Shown here: positions 1-64,000 of the stretch, one piece after another | How positions within the stretch are numbered: the first letter of the stretch is position 1 | Layout of the letters: every line of letters begins with the position of its first letter | NCBI GenBank assembly: GCA_036630325.1 | Contig: CP142737.1 | Location: forward strand, 372,001-436,000 | DNA: 64,000 nucleotides | Reading direction: 5' to 3' | Origin: Vairimorpha necatrix | Lineage: Eukaryota | The notes under the pieces: generated by a model | What the model saw: the letters and a program-made list of their open reading frames with translations, nothing else | Database searches by the model: none | What the model was told of the DNA's origin: nothing | Made by a program: the position numbers and the translations under genes

Positions 1-400
1 TTTACCCATTCGCTAAGCAATATTAAAAGATCCTCAATAGGCAATTTTGAGTTCTTAAAAACGCTTTGTTTCATTATGGTTCCTTTGTTAGAACATTTTT
101 TACCATCACGCCTTGAATAACAACGATAGTTTTCAGTGTTGGTCCGATTTTGAGTCATTGGTATATTGCATTTATTGCACATAGGGACCCTCAAAATGTT
201 TTTTGCAATTAAAAATTGCATTAACTCATTTTTTTTATAGATGAGTTTTCTAAATTCTTTAATTCTCATTATGGGTCAAATTTTTTATTTCTTTTATTTT
301 TTCCCCTTTTTTTATTTTTTCCCCTTTTTTTTATTTTTCCCCCCTTTTTTATTTTTTTTTATTTTTTTTAGGGGTGGGGGGGTAAGTCGAGAACTTAACC
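1..400 (-). mobile_element. Merlin (IS1595/ISXO2-like) DNA transposon, 5' part, runs off window
   Basis: Open frame from ATG at 269 (preceded by CCC): MRIKEFRKLIYKKNELMQFLIAKNILRVPMCNKCNIPM..YRCYSRRDGKKC..SVFKNSKLPIEDLLILLSEW, resembling a Merlin N-terminal Zn-ribbon. GG-starting terminus near 400. Confidence 0.65.
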
Positions 401-2278
401 CAGATAGCACTTTCTGATATCATTATTTGTAAAATTAAACATCTACCTGATATTATTCAAAAAAAATTTTAAAAAATCAATATTTCATTACTACATTTAA
501 ATGGCTCAACAAGATTAAACTTATGTAAATTCAAATAATATATTTCTTTTATTATCATAAATAAAAACACATTGTCTGGAATATATCGATACTAGTATCA
601 TCATAACATAACAATGAATTACCGTCGAGATCTTAAAATCTGTAACTTATACCACCGTAAAATTTTTTCTTGTAAAGGTAATAAAATTTAAGAAGATTTG
701 TTAAATAGCAAAAAACACTTTTTTCATAATTACTGTCTATCTTGTTCCACATCTGTTAAATTCAAAACCACATAAATATCTTTGTCACTGTAATTTTATG
801 TATATTAAACACTAGAAGAATTCATTACGTGTGACCAATTACATATTAGTAATAATTGATAATACATAAGATGTATTTAAAACTTCAAATGCGTAAATTT
901 GAATCTACCTACATTCGAAATACATTTCGATTTATGATCGATGCCTGTCAAAAAATCACGCTATCTAAATCAGGTTTATAACAAGATAATTAATAAAAGA
1001 AAAAGCATAAAAATTATATTAAAAAACAGTTACACATCATTGGTTGACCATCTAATGTATAACCAAAAAAAAATATTATTTTAGAAGAGTAGCTAAAAAT
1101 ATTTAATTCAGATTCTTCATTAGATACTCAGACCATTATAGAACATAAGTTTTATTCGTTTTTCAAATAAATAATTAGGGTATACTCTTAACCCAGTTTT
1201 GAAGTAAACAATTAACTGGTCAATTTGGTATTAATACAGTACATTGTAAAAAAATAACTAAGGATTTGATTGCCCGACATACCCCAAGGTATTACAAGTT
1301 TAAAACCTTATTTTTGTTTTAATATCCAGACATCCTTAGATGTTTAATCATATATCATAAAATTAAAATAACATTGAAAACAAAAAAAGTGCATTAATTA
1401 TCAATATAAAAAAATTTTTATCTAATTTCTATGTAATAATCGCTTTGTAATTATCATAATTTAAATTTTAAACTGTTTTTTACTTAAATATTCAAATAGA
1501 AAATAAAAAAAACTTCATACCCTACGAATTAAAACAATTATAATACGCACAAAAATAAGTATTTAATACTCTACTTTAAATGCAAAAAAAATTACTAAAA
1601 AAGTTTAAATAACTTTTTTCTTTATTTTAAAGTAAAGAAGTGTATATTGGAATCTTTGTCCTATACATTTCTCTAGTCTTTTGTTAATTTAGCCATAATA
1701 CTTTTTTCGAAGACAACATCGAAAAAAAAAATTTAAAACTATATTATTACGAGATATGTGTTTGTGGATAGTTTTAAATTGTAGTTTGGCCCAATTTCTT
1801 AATCAATAGGCAATACAACAAAAATCAAGTTGTTATACGTATTTTTGCATTTTTTAGTGGTCTTATAGAGAATTCTCGAGATTATTTTTTTAGTATCTTG
1901 AGTTTGGAACTACAGAAAGTGAGAAGATAATTTGAGAGACAAGATTTAAAATACAGAAGAAGCGAACAATCAATCTCTGATTAAGAGAAATTTATACCTA
2001 GCTATGGCCTAATAGATAAAACGTTTGTTATTATTAACTAAATTTATATGTGAATATTTTTAAGATTGTTGTTGGTTTAAAAATATGTTTTCTGTTATAA
2101 TTTATTCTAAGGTATACTATGGCTATTGAAAACACCAGACAAGTCAAATGAAAATGCATATTTATTATTAAAACTTTTCTTTTATATTTGTGTAAGAAGT
2201 AATTGTTGTTGATTACTATTCTAGATTAGATGAACTTATGCAGTAACAGTTTAATATGAGACGAAGAAGAATTATTGA

Positions 2279-2401
2279 TGTCGAGCCGATCAAATACTGA
2301 TCAATCATATTCTTATAAATGGACTGTTTTGATTGGCTACAAAAGGTATTTAAAAACATTCACAGAGTAGGAGATGGAAAATAACAATAAACAAGTTGAC
2401 G
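2279..2401 (+). mobile_element. Solo LTR related to the LTR of the Ty3/gypsy element at 45910-49764
   Basis: tgtcgagccgatcaaatactgatcaatcatattctta...gattggctacaaaaggtatttaaaaacatt...ttgac aligns along its length with the reverse complement of 45910-46033. No clean TSD. Confidence 0.8.
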
Positions 2402-2441
2402 ATTATTTTTGTTAGAGTTACAACAGCAATAATTTAATTAC

Positions 2442-3298
2442 TGTCACCGTTCGGATTGGACGCCCGTTCGGACTGGACGCCGGGGAAAATGCTTACTTAA
2501 GAAGGGTAAAAAATTAAAAAAAAAATATTCGTTCGGATTGGACGCCGGGGAAAATGCTTACTTAAGAAGGGTAAAAAATATCCGTTCGGACTGGACGCCA
2601 GGGGAAATGCTTACTTAAGAAGGGTAAAAAATATCCGTTCGGACCGGACGCAGGGGAAAATGTTTACTTTATATGGTTAAAAAAATAATACAAAAAAATC
2701 GCTGATATTTATTTGTAATTTTTAGGTTAAACTAGTTTATGCGTTCCTGTTGCGAATATGGGAATTATAATTATGTTTTATAAAATGTTACTCTTTTTTT
2801 ATTTTTGTGTATTGAAAAAAAAACTAATAATGAGAAATAGGATTTTTTGAACATAAAATAGTTGATAGAGTCCTTATAAGACCTTATTTGGACAACAACG
2901 TCAATACCAGAAGACATTCGCTTTATGAACATTTAGATGCAGAAGTCTATGTTGTAACAGACATAATTCAATTTAATAAAGTAAAATTATGCAAAGAAGA
3001 TGATAATGGCATTATAATAGAAGAAATAAGTACTAGAGATCTAAGGTTGCTTGGTAATGAATAAAGTACTAAAAATTTTGTTTTTTTTATTTTTCTCCTT
3101 TTTTTCATTATTCCCTCCCATTATTATAAAAAAAAACAAAAATTTACCCCTCAAAAAATCGAGACAAAATTTGAGCTGTCTTAAAGACGAACATTTATTT
3201 GTTCTTATTTTCTGGTTCGCCCCTGACTGAAGAGATTTTTTTTTAATTTTTTACCCCCGGCGTCCAGTCCGAACGGGCGTCCGGTCTGAACGGTGACT
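2442..3298. mobile_element. Non-autonomous Ginger-like TIR element (deletion derivative of the 44003-45868 family)
   Basis: ~45-bp TIR (tgtcaccgttcgga..ggacgcc / ggcgtcc..gaacggtgact), ATTAC TSD and four ~55-bp subterminal repeats at 2465-2670. 2860-3298 matches the reverse complement of 44003-44440. Confidence 0.85.
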
Positions 3299-4100
3299 AT
3301 TACTATATAGCGATCTAAATATATTATTCAATTATATAATCGCAAATAAAGAATGATATTATAAAATTCCACAAGTTTGTTGTTAATAAATTTTTACATA
3401 TAACATACATTTTACTTATAATGTAAGCAATTATCTAACTTTTTATATTTTTAAGCAAATTTTCTAATCATTTATTTTTTTGCTACAGATAAATAAAAAT
3501 TCTAAATTTTCTTTCCCAAAGTAAAATCGAAAATACTAATCTAGAATTAGAACTTATAAATTCTTTTAATATTAAATAACTATGTAAACACATAAATATT
3601 AACAATATAGTCTATTTTATTAATTGACAAAATCAAATTATTTTTACGTAGTATAAATTATTTGTTTTTAATATGATGAGAAAGAATGATCAATTTACAT
3701 ATTCAAAACATAAGTGGTCATTCATAACCACAAGAAAAAAAGTTAAATTTGTTTTATTTGAGCAGAAGAAGCAACACACCTAATAATATGCTTAAATGTA
3801 TTGTATTTTTTGATAAATTATCATGAGATTTTTTTTTTGTTTGATCAATTTTTTTATGAAAGTGTACAAATTTAGTATTTGATTACCAAAATTAAATGAC
3901 TGGTAACAACAAAAATTTAAGGTTATTTTTAATGAAAATTTTTATTTTTTGTTTGTTTATTTTAATTTCAAAATATTTAAAATTAATTTTAAACAAATGA
4001 TATTTATATTTTGGGATAAATACTTGAATATTAAAGATTATATTTAATATTCTAACAATTAATATTTGTTTTACAAAAAAATTCATTGAACCCCTATAAT

Positions 4101-4820
4101 ATGTTTTCCTTTTCTACATTACTATTCTTTAATATAAGAAAATTTAATTGTAGCACCGAAAATAATGCGTCCAAAATAACTACTGAAAGCAGTGGAAATT
4201 TTGCTAAATGCAAGGAAATACTTTTACAAAAGAATTTTCACCATACCTATCGTAATTTTACTTTGGAAGATGGAAAAAGAATAACAAAAATGGTGTATGA
4301 TACAAAATTGGAAAAAATCACATTTCCTATTAAAATGCAACTTAGTTGGCCAAAGGCCCCTGACGGTACAGAGTATGAAATTCAGCGGAAAAATTTATTT
4401 TTTAATTTATATGCGCATGCTTTACCAGGGATTTCTGATAGAAAGGTACGCTTCGGAAAAAAAGAGGCGGTTCGAATTTTGCTATATGATCTTGGGGACA
4501 AAACTAAATTATTATGTGAAGCTTTGTTATGTATGAATTATGCACTTAAAAAAATTAATCAAGAAGAAGTTGAACAAATTATTTATAATCTTGTTGATAT
4601 CAAATTAAAAGAAAAAAATAATTTAAATTTTGAGCAAGTTTGTAAAAATAATAACTGCGAAAACATTGTCTATGAAATGCAAGCAAATATTAATAGTCAA
4701 GGTGGGAATCTACAAAAAAATACCTTTAATATGGGGCGCAACATGCAATCCAATTTGCTATTTATGACTGTTTTAACTGGTTCTTGCTGTATTGCTCCTT
4801 ATTATATTAAATTTCCCTAG
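4101..4820 (+). CDS. Putative secreted protein, lineage-specific paralog family (copy 1)
   Basis: ATG at 4101 after cccctataat; hydrophobic N-terminus; aligns with 14267 and 23855 (C..ILL, KxxFPxK, GK, LLC). Confidence 0.8.
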   Translation: MFSFSTLLFFNIRKFNCSTENNASKITTESSGNFAKCKEILLQKNFHHTYRNFTLEDGKRITKMVYDTKLEKITFPIKMQLSWPKAPDGTEYEIQRKNLFFNLYAHALPGISDRKVRFGKKEAVRILLYDLGDKTKLLCEALLCMNYALKKINQEEVEQIIYNLVDIKLKEKNNLNFEQVCKNNNCENIVYEMQANINSQGGNLQKNTFNMGRNMQSNLLFMTVLTGSCCIAPYYIKFP

Positions 4821-5363
4821 TTAAAATTAAAACATTTATTTTTTTGATTAGTAATTTAATTATAAATTGTTATATATCTCCCATTTTAATAATTATAGCA
4901 TAATTAAAAATTGAAATTCTGACATAAATTTACAAATTACATTTAGCATTTATAACCTTATCGGTAATAACGTATATAAAATTTTTTGTATACATCAAGC
5001 TCTATCTAAAACATATTCACGTTGAATCTCCGTAAAATTAAATATTTATATAAACAATTTAACCTTAATATAAGTAAAAATAAGGTAGTGAAACTTAATT
5101 ATTTAAGTAGGTTTTTAGGTGCAATATCAATGCAAGCACTTAAATACAATTAATATCGAGAAAGCCATTATAGAATCTTTTCTTTTTTTAACAATACACA
5201 CAAAAAATGTATTTCAATCAAATTATTTATTTTGCTTAAATCAAATGACGTTTTTTTTTCAATCGGAAAATTATTTTCTTAAAGTACTTAATTATATAAT
5301 TTTAGTAAAGATTGCAGCATATTAAACATAGTTTTGATATAGAAGTCTAAAAGACATACGAAC

Positions 5364-6002
5364 AGTACATGGACGTTTGTAACCCGGATTGAAAAAATGA
5401 AACCGCTTTGAAAATTTATAAAAAGGGAAAAAGATGTCAAAAAAAGACTTGGTAATTTCTTTAAGAAAATAAAAGATGAAGATTTATAGGTTTGTATTAG
5501 TTCTTTTATAGGACCAGAGAGACATTAAAAGGTACTCATTGAGCTGTCCTGGTTTGTTCCATGTCTAGGCCACATATTTTCTTTGAAAGAAACCAAAATC
5601 TCTCAATCTGTATGGTATTGTTTCTCAGGATCGTTAAAGTTTACGAAATTTATGGCGCAATTTACACTCCTATGCTCAATCCCAGTAATTCGTATAATTC
5701 GGCATCATATGCTATCATTGAAAATGATCCCAATAGAACTCTGTTACATATTGTATCCCATCAAGGAGAATAGCCGCATTTCTACTAGTCACAAGACAAG
5801 TAAGGCCACGGCGGTTATGCATTATTCAATTCTTTTAAATAACTTTAATTTATTCCTATGGTCAAAAACACTCTAATTTTAGCTAATTTAGTTCTTACCA
5901 ATTTTGATATTTTTTTATAGGGGTCTTTTCAAATTTCAAAGCGGGTTCGTTTTTCCAGAGCAGATTCATTTTTCCAAAGCAGGTTCCAAACGGCCATGTA
6001 CC
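5364..6002 (-). mobile_element. Merlin deletion derivative
   Basis: TIR (g)gtacatggacgtttg / caaacggccatgtacc; 8-bp TSD atacgaac/ataagaac; degenerate transposase C-terminal remnant (EHRSVN..NFVN). Same family as 20850-21502. Confidence 0.75.
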
Positions 6003-6528
6003 ATAAGAACTCATTTTTACATAAAATAACGAGAGTTATGTACCAGATCGTATTGTTTCATAAAAAACACTATCTAACTTTAATAACAAACTAACTACGA
6101 AATTTGCTCATCAGTCAATTAAGAAATGAAACAGTCAATTTTATATTCAGTAGAAATTAAACTTAACTTTTTAAAAATAACTCTTTTAGTGATTTATCTG
6201 TAACTATTGGATTTAATACAATAAAGTAGTACATTAAAATAAACATACAAGTAAATGATAGCATAATGAGTCAAATAGCATGTTGTGAACTCAAATATTC
6301 CGCGTTAAGATCAATACAAAGGTTTTATGTTAAAAAATTGGAAAGTTTTGTAGTAACAATATCTACTAAAAAGCTAGATGACTCTAATTACCGAAGGTTC
6401 CGACTTGCAAGATCCACCCCAGAACTCGAATTTACGATTTTTTTAAATAAGAATTTTTATACTATTAAAAGAGATCCACCCCCGTAGGCAAATGCTAAAA
6501 ATTAATATAAAAAGAAACCCTTTGATAT

Positions 6529-6878
6529 TGGCGTGTTTACCGGAGAGCTTGCCTGTGGCAAGGAAGCATTCAATGATGCTACGGTTTGGAGTGCCGTGAA
6601 AACCGGAGTTTAGATAGTTAAAAGAGTAAGATTGTTTATTGTTATAAAAAGAGTTTGGCTTATCTGAATTATAAAAGGGAAAGTGTTTGTTAGTGTTCGA
6701 GTGATGTACCATTTCGTTGATGGCATTTCTTTATTTATAATACAGAGTAGCCCATAGAAGCAAATGTGATAGAACTAATCAATAATAGCTGCCCATCATT
6801 GATCGTTCCGGCGAAGGATAAGCGTTTTAGTTTCCATTGGTTAATAAAAGAACATGTGGTATAATCCATTATACCACA
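6529..6878 (-). mobile_element. Solo LTR, ~350-bp family (copy 1), containing a 61-codon open frame
   Basis: TG...CA termini, 5-bp TSD GATAT; homologous to 9196-9543 and 43086-43436. Confidence 0.85.
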
Positions 6879-8238
6879 GATATAATGACTCTTTAAGTTT
6901 CCTAGTAATCTGCAACTCGAAAGCAGTCAAACTTATGTTGCCATTGTTTTCACGCAATTTTTGTAATCCTTCTAAGTTTTCTTTTAGCGTATTAGATTTT
7001 TTTTCATGGGGTAAAGTTTCAAAAAATTTAAAAGAAATTTCAAATAATTTATATCAATGGAAAAGATCCATGGTCTTTTCTATAAATGAATCTTACAGCT
7101 CGGAACCCCCGATAATGACGGCGAAATTCTTCTATAGTTGAATTTTTTCATCATGATGTGTTATCATACGTTATAAAGTAGAAAAAAAAATTATTTATCT
7201 CTCCACATACTAGGTCAAATTTTGTCTACGGTTGAAACTTGCTTTTTTATTTTCCTGTTTTTTTATAAATATAACATAATAGTAAAGTTTAATTTTACGT
7301 AGCACTGCATACTTGTGGAACCGAACAAACAAGATCCCCTCATATAATAAGTAAAAAAGGATATTGAGTAAATGTTAATATTTGAATGTATTACATTTAC
7401 ACAGTAAAAGGTTTCTGATACACAGCACATAAATGTCAATGTCGAAGAATGTAAACTAAAATGCATGACTTTATGATTTATGTGTTTTAGTATTAGTTAT
7501 TTGATTTAATCCATATAATATATGTGATTCCGACATATCAATTAGTATTAACAATATAAGTTTAAATAAAAGTTCTATTTTTTTTAAAAAATTTTTAGAC
7601 CAAGATAATATTATTGTTGAGTTTTATACGCTTCAATGTATAACGAAAAAAATAATACCAAGGTTCTACACACTTTCAAATGTGTTTTTGTGGTGTTACC
7701 ACCAGAGAGATGGTTATTTTGTAAATAACATTCAATAATGCTTCTCCCTGCATTTAAATTAATTTTAGTAAACTGCTTTTTAATTGCTATTCCCATGTGG
7801 GTAATTAGCAGTCCTTTTGTGAGGGGGTAAGTCCTTTGGTGACCTCCCATAATTGTAGAAGTGATTCTTCTTCTCGCTCATCCTTTTTTGTATTTTTTGT
7901 GGGTAAACTAAAGAGAAAATATTTATAGCAAAATTTTTCTAGAAAATACGTATGGAAGAAAATAAAAGAAAAATAAAATATTTGGTAAATAATGTGGCGC
8001 GCGAGCGTTGACCTCCTAGATTTCAAACCCGTGCAAACGTTGGCCTATGAATTTCCAACCTGTGCAGACGTTGACCTCTATGAATTTCCAACCTGTGCAA
8101 GCATTGAACACTAAGTTTTTTTAAGAAAACCTTCTGTCTGTATCATATCTCAATTAGATAATATAAATGCCTTAAAATAGATTCTACCCACGACTTATAT
8201 ACACAGGAGACTCTTAAGCATGCCACTAGACTATATGG

Positions 8239-11200
8239 CAGAGGTGGGCAAATACTTTAAAGCTGTGGGCCAAAATGAATTTTTTAAAATGTCTCCCGGG
8301 CCGGAGGACTATTTCGGCTTTGCTTTACACAAGCGGAAATTTTGGATGAAGTTTTTTCCCTGCGTATTTTTTTAACAAAAATATTAAGTATCATTTCAAT
8401 TAGAATAAAATATGTCAAGTACCTTCTAAGGAAATATTATTATAAATAAATGGCTATTAGATAGACCACACAATAAAAGGTTTTATTTTGTTACTTATTT
8501 ATGTCCTAACGATATTAATTATTTGATATTGACACATGGTTATTACAATTTAACATTTATATTGCATCTCTAAATATAATAGTAAAAAAAATTCAAAAAA
8601 GAAAAAAACATCAAACGTTAAAATAAATATTTAATGTTAATGCGAAACATGAAATGTCGAATATTCATCCGACATTATTTCTTCAAAATTAGGTTCTAAA
8701 TCACTTGTAGCAATCCTTAATACCGAGTTTAGATTTCCGTCAGTAATTTGTGGTCGATACTTATTTTTCGTTGAAACCATTAAAGAAAAAGTTCTTTCAC
8801 AAATATAAGTCAAACCAAATAAAACAAGATGTTTCTGAGCATAGTTTAAAATGTTTGAAATGTTCATTATTTAACGATCCATAGAAAGCACTCAATTCGT
8901 TTGAGTGAAAATTTTCTTTTAGTAATTTATTTGATTGTAAGTCAATTAGTTATAGTTGAATTTCAACAGGAGCTTCTTGCACGTCGAAATTGAAAGGATG
9001 GCTAATTAATGATAAAGGTTTTTCAATATCTTTGAAATCTTCATTTGAATTCAGAATGCAGGTCTTGTGTTATTGCACTTTATTTACTAAAATCTGTATT
9101 TTTTAATGATCCTCGCAGTGCTTGCAATGGGGGAAATGATTTAATAATTTATTATGAAAGTTTTCAGCAAATAAATCGAGTTTTTTCATAAATGCTGTGG
9201 TATAATGGATCATACCACATGATATATAAAACCAATAAATACTTAAACGCTGATGCTTCTTCGGAACGATCAGTTATGGTCGACTATTATTGGTCAGCCA
9301 AATCTTATTTCTTCCTATTGGTTACCATGTATATAAATAAAGAAATTCCATGAACAAACATGGTACAACATCAGAACAATAACAAGCACTCTTCCTTCTA
9401 CAAATCAGATAAACAAAACTCTTTATATAACAATAAACAATCTATTCACTCTAACTCTTTTAACTCCGGTTTTCACGGCTATCAAAACCGTAGCATCATT
9501 GAATGCTTTCTTGCTACAGGCAAGCTCCCCGGTAAACACGCCAAATGCTTTGACGGTTGAGTGCATATTAAAGCGAATTGGTTTTTACCTTGTAAATTTA
9601 TATTTAGTTCATTCAAATATTTAACTATATCTACTAAAAAACGAAAAATCGTTTAGCCAAGCCTCATTTTGTAATTCAGGAAAATCTTGTAGTTTTTCTT
9701 TTATCGACAAGAATGATACTATTTCATCAAGCAAATATTGAAATCTATGTAAAACTTTACCAATGCTAAGCCATCTCACTTTAGTGTAATATTGAATTTC
9801 GTAGTAGTCACTCTCGATTTCTTTCAAAAATTCAAGAAACTGTCGATGATTTAAGGCACGTCCTCGGATAAAATTTACAACTTTGGTCACAACAGTAACG
9901 ACGTGATTCAATTTCAAAACTTTTCTGCACAGCATTTCTTGGTGAATAATGCAGTGCAAAAATATTATATCGTGTTCTAATTGAAACTTTTTTACTTTGT
10001 CGCGAATTCGTTTAAGTAAGCCTATATTTTTCCCTGTTAAACTAGGACAGCCATCCGTAGTGCCGCTTACTATTTTATTCCAAATTAAACTAACTTTAAC
10101 TAAACACTCTTCAACAGCGAGAAAAAAGTCTTTACCAGTAGTTGTATTTTTCATTGGATGCACACTAAGAAGTTCCTCGCTAATTTCACATTTCTTATTA
10201 ATGCCGCGAATAAATATTAATAATTGACTTGTATCAGTAATATCGCAGGACTCATCTAGCCAGAGAACAATAGGTAAAATCAGCAATTTTTCTGCTTAGC
10301 TGGTCAAGTAAGTTTCCTGAAATATTTTCAATCCGGAGTACTATTGTTCTTCTCGAAAGGCTTAGATTTTTAACAATATGTTTCTTTTCAGGACAACATA
10401 TCTCCGACACTTGTACCATGCATTGTTTAACAAATTCTGCTTCTGAAAACGGCTTACAGAACTTAGCAATTTTGTGTGCGACAGCATAACTTGCTTTTGT
10501 AGTAGATTTTCAGCATCAATTCGTTTGGTAAAAAATTTTTGTTGCTGATTCAAGTTTCTTGTTAACTTTTCAGCTATGTTTTGAAGTTCTTGTAAAGAAA
10601 GTGATGCATATTTTTGATGTTTTGTTGTAAAATGCCTGCTTAAATTGTATTCTTTGAAAACAGCAATTGTTTCCTGACAAACTAAACAAATTGCTTTCTT
10701 ATTAATGTTTGTAAAAAGATATTTTACTGTCCAATCTTCATTGAAGTTTCTGCATTCCAAATCAACTTTTCTTTTTTTAGTTTCTCTCATTTTAAAAGGG
10801 CTATAAAAAAATAAGTTAAATAAAAACAATAAAAAAACACCAAAGTTTTAAAAATTTACTTACAAAAAGTCCACTTTTTCAATTTTATATATGCAAACCA
10901 ATGGTAGATTCGAACTAAAAATAAGTATGCGACCAGAATAAAATAATAATTAACAATACCTGGGCTGCTATCTGCCGTCCCCCAAACATTGAGAGGCTAA
11001 GAGGAGTGCAGCATATGTCGTCCACACATGCATTTTAAACCTAGCGCGATCTACTTTGTGTTCGATGAAAACCCCGCCATGCGAGCGACCCGCATCGTTC
11101 ACACTAGTGTAATCAGCCAAACGCTTATTTTATTTCGCCTATTATATATACAGTTCGCATACTAATAATGTTTATGTCAACAAAATCTCATAAGAGTTTT

Positions 11201-11290
11201 AAAAAAATTGCGTTAGAATTTTTCAGCGGGCCGGATAAAATTAGCAAAAGGGCCGGATCCGGCCCGCGGGCCGGCTTTTGCCCACCTCTG
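8239..11290 (-). mobile_element. hAT transposon (Buster/SPIN/GTF2IRD2-like), frameshifted transposase
   Basis: TIR cagaggtgggcaaa / tttgcccacctctg; perfect 8-bp TSD CTATATGG. Fragments at 10362-10829 (ICLVC..RHF), 9621-10286 (LDES.D, TTDG, HCIIHQ, VRWLS) and 8637-8867 (TYICERTFS). Confidence 0.95.
9196..9543 (+). mobile_element. Solo LTR, ~350-bp family (copy 2), inserted in the hAT transposase
   Basis: TG...CA termini, TSD AATGC, open frame from 9360 to the LTR end. Confidence 0.85.
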
Positions 11291-14266
11291 CTATATGGCA
11301 TACTTAAAAAACATAAATATTTCCAATAAAAAACACTTGAATTATTCAATTTGATAAATAAAATGATTTTTTATGCCTGGAAAATGATTCTACCCCACCA
11401 GAAATGCTGTTGATTATGATAATTTAACATTAATTTTACAAGGCAAGGATAATGAAGTTGTTTTAGAAAAGCATCAAAAAGCTGTCTATTCCCTTCTTAT
11501 AGATGGGGCATTATATTAAGGGATGAGGTTAATGGAAGCCATCTAAAGCTTTTCATAGTGAACAGCTTAAAGCCATGGAAGTTGAATGAAGAGCTTCCAA
11601 CTGGCTTCTTCACAGGGCGTTAACAGATTTATAGCATCATGCAATAAGGTTTTTTCTAAATTCCTAGGGACATTACTAGAATAGTCGTCTCCGAATGTAT
11701 CGTATGTGGACAATCGCAACCGTTAAAAAATTAAGAGCGCCAAATTCATATTACGGCCTCTAAACCAATGGAACTAATTATGATCGATTTAATCAATATG
11801 ACGCGCTATAAAAAGTTAATCAATGGGTATTGTTGGATTTCGACAATAATTGATGTGTAATCTAAGTTTACCTGGGCCTTTCCATTAAAGAGTAAAACGA
11901 GGGGTAGAGGTTACAGAAAACCTAAAATTTTTATTATACAATAAGACTGGTCCTCCCAAGATCCTTCAAATCGATAATAAAAAGGATTTCTGCAATTTCC
12001 ATATAAATAAACTTTGTTATTGTTCAAAAACATAGTAAATCGCTCACCCACAATCAAACGGGCAAATAGAAAGGTTCAACCAAACTTTAACTCACACTAT
12101 TTAATAACATGTTTTTGAAGAAGATTTGATTGCTGTTGGCAATTCTAAAACCAAAGATGAAAAGTAATGGCTTAATGATCTTAATAAGGTCGTATACCAC
12201 TATAATTTAGTCAAACATAGTGCGACAAAGCAGATTTTATTTAACTTATTTTTAAAAATACCAGAATTATAATCTGTTTTTGCCCTGGATGGCAACGAGT
12301 CTTTGGATGATAGCATGAAAGAAGTTGAATTGATGATTGATTCAGAAAATAAAAATGAAGTTGTGATTAGTGTTCTTGAAGAAAAAACAGAAACTAGTTC
12401 AGTTGATCCAAATTTCCTTGCAAGAATGGATCAGTATTCATTGGTCCATATCTCTAAATGTACTTATGAAATTTGGGACAAGGCAATTGTAGCTAGAGAC
12501 TTTGATAATAATTATAAAACAAAAAACTAAAATTATCTATTTTTTTCTAAAGAAGTTACAATTACAAAAATTCTCTCAAACAACAGAGTGAAATGTAAAA
12601 CTGAAGAAGGTACACAGATTTCCCCATGTCTAGGCTTAAAAAACTTAATATTAAACATCGATTATAAAAAGTTTTTTGTCTTCTTTTTATTTTTTATTAT
12701 TTTTACTTTCTGTTGGGAGGGGTCAACGCTTGCGCGCCACAAATAATTCCTATTTTTTTTTTTATAGCATGTTATTATTCACATTCTAGTATTTATTTAA
12801 AACACATACAATATATAAAATTTTTTATCTCTATATATTACTGTATAGTTACATTTACAATATTCCATTATGTAAAAGTTAATAGTGTTTTGATATATTA
12901 ACTATAAATGTCAATTATAAATTAATAGTTCGTCAAAACTTCGTCGATATATTAAAAAGATTTTTTCTTTTTGCATGAAAAATATATTGTGATAATTTTT
13001 ATAAAAAATGTAGTTCAGAATATAAATTTTAGAGATTTCGTTTGGCAATATACAAGATAAGTTTCAAAATCTCGAAAATGGTTTTGTTAGTTAAACCTAA
13101 AGAACCCGGGAACAATTATGGTTAAATAATAATATAATTGTTTTTCTAGAAAGAGATTAGTATGGTCTAAAATACATTTTTTTTATATTTATTGAATTAA
13201 ATTTCAATATAACATTTAAATATTGTAGACTGACGATACCATAAAAAGCTAAAATTTTGTTGTGTCAATTAAATCTCCACATAATATAATTTTTACTATA
13301 ATAATTATTGATTTTCGTTGACAATTATCTATAATAAACTCTGAATTTAATCCATACAACTGCGGCTAAACACAAATTCTACATCAGTGAATATTGTATT
13401 TACAAAGTCAAACTGAAGTATTCTTTACACAGATGTAATGGTTTTAAAGTTCTGCACTTTTAACATGTTCTTTTTCTTAACTAAGTTATATTTAATAATT
13501 TAAACCCCAGATTAAGCTTCATAATTTTAATATGTACTTATTGAAACAATTTATACCATAACTTAGACTAAGAATGATGATTTTGTGCCAATTTCTTCTT
13601 GAAATTTAAATATCTAATTTATATATTGCGTGTATTTCACATACAATTTACTTATTTGTTTTTACTATTGGCTATATTAGTATTTGTATCAGCATACAGT
13701 TACATAAGATTTATTTATGTATATTAATTTTATAAAATGCTTAACTCTTTTTAGCTAGATAGGTTTTATATTCATGCAATCGTTTTATATTTACGTATTG
13801 TGGATAGTATATTATGAACGATACGCACGATATCAATTATAATAACTAAAACAGTGTGTTTACTCTGCTTTTACTTTTTAATTAGAAGCTAAATTTTATT
13901 AAAGATAGGTACGCGAAAGAAATATTTCGTATTAAATCATATATAGCAGCATTATTGGTGACGGGGTGCAATATAAAGATTAAAGTTTTGTTTTTTTTAC
14001 AAATGCCTTTAATATCTTAAATGTAAATTTAATATCAAAAATAGTCGAGTGGTAATCCAATTATTTGCAGATCTATAACAATTTTTTAAAAAATCATACT
14101 AGTCAATTATTAATCAAAATATCATGATTGTGCTGATATGACTCATAAAATAAGCTAAATTAAAAATAAAACATTCACTAGTTTGTTTAATATCCTAATT
14201 TACATATTTGAAAGTTCCAAACAATTAATTTAATTTATTAAAATAAATTAGAACTGGTGCCTTAAG

Positions 14267-14965
14267 ATGTTAATATTTACCTTGATATTTATTTTAAATA
14301 TAAAAAAGGTAATGACAAACTCCGAAGATGATTCTTCATTTGAAAAAATTGAATTTACGAATGAAGAACTAAAAAAGTGTTGTAAAATACTTTTTCATCC
14401 AGATGTCGAACCATTTTATCATAAAGTTGATTTCTATGAAGGAAGAACAATGGAAAAAATTATCTTTGAAGCTATTATAGATAAATTGAATTTTCCTATG
14501 AAAAGTAAATATAATTGGCCTGCAGCTTCTAACACGACAGATTATGAGATTTTAAAAGAAGATGTTACATTTTCAACATATCGGAAAAGTTTGAATATTT
14601 TTGATATTAACAAGGTTCGTCACGGGAAAGAAGCAGCGCTTTATGTTTTATTTAGATCTATCTTACATCATCTTTTAAGTTTTTATAGAACTATGAGGTG
14701 TATTCATGTTAAAGTGAAAAAGATAAACAATGAAAAGATGCGTATAATAGTTAATAAGTTAAAAGATTAGAAAATGAATGAACATTATGGTTATCAAGTA
14801 TTAAGAGTGTTTAATAAAAAAGATTTTAAAAAAATTGCAGAAGAAATTAATCAGAGTTTAGGAGAAGATGCAATTATGATAAAAGATGATATTAATTTAC
14901 AATATAAGAAGATGAATGCCTCTCATAATATAACAAACTCTTATGGGGCCTTTGAATTGGAATAA
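14267..14965 (+). pseudogene. Secreted paralog family (copy 2) with one in-frame TAG at 14768-14770
   Basis: ORFs 14267-14770 and 14774-14965 are in the same frame. KLKD*KMNE aligns with LVDIKLKE and YMNIKMEK of the paralogs. Confidence 0.75.
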
Positions 14966-15099
14966 AAATATTTTGTTTATTGTTTTTTACTCATTAATAA
15001 GAAGTCATTTGATGTATTTATTTAAATAAAAAAATGTTTATTACTTGAGTATAAACATGGATTAAAAAATCATAAAATACAATTAAATCTCACAAGAAA

Positions 15100-16308
15100 G
15101 CTAGGGTTCGGTTTTCACTTATAAGAAATCTCTTTTTAATCAGATTATGAAAATAAATATATAAGATAATGAGATTTGATGAATCAATTTATAATTAATC
15201 TTAAATAGATATAGTACAGCTTTACCCGGTATCGCTCATGAGATTTTTCTCTTCACAGACTTTAGCTTCTGTGGAGTAATTTATGTTTTTTCGACTCCGA
15301 ATTTTCAGCTTCATTCATCTTTGCCAACACCACTTCTTTAACAGCCGCCATATTCGCAAGTGTGCTTATTGCTCTAGCCACTTCTTCTTCTCTGCATCCT
15401 CCTGATCGTATCCTCGTCGTCGTTCCTAAGAGAAGGACTCTAGAGTCTTCTTCTGCACAATAGATTGAATATATGCTTCCAGAGAAGGTGGATTTCCAGC
15501 TCCCTGATGTACTTTCTGTAATATTTGGTCACCACTCCATCCCATGTCATTACATAAGGAACTATTCTTGTCCGGGATTTATGTATTAGTCCCAGTTCAT
15601 TCGCAAGAAGGTCATATTTTCTTAGTTTTTCATTCTCAACTATAGTAAGTCGGTCCTGGTTGGTTATACCAACTTCAACTATCAAAATTTCTTTCTTCTT
15701 CTTGTCAAACACAAGAATATCTTGTTTATTATGGGTCCCCTTTATATTGGTTGATATTCTCGTATCTACTCTTATCTTCGCACAGTTATTTTACAAGATC
15801 TCTTGTACTGAAGGGCCTCGTATTTTCTTGCTCTCCTTAAACCCATATTTAATGCATAGTAAGAGAAGGATGCATCTAACTACCTCATTGTGTCTTTCAT
15901 ATAACAAAAAACAACATTAGATCACACAAGTTAGTTATATTATCCACGGTCTTCCTATGAGATCAACAATGGGGACATTGTCCCTCTTGTACAGAAAACA
16001 TTTCTATCCTGAAGAAAGCAGCAAATTGCTTCGGATATAGCCTGATTGTTCCATTACGCCAGGTAGAAGGGCCTATAATGCTTTCTATATTATTAATCCT
16101 AGCTTAAACAACTTTCCATGGTTTTAACATATGTTAATTTTGTTGTAAAGCGCTTCTTTCTAGAATTTTATCAGCACCTTCTGGGTTATACCTACTACAA
16201 ATCTATGCCTAACTCTAGAATACTCGTTAATAATAAACGTGAGATTGCTTTTCCGCTTTTACTTTAAGTATCGCTGCCTATCTTAGTAAGCTATTTTTAG
16301 ACGCATCT

Positions 16309-16348
<40 letters not shown>

Positions 16349-18690
16349 GAATATTTTCGCTTCTATCTTCGAACTTATGAGGCCTCTTCTAATTTAGGAT
16401 CTAGGAAGGTATAGTCTTTCCTTGCAGTCTGTATGTAGCTGGAGCTTACACTTAATACGTACCTGTCAGTTATCAAAATCGAGACTTTTGAAATCCATTA
16501 AATCCAATTATAAAAGACCTACATGATAGTTTATTACTGATATAGCATGCTTATTATTAGATCAAATCATATTATTACCATTTAATTGTTTCTTGCACAG
16601 TTTTTCAACCCTCTGTAGCATCTCATTTCTTACTTTTTCAAAAGCCTCTCTTTTGACAGCACTAGAGGCATCTTCTGTTATTCCAAGGTATTTGTATTCT
16701 TGATGTTATTCTAGTATTATTGAATCTTTACTGCAATCATTAAGTTAGTTGCAGACTTAAGTCTGTTCATTTTTAAACCTACAGTCGGAAAAAACTTTTT
16801 AGTTTCCCCATTCATCAGTTTTAGAACGACATCGTTCTCTGCAAGGAGTCTCCGATCATCAATAAAAAAGGATGATACCTTACATAAATACTTTTGTAGA
16901 TCTGTATCCCTAATTTTTGGTAAATTGAATTAAGTTTCCTGCTCAACGGGCCCATATTTTGCAAACAAAAGCGGCGAAGATGAATTGCCTTGTAATATGC
17001 CTTTTTCGATCTTTTATTTATTTTCGTTTTCAATCCTGATTTTATCTCAATGTGCCAACTATTAACCGTGACTTCGGAGAAATTACTTATTCGCCGAGGG
17101 AGATTTAATTTGCTAAGACACTTTAATAGATAAGAATGGTTTGACGGAGTCGTAGTCTTCCTTTACATCCATCCACATATCTTCAGCTTGTTTTTATGTT
17201 CCTAATTGACTGCTATATTAATCATAGCTTGTTCTTTTGCTCCTTGGACTTGCTAATTGTCCCTAGTTGGTTCTCTGCTAGTAGCCCCCTACTTTCTATA
17301 ATTAGCTACATTACTTTTGTAGTGCATTTCGTTGTAAGCTTGTAGAGGTTCGACATACAGGCAATAGGGCTGAAGTCATTTCCACTGTGGGGGTACCTTT
17401 GGGTATTAAATAAGTAATCCCCTTGTAGAACCAAGCTTCGGGTTCTTTCCCATCCAGGCATACTTCCTTAACAATCTTGTAAAGGAATGGGTGTATAGCT
17501 TCACCCTTCTTAATAAAGAAATTGAAGATTTTATCACAACCTGCAGCCTTCCAATTTGGTAAATATTAAATAATATCTACAAATTCTTGCAAGGTTGGGG
17601 AAGTGATCTGATATTGGCTATCAGGAATGTATTCTAGAAGATACTCCTCGAAACTATTGCAGTCTTCGGATTGCTCTTTCTTATTCCACATGGTAGACCA
17701 GAATGAACTAATATCTTCTTTGCTTACATCATGATTAACCTCATTGGCACACTTGAGTTTTCTATAGAAATTGCTTCTAAATAGCTCAAAGTTTCGATTT
17801 TCACGCCTATACTCTCTGCGTCGGTCTGCGACCTCTAGCTTCCTTGAGTATATGGCTTTCCTCTCGTTGAGTATAGCATAGCTTCAGAAGTATCTCGGTG
17901 TTAACATGCAAGCATGTTGAGTTCCCGTATCACCTTCTTGACTTCACGCTTTTCCTCATTGAGAGTTTATCAAAAGCCCGGGCTTTTTTGATAAGCACTG
18001 CCTTGTCTTCGATCTCAGTGTTCTTTTTCAAGATACTTTATTTCCAAGACGAAGGTTTAGGCTTCTTACTGGCCATTTACTGATAGCAGATCTGTGCAGC
18101 TTGCAGTATCCTTGCCATCTCTGTCATGTTATGAGGGGGGTGGGATCTATCGTACTATCTACCGCCTTGACTGTAGCATCAAGTTTCAACAGATCAACTT
18201 CAAAGAAGAAATCTTCCTCGTTCTTTCTACCTGGTCCACACATGTATGGATACAACTAAGTTTCTCCAAGAACAATTTTTGTGCTTTTAGGAAGAGCTCG
18301 GTTTCAAAGAGACTATCCCCTTCTTTCGAATAAGTTTCGGTCTTTCTTTTTTTGGTAATATTCATTAAGAATTCCCGGGCCGTCATTTGTCTACCGCTAT
18401 TACTAGTGAGCGCTTTCTTCTCTTTGCCCTTGAATTCTAGTGAACTCATGTTAGACCCAAATTTTTCACAGAAGAACTCGGTAGCTTTATTCCATCCTAC
18501 TCTTGGCATTCTACCAAATCTATTTATGATTTATAAAAATACTTTTTGGATACTCTTTTTCATTCTTTCGGTACTCATAAATTGATTAGACACACTAGTG
18601 TGTTCTGGCACCTGTTATTATAATTCCGTGTCTACTTTTCCCCTTTTGCTTCGAGACTTGTTTTGTAGTTGTTTCCTCTTCGTCTTTACC
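15100..18690 (-). mobile_element. Non-LTR retrotransposon with restriction-like endonuclease (R4/NeSL-type), decayed; ends approximate
   Basis: RT remnants and RLE motif EILIVEVGITNQ..EKLRKYDLLA; colinear with the copy at 52720-56330; many stops and frameshifts. Confidence 0.9.
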
Positions 18691-19122
18691 CAAAATAAGA
18701 ATATCACTATAAAAGTATATACCAATTTTTCGATGAATTGATGGTTTGGTGAATTCTCCCAAAACCGTAAATATGTAATGCATTTTTCTATATCTCAAGG
18801 GTATTTTTTTTCTAGTTGTTGGTTAATGTAAATGGGGCTCAAAGGGAAATCTCTTTTTATAATAAACCAACTATTAAAAAAAATTAAAAAAGTCGGAAAG
18901 TGTTAACGATAGAAATTTAATTTAAAATCGTTTTTTGCATCCAATTGGACATTTTTTTGTTGTTTTTAAAAACATAAGTACCTAGTGATTATGGTACTCC
19001 ACCTGCTCCTCCTTTGTTTGCACTTCGTTTTTTTGGTTCAAAAAAAACAAGGTGAACATCCTCTGATAAAGTGCGATATTCGGGCATCTATACCCAAAGA
19101 AAAATTTATGCCAAACAGGGGC

Positions 19123-20631
19123 ATGAAAATATTATTGATTTTTCTAAATTCAATATTTTCTTCCTCACTTGAGGATGTAGTCTTAAAAGAAGGGAATATC
19201 GTCAAAGGAATAAATATGTTAGAAAACCTTCAAAGTGATGAAGATTATCTTATTTCTTACATACTCAAGAAATATTTTATGCCAGAGAATGAATCCTCCA
19301 CTCTCAATGAAAATGATAAAATTCTGGATTTGTTGATGACTGATAAATACATGAGACTTGTTTATTCTTCTCTTGTATTAAGTTCAGATGGGATGTATGC
19401 ATCTTATTTTTATATTTGTAATTTGGTAGTAGAAATTTGTAGAAAATGTTATTTTCGATATTTAGAAAATGGATATGATTTCATACCAAAAGTTTATTAT
19501 AAAAATAAAGAAGAGAATTATAAAAATCTTCTTATTATGGCAAGAAATAGAGATCCTAAGAGTATAAAATTATATTTTGAATATTTGTCCAATAAGAAAA
19601 TTGATCTTAAAGGCCAAATTTCTCTTCCTGAATATTTGGCTTCTAAGGGACAAGCCAAAGCCTTTGGCTACTTAGGAGAAGCGTATTTTTATGGAGTCGG
19701 AGTTAAGAAATCTTTAGATAGATCGCTTAACTATTTTATTAAGGGCAAGGATCTAGGCACGGATTATATTTCTTACAATGGCATAGGGAAAATATTAATG
19801 TCCAATGAATACAAAGATTTTCATGGAGCTAAAGAGCATTTTGATGTTATTTTCGATAGTAATTTCAACGAGACAAATTTCCGACTATACTTATTGTATA
19901 AGAATCATTTTAAGATAGAGACTTATGCTTCTTATTATTTGTCTAGGTCTGTTTCCGCGGGCTATTTGCCCGCTATCTTTATAGACGGCAGAAATTATTA
20001 TAAGAAAAAAGACTACAAGTCTGCACTCATTAGACTTGAGCCTATATTAGAATATGACGAGACTGTAATGGATCTACAAAATAAAGCGTATGAAAAATAT
20101 AAAAATAGAAAGTACATGTCTTGTCTCATGTATCTACTCATGACAATAGAAATGGGCTCTGAGTCAAGCTTGGAAAATGCGATATATTTATTAGAAAATT
20201 GTAAAATAACGAAAGACGAGAATATTAGAGATTTATTAGATATAATATTGTTTAGATTGTATTTGAAACATGAGAAGACTTCTCTGTCATATATTAATCG
20301 TATAGGAGACTGTTACTATTATGGTAAGGGAGTAAAGCAGTCTTATAAGACCGCCTTCGCCTATTATTTGACCTCTGGTTCATTAAACAATACAGAAGGC
20401 TTAATTAGCTTATACTTCGCCTATACGCAGGGAATTGGCACTAAGAAAGATATGATGAAAGGATATAAATGTATAAAAAAGATACAAATTAATGATAATA
20501 ATTATATACTGAAGTTGTATATCTATATAATTTTTATAATAAGATTTCTACTAAATAGTTATATTATTGGGACTGTGTTGACTTGTTACATAACCTACAG
20601 AATCTACGATAAGCTTATTTTTAAACAATAA
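19123..20631 (+). CDS. SEL1-repeat membrane protein, Hrd3/SEL1L-like (ERAD)
   Basis: Signal-like MKILLIFLNSIFS; Sel1 repeats (LGEAYFYGVGVKKS, IGDCYYYGKGVKQSYKTAFAYY); hydrophobic C-terminus. Confidence 0.8.
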   Translation: MKILLIFLNSIFSSSLEDVVLKEGNIVKGINMLENLQSDEDYLISYILKKYFMPENESSTLNENDKILDLLMTDKYMRLVYSSLVLSSDGMYASYFYICNLVVEICRKCYFRYLENGYDFIPKVYYKNKEENYKNLLIMARNRDPKSIKLYFEYLSNKKIDLKGQISLPEYLASKGQAKAFGYLGEAYFYGVGVKKSLDRSLNYFIKGKDLGTDYISYNGIGKILMSNEYKDFHGAKEHFDVIFDSNFNETNFRLYLLYKNHFKIETYASYYLSRSVSAGYLPAIFIDGRNYYKKKDYKSALIRLEPILEYDETVMDLQNKAYEKYKNRKYMSCLMYLLMTIEMGSESSLENAIYLLENCKITKDENIRDLLDIILFRLYLKHEKTSLSYINRIGDCYYYGKGVKQSYKTAFAYYLTSGSLNNTEGLISLYFAYTQGIGTKKDMMKGYKCIKKIQINDNNYILKLYIYIIFIIRFLLNSYIIGTVLTCYITYRIYDKLIFKQ

Positions 20632-20849
20632 ATCAAGCATTAAATAAAAAAACAAAATATATTTATATATTGATTTGAGTTATTAAATAACAAAAAAATA
20701 TTATTATATTAATTTGAGCGATGTAAAATATGTTTTTACACTAAAATGATGTTATAAAAAAAAACCGAAAGCAATTAGTCGAACAATTAAAATATATATT
20801 TTTATTAGAATTTTCATTACATAAAAGATTATCTCCTATAATATACAAG

Positions 20850-21502
20850 GGTACATGACCGTTTGGAACCCGCTGTGGGAAAATGAACCCGCTTTAAGAA
20901 AATAAAACCCTCCTCTAATTTTAAAGGACCCCTCTTTAAAAAAATGGCAAAATTCGCAAAATTAAAGTTTGTTGATTCTGATGAGGTTTTTAGTGATGAA
21001 ATGTATTTATACATGGAATACAAAGTAAGTTTATTTTGGAAACATTTGATGCTGAATCAGCATGCGCCTTGCTCGTTTCTGTAACTAGTAGAATGCTGCC
21101 TTTTCCTTGAGGTAATACAAGATAATGTATAACCTATTTCTATTATGATCTCTAATCAATTGGTAGCATATGATGCCACATTAGACAAGCAAAGGAATGG
21201 AGCACAATACTATGAACCACTTTATCAATGCGGCAACCCCTTGTGATTTTGAGTCACAATACCAAATAATTTAGTTGGTTTTAGCCCATTTCTATAAGAG
21301 ATATTCGATCTAGATATAAACAAAGAAGAACACTATGAGTACCTTTTACAGTCCCACTGGGCTTTCCAAATTCCCAAAAATCACGGATAAATTGTCTTCT
21401 GTCACTATTTAAAATAAATTATCAAGTCCCTTTTTTATAATTTTTTTATTTTTTCCCTGTTTTTTTGAATTTTTCAAAGCGGGTTCCAAACGGTCATGTA
21501 CC
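20850..21502 (+). mobile_element. Merlin deletion derivative
   Basis: TIR ggtacatgaccgtttggaacccgct / agcgggttccaaacggtcatgtacc; interior homologous to 5364-6002 in opposite orientation; no TSD seen. Confidence 0.75.
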
Positions 21503-22030
21503 ATTAATTTTATTTTGTGTAAAGTTTTGTTCAAAGGATAAATTTACTGACAAGAATAAAGGAACTGTTGTTTATCATGGTCAGTTCTTATTTCAACGGC
21601 AATCATAGTTATCTATGCGGAGCAGTAAATCCTAATCTTGAACACATTATTGTAAATCATTCATTAAATTTATCAATGAAATGGATTCTACACTAATAAC
21701 ATTTTTAATTTTTGGTCTAGTATGAAATCGAAATGATTATACAACGCGGAATAAAGAGTTTATCAATTCATAGCTCATAGATAACACTTTAAAAAATCTT
21801 AAAATCATGTAAGTTGAATTAGGAAATGGATGTTTACTATTGATTTTATTAAATTTAACTTTATTTTTTTTTGCTGCTCCGTTTTTATAGAATCGTAAAA
21901 CTGAGAAGCACTACAATCTCTAGATTTTTTTGTATGTTTTTTCATTTTGTGTCCTCGAGAGGCTTTTGATACATGATATCAAATTTGCACTCTTTCTTTA
22001 TATAATTGTAAATTTTATTAAATTCATAAG

Positions 22031-22824
22031 AGGTGTCCTTAGCCCAGTGGTAGAAGGCGATGCTTTCAACATGCAATGGCTGGATTCTATTCCCAGAGCC
22101 ACCAAAATTTTTTCTTTTTTCTATGATTCAGTTTGAACAACTTAGATGATGAAAATATCCAAGATAATCATTAAGTTGATTCAATGAAACTTGTGTGTAT
22201 CAAGCCAATATTGGATTAACATCTAGTGTAGAAACGCACCCTAAGGCCGAAAAAACAGTATCACACTTATGGGGACTTAAAGATACATAAAAGTATTTTA
22301 ATGGGTACGCCTAGTTGAATCCAAAGCTGTTGCACTCAAGAGTGGGGTCTTAAAGCTAACTAAGAGACTAGACGAAGTAGGGCAATAGAAGGTCTCGTGG
22401 ACCCTATCCTACAAGATTCTGTAACACGGTTGCCGAAATTAGTAGGAGACTGGTGGTCAACGCAGCCCATTAAAAAATGCCGTGCTGGTTATGTGATCGT
22501 GTAAGGAGCCGTGTGTGCAATACAGGTGATTGTAGGGACCTTTGAGTTAGTACGATGATGTCTCTCCTCGGGTTATAGATAACAATCTCCGTTAAGTATA
22601 TCCGCTGTGAGATCACTTAGGACGCGATATGAGGTATAAATGGAAAGTGTTCCCCTGGAGCTAAAGTATAATGGATACGGCAAAGCTTGTTGTTCGTAAG
22701 AAGATGGGGTAGTTTTAATGAATAAGAATCTCGCAGTACTAATTGGATTAGGATCACACTTAAATCCCCCTGGCCCCTATGTGAGGGTTCTCCCAGCCTC
22801 TTACTTCCAAAGGAAGAAAAATTT
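22031..22824 (+). mobile_element. tRNA-headed SINE-like element with long non-coding core (copy A)
   Basis: tRNA-like head 22032-22104 (A box TAGCCCAGTGG, B-box-like GGATTCTATTCC, ends ACCA); 10-bp TSD AATTCATAAG (22021-22030 / 22825-22834); colinear with the reverse complement of 58230-58994. Confidence 0.75.
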
Positions 22825-23854
22825 AATTCATAAGTTTATAATTTTGTACAAATTCTCTTAAAATATTTATATAATATATTACAATCTAAAAATTTTTAGA
22901 GAAATACATGGCGATTTTTTTTTCAATGCAAAATACAAAAGACTTCGATTATACCACATACGAAAGATATACATATTAAAAGGACATTAATAATTTTATG
23001 AAGACTAAATCCGTAATAAGACGTGTTTTTGTTATTGTCAATGCAGGTTGCACGAGAACACATTATAATAGTCTTTGATTAACCCAAAGAGAATAAATAA
23101 AAGACTACGTGTTTCTTGTGAAAAATATTAAATCGGGTTTATCATTATACTAAAATACAATAATTGTATTGTGTTTGTAAAAACTATGTGTCTTTTAAAC
23201 CTATGATAAAATTGAGAATATCAATTTTCCGTATAATTTCAATCTTTGGTTTCTTATATTCTATTATTAGTTTCTCGCTGTTTCTGATAACATGTCAACA
23301 AATTATTTTTAAAAAAAATTAATCTTCTCAAATGTTTTCAGATATTTGAGTATATATTTAAAGCTTTCCCTTATCGTTCGAGGACAAAATTTCTGATTAT
23401 TTAATTTTTTTTTAATAGAAACGAATATTTAATTGTTTTAATTGCAAATTTTTTAAAAAATATGACGTTGAAATTATATTTAAATAAAAATTAATAGCTT
23501 GTTGTAAAGATTTTTAAATATATTAGGTAAATTTTATAAAGTTTTGTTTTCAATATTAATATAATTGTTCAGGAAAATAAATAATAATAAAAGATTGCAA
23601 AAAACATTCTTACCTACAAAACTAGTCGAAAGTTGCTCTGTGAAATTTTTTTTAAATTTTGATTATTGTGGTGCGTTTTTCATACTACAAAAGCTAGAAA
23701 TTTTCTGAATTAAATGTAGGATATAATAGTTAGCGCAATATTTTATTTTTATCCGGTATTTTACTTTACTATGAATTTTTTTAATTAATACTGTATATAT
23801 TATAAAACAAAAAAAAAGATAAAATTTGGTTTTTGCTTCATAATAAATTTTTTA

Positions 23855-24556
23855 TTAATTATTTTCTAAATCAATAATATTATCATATGGCGTTATCCCC
23901 TTTTCTTTACTAAATTCCATTATAGGAGAAGATTCTGTAGTTGGCTTAATATTAAATCTAATATCTTCTCCATCGAGTATTTTTTTAATGATTTCTTTAT
24001 AATATCCTGTTTTAAATACTTTTTTTACTTCATGGCTAGTTTCTTTTTCCATTTTTATATTCATGTAAGAAGAAATCCCATTTTCTAATTCACTCTTATC
24101 AATTGTAAATACATTAAAATTCAAACATAAAAGACCTCTATAAAGTCTTTTTGTTTTTTCTCCTAGAAAATAAAGTAACTCACAAATCATTTTCTCTTTC
24201 CCAACGTAGCCATTTAGATCTAGATTTTCATTTAGTGAATGCCAATATGGTGTAAATTCCAATTCTTCAAGGTTAATTGCTTCCTCCCTTTCATCAACCT
24301 TTACCTTAATGGGAAATTTTAACTTCGTCAGAAGGGAATTATAAATCACTCTTGCTATTTCTTCGTCTTTTTTTATACTATAATCCTGGTATATAAAATC
24401 AGGTTTATCCATAAATAATAATTCTGCACATTCCATTATTTCATTTTTTTTCGAATTTAAATATTGTAGTTCAGTATTTTTTCTTGTTTCTTGATAATTT
24501 CTAAATATATATCCTAGATATAAAATAAAAACGACCATTAAAGTATGCATTAACAT
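23855..24556 (-). CDS. Putative secreted/membrane protein, paralog family (copy 3)
   Basis: 233-aa ORF; cccagg before ATG; hydrophobic N-terminus; KLKFPIK, GKE and LGEKTK..LLCLN shared with the 4101 copy. Confidence 0.8.
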   Translation of the reverse strand: MLMHTLMVVFILYLGYIFRNYQETRKNTELQYLNSKKNEIMECAELLFMDKPDFIYQDYSIKKDEEIARVIYNSLLTKLKFPIKVKVDEREEAINLEELEFTPYWHSLNENLDLNGYVGKEKMICELLYFLGEKTKRLYRGLLCLNFNVFTIDKSELENGISSYMNIKMEKETSHEVKKVFKTGYYKEIIKKILDGEDIRFNIKPTTESSPIMEFSKEKGITPYDNIIDLENN

Positions 24557-24625
24557 CCTGGGAGGATAAAAAAATAATTTTTAAGTTTAGTTTTCAAGCA
24601 CAGTATCATGGCTAAAGAGAACTTA

Positions 24626-25427
24626 CAGCCCCCGCATTTGAGGCGCTACGATTTTTTTTTTCGAACCCCAAAAATGAAGTGTAAAAAAAGGAGGAGCAAA
24701 GAAGAGACAAAAATTACTAAGCACTTATTACATTAAAAACAATAAATAAATATATGATTTTATACAAAAATTAATTTTAAATTTAGTTATAATAATCATT
24801 TGAAGTATTGTGTCTTTTTCACCTTTCTTATTTTTTAGAATTGGGGACAAAAACGCTCCCTCTGAGGGTGTTCACTTTATTATTTTGAACCCCAAAAACG
24901 AAGTGCAAAATAAAGGAGAAGCAATCATTAGTACTCAAATTACTTGCATCTTCAAACAGTAAAAATACCAAATAAATATATATTCTTATACGAAATTTAA
25001 TTTAAAAAAAGAATATAACCATAAAACTATAAAATTCTAAATAACTTAACATATTTAATTAAATTTTTTGATTTAACAATCTGTATAGATCGTTGAACAT
25101 TTATTTAAATTTTCTTATATAACTAATATTTATAATTTTAATTGTTGGTTTATTTTTAAAGTAGATTTTCTTCAAAAATCTACTTTCATAATAAACCAAC
25201 AATTAAAAAAAATTGAAAAAATAAGAAGGGCGGAAAAAGACACAATACTCTAAGAGATTATTATAACTAAGTCTAAAATTAATTTTTGTATAAAATCATA
25301 TATTTATTTATTGTTTTTAATGTAATAAGTGCTTAGTAATTTTTGTCTCTTCTTTGCTCCTCCTTTTTTTACACTTCATTTTTGGGGTTCGAAAAAAAAA
25401 ATCGTAGCGCCTCAAATGCGGGGGCTG
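24626..25427. mobile_element. MITE/foldback with ~210-bp near-perfect TIRs (Tc1/mariner-like TA|CAG...CTG|TA)
   Basis: 24626-~24835 is the reverse complement of ~25215-25427; no ORF. Confidence 0.8.
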
Positions 25428-27650
25428 TAAGTATCCCAGCTCCCAGTATCATTAATAGATAATTATCTAAAAAAATGTTTTTTTCATCATACGTGTTGTG
25501 GTCAGAATAATTACCGAAAAACATAAGTTTATTTAATTAATCAATTTATAGTAAATATCAGATGATATTTACTATATCAGAGATTGACATGCTATACTCA
25601 ACACTCTTCCTCCTTTCAAAAAAAACATTTTCTCACGTTACTTAGGTTCAAAGTAATTATCCTTCCATCTGTTAGCTTGATGTCAACAGATCCAAACCTC
25701 TTAGCTATAATTGTTCCACTAAAATTATAATCTGCTGCTAATTTATGTTCTTTACTGACTGGGTGATGATAAAGTATATTATCTCCAACTTTAATTTCTT
25801 CTCTAGTTTTACTTCTTGTAGGTTTGCAGTAACTTGTTTTATATTGAATTATGTGCTGTTTTTGTTGTTTTGACATTTTCTTCTTCGACTACATTTCCCG
25901 CGGTGAACAGTTTATTCCTCGATGAAATGAATCCAGATATCCTTCCAACGGTTTCTTAATGCATTGCACCCAGTCAATCCTCCCGAAATTTGACACCTTT
26001 TTTAACTTTTCCACAAATGTTCTGTTGAATCTCTCTACTAACCCTGTAGTTGTAGGTGTATATGGTGCCCCCAGTCTCCATTCAATTTTATGTATCGTTG
26101 CAAAATTTTTCATGCTCTGGTTCACGAACTCTTTTCCATTATCAGATATAACAACCTTTGGTGCGCCCATTTTTTTAATAGTTTCTTCGAGTCCCCCACT
26201 CGTTTCCATTGCATCCTTAGTCCGCAATAGTATTACATTCGCTACCTTCGAGAAATTATCGATTATGGTTAACAAATATCTATATCCTTTTTGGCTTTGC
26301 GGTAGAGGCCCTAATATGTCAATTTCCCATTTTCGTTTAATTTATCTGCTCTAACCGGAATGATGCTCTTCTTGATGTAATATGACCCCATCTGTTGACA
26401 CTTAAGGCAATTTTGTATTGTCTTTATAACTTCCTTTTGTAGACCTTTTTTTTTTCCTTAAGGCGTACATCATTGCTTTTCTTGATCCATGTGCTAACCG
26501 TTCGTGTGTCCATTTCACAAGTTTCAGGACTTCACTTTGTTCTTTTATAACTTTGATGCTCTGCGTTTCCCCCATCATTCGACTTAACGAATCGCTTGGA
26601 TTATTCTGTCCTTTAATATGTTCGATCTCTATATCATATTCCTGTAGATAGAGCGCCATCTTGCGAACTTTGTTTTCATGTTTGTACTCTTGAATAGAAA
26701 TTTTATCGCACTATGATCTGTTCTTAGCAGAAATTTCTTTCCAATTAAATAATGTCTGAAATGCTCAATTGCTTTGATTACTGCTAATAATTCTTTTTCT
26801 GTCGTTGAATATTTTTTTTCTGCCTTAGAATGCACTTTAGAATAATAACATAAGATTTTTTTTTCTCCTCTCTGTATCTGTGAAAGTATTGCCCCCGAAC
26901 CAAGATCTGATGCATCTGTAGTAAGAATAAATTTTTCATTAAGATCGGGCATTCCGAGTACTCACGTCCTTCCAATATTATCTTTTAGCGATTCGATAGC
27001 TTTAATATATTTGTCTTCGTTACTAATTCTAATCCAATCTACTTCCGAATTCTTTTTTATTAATCCGTAAAGGTATGTAGTTTCTTTCGATAAATTTTTT
27101 ATAAACTTACTACAATAGTTAATCGTCCCTAAAAAAGATTCTAATTCCTTTCTGTTTTGGGGAATTTTAGTTCTTTAATCGCTTTATTTTTTCTGAATCA
27201 ATTCTAATCCCTCTATGTTCTACTACGTGTCCAAGTATTTGGATTTGCTTCTGTTCATATTAACATTTGCTATCGTAAAGCTTTAATCCTGCCTTATTAA
27301 TTAATTTTAACACTTTTCTAACGTGATCCCTATGTTCTTCCAAAGTCCTACTATATATAATAATGTCATCCATATACGCCATGGTGGACTTCCCGAGGTA
27401 CGGCTTTAATATTCTATTCATCATCCTCTGAAACGTCGCTGGAGCATTCACTAGACCAAATGGCATGTACATAAATTCATAAAGTTATCACCCGCATGAA
27501 AAAGCTGTTTTTTCTATGTCGTTTTCATTCATTTTTATCTGGTGATATCCTGATAATGCATCTAATTTAGTAAAAAAGATTGATCCGTGCAGAGAGTCTA
27601 ATATCTCGTCAACCCGAGGCATGGGGTACGAGTAAAAAAAAAATAAAAAT

Positions 27651-30600
27651 TGTTGGAACAAAACATGGGTTTATTTTTATAAAATTATTTAAAAGAACAG
27701 ATGTCAAATATATCAACTCGATTATATATTTGACATTGACATTGATATATATTCCTACACTACTTCCCCTTTAAAAGTTTTACATGATTTCGATTCGCTG
27801 TAATCGTTCTTCCGTCGTCAAGTAAAACACTATACGATTTAAACCTTTTATCCAAGACCGTTCCTTTATCTTGCCATTTTGGTTCCAGTTTCCCTCCTTG
27901 GGGCAAAATTAGTCTGTACCATACCCTGTCACCTACCTTTATTTCTTCCAATTGGGGCGCACCCGTTTTCTCATGTGTTGCATACTCCCCTCTGTATCGT
28001 TCTAAATTCTCCTTCGCTCTAGTCCTAAAGTCTGTTCTATCCATTCTAATATTAATTCCTTCCTGCAGATCCATATGATTAAGAACTAATCCTTGGTGCA
28101 ATTCTATGGGCGCACAGCCTATGGCACGGTGATAGGACTGCATATAGGCTTTATTTACTTTTTTTGCACATTTGGCCCAATCGAACTTGCCAAATTCCGT
28201 GATCTTCCTCAGTTTAATTCCTATTGTTCTGTTAAATCTCTCTATTAATCCTGTGGTGGTCGGACTGTATGGTGATCCGTATTTCCAAGTAAACTGTTTC
28301 TCTTTTGCATAATCCTCACAGATTCGATTTTTAAACTCTCGTCCATTATCTGTTAAAATTGCCTTCGGAATTCCATATTTCTTTATGATGTATCTGTCCA
28401 CTAAATGCACTATTGTGTTCATGTCTTTTGTATGGATCGGGATAATCTCCCCCGTTTTTGAGAAATGATCTACCATTGTCAGTAGATACCTGTACCCGTC
28501 CTCACTCTCCTTGAATGGTCCTACTATGTCAATTTCCCAAATCTCACCAATGTTGTTTGCCACCAATGGTACAATATCTTTGAATTGTTTTTGTTCTCTT
28601 TCCTGTTGGCAGATTTCGCAGTTCTCTACAAACTGATCTATATCTTTGTTAATTTCCTTCCATTCATATTTACGTCTCATGTTATATTTCATATTTTTCT
28701 TTGAGCCATGGCCCAACATATCGTGGTAAAATCTGACCAGTTCTAGTCCCCTTTCCCTGTTTATAACTTTCCTTTCTTCAGCAGTGCTTACTGTTTCAAT
28801 TTTCTTCATCTCTATTTTGAAGTCTCTACTTAAATGGTCTACATGGTTTGAGGGTCCCGCAATATACTCAATTTCAAAATCATATTCCTGAAGGAGGAGC
28901 GACCATCTCGCTAACCTTGCCTTAATATTCCTTGACTTAAAAAGATACTTTAAAGCCTGATGGTCCGTTCTTAAGGTAAACTTTCCCAACAGTAGATATT
29001 CTCTGAAGTGTTGAAATGCTTTGACTACCGCCAACAACTCCTGTTCTGTTGTAGAATAATTTTTTTCCGCTTTCGTGTGCAAAGAACTAAAGTATGCTAC
29101 CATTTTTTCCTCTCCTTCTATTACCTGGGATAGCATGGCTCCACTTCCTTCATTTGACGCGTCCGTCGTCAAAATGAATTTATCTCTCGTATTTGGGATA
29201 GTCAATAATGTCGCTTTATTCACAGCTGCCTTTAACGCTTCTATGGCTTCGATAAACTGCCTGTTTTCTGATGCCCTTTTCCAAAATTTGATTTCCTCTT
29301 CCTTTTTCAACTTAATGATCCTATACAATGGGCTTACTATCTTATGACTGTCTTTTATAAATTTCGAACAGTAATTATATAGCCCCAACAATGATTGCAA
29401 TTTCTTTTTGTTTTTTGGAATCGGCAATTCCTCAATACTCTTTATCCTTTCTGTGTCGATCCTAACTCCTTCCTTCGAGATCACATGCCCCAAGATTTTA
29501 AGTTCTTTCTTATTAAATTCACACTTTTTCTCATTCAGCTTTACTCCAGCATTTACCAACTTCTCCATAACCAGCCTAACATGCGCTTGATGTTCCTCGA
29601 ACGTTCTACTATAGACCAAGATATCATCCATATAAACAACCACAAATTTGTATAAAAACTCTCTCAGTATGTTATTCATTGCTCTCTGAAATGTGGCTGG
29701 CCCGTTTACTAGACCGAAAGGCATCTTTACAAATTCAAAAAGTCCTTCTCTGCATGCAAAGGCAGTCTTCTCAATATCCTTTGGAGCCATATTGATCTGG
29801 TGATATCCCGATTCTGCATCCATCTTAGTAAAATAACTTGCACCCTCTAGTGCATCAATAAACTCATCCACTCTAGGCATGGGGTATGCATCCTTAATCG
29901 TAATATCATTAAGCCGCCTGTAATCTATACACAATCTATATCCTCCATCTTTTTTTGGTACTACAATCACTGGACTTCGCCAAGCACTCTCACTTGGCCG
30001 TATCACCCCCAGCTCAAGGTATTCTTTTATTATTTTAGATGCCTCTTTTTCTTTCGTTCCGCCTAATTTATATAGCTGAGCCATGACTGGCTCACTATCT
30101 CCCGTGTTAATCCTATGATATCCAATTGCATTTCCTTTAAGGATTTGTCCCGACTCCATGTTGACCTTTCCATTTCCAAATCTTAGGTCAACTTCATATT
30201 TGTCCAATAATGTCCATCCTACTATGCACGGCATGGTGATGTCCCGTGTTACAATAAATTCGTCTTCAAATATGTATCCTTCTATTTTTATTTTCAGCAT
30301 CGTTTTCCCTATGATTCTTATCTGTGACCCGTTGGCCGCCCGTAATTGAAGATTATCTCTAGTCAATCTTGTTTTGTCTTCAAGGTGTTCCGGCCTAATC
30401 AAATTAACTTCTGCACCTGTATCTAATAATACCTTAAACGGTCGTTTACTGTTCTCAAGTGTAGCCAACTTAACAGTGGATCGATTACTTCTGCTATTTA
30501 ATAACCTATAATTAAAAATAAATTTATTCAAGTCCTCTTCTTCCACATCTATCTCATCATTCCCTAATGGTATACTAACCTCTCTAACTTGTTTTTTCAC

Positions 30601-31377
30601 CTTAGAGCTTTTCCTTAAACTGTTAAAACGACATTGAGAGACCACATGTCCTTGCTCGCTACAGATCAAACATCTAATTTTTGAATAGCTTAATTTTTTA
30701 CTATTAACTTTGTTTCTTATTGCTTCGACTTTAACTTCTTGACCGTATGAGGATGCTATCTGGTTTCGCTCGGTCTCTCTCGTATCCTTAATATTCTTTA
30801 ATGAATCATAGATGTATTTCCACGTAAGGCCCTCTTTGTTGTTAATAAGCACGATGTTAGCTAGATTATTCGGCAGACCATTCAATGTAAACGCTACCAG
30901 GACTTGTTCTGGTACATTTCCTTTCCTCGCTATGGCACCCATTCTGTCGAGATAGTTCAGAATAGATCCACCTGTATACTTCAATGCTGCAAGCTTTTCT
31001 AAACTAATCTTCAGAATCATATTACTGACAAATCTCTCCCTGAATCTATCTATTAGTTCACCCAAGTCTAGCCCTACTGGTTGGGCCATTATCCAATCTT
31101 TTGCTTCTTCCCTAAGAGACATCTTGAATGTAAGTAACAGCTTACCCTCGCTGTACTCATTCAACCTGCCCACTTCCATCAAGTCCTCTATGAACTGTTG
31201 TGGGTCGTCTTTCTCTTCATTTCTGAAGATGAGAAGAATATTTTTGTCGCTTGTCGCCAAATTGTTGGAACAAAACATGGGTTTATTTTTATAAAATTAT
31301 TTAAAAGAACAAATGTCAAATATATCAACTCGATTATATATTTGACATTGACATTGACATTGATATATATTCCTACA
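27651..31377 (-). mobile_element. Ty3/gypsy LTR retrotransposon 2, intact
   Basis: LTRs 27651-27759 and 31263-31377 differ by one substitution and one 6-bp repeat unit; TSD AAAAT; PBS TGGCGAC; PPT aaaggggaagtag. Confidence 0.97.
27760..31278 (-). CDS. Single-ORF Gag-Pol polyprotein
   Basis: CLIC..GH..C knuckle, LLDTGA protease, YMDD RT, TDAS RNase H, HHCC + DDE integrase; 1172 aa uninterrupted. Confidence 0.97.
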   Translation of the reverse strand: MFCSNNLATSDKNILLIFRNEEKDDPQQFIEDLMEVGRLNEYSEGKLLLTFKMSLREEAKDWIMAQPVGLDLGELIDRFRERFVSNMILKISLEKLAALKYTGGSILNYLDRMGAIARKGNVPEQVLVAFTLNGLPNNLANIVLINNKEGLTWKYIYDSLKNIKDTRETERNQIASSYGQEVKVEAIRNKVNSKKLSYSKIRCLICSEQGHVVSQCRFNSLRKSSKVKKQVREVSIPLGNDEIDVEEEDLNKFIFNYRLLNSRSNRSTVKLATLENSKRPFKVLLDTGAEVNLIRPEHLEDKTRLTRDNLQLRAANGSQIRIIGKTMLKIKIEGYIFEDEFIVTRDITMPCIVGWTLLDKYEVDLRFGNGKVNMESGQILKGNAIGYHRINTGDSEPVMAQLYKLGGTKEKEASKIIKEYLELGVIRPSESAWRSPVIVVPKKDGGYRLCIDYRRLNDITIKDAYPMPRVDEFIDALEGASYFTKMDAESGYHQINMAPKDIEKTAFACREGLFEFVKMPFGLVNGPATFQRAMNNILREFLYKFVVVYMDDILVYSRTFEEHQAHVRLVMEKLVNAGVKLNEKKCEFNKKELKILGHVISKEGVRIDTERIKSIEELPIPKNKKKLQSLLGLYNYCSKFIKDSHKIVSPLYRIIKLKKEEEIKFWKRASENRQFIEAIEALKAAVNKATLLTIPNTRDKFILTTDASNEGSGAMLSQVIEGEEKMVAYFSSLHTKAEKNYSTTEQELLAVVKAFQHFREYLLLGKFTLRTDHQALKYLFKSRNIKARLARWSLLLQEYDFEIEYIAGPSNHVDHLSRDFKIEMKKIETVSTAEERKVINRERGLELVRFYHDMLGHGSKKNMKYNMRRKYEWKEINKDIDQFVENCEICQQEREQKQFKDIVPLVANNIGEIWEIDIVGPFKESEDGYRYLLTMVDHFSKTGEIIPIHTKDMNTIVHLVDRYIIKKYGIPKAILTDNGREFKNRICEDYAKEKQFTWKYGSPYSPTTTGLIERFNRTIGIKLRKITEFGKFDWAKCAKKVNKAYMQSYHRAIGCAPIELHQGLVLNHMDLQEGINIRMDRTDFRTRAKENLERYRGEYATHEKTGAPQLEEIKVGDRVWYRLILPQGGKLEPKWQDKGTVLDKRFKSYSVLLDDGRTITANRNHVKLLKGK

Positions 31378-31382
31378 AAAAT

Positions 31383-31859
31383 AAAAATGTTTATTGTAAA
31401 AAAGACAGAATCAGCAAAACGAAGAAAAGCCACCAAAAACTCCACCAACCAGAAAAACATCAATAATTGAGATTACCCGCCAGCATACCTCAACGGCCTC
31501 GCTTGTAGGAGAAAAATTTGTTCCCAGAGGTAACAGATCCTTAGTCATCTCTGACTACATATTTCGCGGACCTGACGAAAACACAACGCCTGGTTCAATA
31601 CACCATTTAAGAACACGACTCAGTTCAGCGGAACATTACAGCTTCAGTATCATGCCCAACCTCTCCCAGGTTAAAAATATGAAGAATTACTCGAAAGTTA
31701 ACGGCGTTCTTCTCACCAGCAATGGGTCTCCCACCCCTAGAGTATAGCTGACCCTACTTACCAACCAGCAGCCGAAGGTTGGTAAGACTTAGAGATCTGC
31801 ACCTAGTTAAAAAACATCGGTCCCGCCCTCCGCGACGTGGACGCTCTCTTGTGGAGGGT
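31383..31859 (-). mobile_element. Non-coding retroposon (SINE/SIDE-like); its T-rich tail continues at 27634-27650
   Basis: 16-bp TSD GGCATGGGGTACGAGT at 27618-27633 and 31860-31875, splitting the host RT at YPMP. No ORF; AATAAA then T-rich 3' end on the minus strand. Confidence 0.85.
31791..31859 (-). ncRNA. HDV-like self-cleaving ribozyme (predicted)
   Basis: ACCCUCC-ACA-AGAGA-GCG-UCCACGU-CGC-GGAGGGC-GG-G-ACC..GGU-GCAGA-UCUCU parses as P1, P2, P3, L3, P3', P1', P1.1, P4, J4/2 with catalytic C, and P2'. Confidence 0.85.
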
Positions 31860-34104
31860 GGCATGGGGTACGAGTCTTTTATTGTTATTTCGTTTAGTCT
31901 TCTGTAGTTAACGCATAACCTGCAATCTCCGTTCTTTTTCTTTGCCAGTACCACTGGACTTCTCCATGGACTATGAGCCTCCCGTAAGACACCTTCTTTT
32001 AGATATTGTTTAACAATTTTCTTCGCTTCCTTTTCCGCTTCCGCCCCAAACCTATAACACGCGTTCGTATTGGAGGGAGATTTTGAGTGATAATCCTATG
32101 TTCTCCCAGATTTTCTTTTGCACACTCCTTTTGTGTCCATTCAATGCGACAGCCTGTTCCAAATTCAATTTTGACTTTATGTTTCTTAAGGAAACCGAGA
32201 CCAATGATCATATTTGAAGTTATTTCGTTAGTTACAACAAAATTTTCTTCGAAAACTCTTTCTCCGATCGTGAATTTTTGTCTTGTCATACCCAAAGTTC
32301 TTATTTCTGTACCGTTTGCAGAGATAAGGTTTCCTGTGTGTTCCAGTTTGAAATTCCTAACGTATTTTTCTTTAATTAAGTTTACGCATGCTCCTGAGTC
32401 GACTAGCGCTTGTACATGGAATTTTCCAATTTTAACTACTACGGTGAGGTCTTTATTTGAGGCATTACCTAAGGACCTAATAGCGTTGTAATAATTAAAA
32501 GTTTTGTTTTCATTACATTCATCCTCTTCTTTAATTTCCATTCCAACTTGTCTTACCTTCGTTTTACGCTGTTCCTTTTTTCTTTTTTCGCATTCTCTTT
32601 TAAATGTCCTTTTCTGCCACAATACCAACACTCACCATTGCCCTGCACTTTGCATATCTCCATCGTTTCTTCTTTGGCCTTTTGAGGTAATGTCGTATAC
32701 GTATTCGATCTATTACTACAATCGAGTCCTTCACAAGCATTATAGATATAGTTCCATGTAAGTTCAGACGGCGTATTCATCAATAAAATTCCTCCAATAT
32801 CATCAGGTAGTCCATTAAGTACGAATGCAATTAGGACATTATCCGGAAGTTTAGCTTTTATTGAAATTCTCCTCATTTGATCCAAGTATGATAAAAACGA
32901 TCCCGACTGGTATAAGCACCGTGCTAGATTTTTTATGTGTCCACAACTGCTTAATCTTCCTTTAAATCTTTTTAGAAATGCCTCACACAAGAATTCAAAT
33001 TGACAGCTCCATGGCACCGATTCCGCCCATATAGCTGCTTCCCCTGCTAAATTATCACAAAGGAAGAAAACCTTTCCCTCTTCTCCACAGTTTGTAATTA
33101 CTGCCCATCCCCTTATGTATGCCAAGAATGCATCAGGATCATCTTCTCTACTGTTCCTAAAGATTTTTTTGTTTGCGGTTGTCGCCAAACTGTTGTGGTC
33201 AGAATAATTACCGAAAAACATGGGTTTATTTATTTAATCAATTTATAGTAAATATCAGATGATATTTACTATATCAGAGATTGACATGCCATACTCAACA
33301 ATACGTACTACTTATTATAATAGCAAATATTTACAAGCTCTTAGGAGACTAGAAAGAGAAAAATAATATTTTGTTTTTTTAATTTTTATATTCCTGTCAA
33401 ATAAGTTGAAATCAAAGTTAATATAAATCTAAATCTGACTTAAATCTTTATACATAGTGTCAGGCTGCAGACATGCACTGACGATACGCCTTCCAATCAT
33501 ACAATGATCATTGATGCTGTCAAACATCTCGAAGTATTGTAAACAAACATTGGATATGCTTGACATACACAAACTAAAAGTAGGAAAAGTGCATGTCTCA
33601 TGAAGTACTACTAATTTAGTAGAACTTCGGTTTCTTGTTTGTTTGTTTACATCTCAAAGAGTTTGACAGTTAATCTAATTAACTATTTAAACGGAATTTA
33701 CCCCTAACCCACAATTCCGATGAGCAGAAAACAAGAGAACAATATAAATAAATATGTTAGTTTAGACTCGCCCTCTTCTACTTCGGATCAGGCTACATGC
33801 CGGATCACACATAGACAGAAAAATATATATAATATTCTGGCTAAAGTAAGCATTAGCTACAAAAAATCGATATAGGATTTTTTTGTTTTTTTTGCCCCAT
33901 TTTTTCAAAAATGAAGGAGAGAAAATGATGAGGAAGGAACAAAAATAAAAACTAGAATAAATATTTTTATAAAGCTTCAAACACTGGAGTTGTGGAGTTT
34001 CTTTGGATCATATATCTAAATAAATAAAGTTTAGCGCTATTTGATGATCTGTTTCTATTTGGTATAGAATGTTTTAGAGATCTCCAATTACTTTTTATGG
34101 TATA

Positions 34105-37100
34105 CTAGCGTATGCACACCCGTTCTGAGAACGGGTTGTTTGTGTTTGCATGGGTACATGTTTTAATTTTATCACATTATATTTATTCTTTAAAAAAATG
34201 GCATAGTTTTTGTACGCTCACGGCGCATTTTATCATCTTTTATCTCATCCTTATTGGAAGAAAAATGGCATAGTGCTTGTACGCTCACGGCGCATTTCTT
34301 CATCTCTTGGCTCTTATGGGCCAATTAGTTCACGTAGAACTACATTTTTAGTATTGCTTCCTCTTGTCCCCAACTTGACTCTCAAGTTTTCACTCTTCTT
34401 CACTCTTGACAAAGCTACGTATAATTGACCATGAGAAAATACATCCTCAGGCAAATACACTCCCACTTTGTCAAAAGACTGTCCCTGTGCTTTATGTATT
34501 GTCATCGCATGTGACAATACCACAGGAAACTGTCTTCTTTTAAGTACAAACGGAAGAAGAGTGTCACTTGGCATCATGTCTATCTTTGGTATAACAGCAA
34601 GGGTGCCCCTTCCCCTTCCTGTTATTATTTCACCTAAGATGTAATTATCTTTAAGACCTTTTATCTTCAATCTGGTCCCATTTAATAATCCATTCTTAGG
34701 ATCAATATTGCGTAACAACATCACTATTGCCCCTATCTTCAATACTAACTTATGTGGAGGAAGTCCTGATGGCTGTTGCATGTTCAAGAACTCAAGAGGA
34801 AATCTCAGTTGTTCTTCGATATCCTCTGATTCTATAGCATCAGAACTCACATATACCCTCGAAGATCCATTAAGTAGGTTTAACACTTTGGCATTCAATT
34901 CATTTGCATGTTCATTTTTGCTCGTTAAGATAATCTTATCAAACAAAGAATCATCACCTGCTTCAATTTTGATTGTTCCAAAAATGCTATCGACTATGTC
35001 CCCTTCTTCAAGATATTCTTTGGGTATCTCCACACATCCTTTACTATCTCTAGTACGCCCCTCGCCTATATCTAACAACCACTTATTAAACTCCAATTGA
35101 TTATATGATCTCATGTTCGTTTCAAGCTTTAGTACACAGACATGTACCCAAAGTCTTGAACTAATTAATGAGTTCTCGATGATATCATTTGGAGTACCCT
35201 TCATTACAATGGTTGATGTCTGTCTAAAGTCACCACCCAACAATAGAGTTTTCCCTCCAAAGACATCATCATTGTCACAGAGTCTTTTAAGCACCTCATC
35301 TATTGCGTTCAATGCATGTTTTGACATCATCGAAACTTCATCTATTAGCAATAAAGAGGCCTTTATTATTCTCTCTGCTTCTGGAGTATTTTGCTTTAGT
35401 CTAGATACGCTGGTCTCTGTCAAAGGAACAGGAAGTTTCATACAACTATGCATTGTTCTTCCATCTTTTAATAGATCTGCAGCAATTCCTGTAGTGGCCA
35501 TCTGTATTGAAGATTTTTTATTCTTATTTAGATATTCAATCAGGACATTGTATAGATATGTCTTTCCTGATCCAGCTGGTCCATCTAAAAAGAATAAATT
35601 GCCTTTTTCATCTATACTATCTGTTATTGTATTAAATGCATTTCTCTGTTTTTCGTTCAAAGAGGATATCATCTGATCTAGATCATGTTCAATGCCAGAG
35701 ACGGCTCTTTCATTCTTGATATAGTTAATCGGCTCATCTAAACCCAGAGCATTTAAGCTCCATCCATGAGCATTAACTATATCTTTTAATCTACTTAATA
35801 TTTCGTCTCTACTATTCTGATCTAGATCTTCAGACATATCTCCAAGATACTTCTCAAAGAGTTCTTTGGTATTTTTAGGCTTATTGAAAGCACAAATATA
35901 TCCAAACAATGCTCTTATTATTGATGGGGACTCGGTCGATACGGCCTCATCCAAAGCCCTTTCCCATTCTTTATCATCTTGAAGAAGTCCTCTTTCTTCC
36001 ACCGCCTCTGCGAAAGAACTGTAAACTACACCATTTACAGTTCTCAAATCCTCATATGATTTAGCCCCCTTTACATTGATCAATAGAACTCTGAGGCTAA
36101 ATCTTTCCTTCTCTATTGGAGATACAGAATAAAGTCTAGTAATTATCTTACTATACTTATTCTTTCTCCTAATCCATTCTCCCCTTTTATATGTATAGTG
36201 ATAGGGTATCTCACTATACGAAAATCGATGTGCTCCTTCATCAACTTCATTCAATTTGAAGTAGGCTAAAAGAGGAGTCTGTCTAAGATCGGACAATCTA
36301 ACGGCTTCCTCTTCTCTGCCTTCTTCGAAAGTGATCAATTGTTCTTGTGGAAGATGCACAGGAAGTCTATGGATCTTATGAGATCTTCCATGCATCTTGT
36401 ATTCCATTAATCTCCAGGTAGCCTCTGGTGCTGAGACATATCTGGAATTCACAAAATGATCAATTTCATTGTTGTCAGTTATTCTCATTTCAGCACAATC
36501 AAATCCCTTGTAAATATACTTGAAAATATACTTTACTGACTTGATAGAAGTACAAACTTCTACATTGATATGACAATTGTATTTTTCAAGTAGATAAGCA
36601 TTATAAGGGACCACGTTAGCTTTAGTAACAACGTTGCCCCTTACATTGTACTCGGCCCCTCTAGATCGTCTGTACTCAGGATATCCGTCTTTATTGATCC
36701 TTGTTTCAGTATTATGTTCCTTAGGATATTCCTTAGTGCAGAGACCATTTTCCATACATGGACTTGTCAAGTTACTTAGTCCACATGGTCCATGAATCAT
36801 ATGTTTTGTTACACAGGTGTGTAACACTTCATTTTCCATAGGCGATGGTATCTCTGCGCTTACAAACTTATCTATCATATTTTCATCCCGAATCTTGTCC
36901 TTTAACATTATCAATATGTGAGCATGGGGAAGTCCACGTTTTTGGAACTCAATAGAATAGACATGAGCCACAACTTCCCCAAATACTCTTCCTGACAAAA
37001 TCTCCCCCATCATGCTTTTTAATTTCAAGTTGAAGACCTTTGCTACCAAATCAGGCCTATCAACTGCAGTTTGTCCCTCAAATAGATTCTCCTTTATCTC

Positions 37101-39240
37101 CTTCCAATTTGGATTGCAAGTCATAGTAATGAAAAGATCGGGCTTGCCGAAATTTCTTACGACAGACATTGCATCGTGGTATCTTTCCCTCATATTTCTT
37201 GGAGATCCCTGGAAGCTTGATGGTAAAATTACAGGCTTAGCATTACTTTCTATTCCATTGTTCACATAATCTACTAAGCCTTTGTAAAGATCTACCCTCA
37301 ACTTCTTCTGATTTAACTTTATGAAGTTTAAGTTATTTGCTTCGACTTGTAGATATGAATCTACAATCCATTGTTGAAATAACTTTCCTCCATAGAGTAA
37401 AGGATTGAACTTATCTTTTCTTATAGATATTTGTGCTACTTTATATTGTAGTAAAGATATCTTCTGTGATTCCCCATGATAAGACTCAATCCTTAAATTT
37501 GCGTTCCATCCAGCTTCGCCATGTGGATAGAACAAAGTATACGTCATTGGATCTAAATGTGGACTTAAAATATCCAAATGTAAATTATCAGAACTAAGAC
37601 CCTTGCTATATACTTTAATGTCCCTTTCAAATGGTGGTTCTCCATTTGGATCAGTAAAAATCATTGCGATTTCACTTGTAGAGGGAGCATTATATCTTCT
37701 CTGATCTCTTTCTAAATTCTTATTAAAGACCATAGAAATGTCTTTAACTTCTTTTCCCATCTCCTTTTGCTCCTTTATTACTTCAGACATATTCTTGTAT
37801 GCATTGGAATATGGATTGGCAGATCTTATAAATCCATCTAATTTGCTCATGATATATATATCACAATTTCTATTAGATGGATTCATCATTCTTTGAACAT
37901 TTGCCATATCACTATCTACTACATATAATTGAGCATACTTCTTTGGTGCATTAGAGTCCATATTATTTACATTATAAGTGTTATGATACACTTGACCATG
38001 TATTTTAAATACATACGGTCCATTGGATACAGTTTCTATTTGAGCACCAAGAGAAGCAAAAGAAAGAGCAGCATTGTAGGATCTAATATTATCTCTGAAG
38101 TTTTTTGCATCTTTATTTTTTCCTATATATAAATTCTTAATGTCATCTGGGAAGTCTCTTGTTCTTTGTAATTTAACTTTCCCAAAATGACAGCAGCTTT
38201 TGTATAATCCATTGCTGCTTGCTTCTCCAGCAAAATGTAATGCACCACAAAAGGCACATTCTTCTTTCAGATCTCCACAATAATGTTCAGCATGGTTTCT
38301 GCTTGTGATTCTACATGCTAAATCTAATCTTTCCGTAAGAGCTTCTATTATTCTGTTATCTTTTAAGTCATCTAATTCTTTTTTGTTGTTTATTGGTTTG
38401 CTTGGTGTTTTGTTGTCGCTAGAGAAACTGAATATAGAATTCCTTTTTTTTGTTTCTCCAGCATTTGTTTTTTTATTTTTTTGATTATATACAGAGGTGT
38501 TGGCCTCATAGAAAATAACATTGTTATTTTTTGTATTACTACATATCTCCTGAAAGATAGTAACAGTTGCTTTGGGTTGTTTATTCAAATCGTTGTTTGC
38601 TTGATTTTTCATAAACATAATGAGGGGTAAAGAAAAAAAATTTATTTATAGTTTTTGAAATTCCATTTTGGGAAAGAAGAAAACAAAAATGAGACTATGA
38701 TTTTTTAATAAATAGCATTGATATTAGTCTAAATAAAAATTAATTGAGTTTGTTATTCAGTTGATAAATTTCTAATGTTTGTAAATCATCTTTTTAGTGT
38801 TTGTTTCTTGTTTTGATTTTTGATTTTTGATTTTCCATTTCTGGTAGGAAGAATTAAAAAGGAGCAAATGTGATTTTTAGAAGTTAAGTATTATTATTGA
38901 ATCAACATAGCAGTGGTAACGTTAATTCAGTAACAAATTTTAATCCAATTGAGTTAATTTCACACATTAGTAACAAATTTTTTCTACATTTTGTTTCATA
39001 TTGTTTTTGTTTTCATTCTCTAAAAGGAAGAAATTAAAAGGGAGAAAATCATATTTCTAAGCATTTCGAAAATGATTTATAAATAAAATGTAAATAACGT
39101 ATCTGGTCTAAAATTGTCTATAAAATACAGTGAAAGCATTTAATTTTGTTTTAAAACAAAAATTATATCATTTTAAATTTTCTCTTTTTTTGAGTTTTAG
39201 GGGTAAAAAATTAAATAAAATTCTTTTATATATATGATGA
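34105..39240 (-). mobile_element. Autonomous Helitron
   Basis: 5' TC end; 3' hairpin cccgttc-tca-gaacggg followed by CTAG at 34105; RepHel ORF. Confidence 0.95.
34314..38618 (-). CDS. Helitron Rep/PIF1-like helicase (RepHel)
   Basis: PDLFITMTCNP, EFQKRGLPHAHIL (HUH), KYIFKYIYKG (Y2), DGPAGSGKT, GDFRQ, TIHKAQGQS, HGQLYVALSR; 1434 aa intact. Confidence 0.97.
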   Translation of the reverse strand: MFMKNQANNDLNKQPKATVTIFQEICSNTKNNNVIFYEANTSVYNQKNKKTNAGETKKRNSIFSFSSDNKTPSKPINNKKELDDLKDNRIIEALTERLDLACRITSRNHAEHYCGDLKEECAFCGALHFAGEASSNGLYKSCCHFGKVKLQRTRDFPDDIKNLYIGKNKDAKNFRDNIRSYNAALSFASLGAQIETVSNGPYVFKIHGQVYHNTYNVNNMDSNAPKKYAQLYVVDSDMANVQRMMNPSNRNCDIYIMSKLDGFIRSANPYSNAYKNMSEVIKEQKEMGKEVKDISMVFNKNLERDQRRYNAPSTSEIAMIFTDPNGEPPFERDIKVYSKGLSSDNLHLDILSPHLDPMTYTLFYPHGEAGWNANLRIESYHGESQKISLLQYKVAQISIRKDKFNPLLYGGKLFQQWIVDSYLQVEANNLNFIKLNQKKLRVDLYKGLVDYVNNGIESNAKPVILPSSFQGSPRNMRERYHDAMSVVRNFGKPDLFITMTCNPNWKEIKENLFEGQTAVDRPDLVAKVFNLKLKSMMGEILSGRVFGEVVAHVYSIEFQKRGLPHAHILIMLKDKIRDENMIDKFVSAEIPSPMENEVLHTCVTKHMIHGPCGLSNLTSPCMENGLCTKEYPKEHNTETRINKDGYPEYRRSRGAEYNVRGNVVTKANVVPYNAYLLEKYNCHINVEVCTSIKSVKYIFKYIYKGFDCAEMRITDNNEIDHFVNSRYVSAPEATWRLMEYKMHGRSHKIHRLPVHLPQEQLITFEEGREEEAVRLSDLRQTPLLAYFKLNEVDEGAHRFSYSEIPYHYTYKRGEWIRRKNKYSKIITRLYSVSPIEKERFSLRVLLINVKGAKSYEDLRTVNGVVYSSFAEAVEERGLLQDDKEWERALDEAVSTESPSIIRALFGYICAFNKPKNTKELFEKYLGDMSEDLDQNSRDEILSRLKDIVNAHGWSLNALGLDEPINYIKNERAVSGIEHDLDQMISSLNEKQRNAFNTITDSIDEKGNLFFLDGPAGSGKTYLYNVLIEYLNKNKKSSIQMATTGIAADLLKDGRTMHSCMKLPVPLTETSVSRLKQNTPEAERIIKASLLLIDEVSMMSKHALNAIDEVLKRLCDNDDVFGGKTLLLGGDFRQTSTIVMKGTPNDIIENSLISSRLWVHVCVLKLETNMRSYNQLEFNKWLLDIGEGRTRDSKGCVEIPKEYLEEGDIVDSIFGTIKIEAGDDSLFDKIILTSKNEHANELNAKVLNLLNGSSRVYVSSDAIESEDIEEQLRFPLEFLNMQQPSGLPPHKLVLKIGAIVMLLRNIDPKNGLLNGTRLKIKGLKDNYILGEIITGRGRGTLAVIPKIDMMPSDTLLPFVLKRRQFPVVLSHAMTIHKAQGQSFDKVGVYLPEDVFSHGQLYVALSRVKKSENLRVKLGTRGSNTKNVVLRELIGP

Positions 39241-40274
39241 CTAGCGTATGCTTTCCCGTTTTGAAAACGGGATTGATATATTGTTCATAGCATTTATTTC
39301 TACTTTATTTTTTGAGTTTCCATTTTGGGAAAAATAAATTTGAAAAGGAAAAAACATGAATTTACAAAATACTTTTTAGTAACATATAAGGAGTAAAGTT
39401 GAGCTAAAAACATTTAATAATTATAATGAGATAATTTTGGAAACTTCTAAGCTCAATTTTTGACACTTATATTTTACTTATTTTTTGGTTAATGTTTTTG
39501 TGAATTTTTTCTAGAAGGGTTAAATAAATTCTAAAAAACGATTCTGACGATATTTTGGAACTAAGTTTTACGAAAATAATAATCAAAATAAAAATGCATT
39601 TACACATAATATACACACTTACAATATTTATATCGAAACATTAGATGTAAATTTGATATTTTTAATACACAATAAGCTGTAATAAGAAGTTTAAAGTTTA
39701 CAAATTCATAAAAAAGAGGGGTAAAAAATTAAATAAAATTCTTTTATATATATGACTAGCGTATGTTTTCCCGTTTTGAAAACGGGATTTGAATGTTTAG
39801 TTTTTTAATATGTATTTTTCCTTTTAATGTTGTTAAGTTTCCATTTTGGGATGAATTTGAAAAGGAGGAAACATGATTTTGGAAAATACTTTTTAGTAAC
39901 ATATAAGGAGTAGAGTTGGGCTAAAAAGATTTAATCATTATAATGAGATAATTTTGAGAACTTTTAAGCTCAATTTTTGACATTTTTATTCAATTTTTTT
40001 TGGTTAATGTTTTTTTGAATTTTTTCTAGAAGGGTTAAATAAATTCTAAAAAACGATTCTGACGATATTTTGGAACTGAGTTTTACAAAAATAATAATTA
40101 AATCAAAAAAAGTATTAACTAATAACATACACACTTAGAATATTCATATTAAGGCAGTAAATCTATATTTGATATTACAATGATACAATAAGCTTTAATA
40201 AGAAGTTTGGATTTTTCAAAATCATAAAAAAGAGGGGTAAAAAATTAAATAAAATTCTTTTATATATATGATGA
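39241..40274 (-). mobile_element. Two tandem ~515-bp non-autonomous Helitrons (39241-39755, 39756-40274)
   Basis: Each unit has the TC-ATATATAAAAG 5' end, a cccgttt..aaacggg hairpin and a CTAG 3' end; direct CTAG|TC junctions. Confidence 0.9.
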
Positions 40275-41513
40275 TGTATGTACTCCTGTATTTGGATCTC
40301 TAAAATGTAATGTATGATTAACCATATGATGTTGGTTAAATATTGTATTTAAAGAATGATACGCTCCCCACATATCGCTATATATATAATACTGCTTTTA
40401 CTTACATACTTTAAAAGAAGTTCAGTAAGTGTTCTTTTGTCTCTTTTCTTAATATATACAACTATGATTCTACGTTGGATGGTACGTTCAACCATTCAAA
40501 AACACCAAAATCCTTTTACTTACTTCCTCTCTTTTGTATTTATTCTTCCCAATCTTAGTCTCATCAATTTCCTTTATGGTATTTTCGCCTCCAATAGTCC
40601 CTATACTTGATTAATAGTTATCATAAAGACTCATTTCTCTTAACTTTATTAGCACAGTTGATATAGAAAGTTTAATACAACCTAAAACTTGAGAAATGGA
40701 CTTACGTGAATAACCTAGAATCCACATATTTAGTATTTGTAATAAATTAATGTGTTTTAGTAAAGAATCCCGAAAGAAAGTTCCATTTTAAATTGAAATT
40801 GTGTTTTTACACGAGCTACATGGACACCTTATGAGACTTCTTTGATCCCCTCTTTGTTTCATTTTTTGATTACAGACGCTACATATTTCTATTTTGTTTC
40901 TTAATTATTAGATCATTATATATGATCTCCAATTCTTCTCTTGATCATTTTCTCTCCTTCATTTTTGAAAAAATGGGGCAAAAAAATCCTATATCGATTT
41001 TTTGTAGCTAATACTTACTTTAGCCAATAATCTTATCTTGACTCATACGAGTGTATTTGCTATAAATGAAATTCAAACAATGTTTATTGAAAGTATAACA
41101 TGTCAAATGTCTTCCAATTATTTATCAAATGTCATTCGCTCAAAATATTTGAGCGAATGACATTTGGACTATAACTTCAGAAATAAATAAACTCGTGTTT
41201 TCTAAACAGTTTTGCGTACAACATTGTTTCTAATCAATAGGTCATTAAAACTTTAGTTTGGCTTCTTCATAAAATCACTCTTATTCATTTTTAGTCTTTT
41301 AAATATTCAACCAACAACAGGAAGAAAAAAACGCATAACATTCATAGGAAATTGCATATTATAGCAATATATCTAAATTTTGTGTCTTCTTTTGTTTAAT
41401 AAAGACTTTATCTATTAAGATTGTAATGTATAATACAGAGATGCTTTTGTTCAACTGAACATAATGTAAATTTTTTAGGTATATATGTTTTAAATGTAGT
41501 TATGTAAGAATGT

Positions 41514-42558
41514 GGCTAAAAACAGCATTGTGGAAAAAAATTAGGGAAAATTTTAAAAATTTTGCACCTTTTTAAAAAAGGAAAGAAATGTTAAGTAACG
41601 AGAAAATTGTAAATTTTTATGTATGTTTAGCAAACTCCAAATACAAATAGAAATGTATAAAATATGGTTGAGATAGAGCCTTCGTATCAAATTAAACTTT
41701 TTCTTACGGTGTAAGTCTTCAAATGTAGACATAGATTTTCAATTTTGAATAATACATAATTTCATACACTAAAGTAGAACACCTACTTATGTTAAAAATA
41801 GTAAATTTGTAGGCAATGAAAATTAAAGTAATACATATAACAATAACATTGAATTGATACATAAAAAATGTAAGCTACCCCGTGAAAAATTATTTAAATT
41901 AAATATTTATGAGAGGTATTCGAATAATCTATGACAGATAGGAGGAAAGCAATTCAATATAGGGATAGACGAAAGTAAAATGAAAGAATAAATATCATAG
42001 AGGGATTTTTTTTGTTAAGGTTTTTGGTGTTTCGCATGGTGGAAAGAACTGAAGAAAAAAGATAGTTTTCGTGAATAAAAAAAAAACAGGAATGCATTGC
42101 TTCCGATCTTTTTAAAGCACGTAAATTTTAGATCCTTCATTTATTCTGATATGTGAAAGGCATATGGAAATTTGAAGGACTATTATAGGGACCATAAAAT
42201 GTAAATCATAGTCAAACTTTTCGAAATAATGAAACGGGTGTCCATACAGACATTATCAAAGGGAATTAAAGGTCATATAAAGCCTCTATACCCATTAGGT
42301 GCAGTTCATATTATCTTTCAGATATATATTAGGCACTTTATATTATTAAAAGATGTTGACCAGAATACCTTCGAAAAATTATTAAAATTTTGTTTTTAAA
42401 ATTTTATATTTATTAAAATCTTATTTCTAGAACATTTTTATATACATATCCAGTTTTAGGTATTTTCTGAAGTTTTCTCTTCCTTTCTTTTTTTAAAAAA
42501 GGGCAAAATTTTAGAAATTTTGACCCCAAATTTATTTACACTAATGCTGATTTTAGCC
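41514..42558 (+). mobile_element. Merlin element, decayed transposase
   Basis: TIR ggctaaaa..agcatt; perfect TSD AAGAATGT; remnants QIGG..IGIDESK, IYSDM*KAY, NHSQTF..ETGVHT. Confidence 0.9.
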
Positions 42559-43085
42559 AAGAATGTTTTTGTGACGTACACTACTAAATCACTTGGGCAG
42601 ATGTCATAAACATCATCTGTCACACCTATCTAAATACATGTTAAAATTTTTAAGTAGTCTGTCGAGTTTAGTCCCACAATAAACGAAAGTTGTTTGTATG
42701 TTTCTACATTTGTAAATACGCCAATGTTTGTGTATAGTGTCGACGAAGTTATTTTATTTGGGTATAATATAATATCTTTCTTACTAATTACTTTTCACAA
42801 TCTATACTCACAATTTTTTCTGTTAGTTCCCGGAGTTCCTCCCGAAATCCACATATTGGATTCTCGAATACCCCTTCCTGTTCAGTATCAAGCCCATGTC
42901 TAAAGTGTTGACAAAGAATGATAAATTAAAAAGAAAATATAAAAAATGTTTGCAAAGAAGGGAATGCGGAAAGATGAAGAGGTAATCATTAAATAAATAC
43001 AATAACGACGCTAAAAAATGTAATAAACATAACTACATAAAAAACTATATAAGTATTCCAGCAAAAGGCTATATGCCAAGGATAC

Positions 43086-43436
43086 TGGCGTGTTTACCGG
43101 GGAACTTGCCCGTGGCAAGGAAGCATTCAATGATTCTACGGTTTGGAGTGCCTTGAAAACCGGAGTTTAGATAGTTGGAAGGAAAAGATTGTTTATTGTT
43201 ATAAATAGAGTTTGGCTTATCTGACTTATAGAAGGAAGAGTGTTTGTTAGTGTTCAGATGTTGAACCATGTCGTTGATGGATTTTATTTATTTTTAGTAT
43301 AGAGCAACCAATAGAAGCAAATGTGATATAACTAATCAAATATAGCTGCTGATCAATGATCGTTTCAATGAAGCATCAGCGTTTAAAGGTTTCATTGGTT
43401 AATTATAGAACATGTGATATAATCCAATATTCCACA
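43086..43436 (-). mobile_element. Solo LTR, ~350-bp family (copy 3)
   Basis: TG...CA termini, TSD GATAC, same open frame as the other copies. Confidence 0.85.
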
Positions 43437-43759
43437 GATACATGACTGTTTTAAAATTGTCGCGCGACGGAACAATTTGTTAAAAAATGTCCCTAAGGAT
43501 GAAGCGTGTTCAATCTAACTTTTAATTGGGGTTTAAAATATATAAACAAAATTTATAGGAAAGATCTTGCTTCTATAGCAACACTTTTCTAACGCCCACA
43601 TACATTATGAACATATAAAACATGAAATTAGATTTTTAAATTAAAAATAGGGGTTTGCCAAATTGGATCAGTTCATTGTGTTTTTAATGGGCGAATTAAG
43701 ATTATAACAAAGAGCTGCTGTCTAATAATTACTTGATTTGCTAAATTATATGTATATAT

Positions 43760-43962
43760 AAAAAAAAATGAATTTAATTAGGGTATGCTTATTGTAGTTT
43801 ATATTTATAGTTTAACAAGGATAGGTTCCGCGTTGGCGTCTCCTGCTTGTAGGTGGCTTCTCGTCTCCATAGTTCTTTCCACATCGGCTTCGTCTCCTCT
43901 CCTTCGGTAGTCCAGAGAAATGCTTTCTAGCGTCTTCTTTAGCGTGATCATCTGGATGTATA
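43760..43962 (-). mobile_element. 5'-truncated 3' fragment of an RLE-type LINE (different subfamily)
   Basis: YIQMITLKKTLESISLDYRRRG.. matches YIQSIVQKKTLESFSKERRR of the LINE C-terminus; short UTR ending in a T run. Confidence 0.7.
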
Positions 43963-44002
43963 TATATATAAAATATTTTTTTTACAAATTAATGAGTATA
44001 TT

Positions 44003-45868
44003 GGTCACAGTTCGGAGGAATGCCCGTTTGTAGCGGACTCCGGGGGGGGGGGTAAAAAATTAAAAAAATCTCTTCAGTAAGGAGCGAACCAGAAAATAAA
44101 TACAAATAAATGTTCGATTTTAATGACTGCCCAAATTTTTTCTCGATTTTTTGAGGAATAAATTTTTTTTATAATAATGGGAGGGAATAATGAAAAAAAG
44201 GAGAAAATAAAATAAACAATATTTTTAGTACTTTATTTATTGCCAAGCAACCTCAGATCTCTTGAACTTATTTCTTCTATTATAATTCCATTATTATCCT
44301 CTCTTCATAAGTTTACTTTATTAAATTGTATAATGTCTGTTATACATAGACTTCTGCATCTAAATGTTCATAAAGAGAATGTCTTCTTGTATTGACGTTG
44401 TTGTCCAAATAAGCTCTTACAAGGACTCTACCCCCTATTTAAAATTCTAAGAAATCATTTCTCCGCATACTTCTTTGTACCATTCTATCTGCAGCAGTTC
44501 GTGTATAAATTCTAGCTGCATCGTGTTAAATTTTCATTTAAAAAAGGTTTGTGCTATTATTGCATATAGTTGATGTATTTCTACATAAGTATTGCAATCT
44601 AGAACATCTGATAAATTTTCTTCAGCGCGTTCTTCGTCCTCACACTCTTGTTCGTGATTTTCGCTATTAATCGATTCTAGAATACCCGTGATTCTAGACT
44701 CGTCCATTATGTCCCTAATGGGTCTGCCAAACATTAAAAAATGGTGTTTAACTGGTAGTAGAGAGTCTTTAAATATTATATGACCAGTAACTTCTTCTTT
44801 AACTTGGTCCATTGCAAAAAAATATTTTTTGTCCTAAGAGTAAATGCAATCATTCACTTTATTGACAGATTGCATCGTTCTATCTGTCTTAGTATCCATG
44901 GACATCTGACTCTTCCCCTTACGTGTCTTATTTCATATTTCTGACATATATCGACATGTATTTGATTTACAAATTCTCTGCCGTTATCAGTAAAAAGTAT
45001 AAAACAAGAACCAAATGTCCTAAACAATGTTTCGAAGGCATTCCCTGCACTAATACTTGTTTTGTCAAGCAGTGATATCATCCAACAAAATTTGGTGAAA
45101 GAATCTAAAATATTCAATAAACATTTATATCCTTCGTTGAGTTCGTGATATAGCCGGAGATCAATCAAGTCTGCAACATATCTTTCCCTTGGATACTTTG
45201 CTACAATTGGTCTAATAACTGGTCTAGTTACTAGATTTCGCTTTGATTGACATATATCACAGCTATTCAAGACCCCCTGGAAATCTTTTTTGTGTTGCGT
45301 CGTCGACTTTTGTATGCAATAATGGAAACAATCTGTCTCGTCCAGCATGCCCATTTGAGACGTAAATAAAAATTTATATAATCAATTTTATAGCGTTTCT
45401 CGTTGGTGGTAAAGAATCTTATGATCTATATAGACCTACTGTAAATCTCGCCGTGAGCTCTGTGATACCATCAATCACATCTTCAAAAAAGATAAATTTT
45501 TTTGCTTTTTTCATAAAAGCACCTCTTCTTGTTTTTCTACTAACCTTGTTGCAACAATTATAGTCATTAAAAAGACAAAAACTTCTTGTCTTTCATTGTT
45601 GTTCAATTTATTTTTCTTGCCCTTAAAATTAAAGAATTTTTATATACAAATTACAAATAAATACCAACGTTTTTTTTTTTAATTTTTTTACCCTTCTCGT
45701 GAAAACATTTTCCCCGGCGTCGAATCTGAACGGATATTTTTTTTTTCGTAATTTTTACCTTTCTCAAGTAAGCAATTTCTTTGAAGTCCGCTCCGAACGG
45801 AAATTTTTTTTCTAATTTTTACCCTTCTAAAGTGAGCATTTCCCTGGATTATGCTTCGAACAATGACA
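44003..45868 (-). mobile_element. Ginger-like transposon with decayed rve integrase (KRBA2/SCAND3-like)
   Basis: ORFs 44854-45354 (CDICQ, RYVADLID, ILDSFTKF, TDNGREF, QIER) and 44534-44812. Degenerate TIRs and subterminal repeats shared with 2442-3298; TATT on both flanks. Confidence 0.8.
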
Positions 45869-45909
45869 TATTGTGTTCCATTTTTTCTTCAAAAATTCCA
45901 CATTATGCT

Positions 45910-48900
45910 TGTCAAATGTTTTATTTGGATTTTCCATCCCCTCTTTCGGAAATGTTTTTAAATACTTTTTGTAGCCAATCAAATCTGTCCATTTGTAAGA
46001 ATATGATTGGTCAGCATTTGATCGGCTACGACACCCCCTCAATCAGTCTTCGACGTGTCCTTCTTAATATGACTTATGTTAACTCTCAATACGCCTGCTG
46101 AATTTTTCCTTTTTACCAGAAATGCGTCTTCACTTAAAATTTTGACAATAATATAACCAGGTGACCATTTAGCTTCTAACTTTCCACTTCCTGGGTAATC
46201 TCTGTAAACTAAAACATCTTCTCCTATTTTAAACTTTTGCTTTATATCTTTTTTCCCTTTAACGATGTATTTGCTGTATTTTTTAAAGTTTAAGTCCCTC
46301 TTCCGTAAAAGTTCTTGCTTCGTATAGGTCTTAGGGGTAACTCCTATTCTCTCATCTATGGCTGTTGTTATTTGCTGACCGTATTTTAGAATGTACGGCG
46401 ATGTTCCTATTGATCGGTTAAACGATAGATTTACTGCCAATGTAGCTTCTTTGACAACTTTCCTCCAGCCAATTTCGCCATAGTTTGCTAATTTTCTAAT
46501 TTTGTTCGTCAATGTTTGTATGACCCTCTCAACCGCGCCTGTAGTCTGGTGATGGTATGGCGAACAAAATTCCCATGATATATTATACTTTGAACCTAAT
46601 GCTTGTACCACGCTGTTGTCAAACTCTAAGCCGTTGTCTGTCAAGATTCTTTCGGGTATCCCATGCTTACTAATGATTAATTCTTCGATCGCCTTATATA
46701 TTTCACAGCTCTTTTTGCTTCGTAAGATCTTGGTTTCTATCCATTTAGAGTAGTGATCGATCGCTACAAATATGTATCCGCTTCCGCTGTTGTCCGAAAG
46801 TTTTCCAAGCAGATCAAATTCCCACAGCTGATTGGGTCTTTCTGAAAGTATTACTTTGTTCTTTGTCTTCACGCGTTGATATCCCGAACGAAGACATGTT
46901 TTGCAATTGCTTACGAATTTCGAAATGTCTTGGTGCATTGTTTTCCACTTATGTGCCTGTGAAATCATAAATTTCATGGTATTTGATGTCCCATGCCCTG
47001 ATATTTTATGGTACTCCTCTAGTATGTCGTTGATGTTATTATTCGATAACTGATGTAAATCAATGTTACATGTTTCACACTCTTGGTGAAATCTACTAAA
47101 GCCATCAGCAATGTTATGCTCTCCTTTTATATACTCCAATTCGAAGTCGTATTCCGCCAATTTGAGTGCCCATCTGAGAATCCTACTAGTTGGATCCTTC
47201 ACTGTCCATAGATAGATTAAGGCTTTGTGGTCCGTTCTGAGCGTAAATTTGCTTCCCAAAAGGTAATGTCTAAAATGTTCTATTCCTTTAACCAAGCCAA
47301 GAAGTTCTTTATCGGTAACTGAATAATTCTTCTGACAATTATCTAGTCTTTTGCTAAAGGCGGCTATCATTTTTTCAGCTCCAGTTTTGTTCTTTTGCAG
47401 CAGCACCGCTCCTATTCCCGTTTCAGATGCGTCAGTAACCAGAATGAATGGAGCTTTAAAATTTGGCTGTGTACGTATTGTATTTTGGCTTAGTACTTTT
47501 TTAACGGTTTTAAACGTATCCAGCTGTTTGTCAGTAAGTTTAATTTTTTTACCAGATGTCTGTTTTTCGCCCTTAAGTACATCATACAAGGGTCCCGTAA
47601 TTTCTGCCATCTTTGTCACAAAATCCCTGCAATAGTTGGCCATTCCTAGAAAACTCCTTAATTCCTTTATGGTGGTAGGAATTGGGTACGCTTGTATATC
47701 CTTAATGCGCGTTTCGTCTACCTTTATGATTCCGTTTCCAATGACGTTCCCCAAGATCTTTATTTCCGATCTAAAGAATTTACACTTTTTCTTATTAAGC
47801 GATAGATTTGCCGCTCTTATTTTTCCCAATACTATTCTCACATGTTTCTTATGTTCTTCCTTGTTCCTTGAATATATTATAATATCGTCTAAGTATGGGA
47901 TCACAAAATTATGGTTTTCTTTCCTGAATATATTGTCCATTGCCCTTTGAAATGTTGCTGGGGCGTTACATAGTCCGAACGGCATACGATTAAATTCGTA
48001 TAATTTCCCCCTATACGAAAATGCTGTCTTTTCCTTGTCTTCTTCTTGTAAAGGAATTTGATGGAATCCACTAGTCGCGTCCAGTATTGTAAAAATAGTT
48101 GCAGTTGATAGACTGTCAAAAATCTCGTCGATTCTAGGTGTCATGTATGCGTCCTTTACTGTTATGCTATTCAGACCTCTATAGTCTACGCACATTCTCC
48201 ATGTTTTGTCAGGCTTCGGTACCATCAGTATTCTGCTACACCAGGGACTTCTGCTTTCCCTTAAAATTCCAAGTTCTAGGAGTTTGTTGATTTCTTCATT
48301 TACGGCTTCTTCTTGTGATACTGGCATTCTTCCGTTCCTTTGGCAAATTATCTTCGTACTGTTCGTCTGTATACGATGACTACCTGCAGTGCAGAGGTTA
48401 TAGTCGCTTATTTCTGTTTTGAAGACGTCCTCGTACTCTTTCAAAATTTTGTTCTCTTCTAAATCACATGCGGAATTCGACATTTGGTTGATTCTATATT
48501 TTGGTGCATTTAGAATATCTAAAATCAGTTTTCTATTGTCGCATATTACATTTGCTCCTATTATAACATATTTTATGTCTTTGATTATTAAGGGTGAGAA
48601 GATCACACCTTTTCCATTGATTTCGATTATACAGTCTTTTAAATAGCCTTCTATTTTTAATATTTCATTTCCTATACCTTTTACTACGCCATTATATCTA
48701 ATAATCTTATTACGTTCTTCTTGTGGAATATCATTGTAATTTATGACCGAAACATCGGCCCCAGTGTCTAGTAGTACTTTCGTATTTTTATTAAAGAGAC
48801 GGCTTTCCACAAAAAATGGGTTAAAACTATTTTGTATATGATGTAAATAGAATTCAATTTCTTTATTGTCATGATCTTTCTCGTCACTTTCGTATTCTTC

Positions 48901-49764
48901 AACGGCATTTATATTTTTTCTCTTCAAGTTGTTTCTTTCTCTATTGAGTATTATGGTAAGTGCTTTGCAGTCTCTTGTGGAATGGTTACATTCCCCGTGG
49001 AGTGTGCACCGTTTATTAGGATGCCGCGGTAGTTTTTCATGGGTTATGTTTCTTTTAAATCCTTTTTCTTTGTAAAAATTAGTGTGGGGCCCTCTGCCCG
49101 CGTTGTCGTGTAGCTTAGTCCTAGCTAACATCTTATCGGGATATGGAATCCACGATATCTCCTCCGCCTTTTGTATAAATCCTTGCCACGTCTGGACTGT
49201 AGTTGCGGTCTGGTATAACAGAGCTTTTATCTCCATTGGTGATTTATTAATTACCATTTGGCACAAAGCGTCCAAATTTATAAGAGATCTCTCATATATT
49301 ACAGTAGCTTCCTGTAGCATCTGCGAGTAATCTTCTCTCGTTTCCGGGACCATTATTGAGAGGAACCTGCTTAGTGTTATATCGTTGTTCTTATACGATC
49401 CAAATCTTTTCTTTATTAAATGAAGTATTTCCTCTAAGCTGACTGTCTCCATTTTCCCGCCTAATGTCTGGGAAGCCCATGATAATGCTTTCCCCCTGAG
49501 CTTGCTCACCAATGCCGCTTTGAATTGATCATTGGTCCATTTCGAAACTTCCCCTACCAACATTATGTCTCTCAGCCAGACATTTACATCCTCACCTGCT
49601 TCTCCTGTGAAGCATCCGACATTGTTTGTCGTTGTCGCCATGTCAAATGTTTTATTTGGATTTTCCATCCCCTCTTTCGGAAATGTTTTTAAATACTTTT
49701 TGTAGCCAATCAAATCTGTCCATTTGTAAGAATATGATTGGTCAGCATTTGATCGGCTACGACA
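45910..49764 (-). mobile_element. Ty3/gypsy LTR retrotransposon 3, intact, identical LTRs
   Basis: 124-bp LTRs 45910-46033 and 49641-49764 read identical; TSD ATGCT; PBS TGGCGACAAC; PPT gaggggg. Confidence 0.97.
46039..49641 (-). CDS. Single-ORF Gag-Pol polyprotein
   Basis: CTLHGECNH..C, LLDTGA, YLDD, TDAS and integrase DDE motifs. Probable start is the ATG at the LTR/PBS junction; the frame is open from 49713. Confidence 0.95.
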   Translation of the reverse strand: MATTTNNVGCFTGEAGEDVNVWLRDIMLVGEVSKWTNDQFKAALVSKLRGKALSWASQTLGGKMETVSLEEILHLIKKRFGSYKNNDITLSRFLSIMVPETREDYSQMLQEATVIYERSLINLDALCQMVINKSPMEIKALLYQTATTVQTWQGFIQKAEEISWIPYPDKMLARTKLHDNAGRGPHTNFYKEKGFKRNITHEKLPRHPNKRCTLHGECNHSTRDCKALTIILNRERNNLKRKNINAVEEYESDEKDHDNKEIEFYLHHIQNSFNPFFVESRLFNKNTKVLLDTGADVSVINYNDIPQEERNKIIRYNGVVKGIGNEILKIEGYLKDCIIEINGKGVIFSPLIIKDIKYVIIGANVICDNRKLILDILNAPKYRINQMSNSACDLEENKILKEYEDVFKTEISDYNLCTAGSHRIQTNSTKIICQRNGRMPVSQEEAVNEEINKLLELGILRESRSPWCSRILMVPKPDKTWRMCVDYRGLNSITVKDAYMTPRIDEIFDSLSTATIFTILDATSGFHQIPLQEEDKEKTAFSYRGKLYEFNRMPFGLCNAPATFQRAMDNIFRKENHNFVIPYLDDIIIYSRNKEEHKKHVRIVLGKIRAANLSLNKKKCKFFRSEIKILGNVIGNGIIKVDETRIKDIQAYPIPTTIKELRSFLGMANYCRDFVTKMAEITGPLYDVLKGEKQTSGKKIKLTDKQLDTFKTVKKVLSQNTIRTQPNFKAPFILVTDASETGIGAVLLQKNKTGAEKMIAAFSKRLDNCQKNYSVTDKELLGLVKGIEHFRHYLLGSKFTLRTDHKALIYLWTVKDPTSRILRWALKLAEYDFELEYIKGEHNIADGFSRFHQECETCNIDLHQLSNNNINDILEEYHKISGHGTSNTMKFMISQAHKWKTMHQDISKFVSNCKTCLRSGYQRVKTKNKVILSERPNQLWEFDLLGKLSDNSGSGYIFVAIDHYSKWIETKILRSKKSCEIYKAIEELIISKHGIPERILTDNGLEFDNSVVQALGSKYNISWEFCSPYHHQTTGAVERVIQTLTNKIRKLANYGEIGWRKVVKEATLAVNLSFNRSIGTSPYILKYGQQITTAIDERIGVTPKTYTKQELLRKRDLNFKKYSKYIVKGKKDIKQKFKIGEDVLVYRDYPGSGKLEAKWSPGYIIVKILSEDAFLVKRKNSAGVLRVNISHIKKDTSKTD

Positions 49765-50068
49765 ATGCTTTTTCTCGTTTAATTTTTTAGATATGCTTCA
49801 TGAATTCTCAAAATTTTATTAAAGTTCAATTTTTAAGAATTTTTATAAACACTAAAAAAAATAAAAAAAGTTTTAAAAAAAACTAAACCCTGTTTCTCAT
49901 TCATTAGCTTCAATCTCGAGTATTAATTTTCTCGGAAAATAAATTAAAAAAAATAAAATTCGAAAATATGATGTTGTGTTCATATACAAAAATTCGTTTT
50001 AGTTTAATAGGTGACCATAATTGTATTAAGATTACATTTTATTTGCCCGTTCAATATATAGTATACAA

Positions 50069-52652
50069 CAGGGGTCGACAAAAAAGCGCCCGTTTTCATT
50101 TTTCATATTGAGAAGAAATTTAAAAATTTATAATTTCAATTTTTTGAAAAAAATTTGATCAATTATATTTTTAATGCTAAATATTGGGAGTACATTATAA
50201 GGAGTTAATCTACTTTTCGTTAAGCAAAAAGACCTTTCGACAAAAATTTTCTTACATATGATGATTATAACAATAAAATTATTTTCTTTCAATTATAAAG
50301 TTCTTTAAAATTTATTTTAACAATAATTATGCCATAAAACATGCTAATGCAACGTTCAAAAAATTTTAAAAATTTATTACAAAATTTTTTTACCCCTTTA
50401 TGGAACCTTCAAAAAAAAATATGAAATTATTAATTCAATAATTCATGGGAAGAAGATTTTTCTTTATAGAATTTCAAGGTAGGTGTATTTGTTTTTTGTG
50501 CAACAAAAGCATTGCAATATGCAAAAAAAGTATCTTGGAACGACACTTTAATGGTTTGCTTGAAAATATAAATATTGAATGCCCACTGAATTCCGAACTG
50601 CGAAAAAGTAAGTTGATATCATTAAAATCGGCCATTGTAAAACAGCAGAGATATTATACAAAGCCAAAAGAGTTTTCGAAGGCGCCCGCTGTAGCTTCAA
50701 TAAAAGTTGCACATCTGTTGGCTAAGAAGAAAAAAACCTTTACTGATGCAGAAATTATAAAATAGACTATGATAACAGCAGCGGATTCTCTTTTTGAAGA
50801 TTTTGAAAACAAGAGAAATTTTAAAAGCTATTAATATGTTGCAGTTATCAGCTAGAACTGCATCAAGAAGAATAGAATTAATTGCTAATAATTTAGAATC
50901 AGAATTAGATAAAGACTTAAGAAATTGTATGTATTTCTCTTTTTAGCTTGATGAATCTACCGATGTAGTTGACACAGCACAACTAATTGTTTCTATAAAA
51001 CTGGTATTTAATGACTTTTCAACTAAAGTTAAATTTTTGTAAATTCTACCTTTAACTGCTCGTACAACGGGAAAAGACATTTTTTCTATATTTAAAAAAT
51101 TTATTGTCGATAAAAATATACCACTTCGAAAACTTTCTTCTATTACTACTGATAGTGCACGAGCAATGGTCGGAAAAGAAAACGGATTTATTGGGTTATG
51201 TAGAAAAGATATATTGTTTCTAAAAGTTTATTTCATATCACTGTATAATTCATCAACAAGTTTTATTTTCAAAAAGTGTTAATTTTGGCTCATATTTTAT
51301 TAATTGTTACTAAAATTATAAATTCGATAAGAGCCAAAACAACTCAACATAGGCTGTTAAGCTGCTTATGGAAGAAGAAAACGGAGATTTTTAAGTTTTA
51401 GTTCTTCATACAGAAGTGAGATGGATTAGCCGATGCAAAGTTCTTGAACGCTTTATTAAGCTTTTACCTCAAATAAAGGAATTTATTGCAATGAGAAATG
51501 AAACTTATATAGAATTAGAAAACAAAAGTTGGTTATTAGATCTTGGATTTTTAGCGGATATCACAATGAAATTTAACGAGCTAAATTTAAAATTACAACA
51601 AAAGAATTCACATATTGCAGATATGATAAGCTTAATTAATTCTTTTAAAAATAAGTTAAAACTTTTTAGAAACAATTTAATGAAGAAATTTTTATCTCAT
51701 TTTCAAAATACTAAGTTGATGATTGAAAAAATAAATTTAAGTATTCATGAATTCGATCCTACATCGTACATAGGCGCATTAGATTTATTACTGATTGAGT
51801 TTTCTAAAAGATTTCATGATTTGCGATCATTAGAGGAAATAATTCCATTTTTTGTTAATCCCCTAATGTTTTTGATTCTGATTTACCAGTAAAAATTTTT
51901 ATTTTTTTTCATATAGTTAACATGGACGGCTTAGAAATTGAAATTAATATTTGAAGAATGATATAGTTTTAAAATCTCATTATTTAGACAAGGACTTATG
52001 GAAATGGGTTTCAGATAATAGTTTCCCCATTTTAAGAAAATGTGCAACCAAAATATTTTCTTATTGTGGAACCACATATAATTGTGAAGCTTTTTTTTCG
52101 AATATGACGCATTTAAAATCAAAATATCGAACACAACTTACGGACAAACATTTAGATAACTGTTTAAGAGCTGCCAATTCATCTTAAATCATTAATTATG
52201 ACCAAATTGCAGATGACATCAAAATCAAGTTTCTCATTAAAAAGTATTGTTCTTAGAATTTCTCTACACGTAGTTAATTTTTGTTATTTCTTCGAGATTT
52301 AATCGAAAACAAAATTTAAACCTCTTTTCAAAGTAATTATGAAGAAATTTGCTTCGCATTCTTATGAAAACAATGTCTATTAAATCTATATAAAACCATT
52401 AAATTTTTTTTCGATTCTCTTAATAATTTAAGAAAACTCTTGTAAATAAATTTAATTATAATTTTCGTTTTAATATAAAAATACTGAAAAAACTCATAAT
52501 CGTATTATTTGCTACGAATGTTTTTTTAAAAAGATTTCCAGAGGATTTATTATAATTTTCTTAAATATTTTTTTGAGCTTAACCCGTTTTTCGTTTTAAG
52601 GTTTTTATATTACCCATTTCGAACTTTCTTTCAAAAAGGTTGCCGAACCCTG
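50069..52652 (+). mobile_element. hAT transposon (GTF2IRD2/Buster-like), decayed
   Basis: TIR caggggtcgacaa / ttgccgaaccctg; degenerate 8-bp TSD; fragments CICFLC..RHF, LDESTD, EVRWISR, TTYNCEAFFS. Confidence 0.9.
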
Positions 52653-52719
52653 GTCTATATGATAAAAAAAATTCGAAATGAGGGGATATGCATTTTTTAA
52701 TCCGTTGTCTATAAAAAAC

Positions 52720-55700
52720 GAATATTACTAAAAATACAAATCAATCTATAAATTATTAATAACACGATTTATAAAGAAACAAAGAAAGATTTAAGAGTTA
52801 ATGTATCATTGGTCGTAAATGGTTATAGCACAGCTTTACCGGTATCGGTTATGGGATTTGGCGTTTTATAGACTTCAGTTTCTGTGGAATAAGAAATATT
52901 TTCCAACTTCACTTTTTCAGCTTCATTCATCTTTGCCGACACCACTTCTTTAACGGTCGCCATATTCGCTAGTGCGCTTACAACTCTAGCCACTTCTTCT
53001 TCTCCTGCATCCTCCTGATCGTATACTCGCCGTCGTTCCTTAGAGAAGGACTCTAGAGTCTTCTTCTGCACAATAGATTGAATGTATGCTTCCAGAGAGG
53101 TTGAATTTCCAGCTCCCCGATGTACTTTCTGTAATATTTGGTCGCCACTCCATCCCATGTCATTACATAAGGAACTATTCTTGTGTAGAATTTATGTACT
53201 AGTCCCAGTTCATTTGCAAGAAGGTCATATTTTCTTAGTTTTTCATTCTCAACTATAGTAAGTCGATCCTGGTTGGTTATACCAACTTCAACTATAAAAA
53301 TTTCTTTCTTCTTCTTGTCAAACAACTGAAACATCGGGCTTATTATGGATCACCTTTAAATTAGTGGATATTCTCGTATCTACTCTTATTTCTGCACGAT
53401 CATTTTCCATGTTCTCTTGTACTGAAATGCCTCGTATTTTCTTTGTCTTCTTAAGACCATATTTAATACATAGTAAGAGATGAATGCTTGCAACTACCTC
53501 GTTGTGTCTTTTCATATAATCAAAACCCAACATTCGATCACACTTAGTAGCTAAATGATCCACGGCATTCCTATGAGATCCACAATGGGGGCATTGTCCC
53601 TCTTGTCCACAGAAAATATTTCTATCCTGTAGAAAGCAGTAAATTACTTCGGATATAGCCTGATTGTTCCATTACGCCAGGTAGAAGGGTCTATAATGCT
53701 TACTATAATATTAATCCTAGCTTAAACAACTTTCCATGGTTTTAATATATGTTAATTTTGTTGTAAAGCGCTTCTTTTGTGGATTTCTATTAGCATCTTC
53801 TAAGTTGTCTCTCCTGCAAAGCTATACATAATCCTTAGATGCTCTTAAATTGTAAAAAAGTGGGATTTGCCCTCTGCCTCTACCTTAAGTATCGCTGCTC
53901 GTCTTAGTGAGCTATTTTTAGATCCATCTAATATTTTATATATAAATATTCAAGAATATTTTCGCTTCTATATTCGATACTTATAAGGCCTCTTCCCATT
54001 TAGGTTCTCGGAAGGTATAGTCATTCCTTGCAGTCTGGATGTAGATGGAGCTGATACTTAATACGTACACTGTCAGTTATCATAATCTTGACTTTTGAAA
54101 TCTTTTGTTCTCCATTTAAAAAGACCTATATGATAGTTTATTACTAATATAGCATGCTTATTATTAGATCGAATATTGTTCTTACCATTTAATTGAGTCT
54201 TGCACAGTTTTTCAACCCTCTGTAAGATCTCATTTTTTACTTTTTCAAAAGTCTCTCTTTTGACAGCACTAGAGGCATCCTCTGTAATTCCAAGGTATTT
54301 GTATCCTTGATGCCCTTCTAGTGCTACAGCATCTTCACTACAATCACTACAGTTAGTTGCAGACTTACTTCTGTCTATTTCCAAACCTACAGATGAGAAG
54401 TACTTTGTAGTTTCCTTATTCATCAGTTTTAAAACGACATCGTTCTCTGCGAGGAGCTTAAGATCATCAATAAATAGAAGATGGTTTGTTACATAAACAC
54501 TTTTGTGAGTCTGTATTCCTACTTTTGGGTAAATTGAATTTAGTTTCCTGCTCAACGGGTCCATACATAGTACAAACAAAAGCGGCCACAAGGAATCCCC
54601 TTGTAATGTGCCTCATTCAATCTTCTTATTCAGTATCGTTTCCGATCCTGATTTTATCTCAATGTGCCACCTTTTAACGGTGGCTTCTAAGAATTTACTT
54701 ATCCATTGAGGGAGATTTAACTTACTAATACACGTTAATAGATAAGAATGGTCTACGGAATCGTAGGCTTTCTTTACATCTATCCACATGGTCTTCAGCT
54801 TGTTTCCCTGCTTGTTGGACTTATCTAACTGTCCCTAGTTGGTTCTCTGCTAGTAGCCCTCTACTTTCTACAATTAGCTGCATTGCCTTTGTAGTGCATT
54901 TCGTTGTAAGCTTGTAGGGGTTCGACATACAGGTAATAGGCCCGAAGTCATTACCACTGGTGGGGATACCTTTAGGTATTAAATAAGTAATCCCCTTGTA
55001 GAACCAAGCTTCGCGTTCTTTACTATCCAGGCATACTTCCTTAATAATCTTGTAAAGGAATGGGTGTAGAACTTCACACTTCTTAATAAAGAAATCGAAG
55101 ATTCCATCACAGCCTGCAGCCTTCCAATTTGGTAAATATTTAATAATTTCTACAAATTCTTGCAAGGTCGGGGAAGTGATCTAACCTTGGCTATCAGGAA
55201 TGTATTTTAGAAGATATTCCTAGAGATTATTGCAGTCTTCGAATTGCTCTTTCTGATTTCACATGGTAGACCAGAATGAACTAATATCTTTTTTGCTTAC
55301 ATTATGAGTAACCTCATTGGCATACTTGAGTCTTCTATAGAAATTGCTCCTATATAGCTCAAATTTTTGATTTTCACGCCTATACTTTCTGCGTCGGTCT
55401 GAGACCTCTAGCTTCCTTGAGTATATGGCTTTCCTCTCGTTAGGTATAGCAATAGCCTTAGAAGTATCTCGGTATAAACATGCAAGCATGTTAAGTTCAC
55501 GCATTACCCTCTTGGCTTCATGCTTTTCATCATTTATAAGTTTATCAAAAGCCCTGGCCTTTTTGATAAGCACTACCTTGTCTTCGATCTCAGTGTTCTT
55601 TTTCAAGATACTTTCCTTCCAAGACGAAGGTTTGGGCTTCTTACTGGCCATTTCCTGATAGCAGATCTGTGCAGCTTGCAGTATCCTTGCCATCTCTGTC

Positions 55701-56330
55701 ATGTTATGAGAGGGGTGGGATCTAACGTGACTATCTACCGCCTAGACTGTAGGATCAAGTTTCAACAGATCAACTTCAAGGAAGAAATCTTCCACGTTCT
55801 TTCTACCTGGTCCACACATGTATGGATACAACTAAGTTTCTCCAAGAACAATTTTTGTGCTTTTAGAAAGAGCTCGGTTTCAAAGAGACTATTCCCTTCT
55901 TTCGAGCCAGTTTCAGTCTTTCTTCTTTTGGTAATATTCACTAAGAATTCCCGGACCGTCATTTGTCTACCACTATTTCCAGTGAGCGCTTTCTTCGCTT
56001 TGCCCTTAAATTCTAGTGAACTCATGTTAGACCCAAATTTTCCACAGAAGAACTCGGTAGCTTTATTCCACCCCCCTCTTGTCATTCTACCAAATCTATT
56101 TATGATTGATAGAAATACTCTTTGAGACCACTCTTCTTCACTCGCTTAGGTACTCACAAGTACTGCTGCAAGAGTCTCAGAAGTGGGTTGGGTGGGCACA
56201 ATGGTGTGTTCTGGCCCCTGTCATTTCTCTTGTGTTAATTTTGCCCCTTACCGTTTCGGAAGGTTGGTTTGTTATTTTTTCCTCATACTCTGTCCTTACC
56301 CTCATTTAGATCTTCCTATAAATATATATA
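52720..56330 (-). mobile_element. RLE-type non-LTR retrotransposon, decayed; ends approximate
   Basis: PNWKAAGCDG, PITCMS, HLLFIDDLKL (RT), YKYLG, DHLATKC, RHNE, KPD and EVGITNQ..KLRKY motifs. Confidence 0.92.
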
Positions 56331-57433
56331 TTTTCAATATTTGCAAAACTATCAATGCCGTGAGGTATTATAATTATAAGCAAGCTCGCGTAGTTCAACC
56401 CTTCCTCCTTTTGTGGTGCGTATTACACACTTGTCTACTACAGATATAAATCAAATTTTTACGAAATTATGTACTTTACATTATAATCCGCTGTTCTATT
56501 TATCTTTTTCGTAAATTTTAAAAAATTCCCACTAAGTATCAAACATCGATTTTATAAATATTATAGGTGTGTACATACAATTTTATTAGATCTAATTGTA
56601 TTATTTCGGTCAATAAATGAACTTCGAAAATAGGCGAAAATTATTTTGTGGTTGGAAGCTGCACACATTTCATGCCTTAACTTCAAAAAATCCTAAAACT
56701 ATTCACCATTTGTGACTTAATAATCGCCTTCAAGTATAAAGAAAAGGGAAATAAAGAACAAATAAAAAATTATATTTATAGATGCAGCGTATTAATTAAT
56801 TACTGTGAGGACTTGAATTACATCTCCTTTATTTCAACAAGTTCCTAATTTTTGATATTATTATGATATAAGAAGAGCACTATTACAATGATCTTGTATT
56901 TTCTTTTAAAAATGAGTTAGTTAGAGTGATGTTAAGGACTACATCACAATAGTAGGTGTCAAAAATATCATCTGTCAAATATTTTATAACGTCGACACAA
57001 TGCGTCAATAAAAAAAATAAAATAATACTCTGGTAATACGGTTATAAATGCAAAAGAATTCTCCTTTTTTTTAATTGCTAATTAATTCTTATATTAAAAA
57101 TAAAATATTTTTAGAAGTTTGTCTTTGGAGGGTATGGAATGTCAGAGAAGCAATAACACCATCAATAAAGTTATTAATATTAACAATTTTTTAGAAAGCT
57201 GTTTTAAATATAGTAGAGTTTCAATTATACGGGACAGTTAGTTTTTACAATTAATTCTAACTGATTTAATTACAACTATAAAGAGGTTGATAAAATTCAA
57301 TATTAAATGCTCGACTTTGTATCTAATTTAGATCGTATAAAATATAAAGAATCTAATGTTTTTCTATCAATTAAGTCATCGACTATTTAATCTCAAATTT
57401 TTTTCAACATATTTCTAGTTTGTCTCCCTCAAT

Positions 57434-58087
57434 ATGTTAATCCTGTCAGACGAGGAAATATTTATTTTAATACTAGAAGACGATTCTACTATCCTTTCAA
57501 TTAATAATATTATTAGTATCATCTCTGACTTTTATTATCTTTCTAATAGATACAGAGATGGTTTCTCATTTTTCAAACGTAATCCTGATATCTCTCATCT
57601 AGATGATTATTTATCTTATATGATATATTTTAATGAGTACAATATAAATGTACCAAAGTATAAAGACCTTATAATTAATATAATAAAATATAAACTAATG
57701 GGTCATGAATACATTTCAAGTACTATTATTAAGTCTACTAAAGTGTGTTCATGTCTTTTCCCAGGATGTAGTAGATACTGTAAATATAAATATTTACTAA
57801 ATACATATTCTTCTAAAACATATTTCATGGAATTAATATATAATATTTTCTTGAAAGGTTCTTACGATTATAATCTTCTTATAGAAAGTATTCTAGTGTA
57901 TGAGCGAATTGACATTATAAATTTAATATTAGAAAGATATGAAGATAAAGAATTAGAAATAATTAAGAAGAAGATAATAGAAAGTAGAGAGAAAGACAAA
58001 TTAGAAATAATACGAAGTTTAGTAAAGAGCAAATGTATAGATGTAAGGTATTTAAGTGAAATATCTGAATATCACGCAATAGATTAA
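57434..58087 (+). CDS. Hypothetical protein
   Basis: 217-aa ORF, ccctcaat before ATG, codon style like the neighbouring host genes; C-x-C-x4-C-x3-C cluster. Confidence 0.7.
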   Translation: MLILSDEEIFILILEDDSTILSINNIISIISDFYYLSNRYRDGFSFFKRNPDISHLDDYLSYMIYFNEYNINVPKYKDLIINIIKYKLMGHEYISSTIIKSTKVCSCLFPGCSRYCKYKYLLNTYSSKTYFMELIYNIFLKGSYDYNLLIESILVYERIDIINLILERYEDKELEIIKKKIIESREKDKLEIIRSLVKSKCIDVRYLSEISEYHAID

Positions 58088-58229
58088 TATATTATAAGTT
58101 TGTATTTTACAATACTAGATATTTATTTATATAATCTTTAATATACTTTGGATATGTAAGGTCAATTTACATGTGCAAGTGTGGTATTAAATTAGTTGAT
58201 AGATGTTTTTATTAAATCTTTCTGTTTGT

Positions 58230-58994
58230 TTTTTCTTCTTTTCAGGCAAGAGATGGGGAGAACCCTTACATAGGGACCAAAGGATTTGGCATTTGTCCAA
58301 CTGATACTATGAGATTCTTATTCGCATAGACTCCCCACTTATAATTTATCGACACAGCAAGCTTCGCCGTATCATCATACTTTGGCTCCAAGAGAACACT
58401 TTCTCATTTAGACCTCAAATCGCATCTAGAGTGACCTCACGGCGGATATACTTAACAAACATGGGTATCTATAACCAGATGATAGACACTAATTTACAAA
58501 CTCAAAGATCCCAAAATCATCTGTATCGCGCACACGCTCCTTACCCCGCCACATAACCAGCCCGGCATTTTTATTGGACTGCGTTGACCACCAGTCTCCT
58601 TCTAGTTTCGGCTGCCGTATTAGCAACTTTTTGTAAGTTATAGCCCATGAGTCACATATTCTTTACTTCGTCTAGTCTCTTAGTTAATTTTAATATTTAA
58701 CTCTAGAATTTGCGCCGCGGGGTTCAAAAAGGCTATACCAAATACTTTTGTGTGGTATTAGATCCCGCTAGAAGGATACTGTTTTTTTAGACTTAAGAGT
58801 CTTTTCTACACTAGATGTTAATCCTTTTATAACTGGACGCACACAAGTTTCATTAGATTCTTGATTCTCGTGGACATTTTGATTATCTGAGTTGTCTGTC
58901 TATCTTATAAGGTAGAAACAATTTGGTGTCTCTGAAATTCGAACCCGCCATGCTCTTTGGAACTCTTCCTTTGATAATTGGGTCAAGGGCACCT
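58230..58994 (-). mobile_element. tRNA-headed SINE-like element (copy B)
   Basis: Head 58924-58993 (GGTG...GGTTCGAAT...CACCA); body colinear with copy A; possible TSD AAAACAAA. Confidence 0.75.
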
Positions 58995-59694
58995 TTTGTT
59001 TTATCTGGTGATCTTTATACATCTCGCTTTCTAAAATATAGGACTAATGATAGATATAGAACACATATTTTATATTCTATAATATTTATAGTAGTGCAAA
59101 GAAAATAATATTCTTATGGACAAGTATGTTTCTGAGATGTAATTTATATGTAAAAAGATGATTTGTACAAACATATATTTATAATACTTGATTATAATAA
59201 GTGTTCAGATATTCTTTTTTGAGTTTAATTTTTAGAAAACTATTCGACCCTTAAGTTTGGGGGCCTGTAGTGCCCTTTCTCTTTTAATATATTACAATTG
59301 AATATACAGCAAGATACTATTTTCAGGTGCACTGGGCTTATGTGTTTATTGGTAGTTATAAAGTGCTTTTTAAATCGTCCTTCGAGAAATAATATTTTAG
59401 TTAAGACAGAGTCTTGTATCTCGACGTGATCTAGTTTAAGATCGACTTATCTTCCTTACACTGTTCAATATTTGTCTAATACAATTCTGTCTTGAATTTA
59501 TTCACATTTTATATGTCTTGATCTACAGTGAGTATTCATTTATGTGATTAAATTATTATATGTGTCGCTTTATTACTTGCCCCTAATCCAGTTTCTTTCA
59601 TGTGTTTACATTTTTTATTATCTTCTCTCTTTACATTATTACATATTTATTCCACATTCCTTTCTCATCTCTCTATATTTTTTTCTATCCCCAA

Positions 59695-60051
59695 ATGGCT
59701 AAGAAACAGAGGAATAAGAATATGATAGACAGACCACTGTCTTTCGCTGACAATGTCAATACAGTCTACGGTATCATCCAGAGCCCCCTCGGCCAGGGCC
59801 AGTTTGTCGCTGATTGTTCTGATTCTATCAAGCGTATAGCTAAAGTAAGAGGAAAGGACTACAAGCGTGTGTGGATTCAGCCTAATGATATTGTTTTATT
59901 AAGTTTAAGAGAAGGGAATAATGAGCGGGCTGATATAGAACTGAAGTATATGCAGAAGGAGATAAAGATATTAAAAGATAATGGGTATATAGAAGATAGT
60001 TTCACTAATACAGAAGGGGATAATATAAAGATAGATTTTGATAGAATATAA
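59695..60051 (+). CDS. eIF1A: Translation initiation factor eIF1A
   Basis: YG..QSPLGQG, C.D...RIAKVRGK..KRVWI..NDIVLLSLR..RADI.LKY; ccccaa before ATG. Confidence 0.95.
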   Translation: MAKKQRNKNMIDRPLSFADNVNTVYGIIQSPLGQGQFVADCSDSIKRIAKVRGKDYKRVWIQPNDIVLLSLREGNNERADIELKYMQKEIKILKDNGYIEDSFTNTEGDNIKIDFDRI

Positions 60052-60621
60052 ACCAAAATAAACTTCTTACACAAATTTAAAAACATGAAGTGAAGTGTGT
60101 CAACATTACGCGTGTCATTAAAGAAGTTCTTTATATTTCTACCCCCTTCTTTTTTTGCATATATTTGTTTTATCGTATTATGTTTAAATAAGTCTAGTGC
60201 CTTGATTTAACTATTTTAAGTGCGTATACTATAAGTCGATATCTTTTTATAAAACTCAGTTCCAAAATATCGTCAGAATCTTTTTCTGTGATTTTTTAAA
60301 TTTGGAATTTTTTGAAATTTTCTATTTGTAATTTATGCTAAAAATAAAATCTCAAAATATTTATAGAAATAAAATCTATCATATTTAATAAAATCTATTA
60401 CATGTTTTAAAAGTTATCATATTAAATTTTATAAAATTTATTACATTTATAGAAATTTATTACATTTTATAAAAAGTTATCATATCCCATTTTAAATATT
60501 TTTTTGCCAGTTTTCTACTATGAAATTTATCCCCCAGTGTAGCTTCAACTAGTAAATTTTATCTTGTTCATTTTCAAATACACTTGAATTAAGTTTTAAT
60601 AATTTGCCCCCTCATTTTTAT

Positions 60622-61776
60622 ATGTCCAAATATTATAAGCCTAAGAACACTAATATTGAGAGAATTGATCAACTCAATATTGTCAGTAAATATCTCACCA
60701 GTACATTCAGTAAATCTGAATCCACACACGATTTTATTCCTTCTTCTGATATAATCACTGTATTATTAAACCATGACAAGTTTATCATCCACTCAGACTT
60801 AGAATACATTATTAAAGATATTCCTCCACTTATTTACAATATCAGGGAGTATATTGACTCTCTCTACAAGTGTCTAGACCCCATCCCGCCTGGTTCTTAC
60901 ATTTCATTTATTTTCAATGGTGTCTTGGGTAGAACTGCCTTACTTGAGATTATTGACATGTTTCTTAAGGGCAAATGTAAAGGAATCTTGTGTCAGCCTT
61001 ATTCTCTAAGTCTGAGTATGGGACTTGGTATACAACATTGTATCTTTGTAGACGAGTATAATACACATTATAATGTGTATATAGTAGAAGATTATGTCTT
61101 ACATGACTGTTTTACAATAAAAAAGGATTATAATTTAAAAGATAATAATCAAAAAGATTATAATTTAAAAGATAATTTGGATAATAATAATAAAGATTAT
61201 TTACAAGTTAATAATAAAGACTTCTTAGTTAGTGTGTGTTTGAGTGATGATCAGGACTATGTAGAAGAATATCAGAAACTTAGAATGACAGAAGATATAG
61301 AATATTATGGTTGTAAGATCTGTGATTATAAAAGTAAAGAAATAAATAATATTTCTGAGCATATTAAGACTGTACATTTTATTAATAATGATAATAAAAT
61401 GGGGAAGCCTATATTTAATAAAGAAAGAAGTCAGATTAAAAATGATATTGTAAAGTATAAGAATAATCATAAAGATTTAATAAGTGAAATTATAAGTAGA
61501 ATAAGATTCCTTTATTTTAATCTTGATAGACTCAAGAGAATGAATCTTAGAGTCGTCTACACTGAGAATCTGAAGATTAATATTTCAGATCTCTGTGATC
61601 AGCTTAAATTTCTTTATAATAATGTCATACCAGTCCTGAGTGATGAGAGTTATGTTTATAAAGGCAGTGAACTGTTTAAATCTCTTGAGATTAGTAAAGA
61701 GTGCTGGATTAGTGACAAGGAATGGGAAGCGGGGAGATTGAGAGTATTAAAAGACAAGATATTATTTAATATATAA
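60622..61776 (+). CDS. Divergent nuclear actin-related protein, Arp8-like (INO80)
   Basis: C-terminus ECWISDKEWEAGRLRVLKDKILF resembles the Arp8 terminus; SLSMGLGIQHCIFVD resembles an actin-fold segment; internal C2H2 motif. Confidence 0.6.
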   Translation: MSKYYKPKNTNIERIDQLNIVSKYLTSTFSKSESTHDFIPSSDIITVLLNHDKFIIHSDLEYIIKDIPPLIYNIREYIDSLYKCLDPIPPGSYISFIFNGVLGRTALLEIIDMFLKGKCKGILCQPYSLSLSMGLGIQHCIFVDEYNTHYNVYIVEDYVLHDCFTIKKDYNLKDNNQKDYNLKDNLDNNNKDYLQVNNKDFLVSVCLSDDQDYVEEYQKLRMTEDIEYYGCKICDYKSKEINNISEHIKTVHFINNDNKMGKPIFNKERSQIKNDIVKYKNNHKDLISEIISRIRFLYFNLDRLKRMNLRVVYTENLKINISDLCDQLKFLYNNVIPVLSDESYVYKGSELFKSLEISKECWISDKEWEAGRLRVLKDKILFNI

Positions 61777-61875
61777 AAACAAAAATAAAATTAAAAGAAT
61801 TTATTAAAAATGTTATGATGTTATGTTACAAATGTGTCAAATATATTGTTTTAATATGTTTGACATGTGTATAAT

Positions 61876-61990
61876 TTTGATATATTTGACAGGGTTCCAT
61901 TTGGCGGGAGCACATTTTTGATATATTTGACAGGGTTATATTTACCAGGAGCACATTTTTGATATATTTGACAGGAGTACATTTGACATG
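61876..61990. repeat. Minisatellite, three ~41-bp units (core ttttgatatatttgacagg)
   Basis: Directly visible between two convergent genes. Confidence 0.8.
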
Positions 61991-62084
61991 TCATAATTAA
62001 TCAAGTTAAATTTTACAAAATAAAACACAATATATTTAATCAAGACAATTATAAAACAATATTTTTTAAATAAAACTAATAAGT

Positions 62085-63479
62085 TTATTTCTTACCTTTC
62101 TTGGTTTCAGTAGCTTTCTTCTCAATCTTCACTCCATACTTCTCTAATTCTTCATCACTACATAATGACGCTATACTTCCAATACAGACTATATTATTAC
62201 TATCTCTTAAAGCAAATCTACCTAGAGATGGGAACTCTGAGGCCATTTCCATGACACAAGGCTTTTGTGGTACTAAAACGACCATGGCATTATCTCCTTG
62301 TTCAATTCTCTCTGGGTTGTCTACTGGCGCAGTATCTTTTGGTGATTTCTTCTTTAAAATATGTTGTACTTTAACTGGTACATGCATTATTCCAAGATCT
62401 AAAGTGGGTGTGTAACCCGCTGCTAGGCCTTTCTTCTTGTCTACTACTACTATTTTAGCAATACACCCTCTAAAAAGTTGTACTGGTTTATTTTTAGCAT
62501 CAGAGATGACATTTCCTGGTTTGACTTGATTGAAGTCTCCTTTGGTGGCATTCTTGAATGCCACTCCACAATTCTCTCCACAATGAACTTTCTGCTTTGC
62601 TTCTCTGTGGATTTCAAGTGTCTTAATTTCTGTAGTCACGCCTGCTGGCTCAATTTGCACTTGCATGTTCGGGACTGCGAATCCTGTGTCTATACGACCA
62701 GTATAGACGAATCCTATACCAGAAATCTTATGTTTCTGAACTATAGGCATTCTTAAAGGTTTATCATTCATTCTTGGTGGTTCTTCTTGGAAATCAAGTG
62801 CACCTTCTAAAGTATTTACTACTGTCTTAGTTTTTGGACATGTCCATCCTTTAAACCATTCAAATCTTGGACTAGATTCTACTAAGTTTATATTACAGAA
62901 AGCAGATATTGGTAATATTATAGGATTCTTATCACTATGATATAATTTAGCAATTCTTAACATTTCATTTTTTATTTCTTGAAATCTTGTTTCTCTTCTT
63001 GATTCTTCTACTTCATCCATTTTATTAACACAGACTATTAATTTACTACATCCTAATACTGCTGATATTGTAATATGAGCTTTTAGGATACCAGTTTCCC
63101 CTACACAAGCTTCAAATCCTGTAGCAGGGACCATTACTACACCCACATCAGCTTGTGCTGCACCAGTGACCATATTCTTTATAAAATCTCTGTGTCCAGG
63201 ACAATCTAAAACATTTAGAGTAAATTTATTAGTAGGAATTTTAATTAAAGAAGTTTGAATAGTAATACCTCTCTCTTTTTCAGCAGCAGTAGTATCAGTA
63301 GCGTAAGCTAAGAAGAAAGAAGATTTATTATTATCAGAAGCTTCTTTCTTATATTTCTCAATGAGTCTTTTATCAATAGCTCCTAATTGATAAGCGAGTT
63401 GACCTACAGCAGTAGATTTTCCGGAATCTACGTGACCAATGAAGCAAACATTTAATTGTTTTTTATCTTGAGTCGACAT
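62085..63479 (-). CDS. TEF1: Translation elongation factor EF-1alpha
   Basis: GHVDSGKST, ERGITI, DCPGHRDFIKNMVTG, NKMD, PLRMP, LGRFALRD; cccccc before ATG. Confidence 0.98.
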   Translation of the reverse strand: MSTQDKKQLNVCFIGHVDSGKSTAVGQLAYQLGAIDKRLIEKYKKEASDNNKSSFFLAYATDTTAAEKERGITIQTSLIKIPTNKFTLNVLDCPGHRDFIKNMVTGAAQADVGVVMVPATGFEACVGETGILKAHITISAVLGCSKLIVCVNKMDEVEESRRETRFQEIKNEMLRIAKLYHSDKNPIILPISAFCNINLVESSPRFEWFKGWTCPKTKTVVNTLEGALDFQEEPPRMNDKPLRMPIVQKHKISGIGFVYTGRIDTGFAVPNMQVQIEPAGVTTEIKTLEIHREAKQKVHCGENCGVAFKNATKGDFNQVKPGNVISDAKNKPVQLFRGCIAKIVVVDKKKGLAAGYTPTLDLGIMHVPVKVQHILKKKSPKDTAPVDNPERIEQGDNAMVVLVPQKPCVMEMASEFPSLGRFALRDSNNIVCIGSIASLCSDEELEKYGVKIEKKATETKKGKK

Positions 63480-63691
63480 TTAGGGGGGTAAAAAAAAAGA
63501 TTCTTTTTATATAAAAAATTTTCAAGAAAAAAAAAAAAAGAAAACTAGATGTAATAAATTTGATAATAATATTATAATAATATTTATAATATTGTATTAG
63601 TAATATTGTATTAGTAATGTATAATACAGTATTATCAAATATTATCAAACTATGTTTTATCAAATATTATCAAACTATGTTTTATCAAATA

Positions 63692-64000
63692 TTATAATAA
63701 TACATTATTTTTATTATTATTATAGAAGATATTTTTTTTATTTATGATCTCTTGATATTTATTTCTCATCTCATTTACTACACTCCTCATATTATTATTA
63801 TAAATATACTGCTGTCTAACCATAACTCCATAACTTATTAAACTCCCTAAAGAACTCTTCCTTACTAAAAACATCAAGAAATTAATACTAAGACATATCA
63901 ACTCAGAAAACAAAGCCACTCTCCCTATCATGACATGTACTGTACTGAGAGACATACATAAGTCAAGAATAAACATATTCTCAAATACCTTCCTGTTACT
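63692..64000 (-). CDS. C-terminal part of a membrane protein, possibly TMEM33/Pom33-like; runs off window
   Basis: Frame open to the window edge; FSEL..INFLMFLVRKSSL..LISY..VRQQY..NNMRSVVNEMR resembles my recollection of the TMEM33 C-terminal region. Confidence 0.45.
   Translation of the reverse strand, partial: SNRKVFENMFILDLCMSLSTVHVMIGRVALFSELICLSINFLMFLVRKSSLGSLISYGVMVRQQYIYNNNMRSVVNEMRNKYQEIINKKNIFYNNNKNNVLL

Follow-up and report, generated by a model that had tools for sequence, protein, structure and literature searches.

A probable family of tRNA-derived, SINE-type retroposons of about 0.8 kb in the genome of the microsporidian Vairimorpha necatrix

The stretch of DNA analyzed here, called the window throughout, is 64,000 nt of Vairimorpha necatrix (GCA_036630325.1, contig CP142737.1, positions 372,001-436,000, forward strand), and all coordinates below count from its first letter. 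The window is AT-rich, with 25-39% GC per 2 kb. It encodes a microsporidian actin-like protein (Actin_micro, PF17003, E 2e-81) whose nearest named relative comes from Vairimorpha bombi and is 43% identical. The other ORFs include eIF-1A, Ty3/gypsy polyproteins and an intact Helitron. The Helitron ORF at 34314-38645 (-) is uninterrupted over 1443 aa and carries Helitron_like_N and a PIF1 helicase; judging by this reading frame, this microsporidian may have an active Helitron. The two Ty3/gypsy polyprotein ORFs, at 27760-31296 (-) and 46039-49797 (-), hold protease, RT, RNase H and integrase. The second has a 124-nt direct repeat at both of its ends (45910-46033 and 49641-49764) that is 100% identical, which suggests that this element is young. 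Fragments of integrase and gag/protease are found at 25889-26341, 31999-33233 and 44854-45381.

Repeats of several other kinds are present. A MITE-like element of about 650 bp lies at about 20850-21501 (+) and again at about 5365-6004 (-), bounded by terminal inverted repeats that each span about 24 bp (GGTACATGACCGTTTGGAACCCGC...), and the interiors of the two copies show a likeness of about 65%. Four units of 51-53 nt (CCGTTCGGACTGGACGCCGGGG...) form a tandem array at 2464-2685 that has inverted partners at 45670-45746, beside the second gypsy element, and several inverted matches link 2284-3308 with 44046-46027. The arms of a 222-nt inverted repeat (24621-24842 and 25211-25432) are 93% complementary and stand 368 nt apart. 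There is also a tandem duplication at 39334-40271 with a period of about 516 nt and 83-95% identity, and a 57-nt piece of it recurs in inverted orientation at 60244-60300.

This work will focus on two copies of a further element, one on each strand. Copy A occupies 22031-22824 (+) and consists of a head, a body and an A-rich tail. Copy B occupies 58230-58994 (-), and its 3' end is ambiguous inside an A run near 58233. Both are delimited by blastn, by alignment and by an nhmmer profile built from the two copies, and they put the length of the element at 765-794 nt. The original prediction, made from the letters of the window, was of two diverged homologous copies in these positions, and we agree with it: blastn aligns them over 757 columns at 73.05% identity (E 4e-103), and a MAFFT alignment of the elements alone has 550 identical columns among 800, or 72% of the 759 that are ungapped.

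The conservation between the copies is uneven beyond what chance would give. All seven exact blocks quoted in the original prediction are real; each is present once per copy and nowhere else in the window. The alignment has three exact runs of at least 20 nt (23, 22 and 22), whereas permuting the match and mismatch columns 5000 times yields 0.12 such runs on average, and three were reached in 0/5000. The best-conserved part is central, at 22137-22672 (+), where identity per 50 columns is 0.56-0.86 and where exact blocks are found at 22213-22234, 22357-22379, 22444-22465, 22484-22495 and 22591-22605. The head (0.50-0.68 per 50 columns) and the tail (0.54-0.70) are the least conserved parts.

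Neither blastn at word size 7 nor the two-copy nhmmer profile finds a further copy in the window, and neither finds any similarity of copies A and B to its other elements. Scans of viral, metagenome and prokaryote contig collections with the exact blocks found no related sequences; the sole match, L001, has only a 21-mer in common at 48% GC and was rejected as a chance match.

The core had been predicted to be non-coding on the strength of frame-breaking indels, and every measure we have applied bears this out. Every one of the 12 frames of the two copies is interrupted by 9-25 stops. The gap runs of the A/B alignment are not multiples of three in 15 of 17 cases, and the substitutions fall evenly on the three codon phases (71/71/67), so there is no codon periodicity. 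None of the eight small ORFs of the copies has a Pfam match at E up to 1. The stops, the gap lengths, the phase counts and the empty Pfam scan are also the grounds on which a decayed coding sequence was rejected.

Copy A begins with a tRNA-like head. At its pseudogene threshold ARAGORN folds 22032-22104 (+) into a 73-nt Leu(CAA)-like pseudo-tRNA cloverleaf, which is the only such match on either strand of the window and sits exactly at the 5' end of the copy; at default settings ARAGORN reports no tRNA in the window. The Rfam tRNA model matches over its full length (model positions 1-71) at 22033-22103 with 15.3 bits, below its gathering score of 29, and with an E of 5.2, a value obtained after multiplying by 4227 families. 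The head of copy B (58926-58994, -) is decayed. It draws no tRNA call from ARAGORN or Rfam and is recognizable only through its MAFFT alignment with the head of copy A, with which it has the same AGGTG start and the same CACC end.

The promoter boxes were scored against the textbook A-box and B-box consensus motifs. The A-box-like motif of copy A, TAGCCCAGTGG at 22040-22050 (+), has 0 mismatches. The B-box-like motif matches at 9/11 letters in both copies: in copy A it is degenerate (22083-22093, +), and in copy B (GGTTCGAATTT at 58935-58945, -) its 2 mismatches fall in the final two letters. The starts of the two copies coincide at one base, 1 nt before the tRNA-like 5' end.

Any argument for transcription by Pol III has to deal with the T runs. 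Two T6 runs that look like Pol III terminators stand right after the head of copy A, at 22108-22120 (+) (22108-22113 and 22115-22120, alignment columns 78-83 and 85-90). The original prediction gave these runs as a caveat, that they would stop Pol III. The runs are certainly there in copy A, but copy B has no T run of at least 4 in those columns. T runs of at least 4 are present in each copy and none is common to both. Since the T6 runs are private to a decayed copy, the caveat does not necessarily concern the family as a whole.

These same observations also bear on a different view of the head. The family could be a non-autonomous retroposon that is not driven by Pol III at all, with a head that, T runs included, is a relic of template switching between a pre-tRNA and a LINE or other RNA; its copies would then be made from Pol II or read-through transcripts. 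Copy A does have its head followed by AAAA and then T6, like a tRNA gene with its own terminator, the head at 50-68% identity is the least conserved part, and internal T runs are found in both copies. However, the T6 runs are missing from copy B, and a common start 1 nt before the tRNA-like 5' end is what an internal Pol III promoter is expected to produce. We regard a retroposon without Pol III as improbable.

The other end of the element carries the marks of retroposition. Copy A finishes in an A-rich tail, AAGGAAGAAAAA at 22810-22821 (+), and a homologous tail ends copy B. The 10-bp target-site duplication that had been claimed for copy A is confirmed: the exact repeat AATTCATAAG adjoins the element upstream at 22021-22030 and downstream at 22825-22834 (+), and a repeat of equal length turned up in 0.5% of 3000 random pairs of window flanks (P about 0.005). 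Copy B has a possible 8-bp duplication of low complexity, AAAACAAA, at 58995-59002 upstream and 58225-58232 downstream (-), with a repeat of equal length in 3.9% of random flank pairs.

Copies A and B lie in unrelated flanks. The window also holds a direct segmental duplication of about 3.4 kb (15172-18580 and 52787-56159, 86% identity, 37.6 kb apart) that includes ORFs without Pfam matches. It contains neither copy and stops short of both, and it offers no empty paralogous site.

In a window this rich in mobile elements, which include Ty3/gypsy, a Helitron and, 0.5 kb upstream of copy A, a MITE, it is reasonable to ask whether the copies belong to one of these classes instead. They could be a MITE derived from a DNA transposon, or a solo LTR or non-autonomous LTR element that carries a tRNA-like piece, and non-autonomous LTR elements with small-RNA-like sequences are reported (PMC10886601). 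The termini, read directly, are those of neither class. No terminal inverted repeat can be seen by eye when AGGTG... is set against ...GAAGAAAAA, nor do the ends read TG...CA. At 10 bp the duplication falls outside 2-6 bp, and there is the lack of similarity to the other elements of the window. A MITE or LTR identity strikes us as very hard to credit.

Two public sequencing runs from two studies, X1 and X2, hold the locus or its species and bear on the size of the family. Their contigs were placed, at a likeness of at least 80%, on a 2-kb stretch around copy A that includes the end of the MITE-like element, and 475 contigs of X1 and 198 of X2 found a place on it. The very high X1 depth at 21400-21533 is explained by the end of the MITE-like element at that place. 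In X1 the single-copy contig that spans the 5' junction of copy A (716 nt, 21476-22192, 5 differences) has a depth of 101.6, and the depth summed over 22137-22672 is 1,800-88,000. In X2 the core has a depth of 74-628, compared with about 3 for flank contigs. Dividing the summed depth of the core by that of single-copy flank contigs gives 125 to about 860, a ratio to be read with the caution that summed contig depth is not copy number and that the runs may contain other organisms. These depths point to a family size of the order of hundreds of copies. X1 is without cover beyond 22807 and X2 at 21668-22002, and nothing is drawn from either gap.

It is the central part, 22137-22672, that has the highest summed contig depth in both runs, and the depth over the head and tail is low. 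This drop might seem to call for a separate and commoner core element, but none is necessary. The head and tail are only 50-70% alike between copies A and B, so they are lost at the 80% threshold, and the threshold suffices as an explanation. The contigs also tell us something about how the family is built. In three X2 contigs the element gives way at precisely 22031 to sequence unrelated to it, consistent with a 5' end that is fixed. Contigs of other copies jump from 22237, where one block ends, to 22357, where the next begins, so the stretch between is replaced or missing in some members of the family. We also compared copies A and B with the family majority at 27 high-share positions, hand-picked from 40 of the 118 difference rows. 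At 19 of these positions the majority letter is the one found in copy B, so many of the A/B differences are private to copy A, as would be expected from decay.

The most ambitious claim in the original prediction was that the core is an ornate, conserved RNA structure. Searching the whole window with Rfam 15 at gathering thresholds gave 0 matches, whether to the families that had been named for checking (group I/II introns, RNase P/MRP, GOLLD/ROOL, IRES) or to any other. At E up to 10 the two copies yield only the weak tRNA match together with chance snoRNA-like and other hits. An origin of the body from rRNA, snRNA, 7SL, a ribozyme or an intron was rejected on the same ground, that there is no Rfam match.

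Thermodynamics and covariation give the same answer. The minimum free energies of the two copies have z scores of +0.61 and -1.10 against dinucleotide shuffles, which is no excess of stability. The RNAalifold consensus has 147 pairs, 12 of them with two-sided changes, compared with 12.5±2.8 when the columns are shuffled 60 times with the conservation pattern preserved; its energy has a z of +0.84 against 60 column-shuffled alignments, and the structure conservation index is 0.39 compared with 0.43±0.04 in column shuffles. None of 19 sliding windows stands out (best z = -1.96), and columns 401-600, where conservation peaks, fold less well than their shuffles (z = +2.7).

Five helices had been put forward as pairings preserved despite substitution, and here the outcome is split. 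They are indeed complementary in both copies, in 50/52 cells. The compensation does not hold up: two-sided changes are found in 2 of 26 pairs, a level attained in 131 of 500 shuffles. The slid control is biased toward the quoted helices because these were chosen from the same two sequences. In addition, the family majority has a G at 22483 that breaks an A-U pair of the helix CACGGT/GCCGTG.

It is important to keep in mind that these structure tests rest on two sequences and have low power. From two sequences we recover neither a structured RNA of Rfam 15 nor a conserved structured RNA of a more general sort, and the ornate core is best described as unsupported rather than excluded. There is something to be said for the idea of a true structured non-coding RNA, with the family being either that RNA or a set of its retrocopies, the exact blocks its single-stranded or tertiary core and the variable stretches its peripheral helices. 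Large Rfam RNAs such as RNase P/MRP, group I/II introns, GOLLD/ROOL and IRES are likewise several hundred nt long and alternate conserved blocks with variable stretches. The strongly uneven conservation (three exact runs of at least 20 where 0.12 are expected), the joints from block to block at 22237 and 22357 in contigs of other copies, and the complementarity of the quoted helices all fit with it. But unlike those RNAs this family has no match in Rfam and no thermodynamic or covariation signal, it loses a pair of one quoted helix in the majority of its members, and it is dispersed and retroposed with target-site duplications. We consider a structured RNA of this kind quite improbable.

A related idea concerns the central domain. 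The central domain of about 540 nt could be kept by selection as a functional RNA module, which might capture the partner reverse transcriptase or might have been exapted by the parasite. The uneven conservation and the block-to-block joints, along with the low power of tests on two sequences, leave this compatible with what we see, and we rate it as unlikely. If it were true, we would be looking at a new microsporidia-specific SINE superfamily of the conserved-central-domain type, with the core as the unit on which selection acts, in place of the tRNA head or the tail.

We believe instead that this microsporidian genome carries a family of non-autonomous retroposons about 0.8 kb long that are SINE-type and tRNA-derived, and we would put the probability of this at roughly 0.78. 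The original prediction of a retroposing family agrees with what was found: dispersed copies, a tRNA-derived head with A and B boxes, a short and non-coding element, an A-rich tail and a target-site duplication (weak in copy B), and high repetition, in the form of the copies in the window and the contigs of the runs. On present evidence copies A and B are ordinary long SINEs of the fungal style and not a new kind of RNA or mobile element.

If this is right, the family would have spread in the following way. Source copies would be transcribed from an A/B-box promoter inside the Leu(CAA)-like head. The A-tailed RNA would then be copied into DNA at a nicked target by a non-LTR (LINE) reverse transcriptase of the same genome, acting by target-primed reverse transcription; target-site duplications of 8-13 bp, together with the A-rich tail, are what suggest this mode of copying to us. 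The partner would lie outside the window: among the 19 ORFs scanned, of the 28 listed at 120 aa or more, none is a non-LTR element. The two copies in the window arose from separate insertions; they are old, with a divergence of 27%, and are probably no longer active. In copy A the B box is damaged and T6 terminators follow the head; in copy B the A box is gone.

Several observations count against the SINE reading and should be stated openly. The tRNA score is below the gathering threshold, the head of copy B goes unrecognized and T runs of at least 4 are found in both copies. The pattern of conservation is also the wrong way around. In most SINEs it is the promoter and the end recognized by the LINE that are conserved, the reverse of copies A and B, where conservation is lowest in the head and tail. 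The slower change of the middle 540 nt most likely reflects either constraint on the source genes, of the sort seen in SINE families that keep a central domain, or a body derived from a LINE.

Microsporidia are relatives of fungi, and the fungal literature is where we find the closest counterparts of this element. The passages on individual fungal elements in PMC5063351 list MgSINE (472 bp), mgsr1 (800 bp), Egr1 (700 bp), egh1/EGH24 (900 bp) and Foxy. As with these tRNA-derived SINEs, the element described here has an A/B-box head, a non-coding body, an A-rich 3' end, target-site duplications and a length in the range of 0.5-0.9 kb; the fungal families, as these passages describe them, likewise number tens to hundreds of copies (PMC5063351), and the likeness is one by description. 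The prediction that the element is far longer than typical SINEs holds against animal SINEs, but 0.8 kb is not exceptional beside the fungal SINEs covered there, because these span 472-900 bp (PMC5063351). Unlike the fungal SINEs, our family has a microsporidian host, and its head and tail are less conserved than its middle.

This last feature recalls another group of elements. The SINE superfamilies known for their central domains include CORE, V, Deu and Ceph, and the central domains known so far are much shorter than about 540 nt. Such superfamilies are defined by the conserved central domain (PMC4758252). Going by description, the likeness lies in a central part that is kept and a head and tail that vary. 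The difference is that known central domains are common to species or phyla, whereas the roughly 540 nt in question are conserved among copies in one organism, as sampled by two runs.

Microsporidia are known for their reduced genomes, and their repeats appear mostly in automatic tables with large 'unknown' fractions. The repeat table of Nosema bombycis, itself an automatic annotation, gives 0.18% SINE and also LINE Dong-R4 (PMC3614468), and the part of PMC13174016 that treats repeats gives Dong-R4-type LINEs for Microsporidia sp. MB. Going by the portions of these two papers devoted to repeats, Dong-R4-type LINEs are the main non-LTR elements in both organisms (PMC3614468, PMC13174016), and they are candidate partners for the SINE family. 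Such 'SINE' and 'LINE Dong-R4' rows are products of automatic annotation that come without a described element, which sets them apart from the copies presented here. The rows do indicate that both SINE-like repeats and plentiful non-LTR ones get picked up automatically in large microsporidian genomes. The SINE row in the table of PMC11585130 is zero for one Microsporidia sp. MB assembly, and the word SINE is absent from the main text of a survey of transposable elements in 47 genomes (PMC7313128). Searching the full text of articles found no paper that describes a microsporidian SINE. The family may already be catalogued.

We believe the value of the family lies in what it would offer to work on these parasites. 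An abundant, characterized, tRNA-headed retroposon of 0.8 kb would improve the annotation of repeats in microsporidian genomes. Its presence would also imply a non-LTR partner that is active, and strains could be typed by its insertions as markers.
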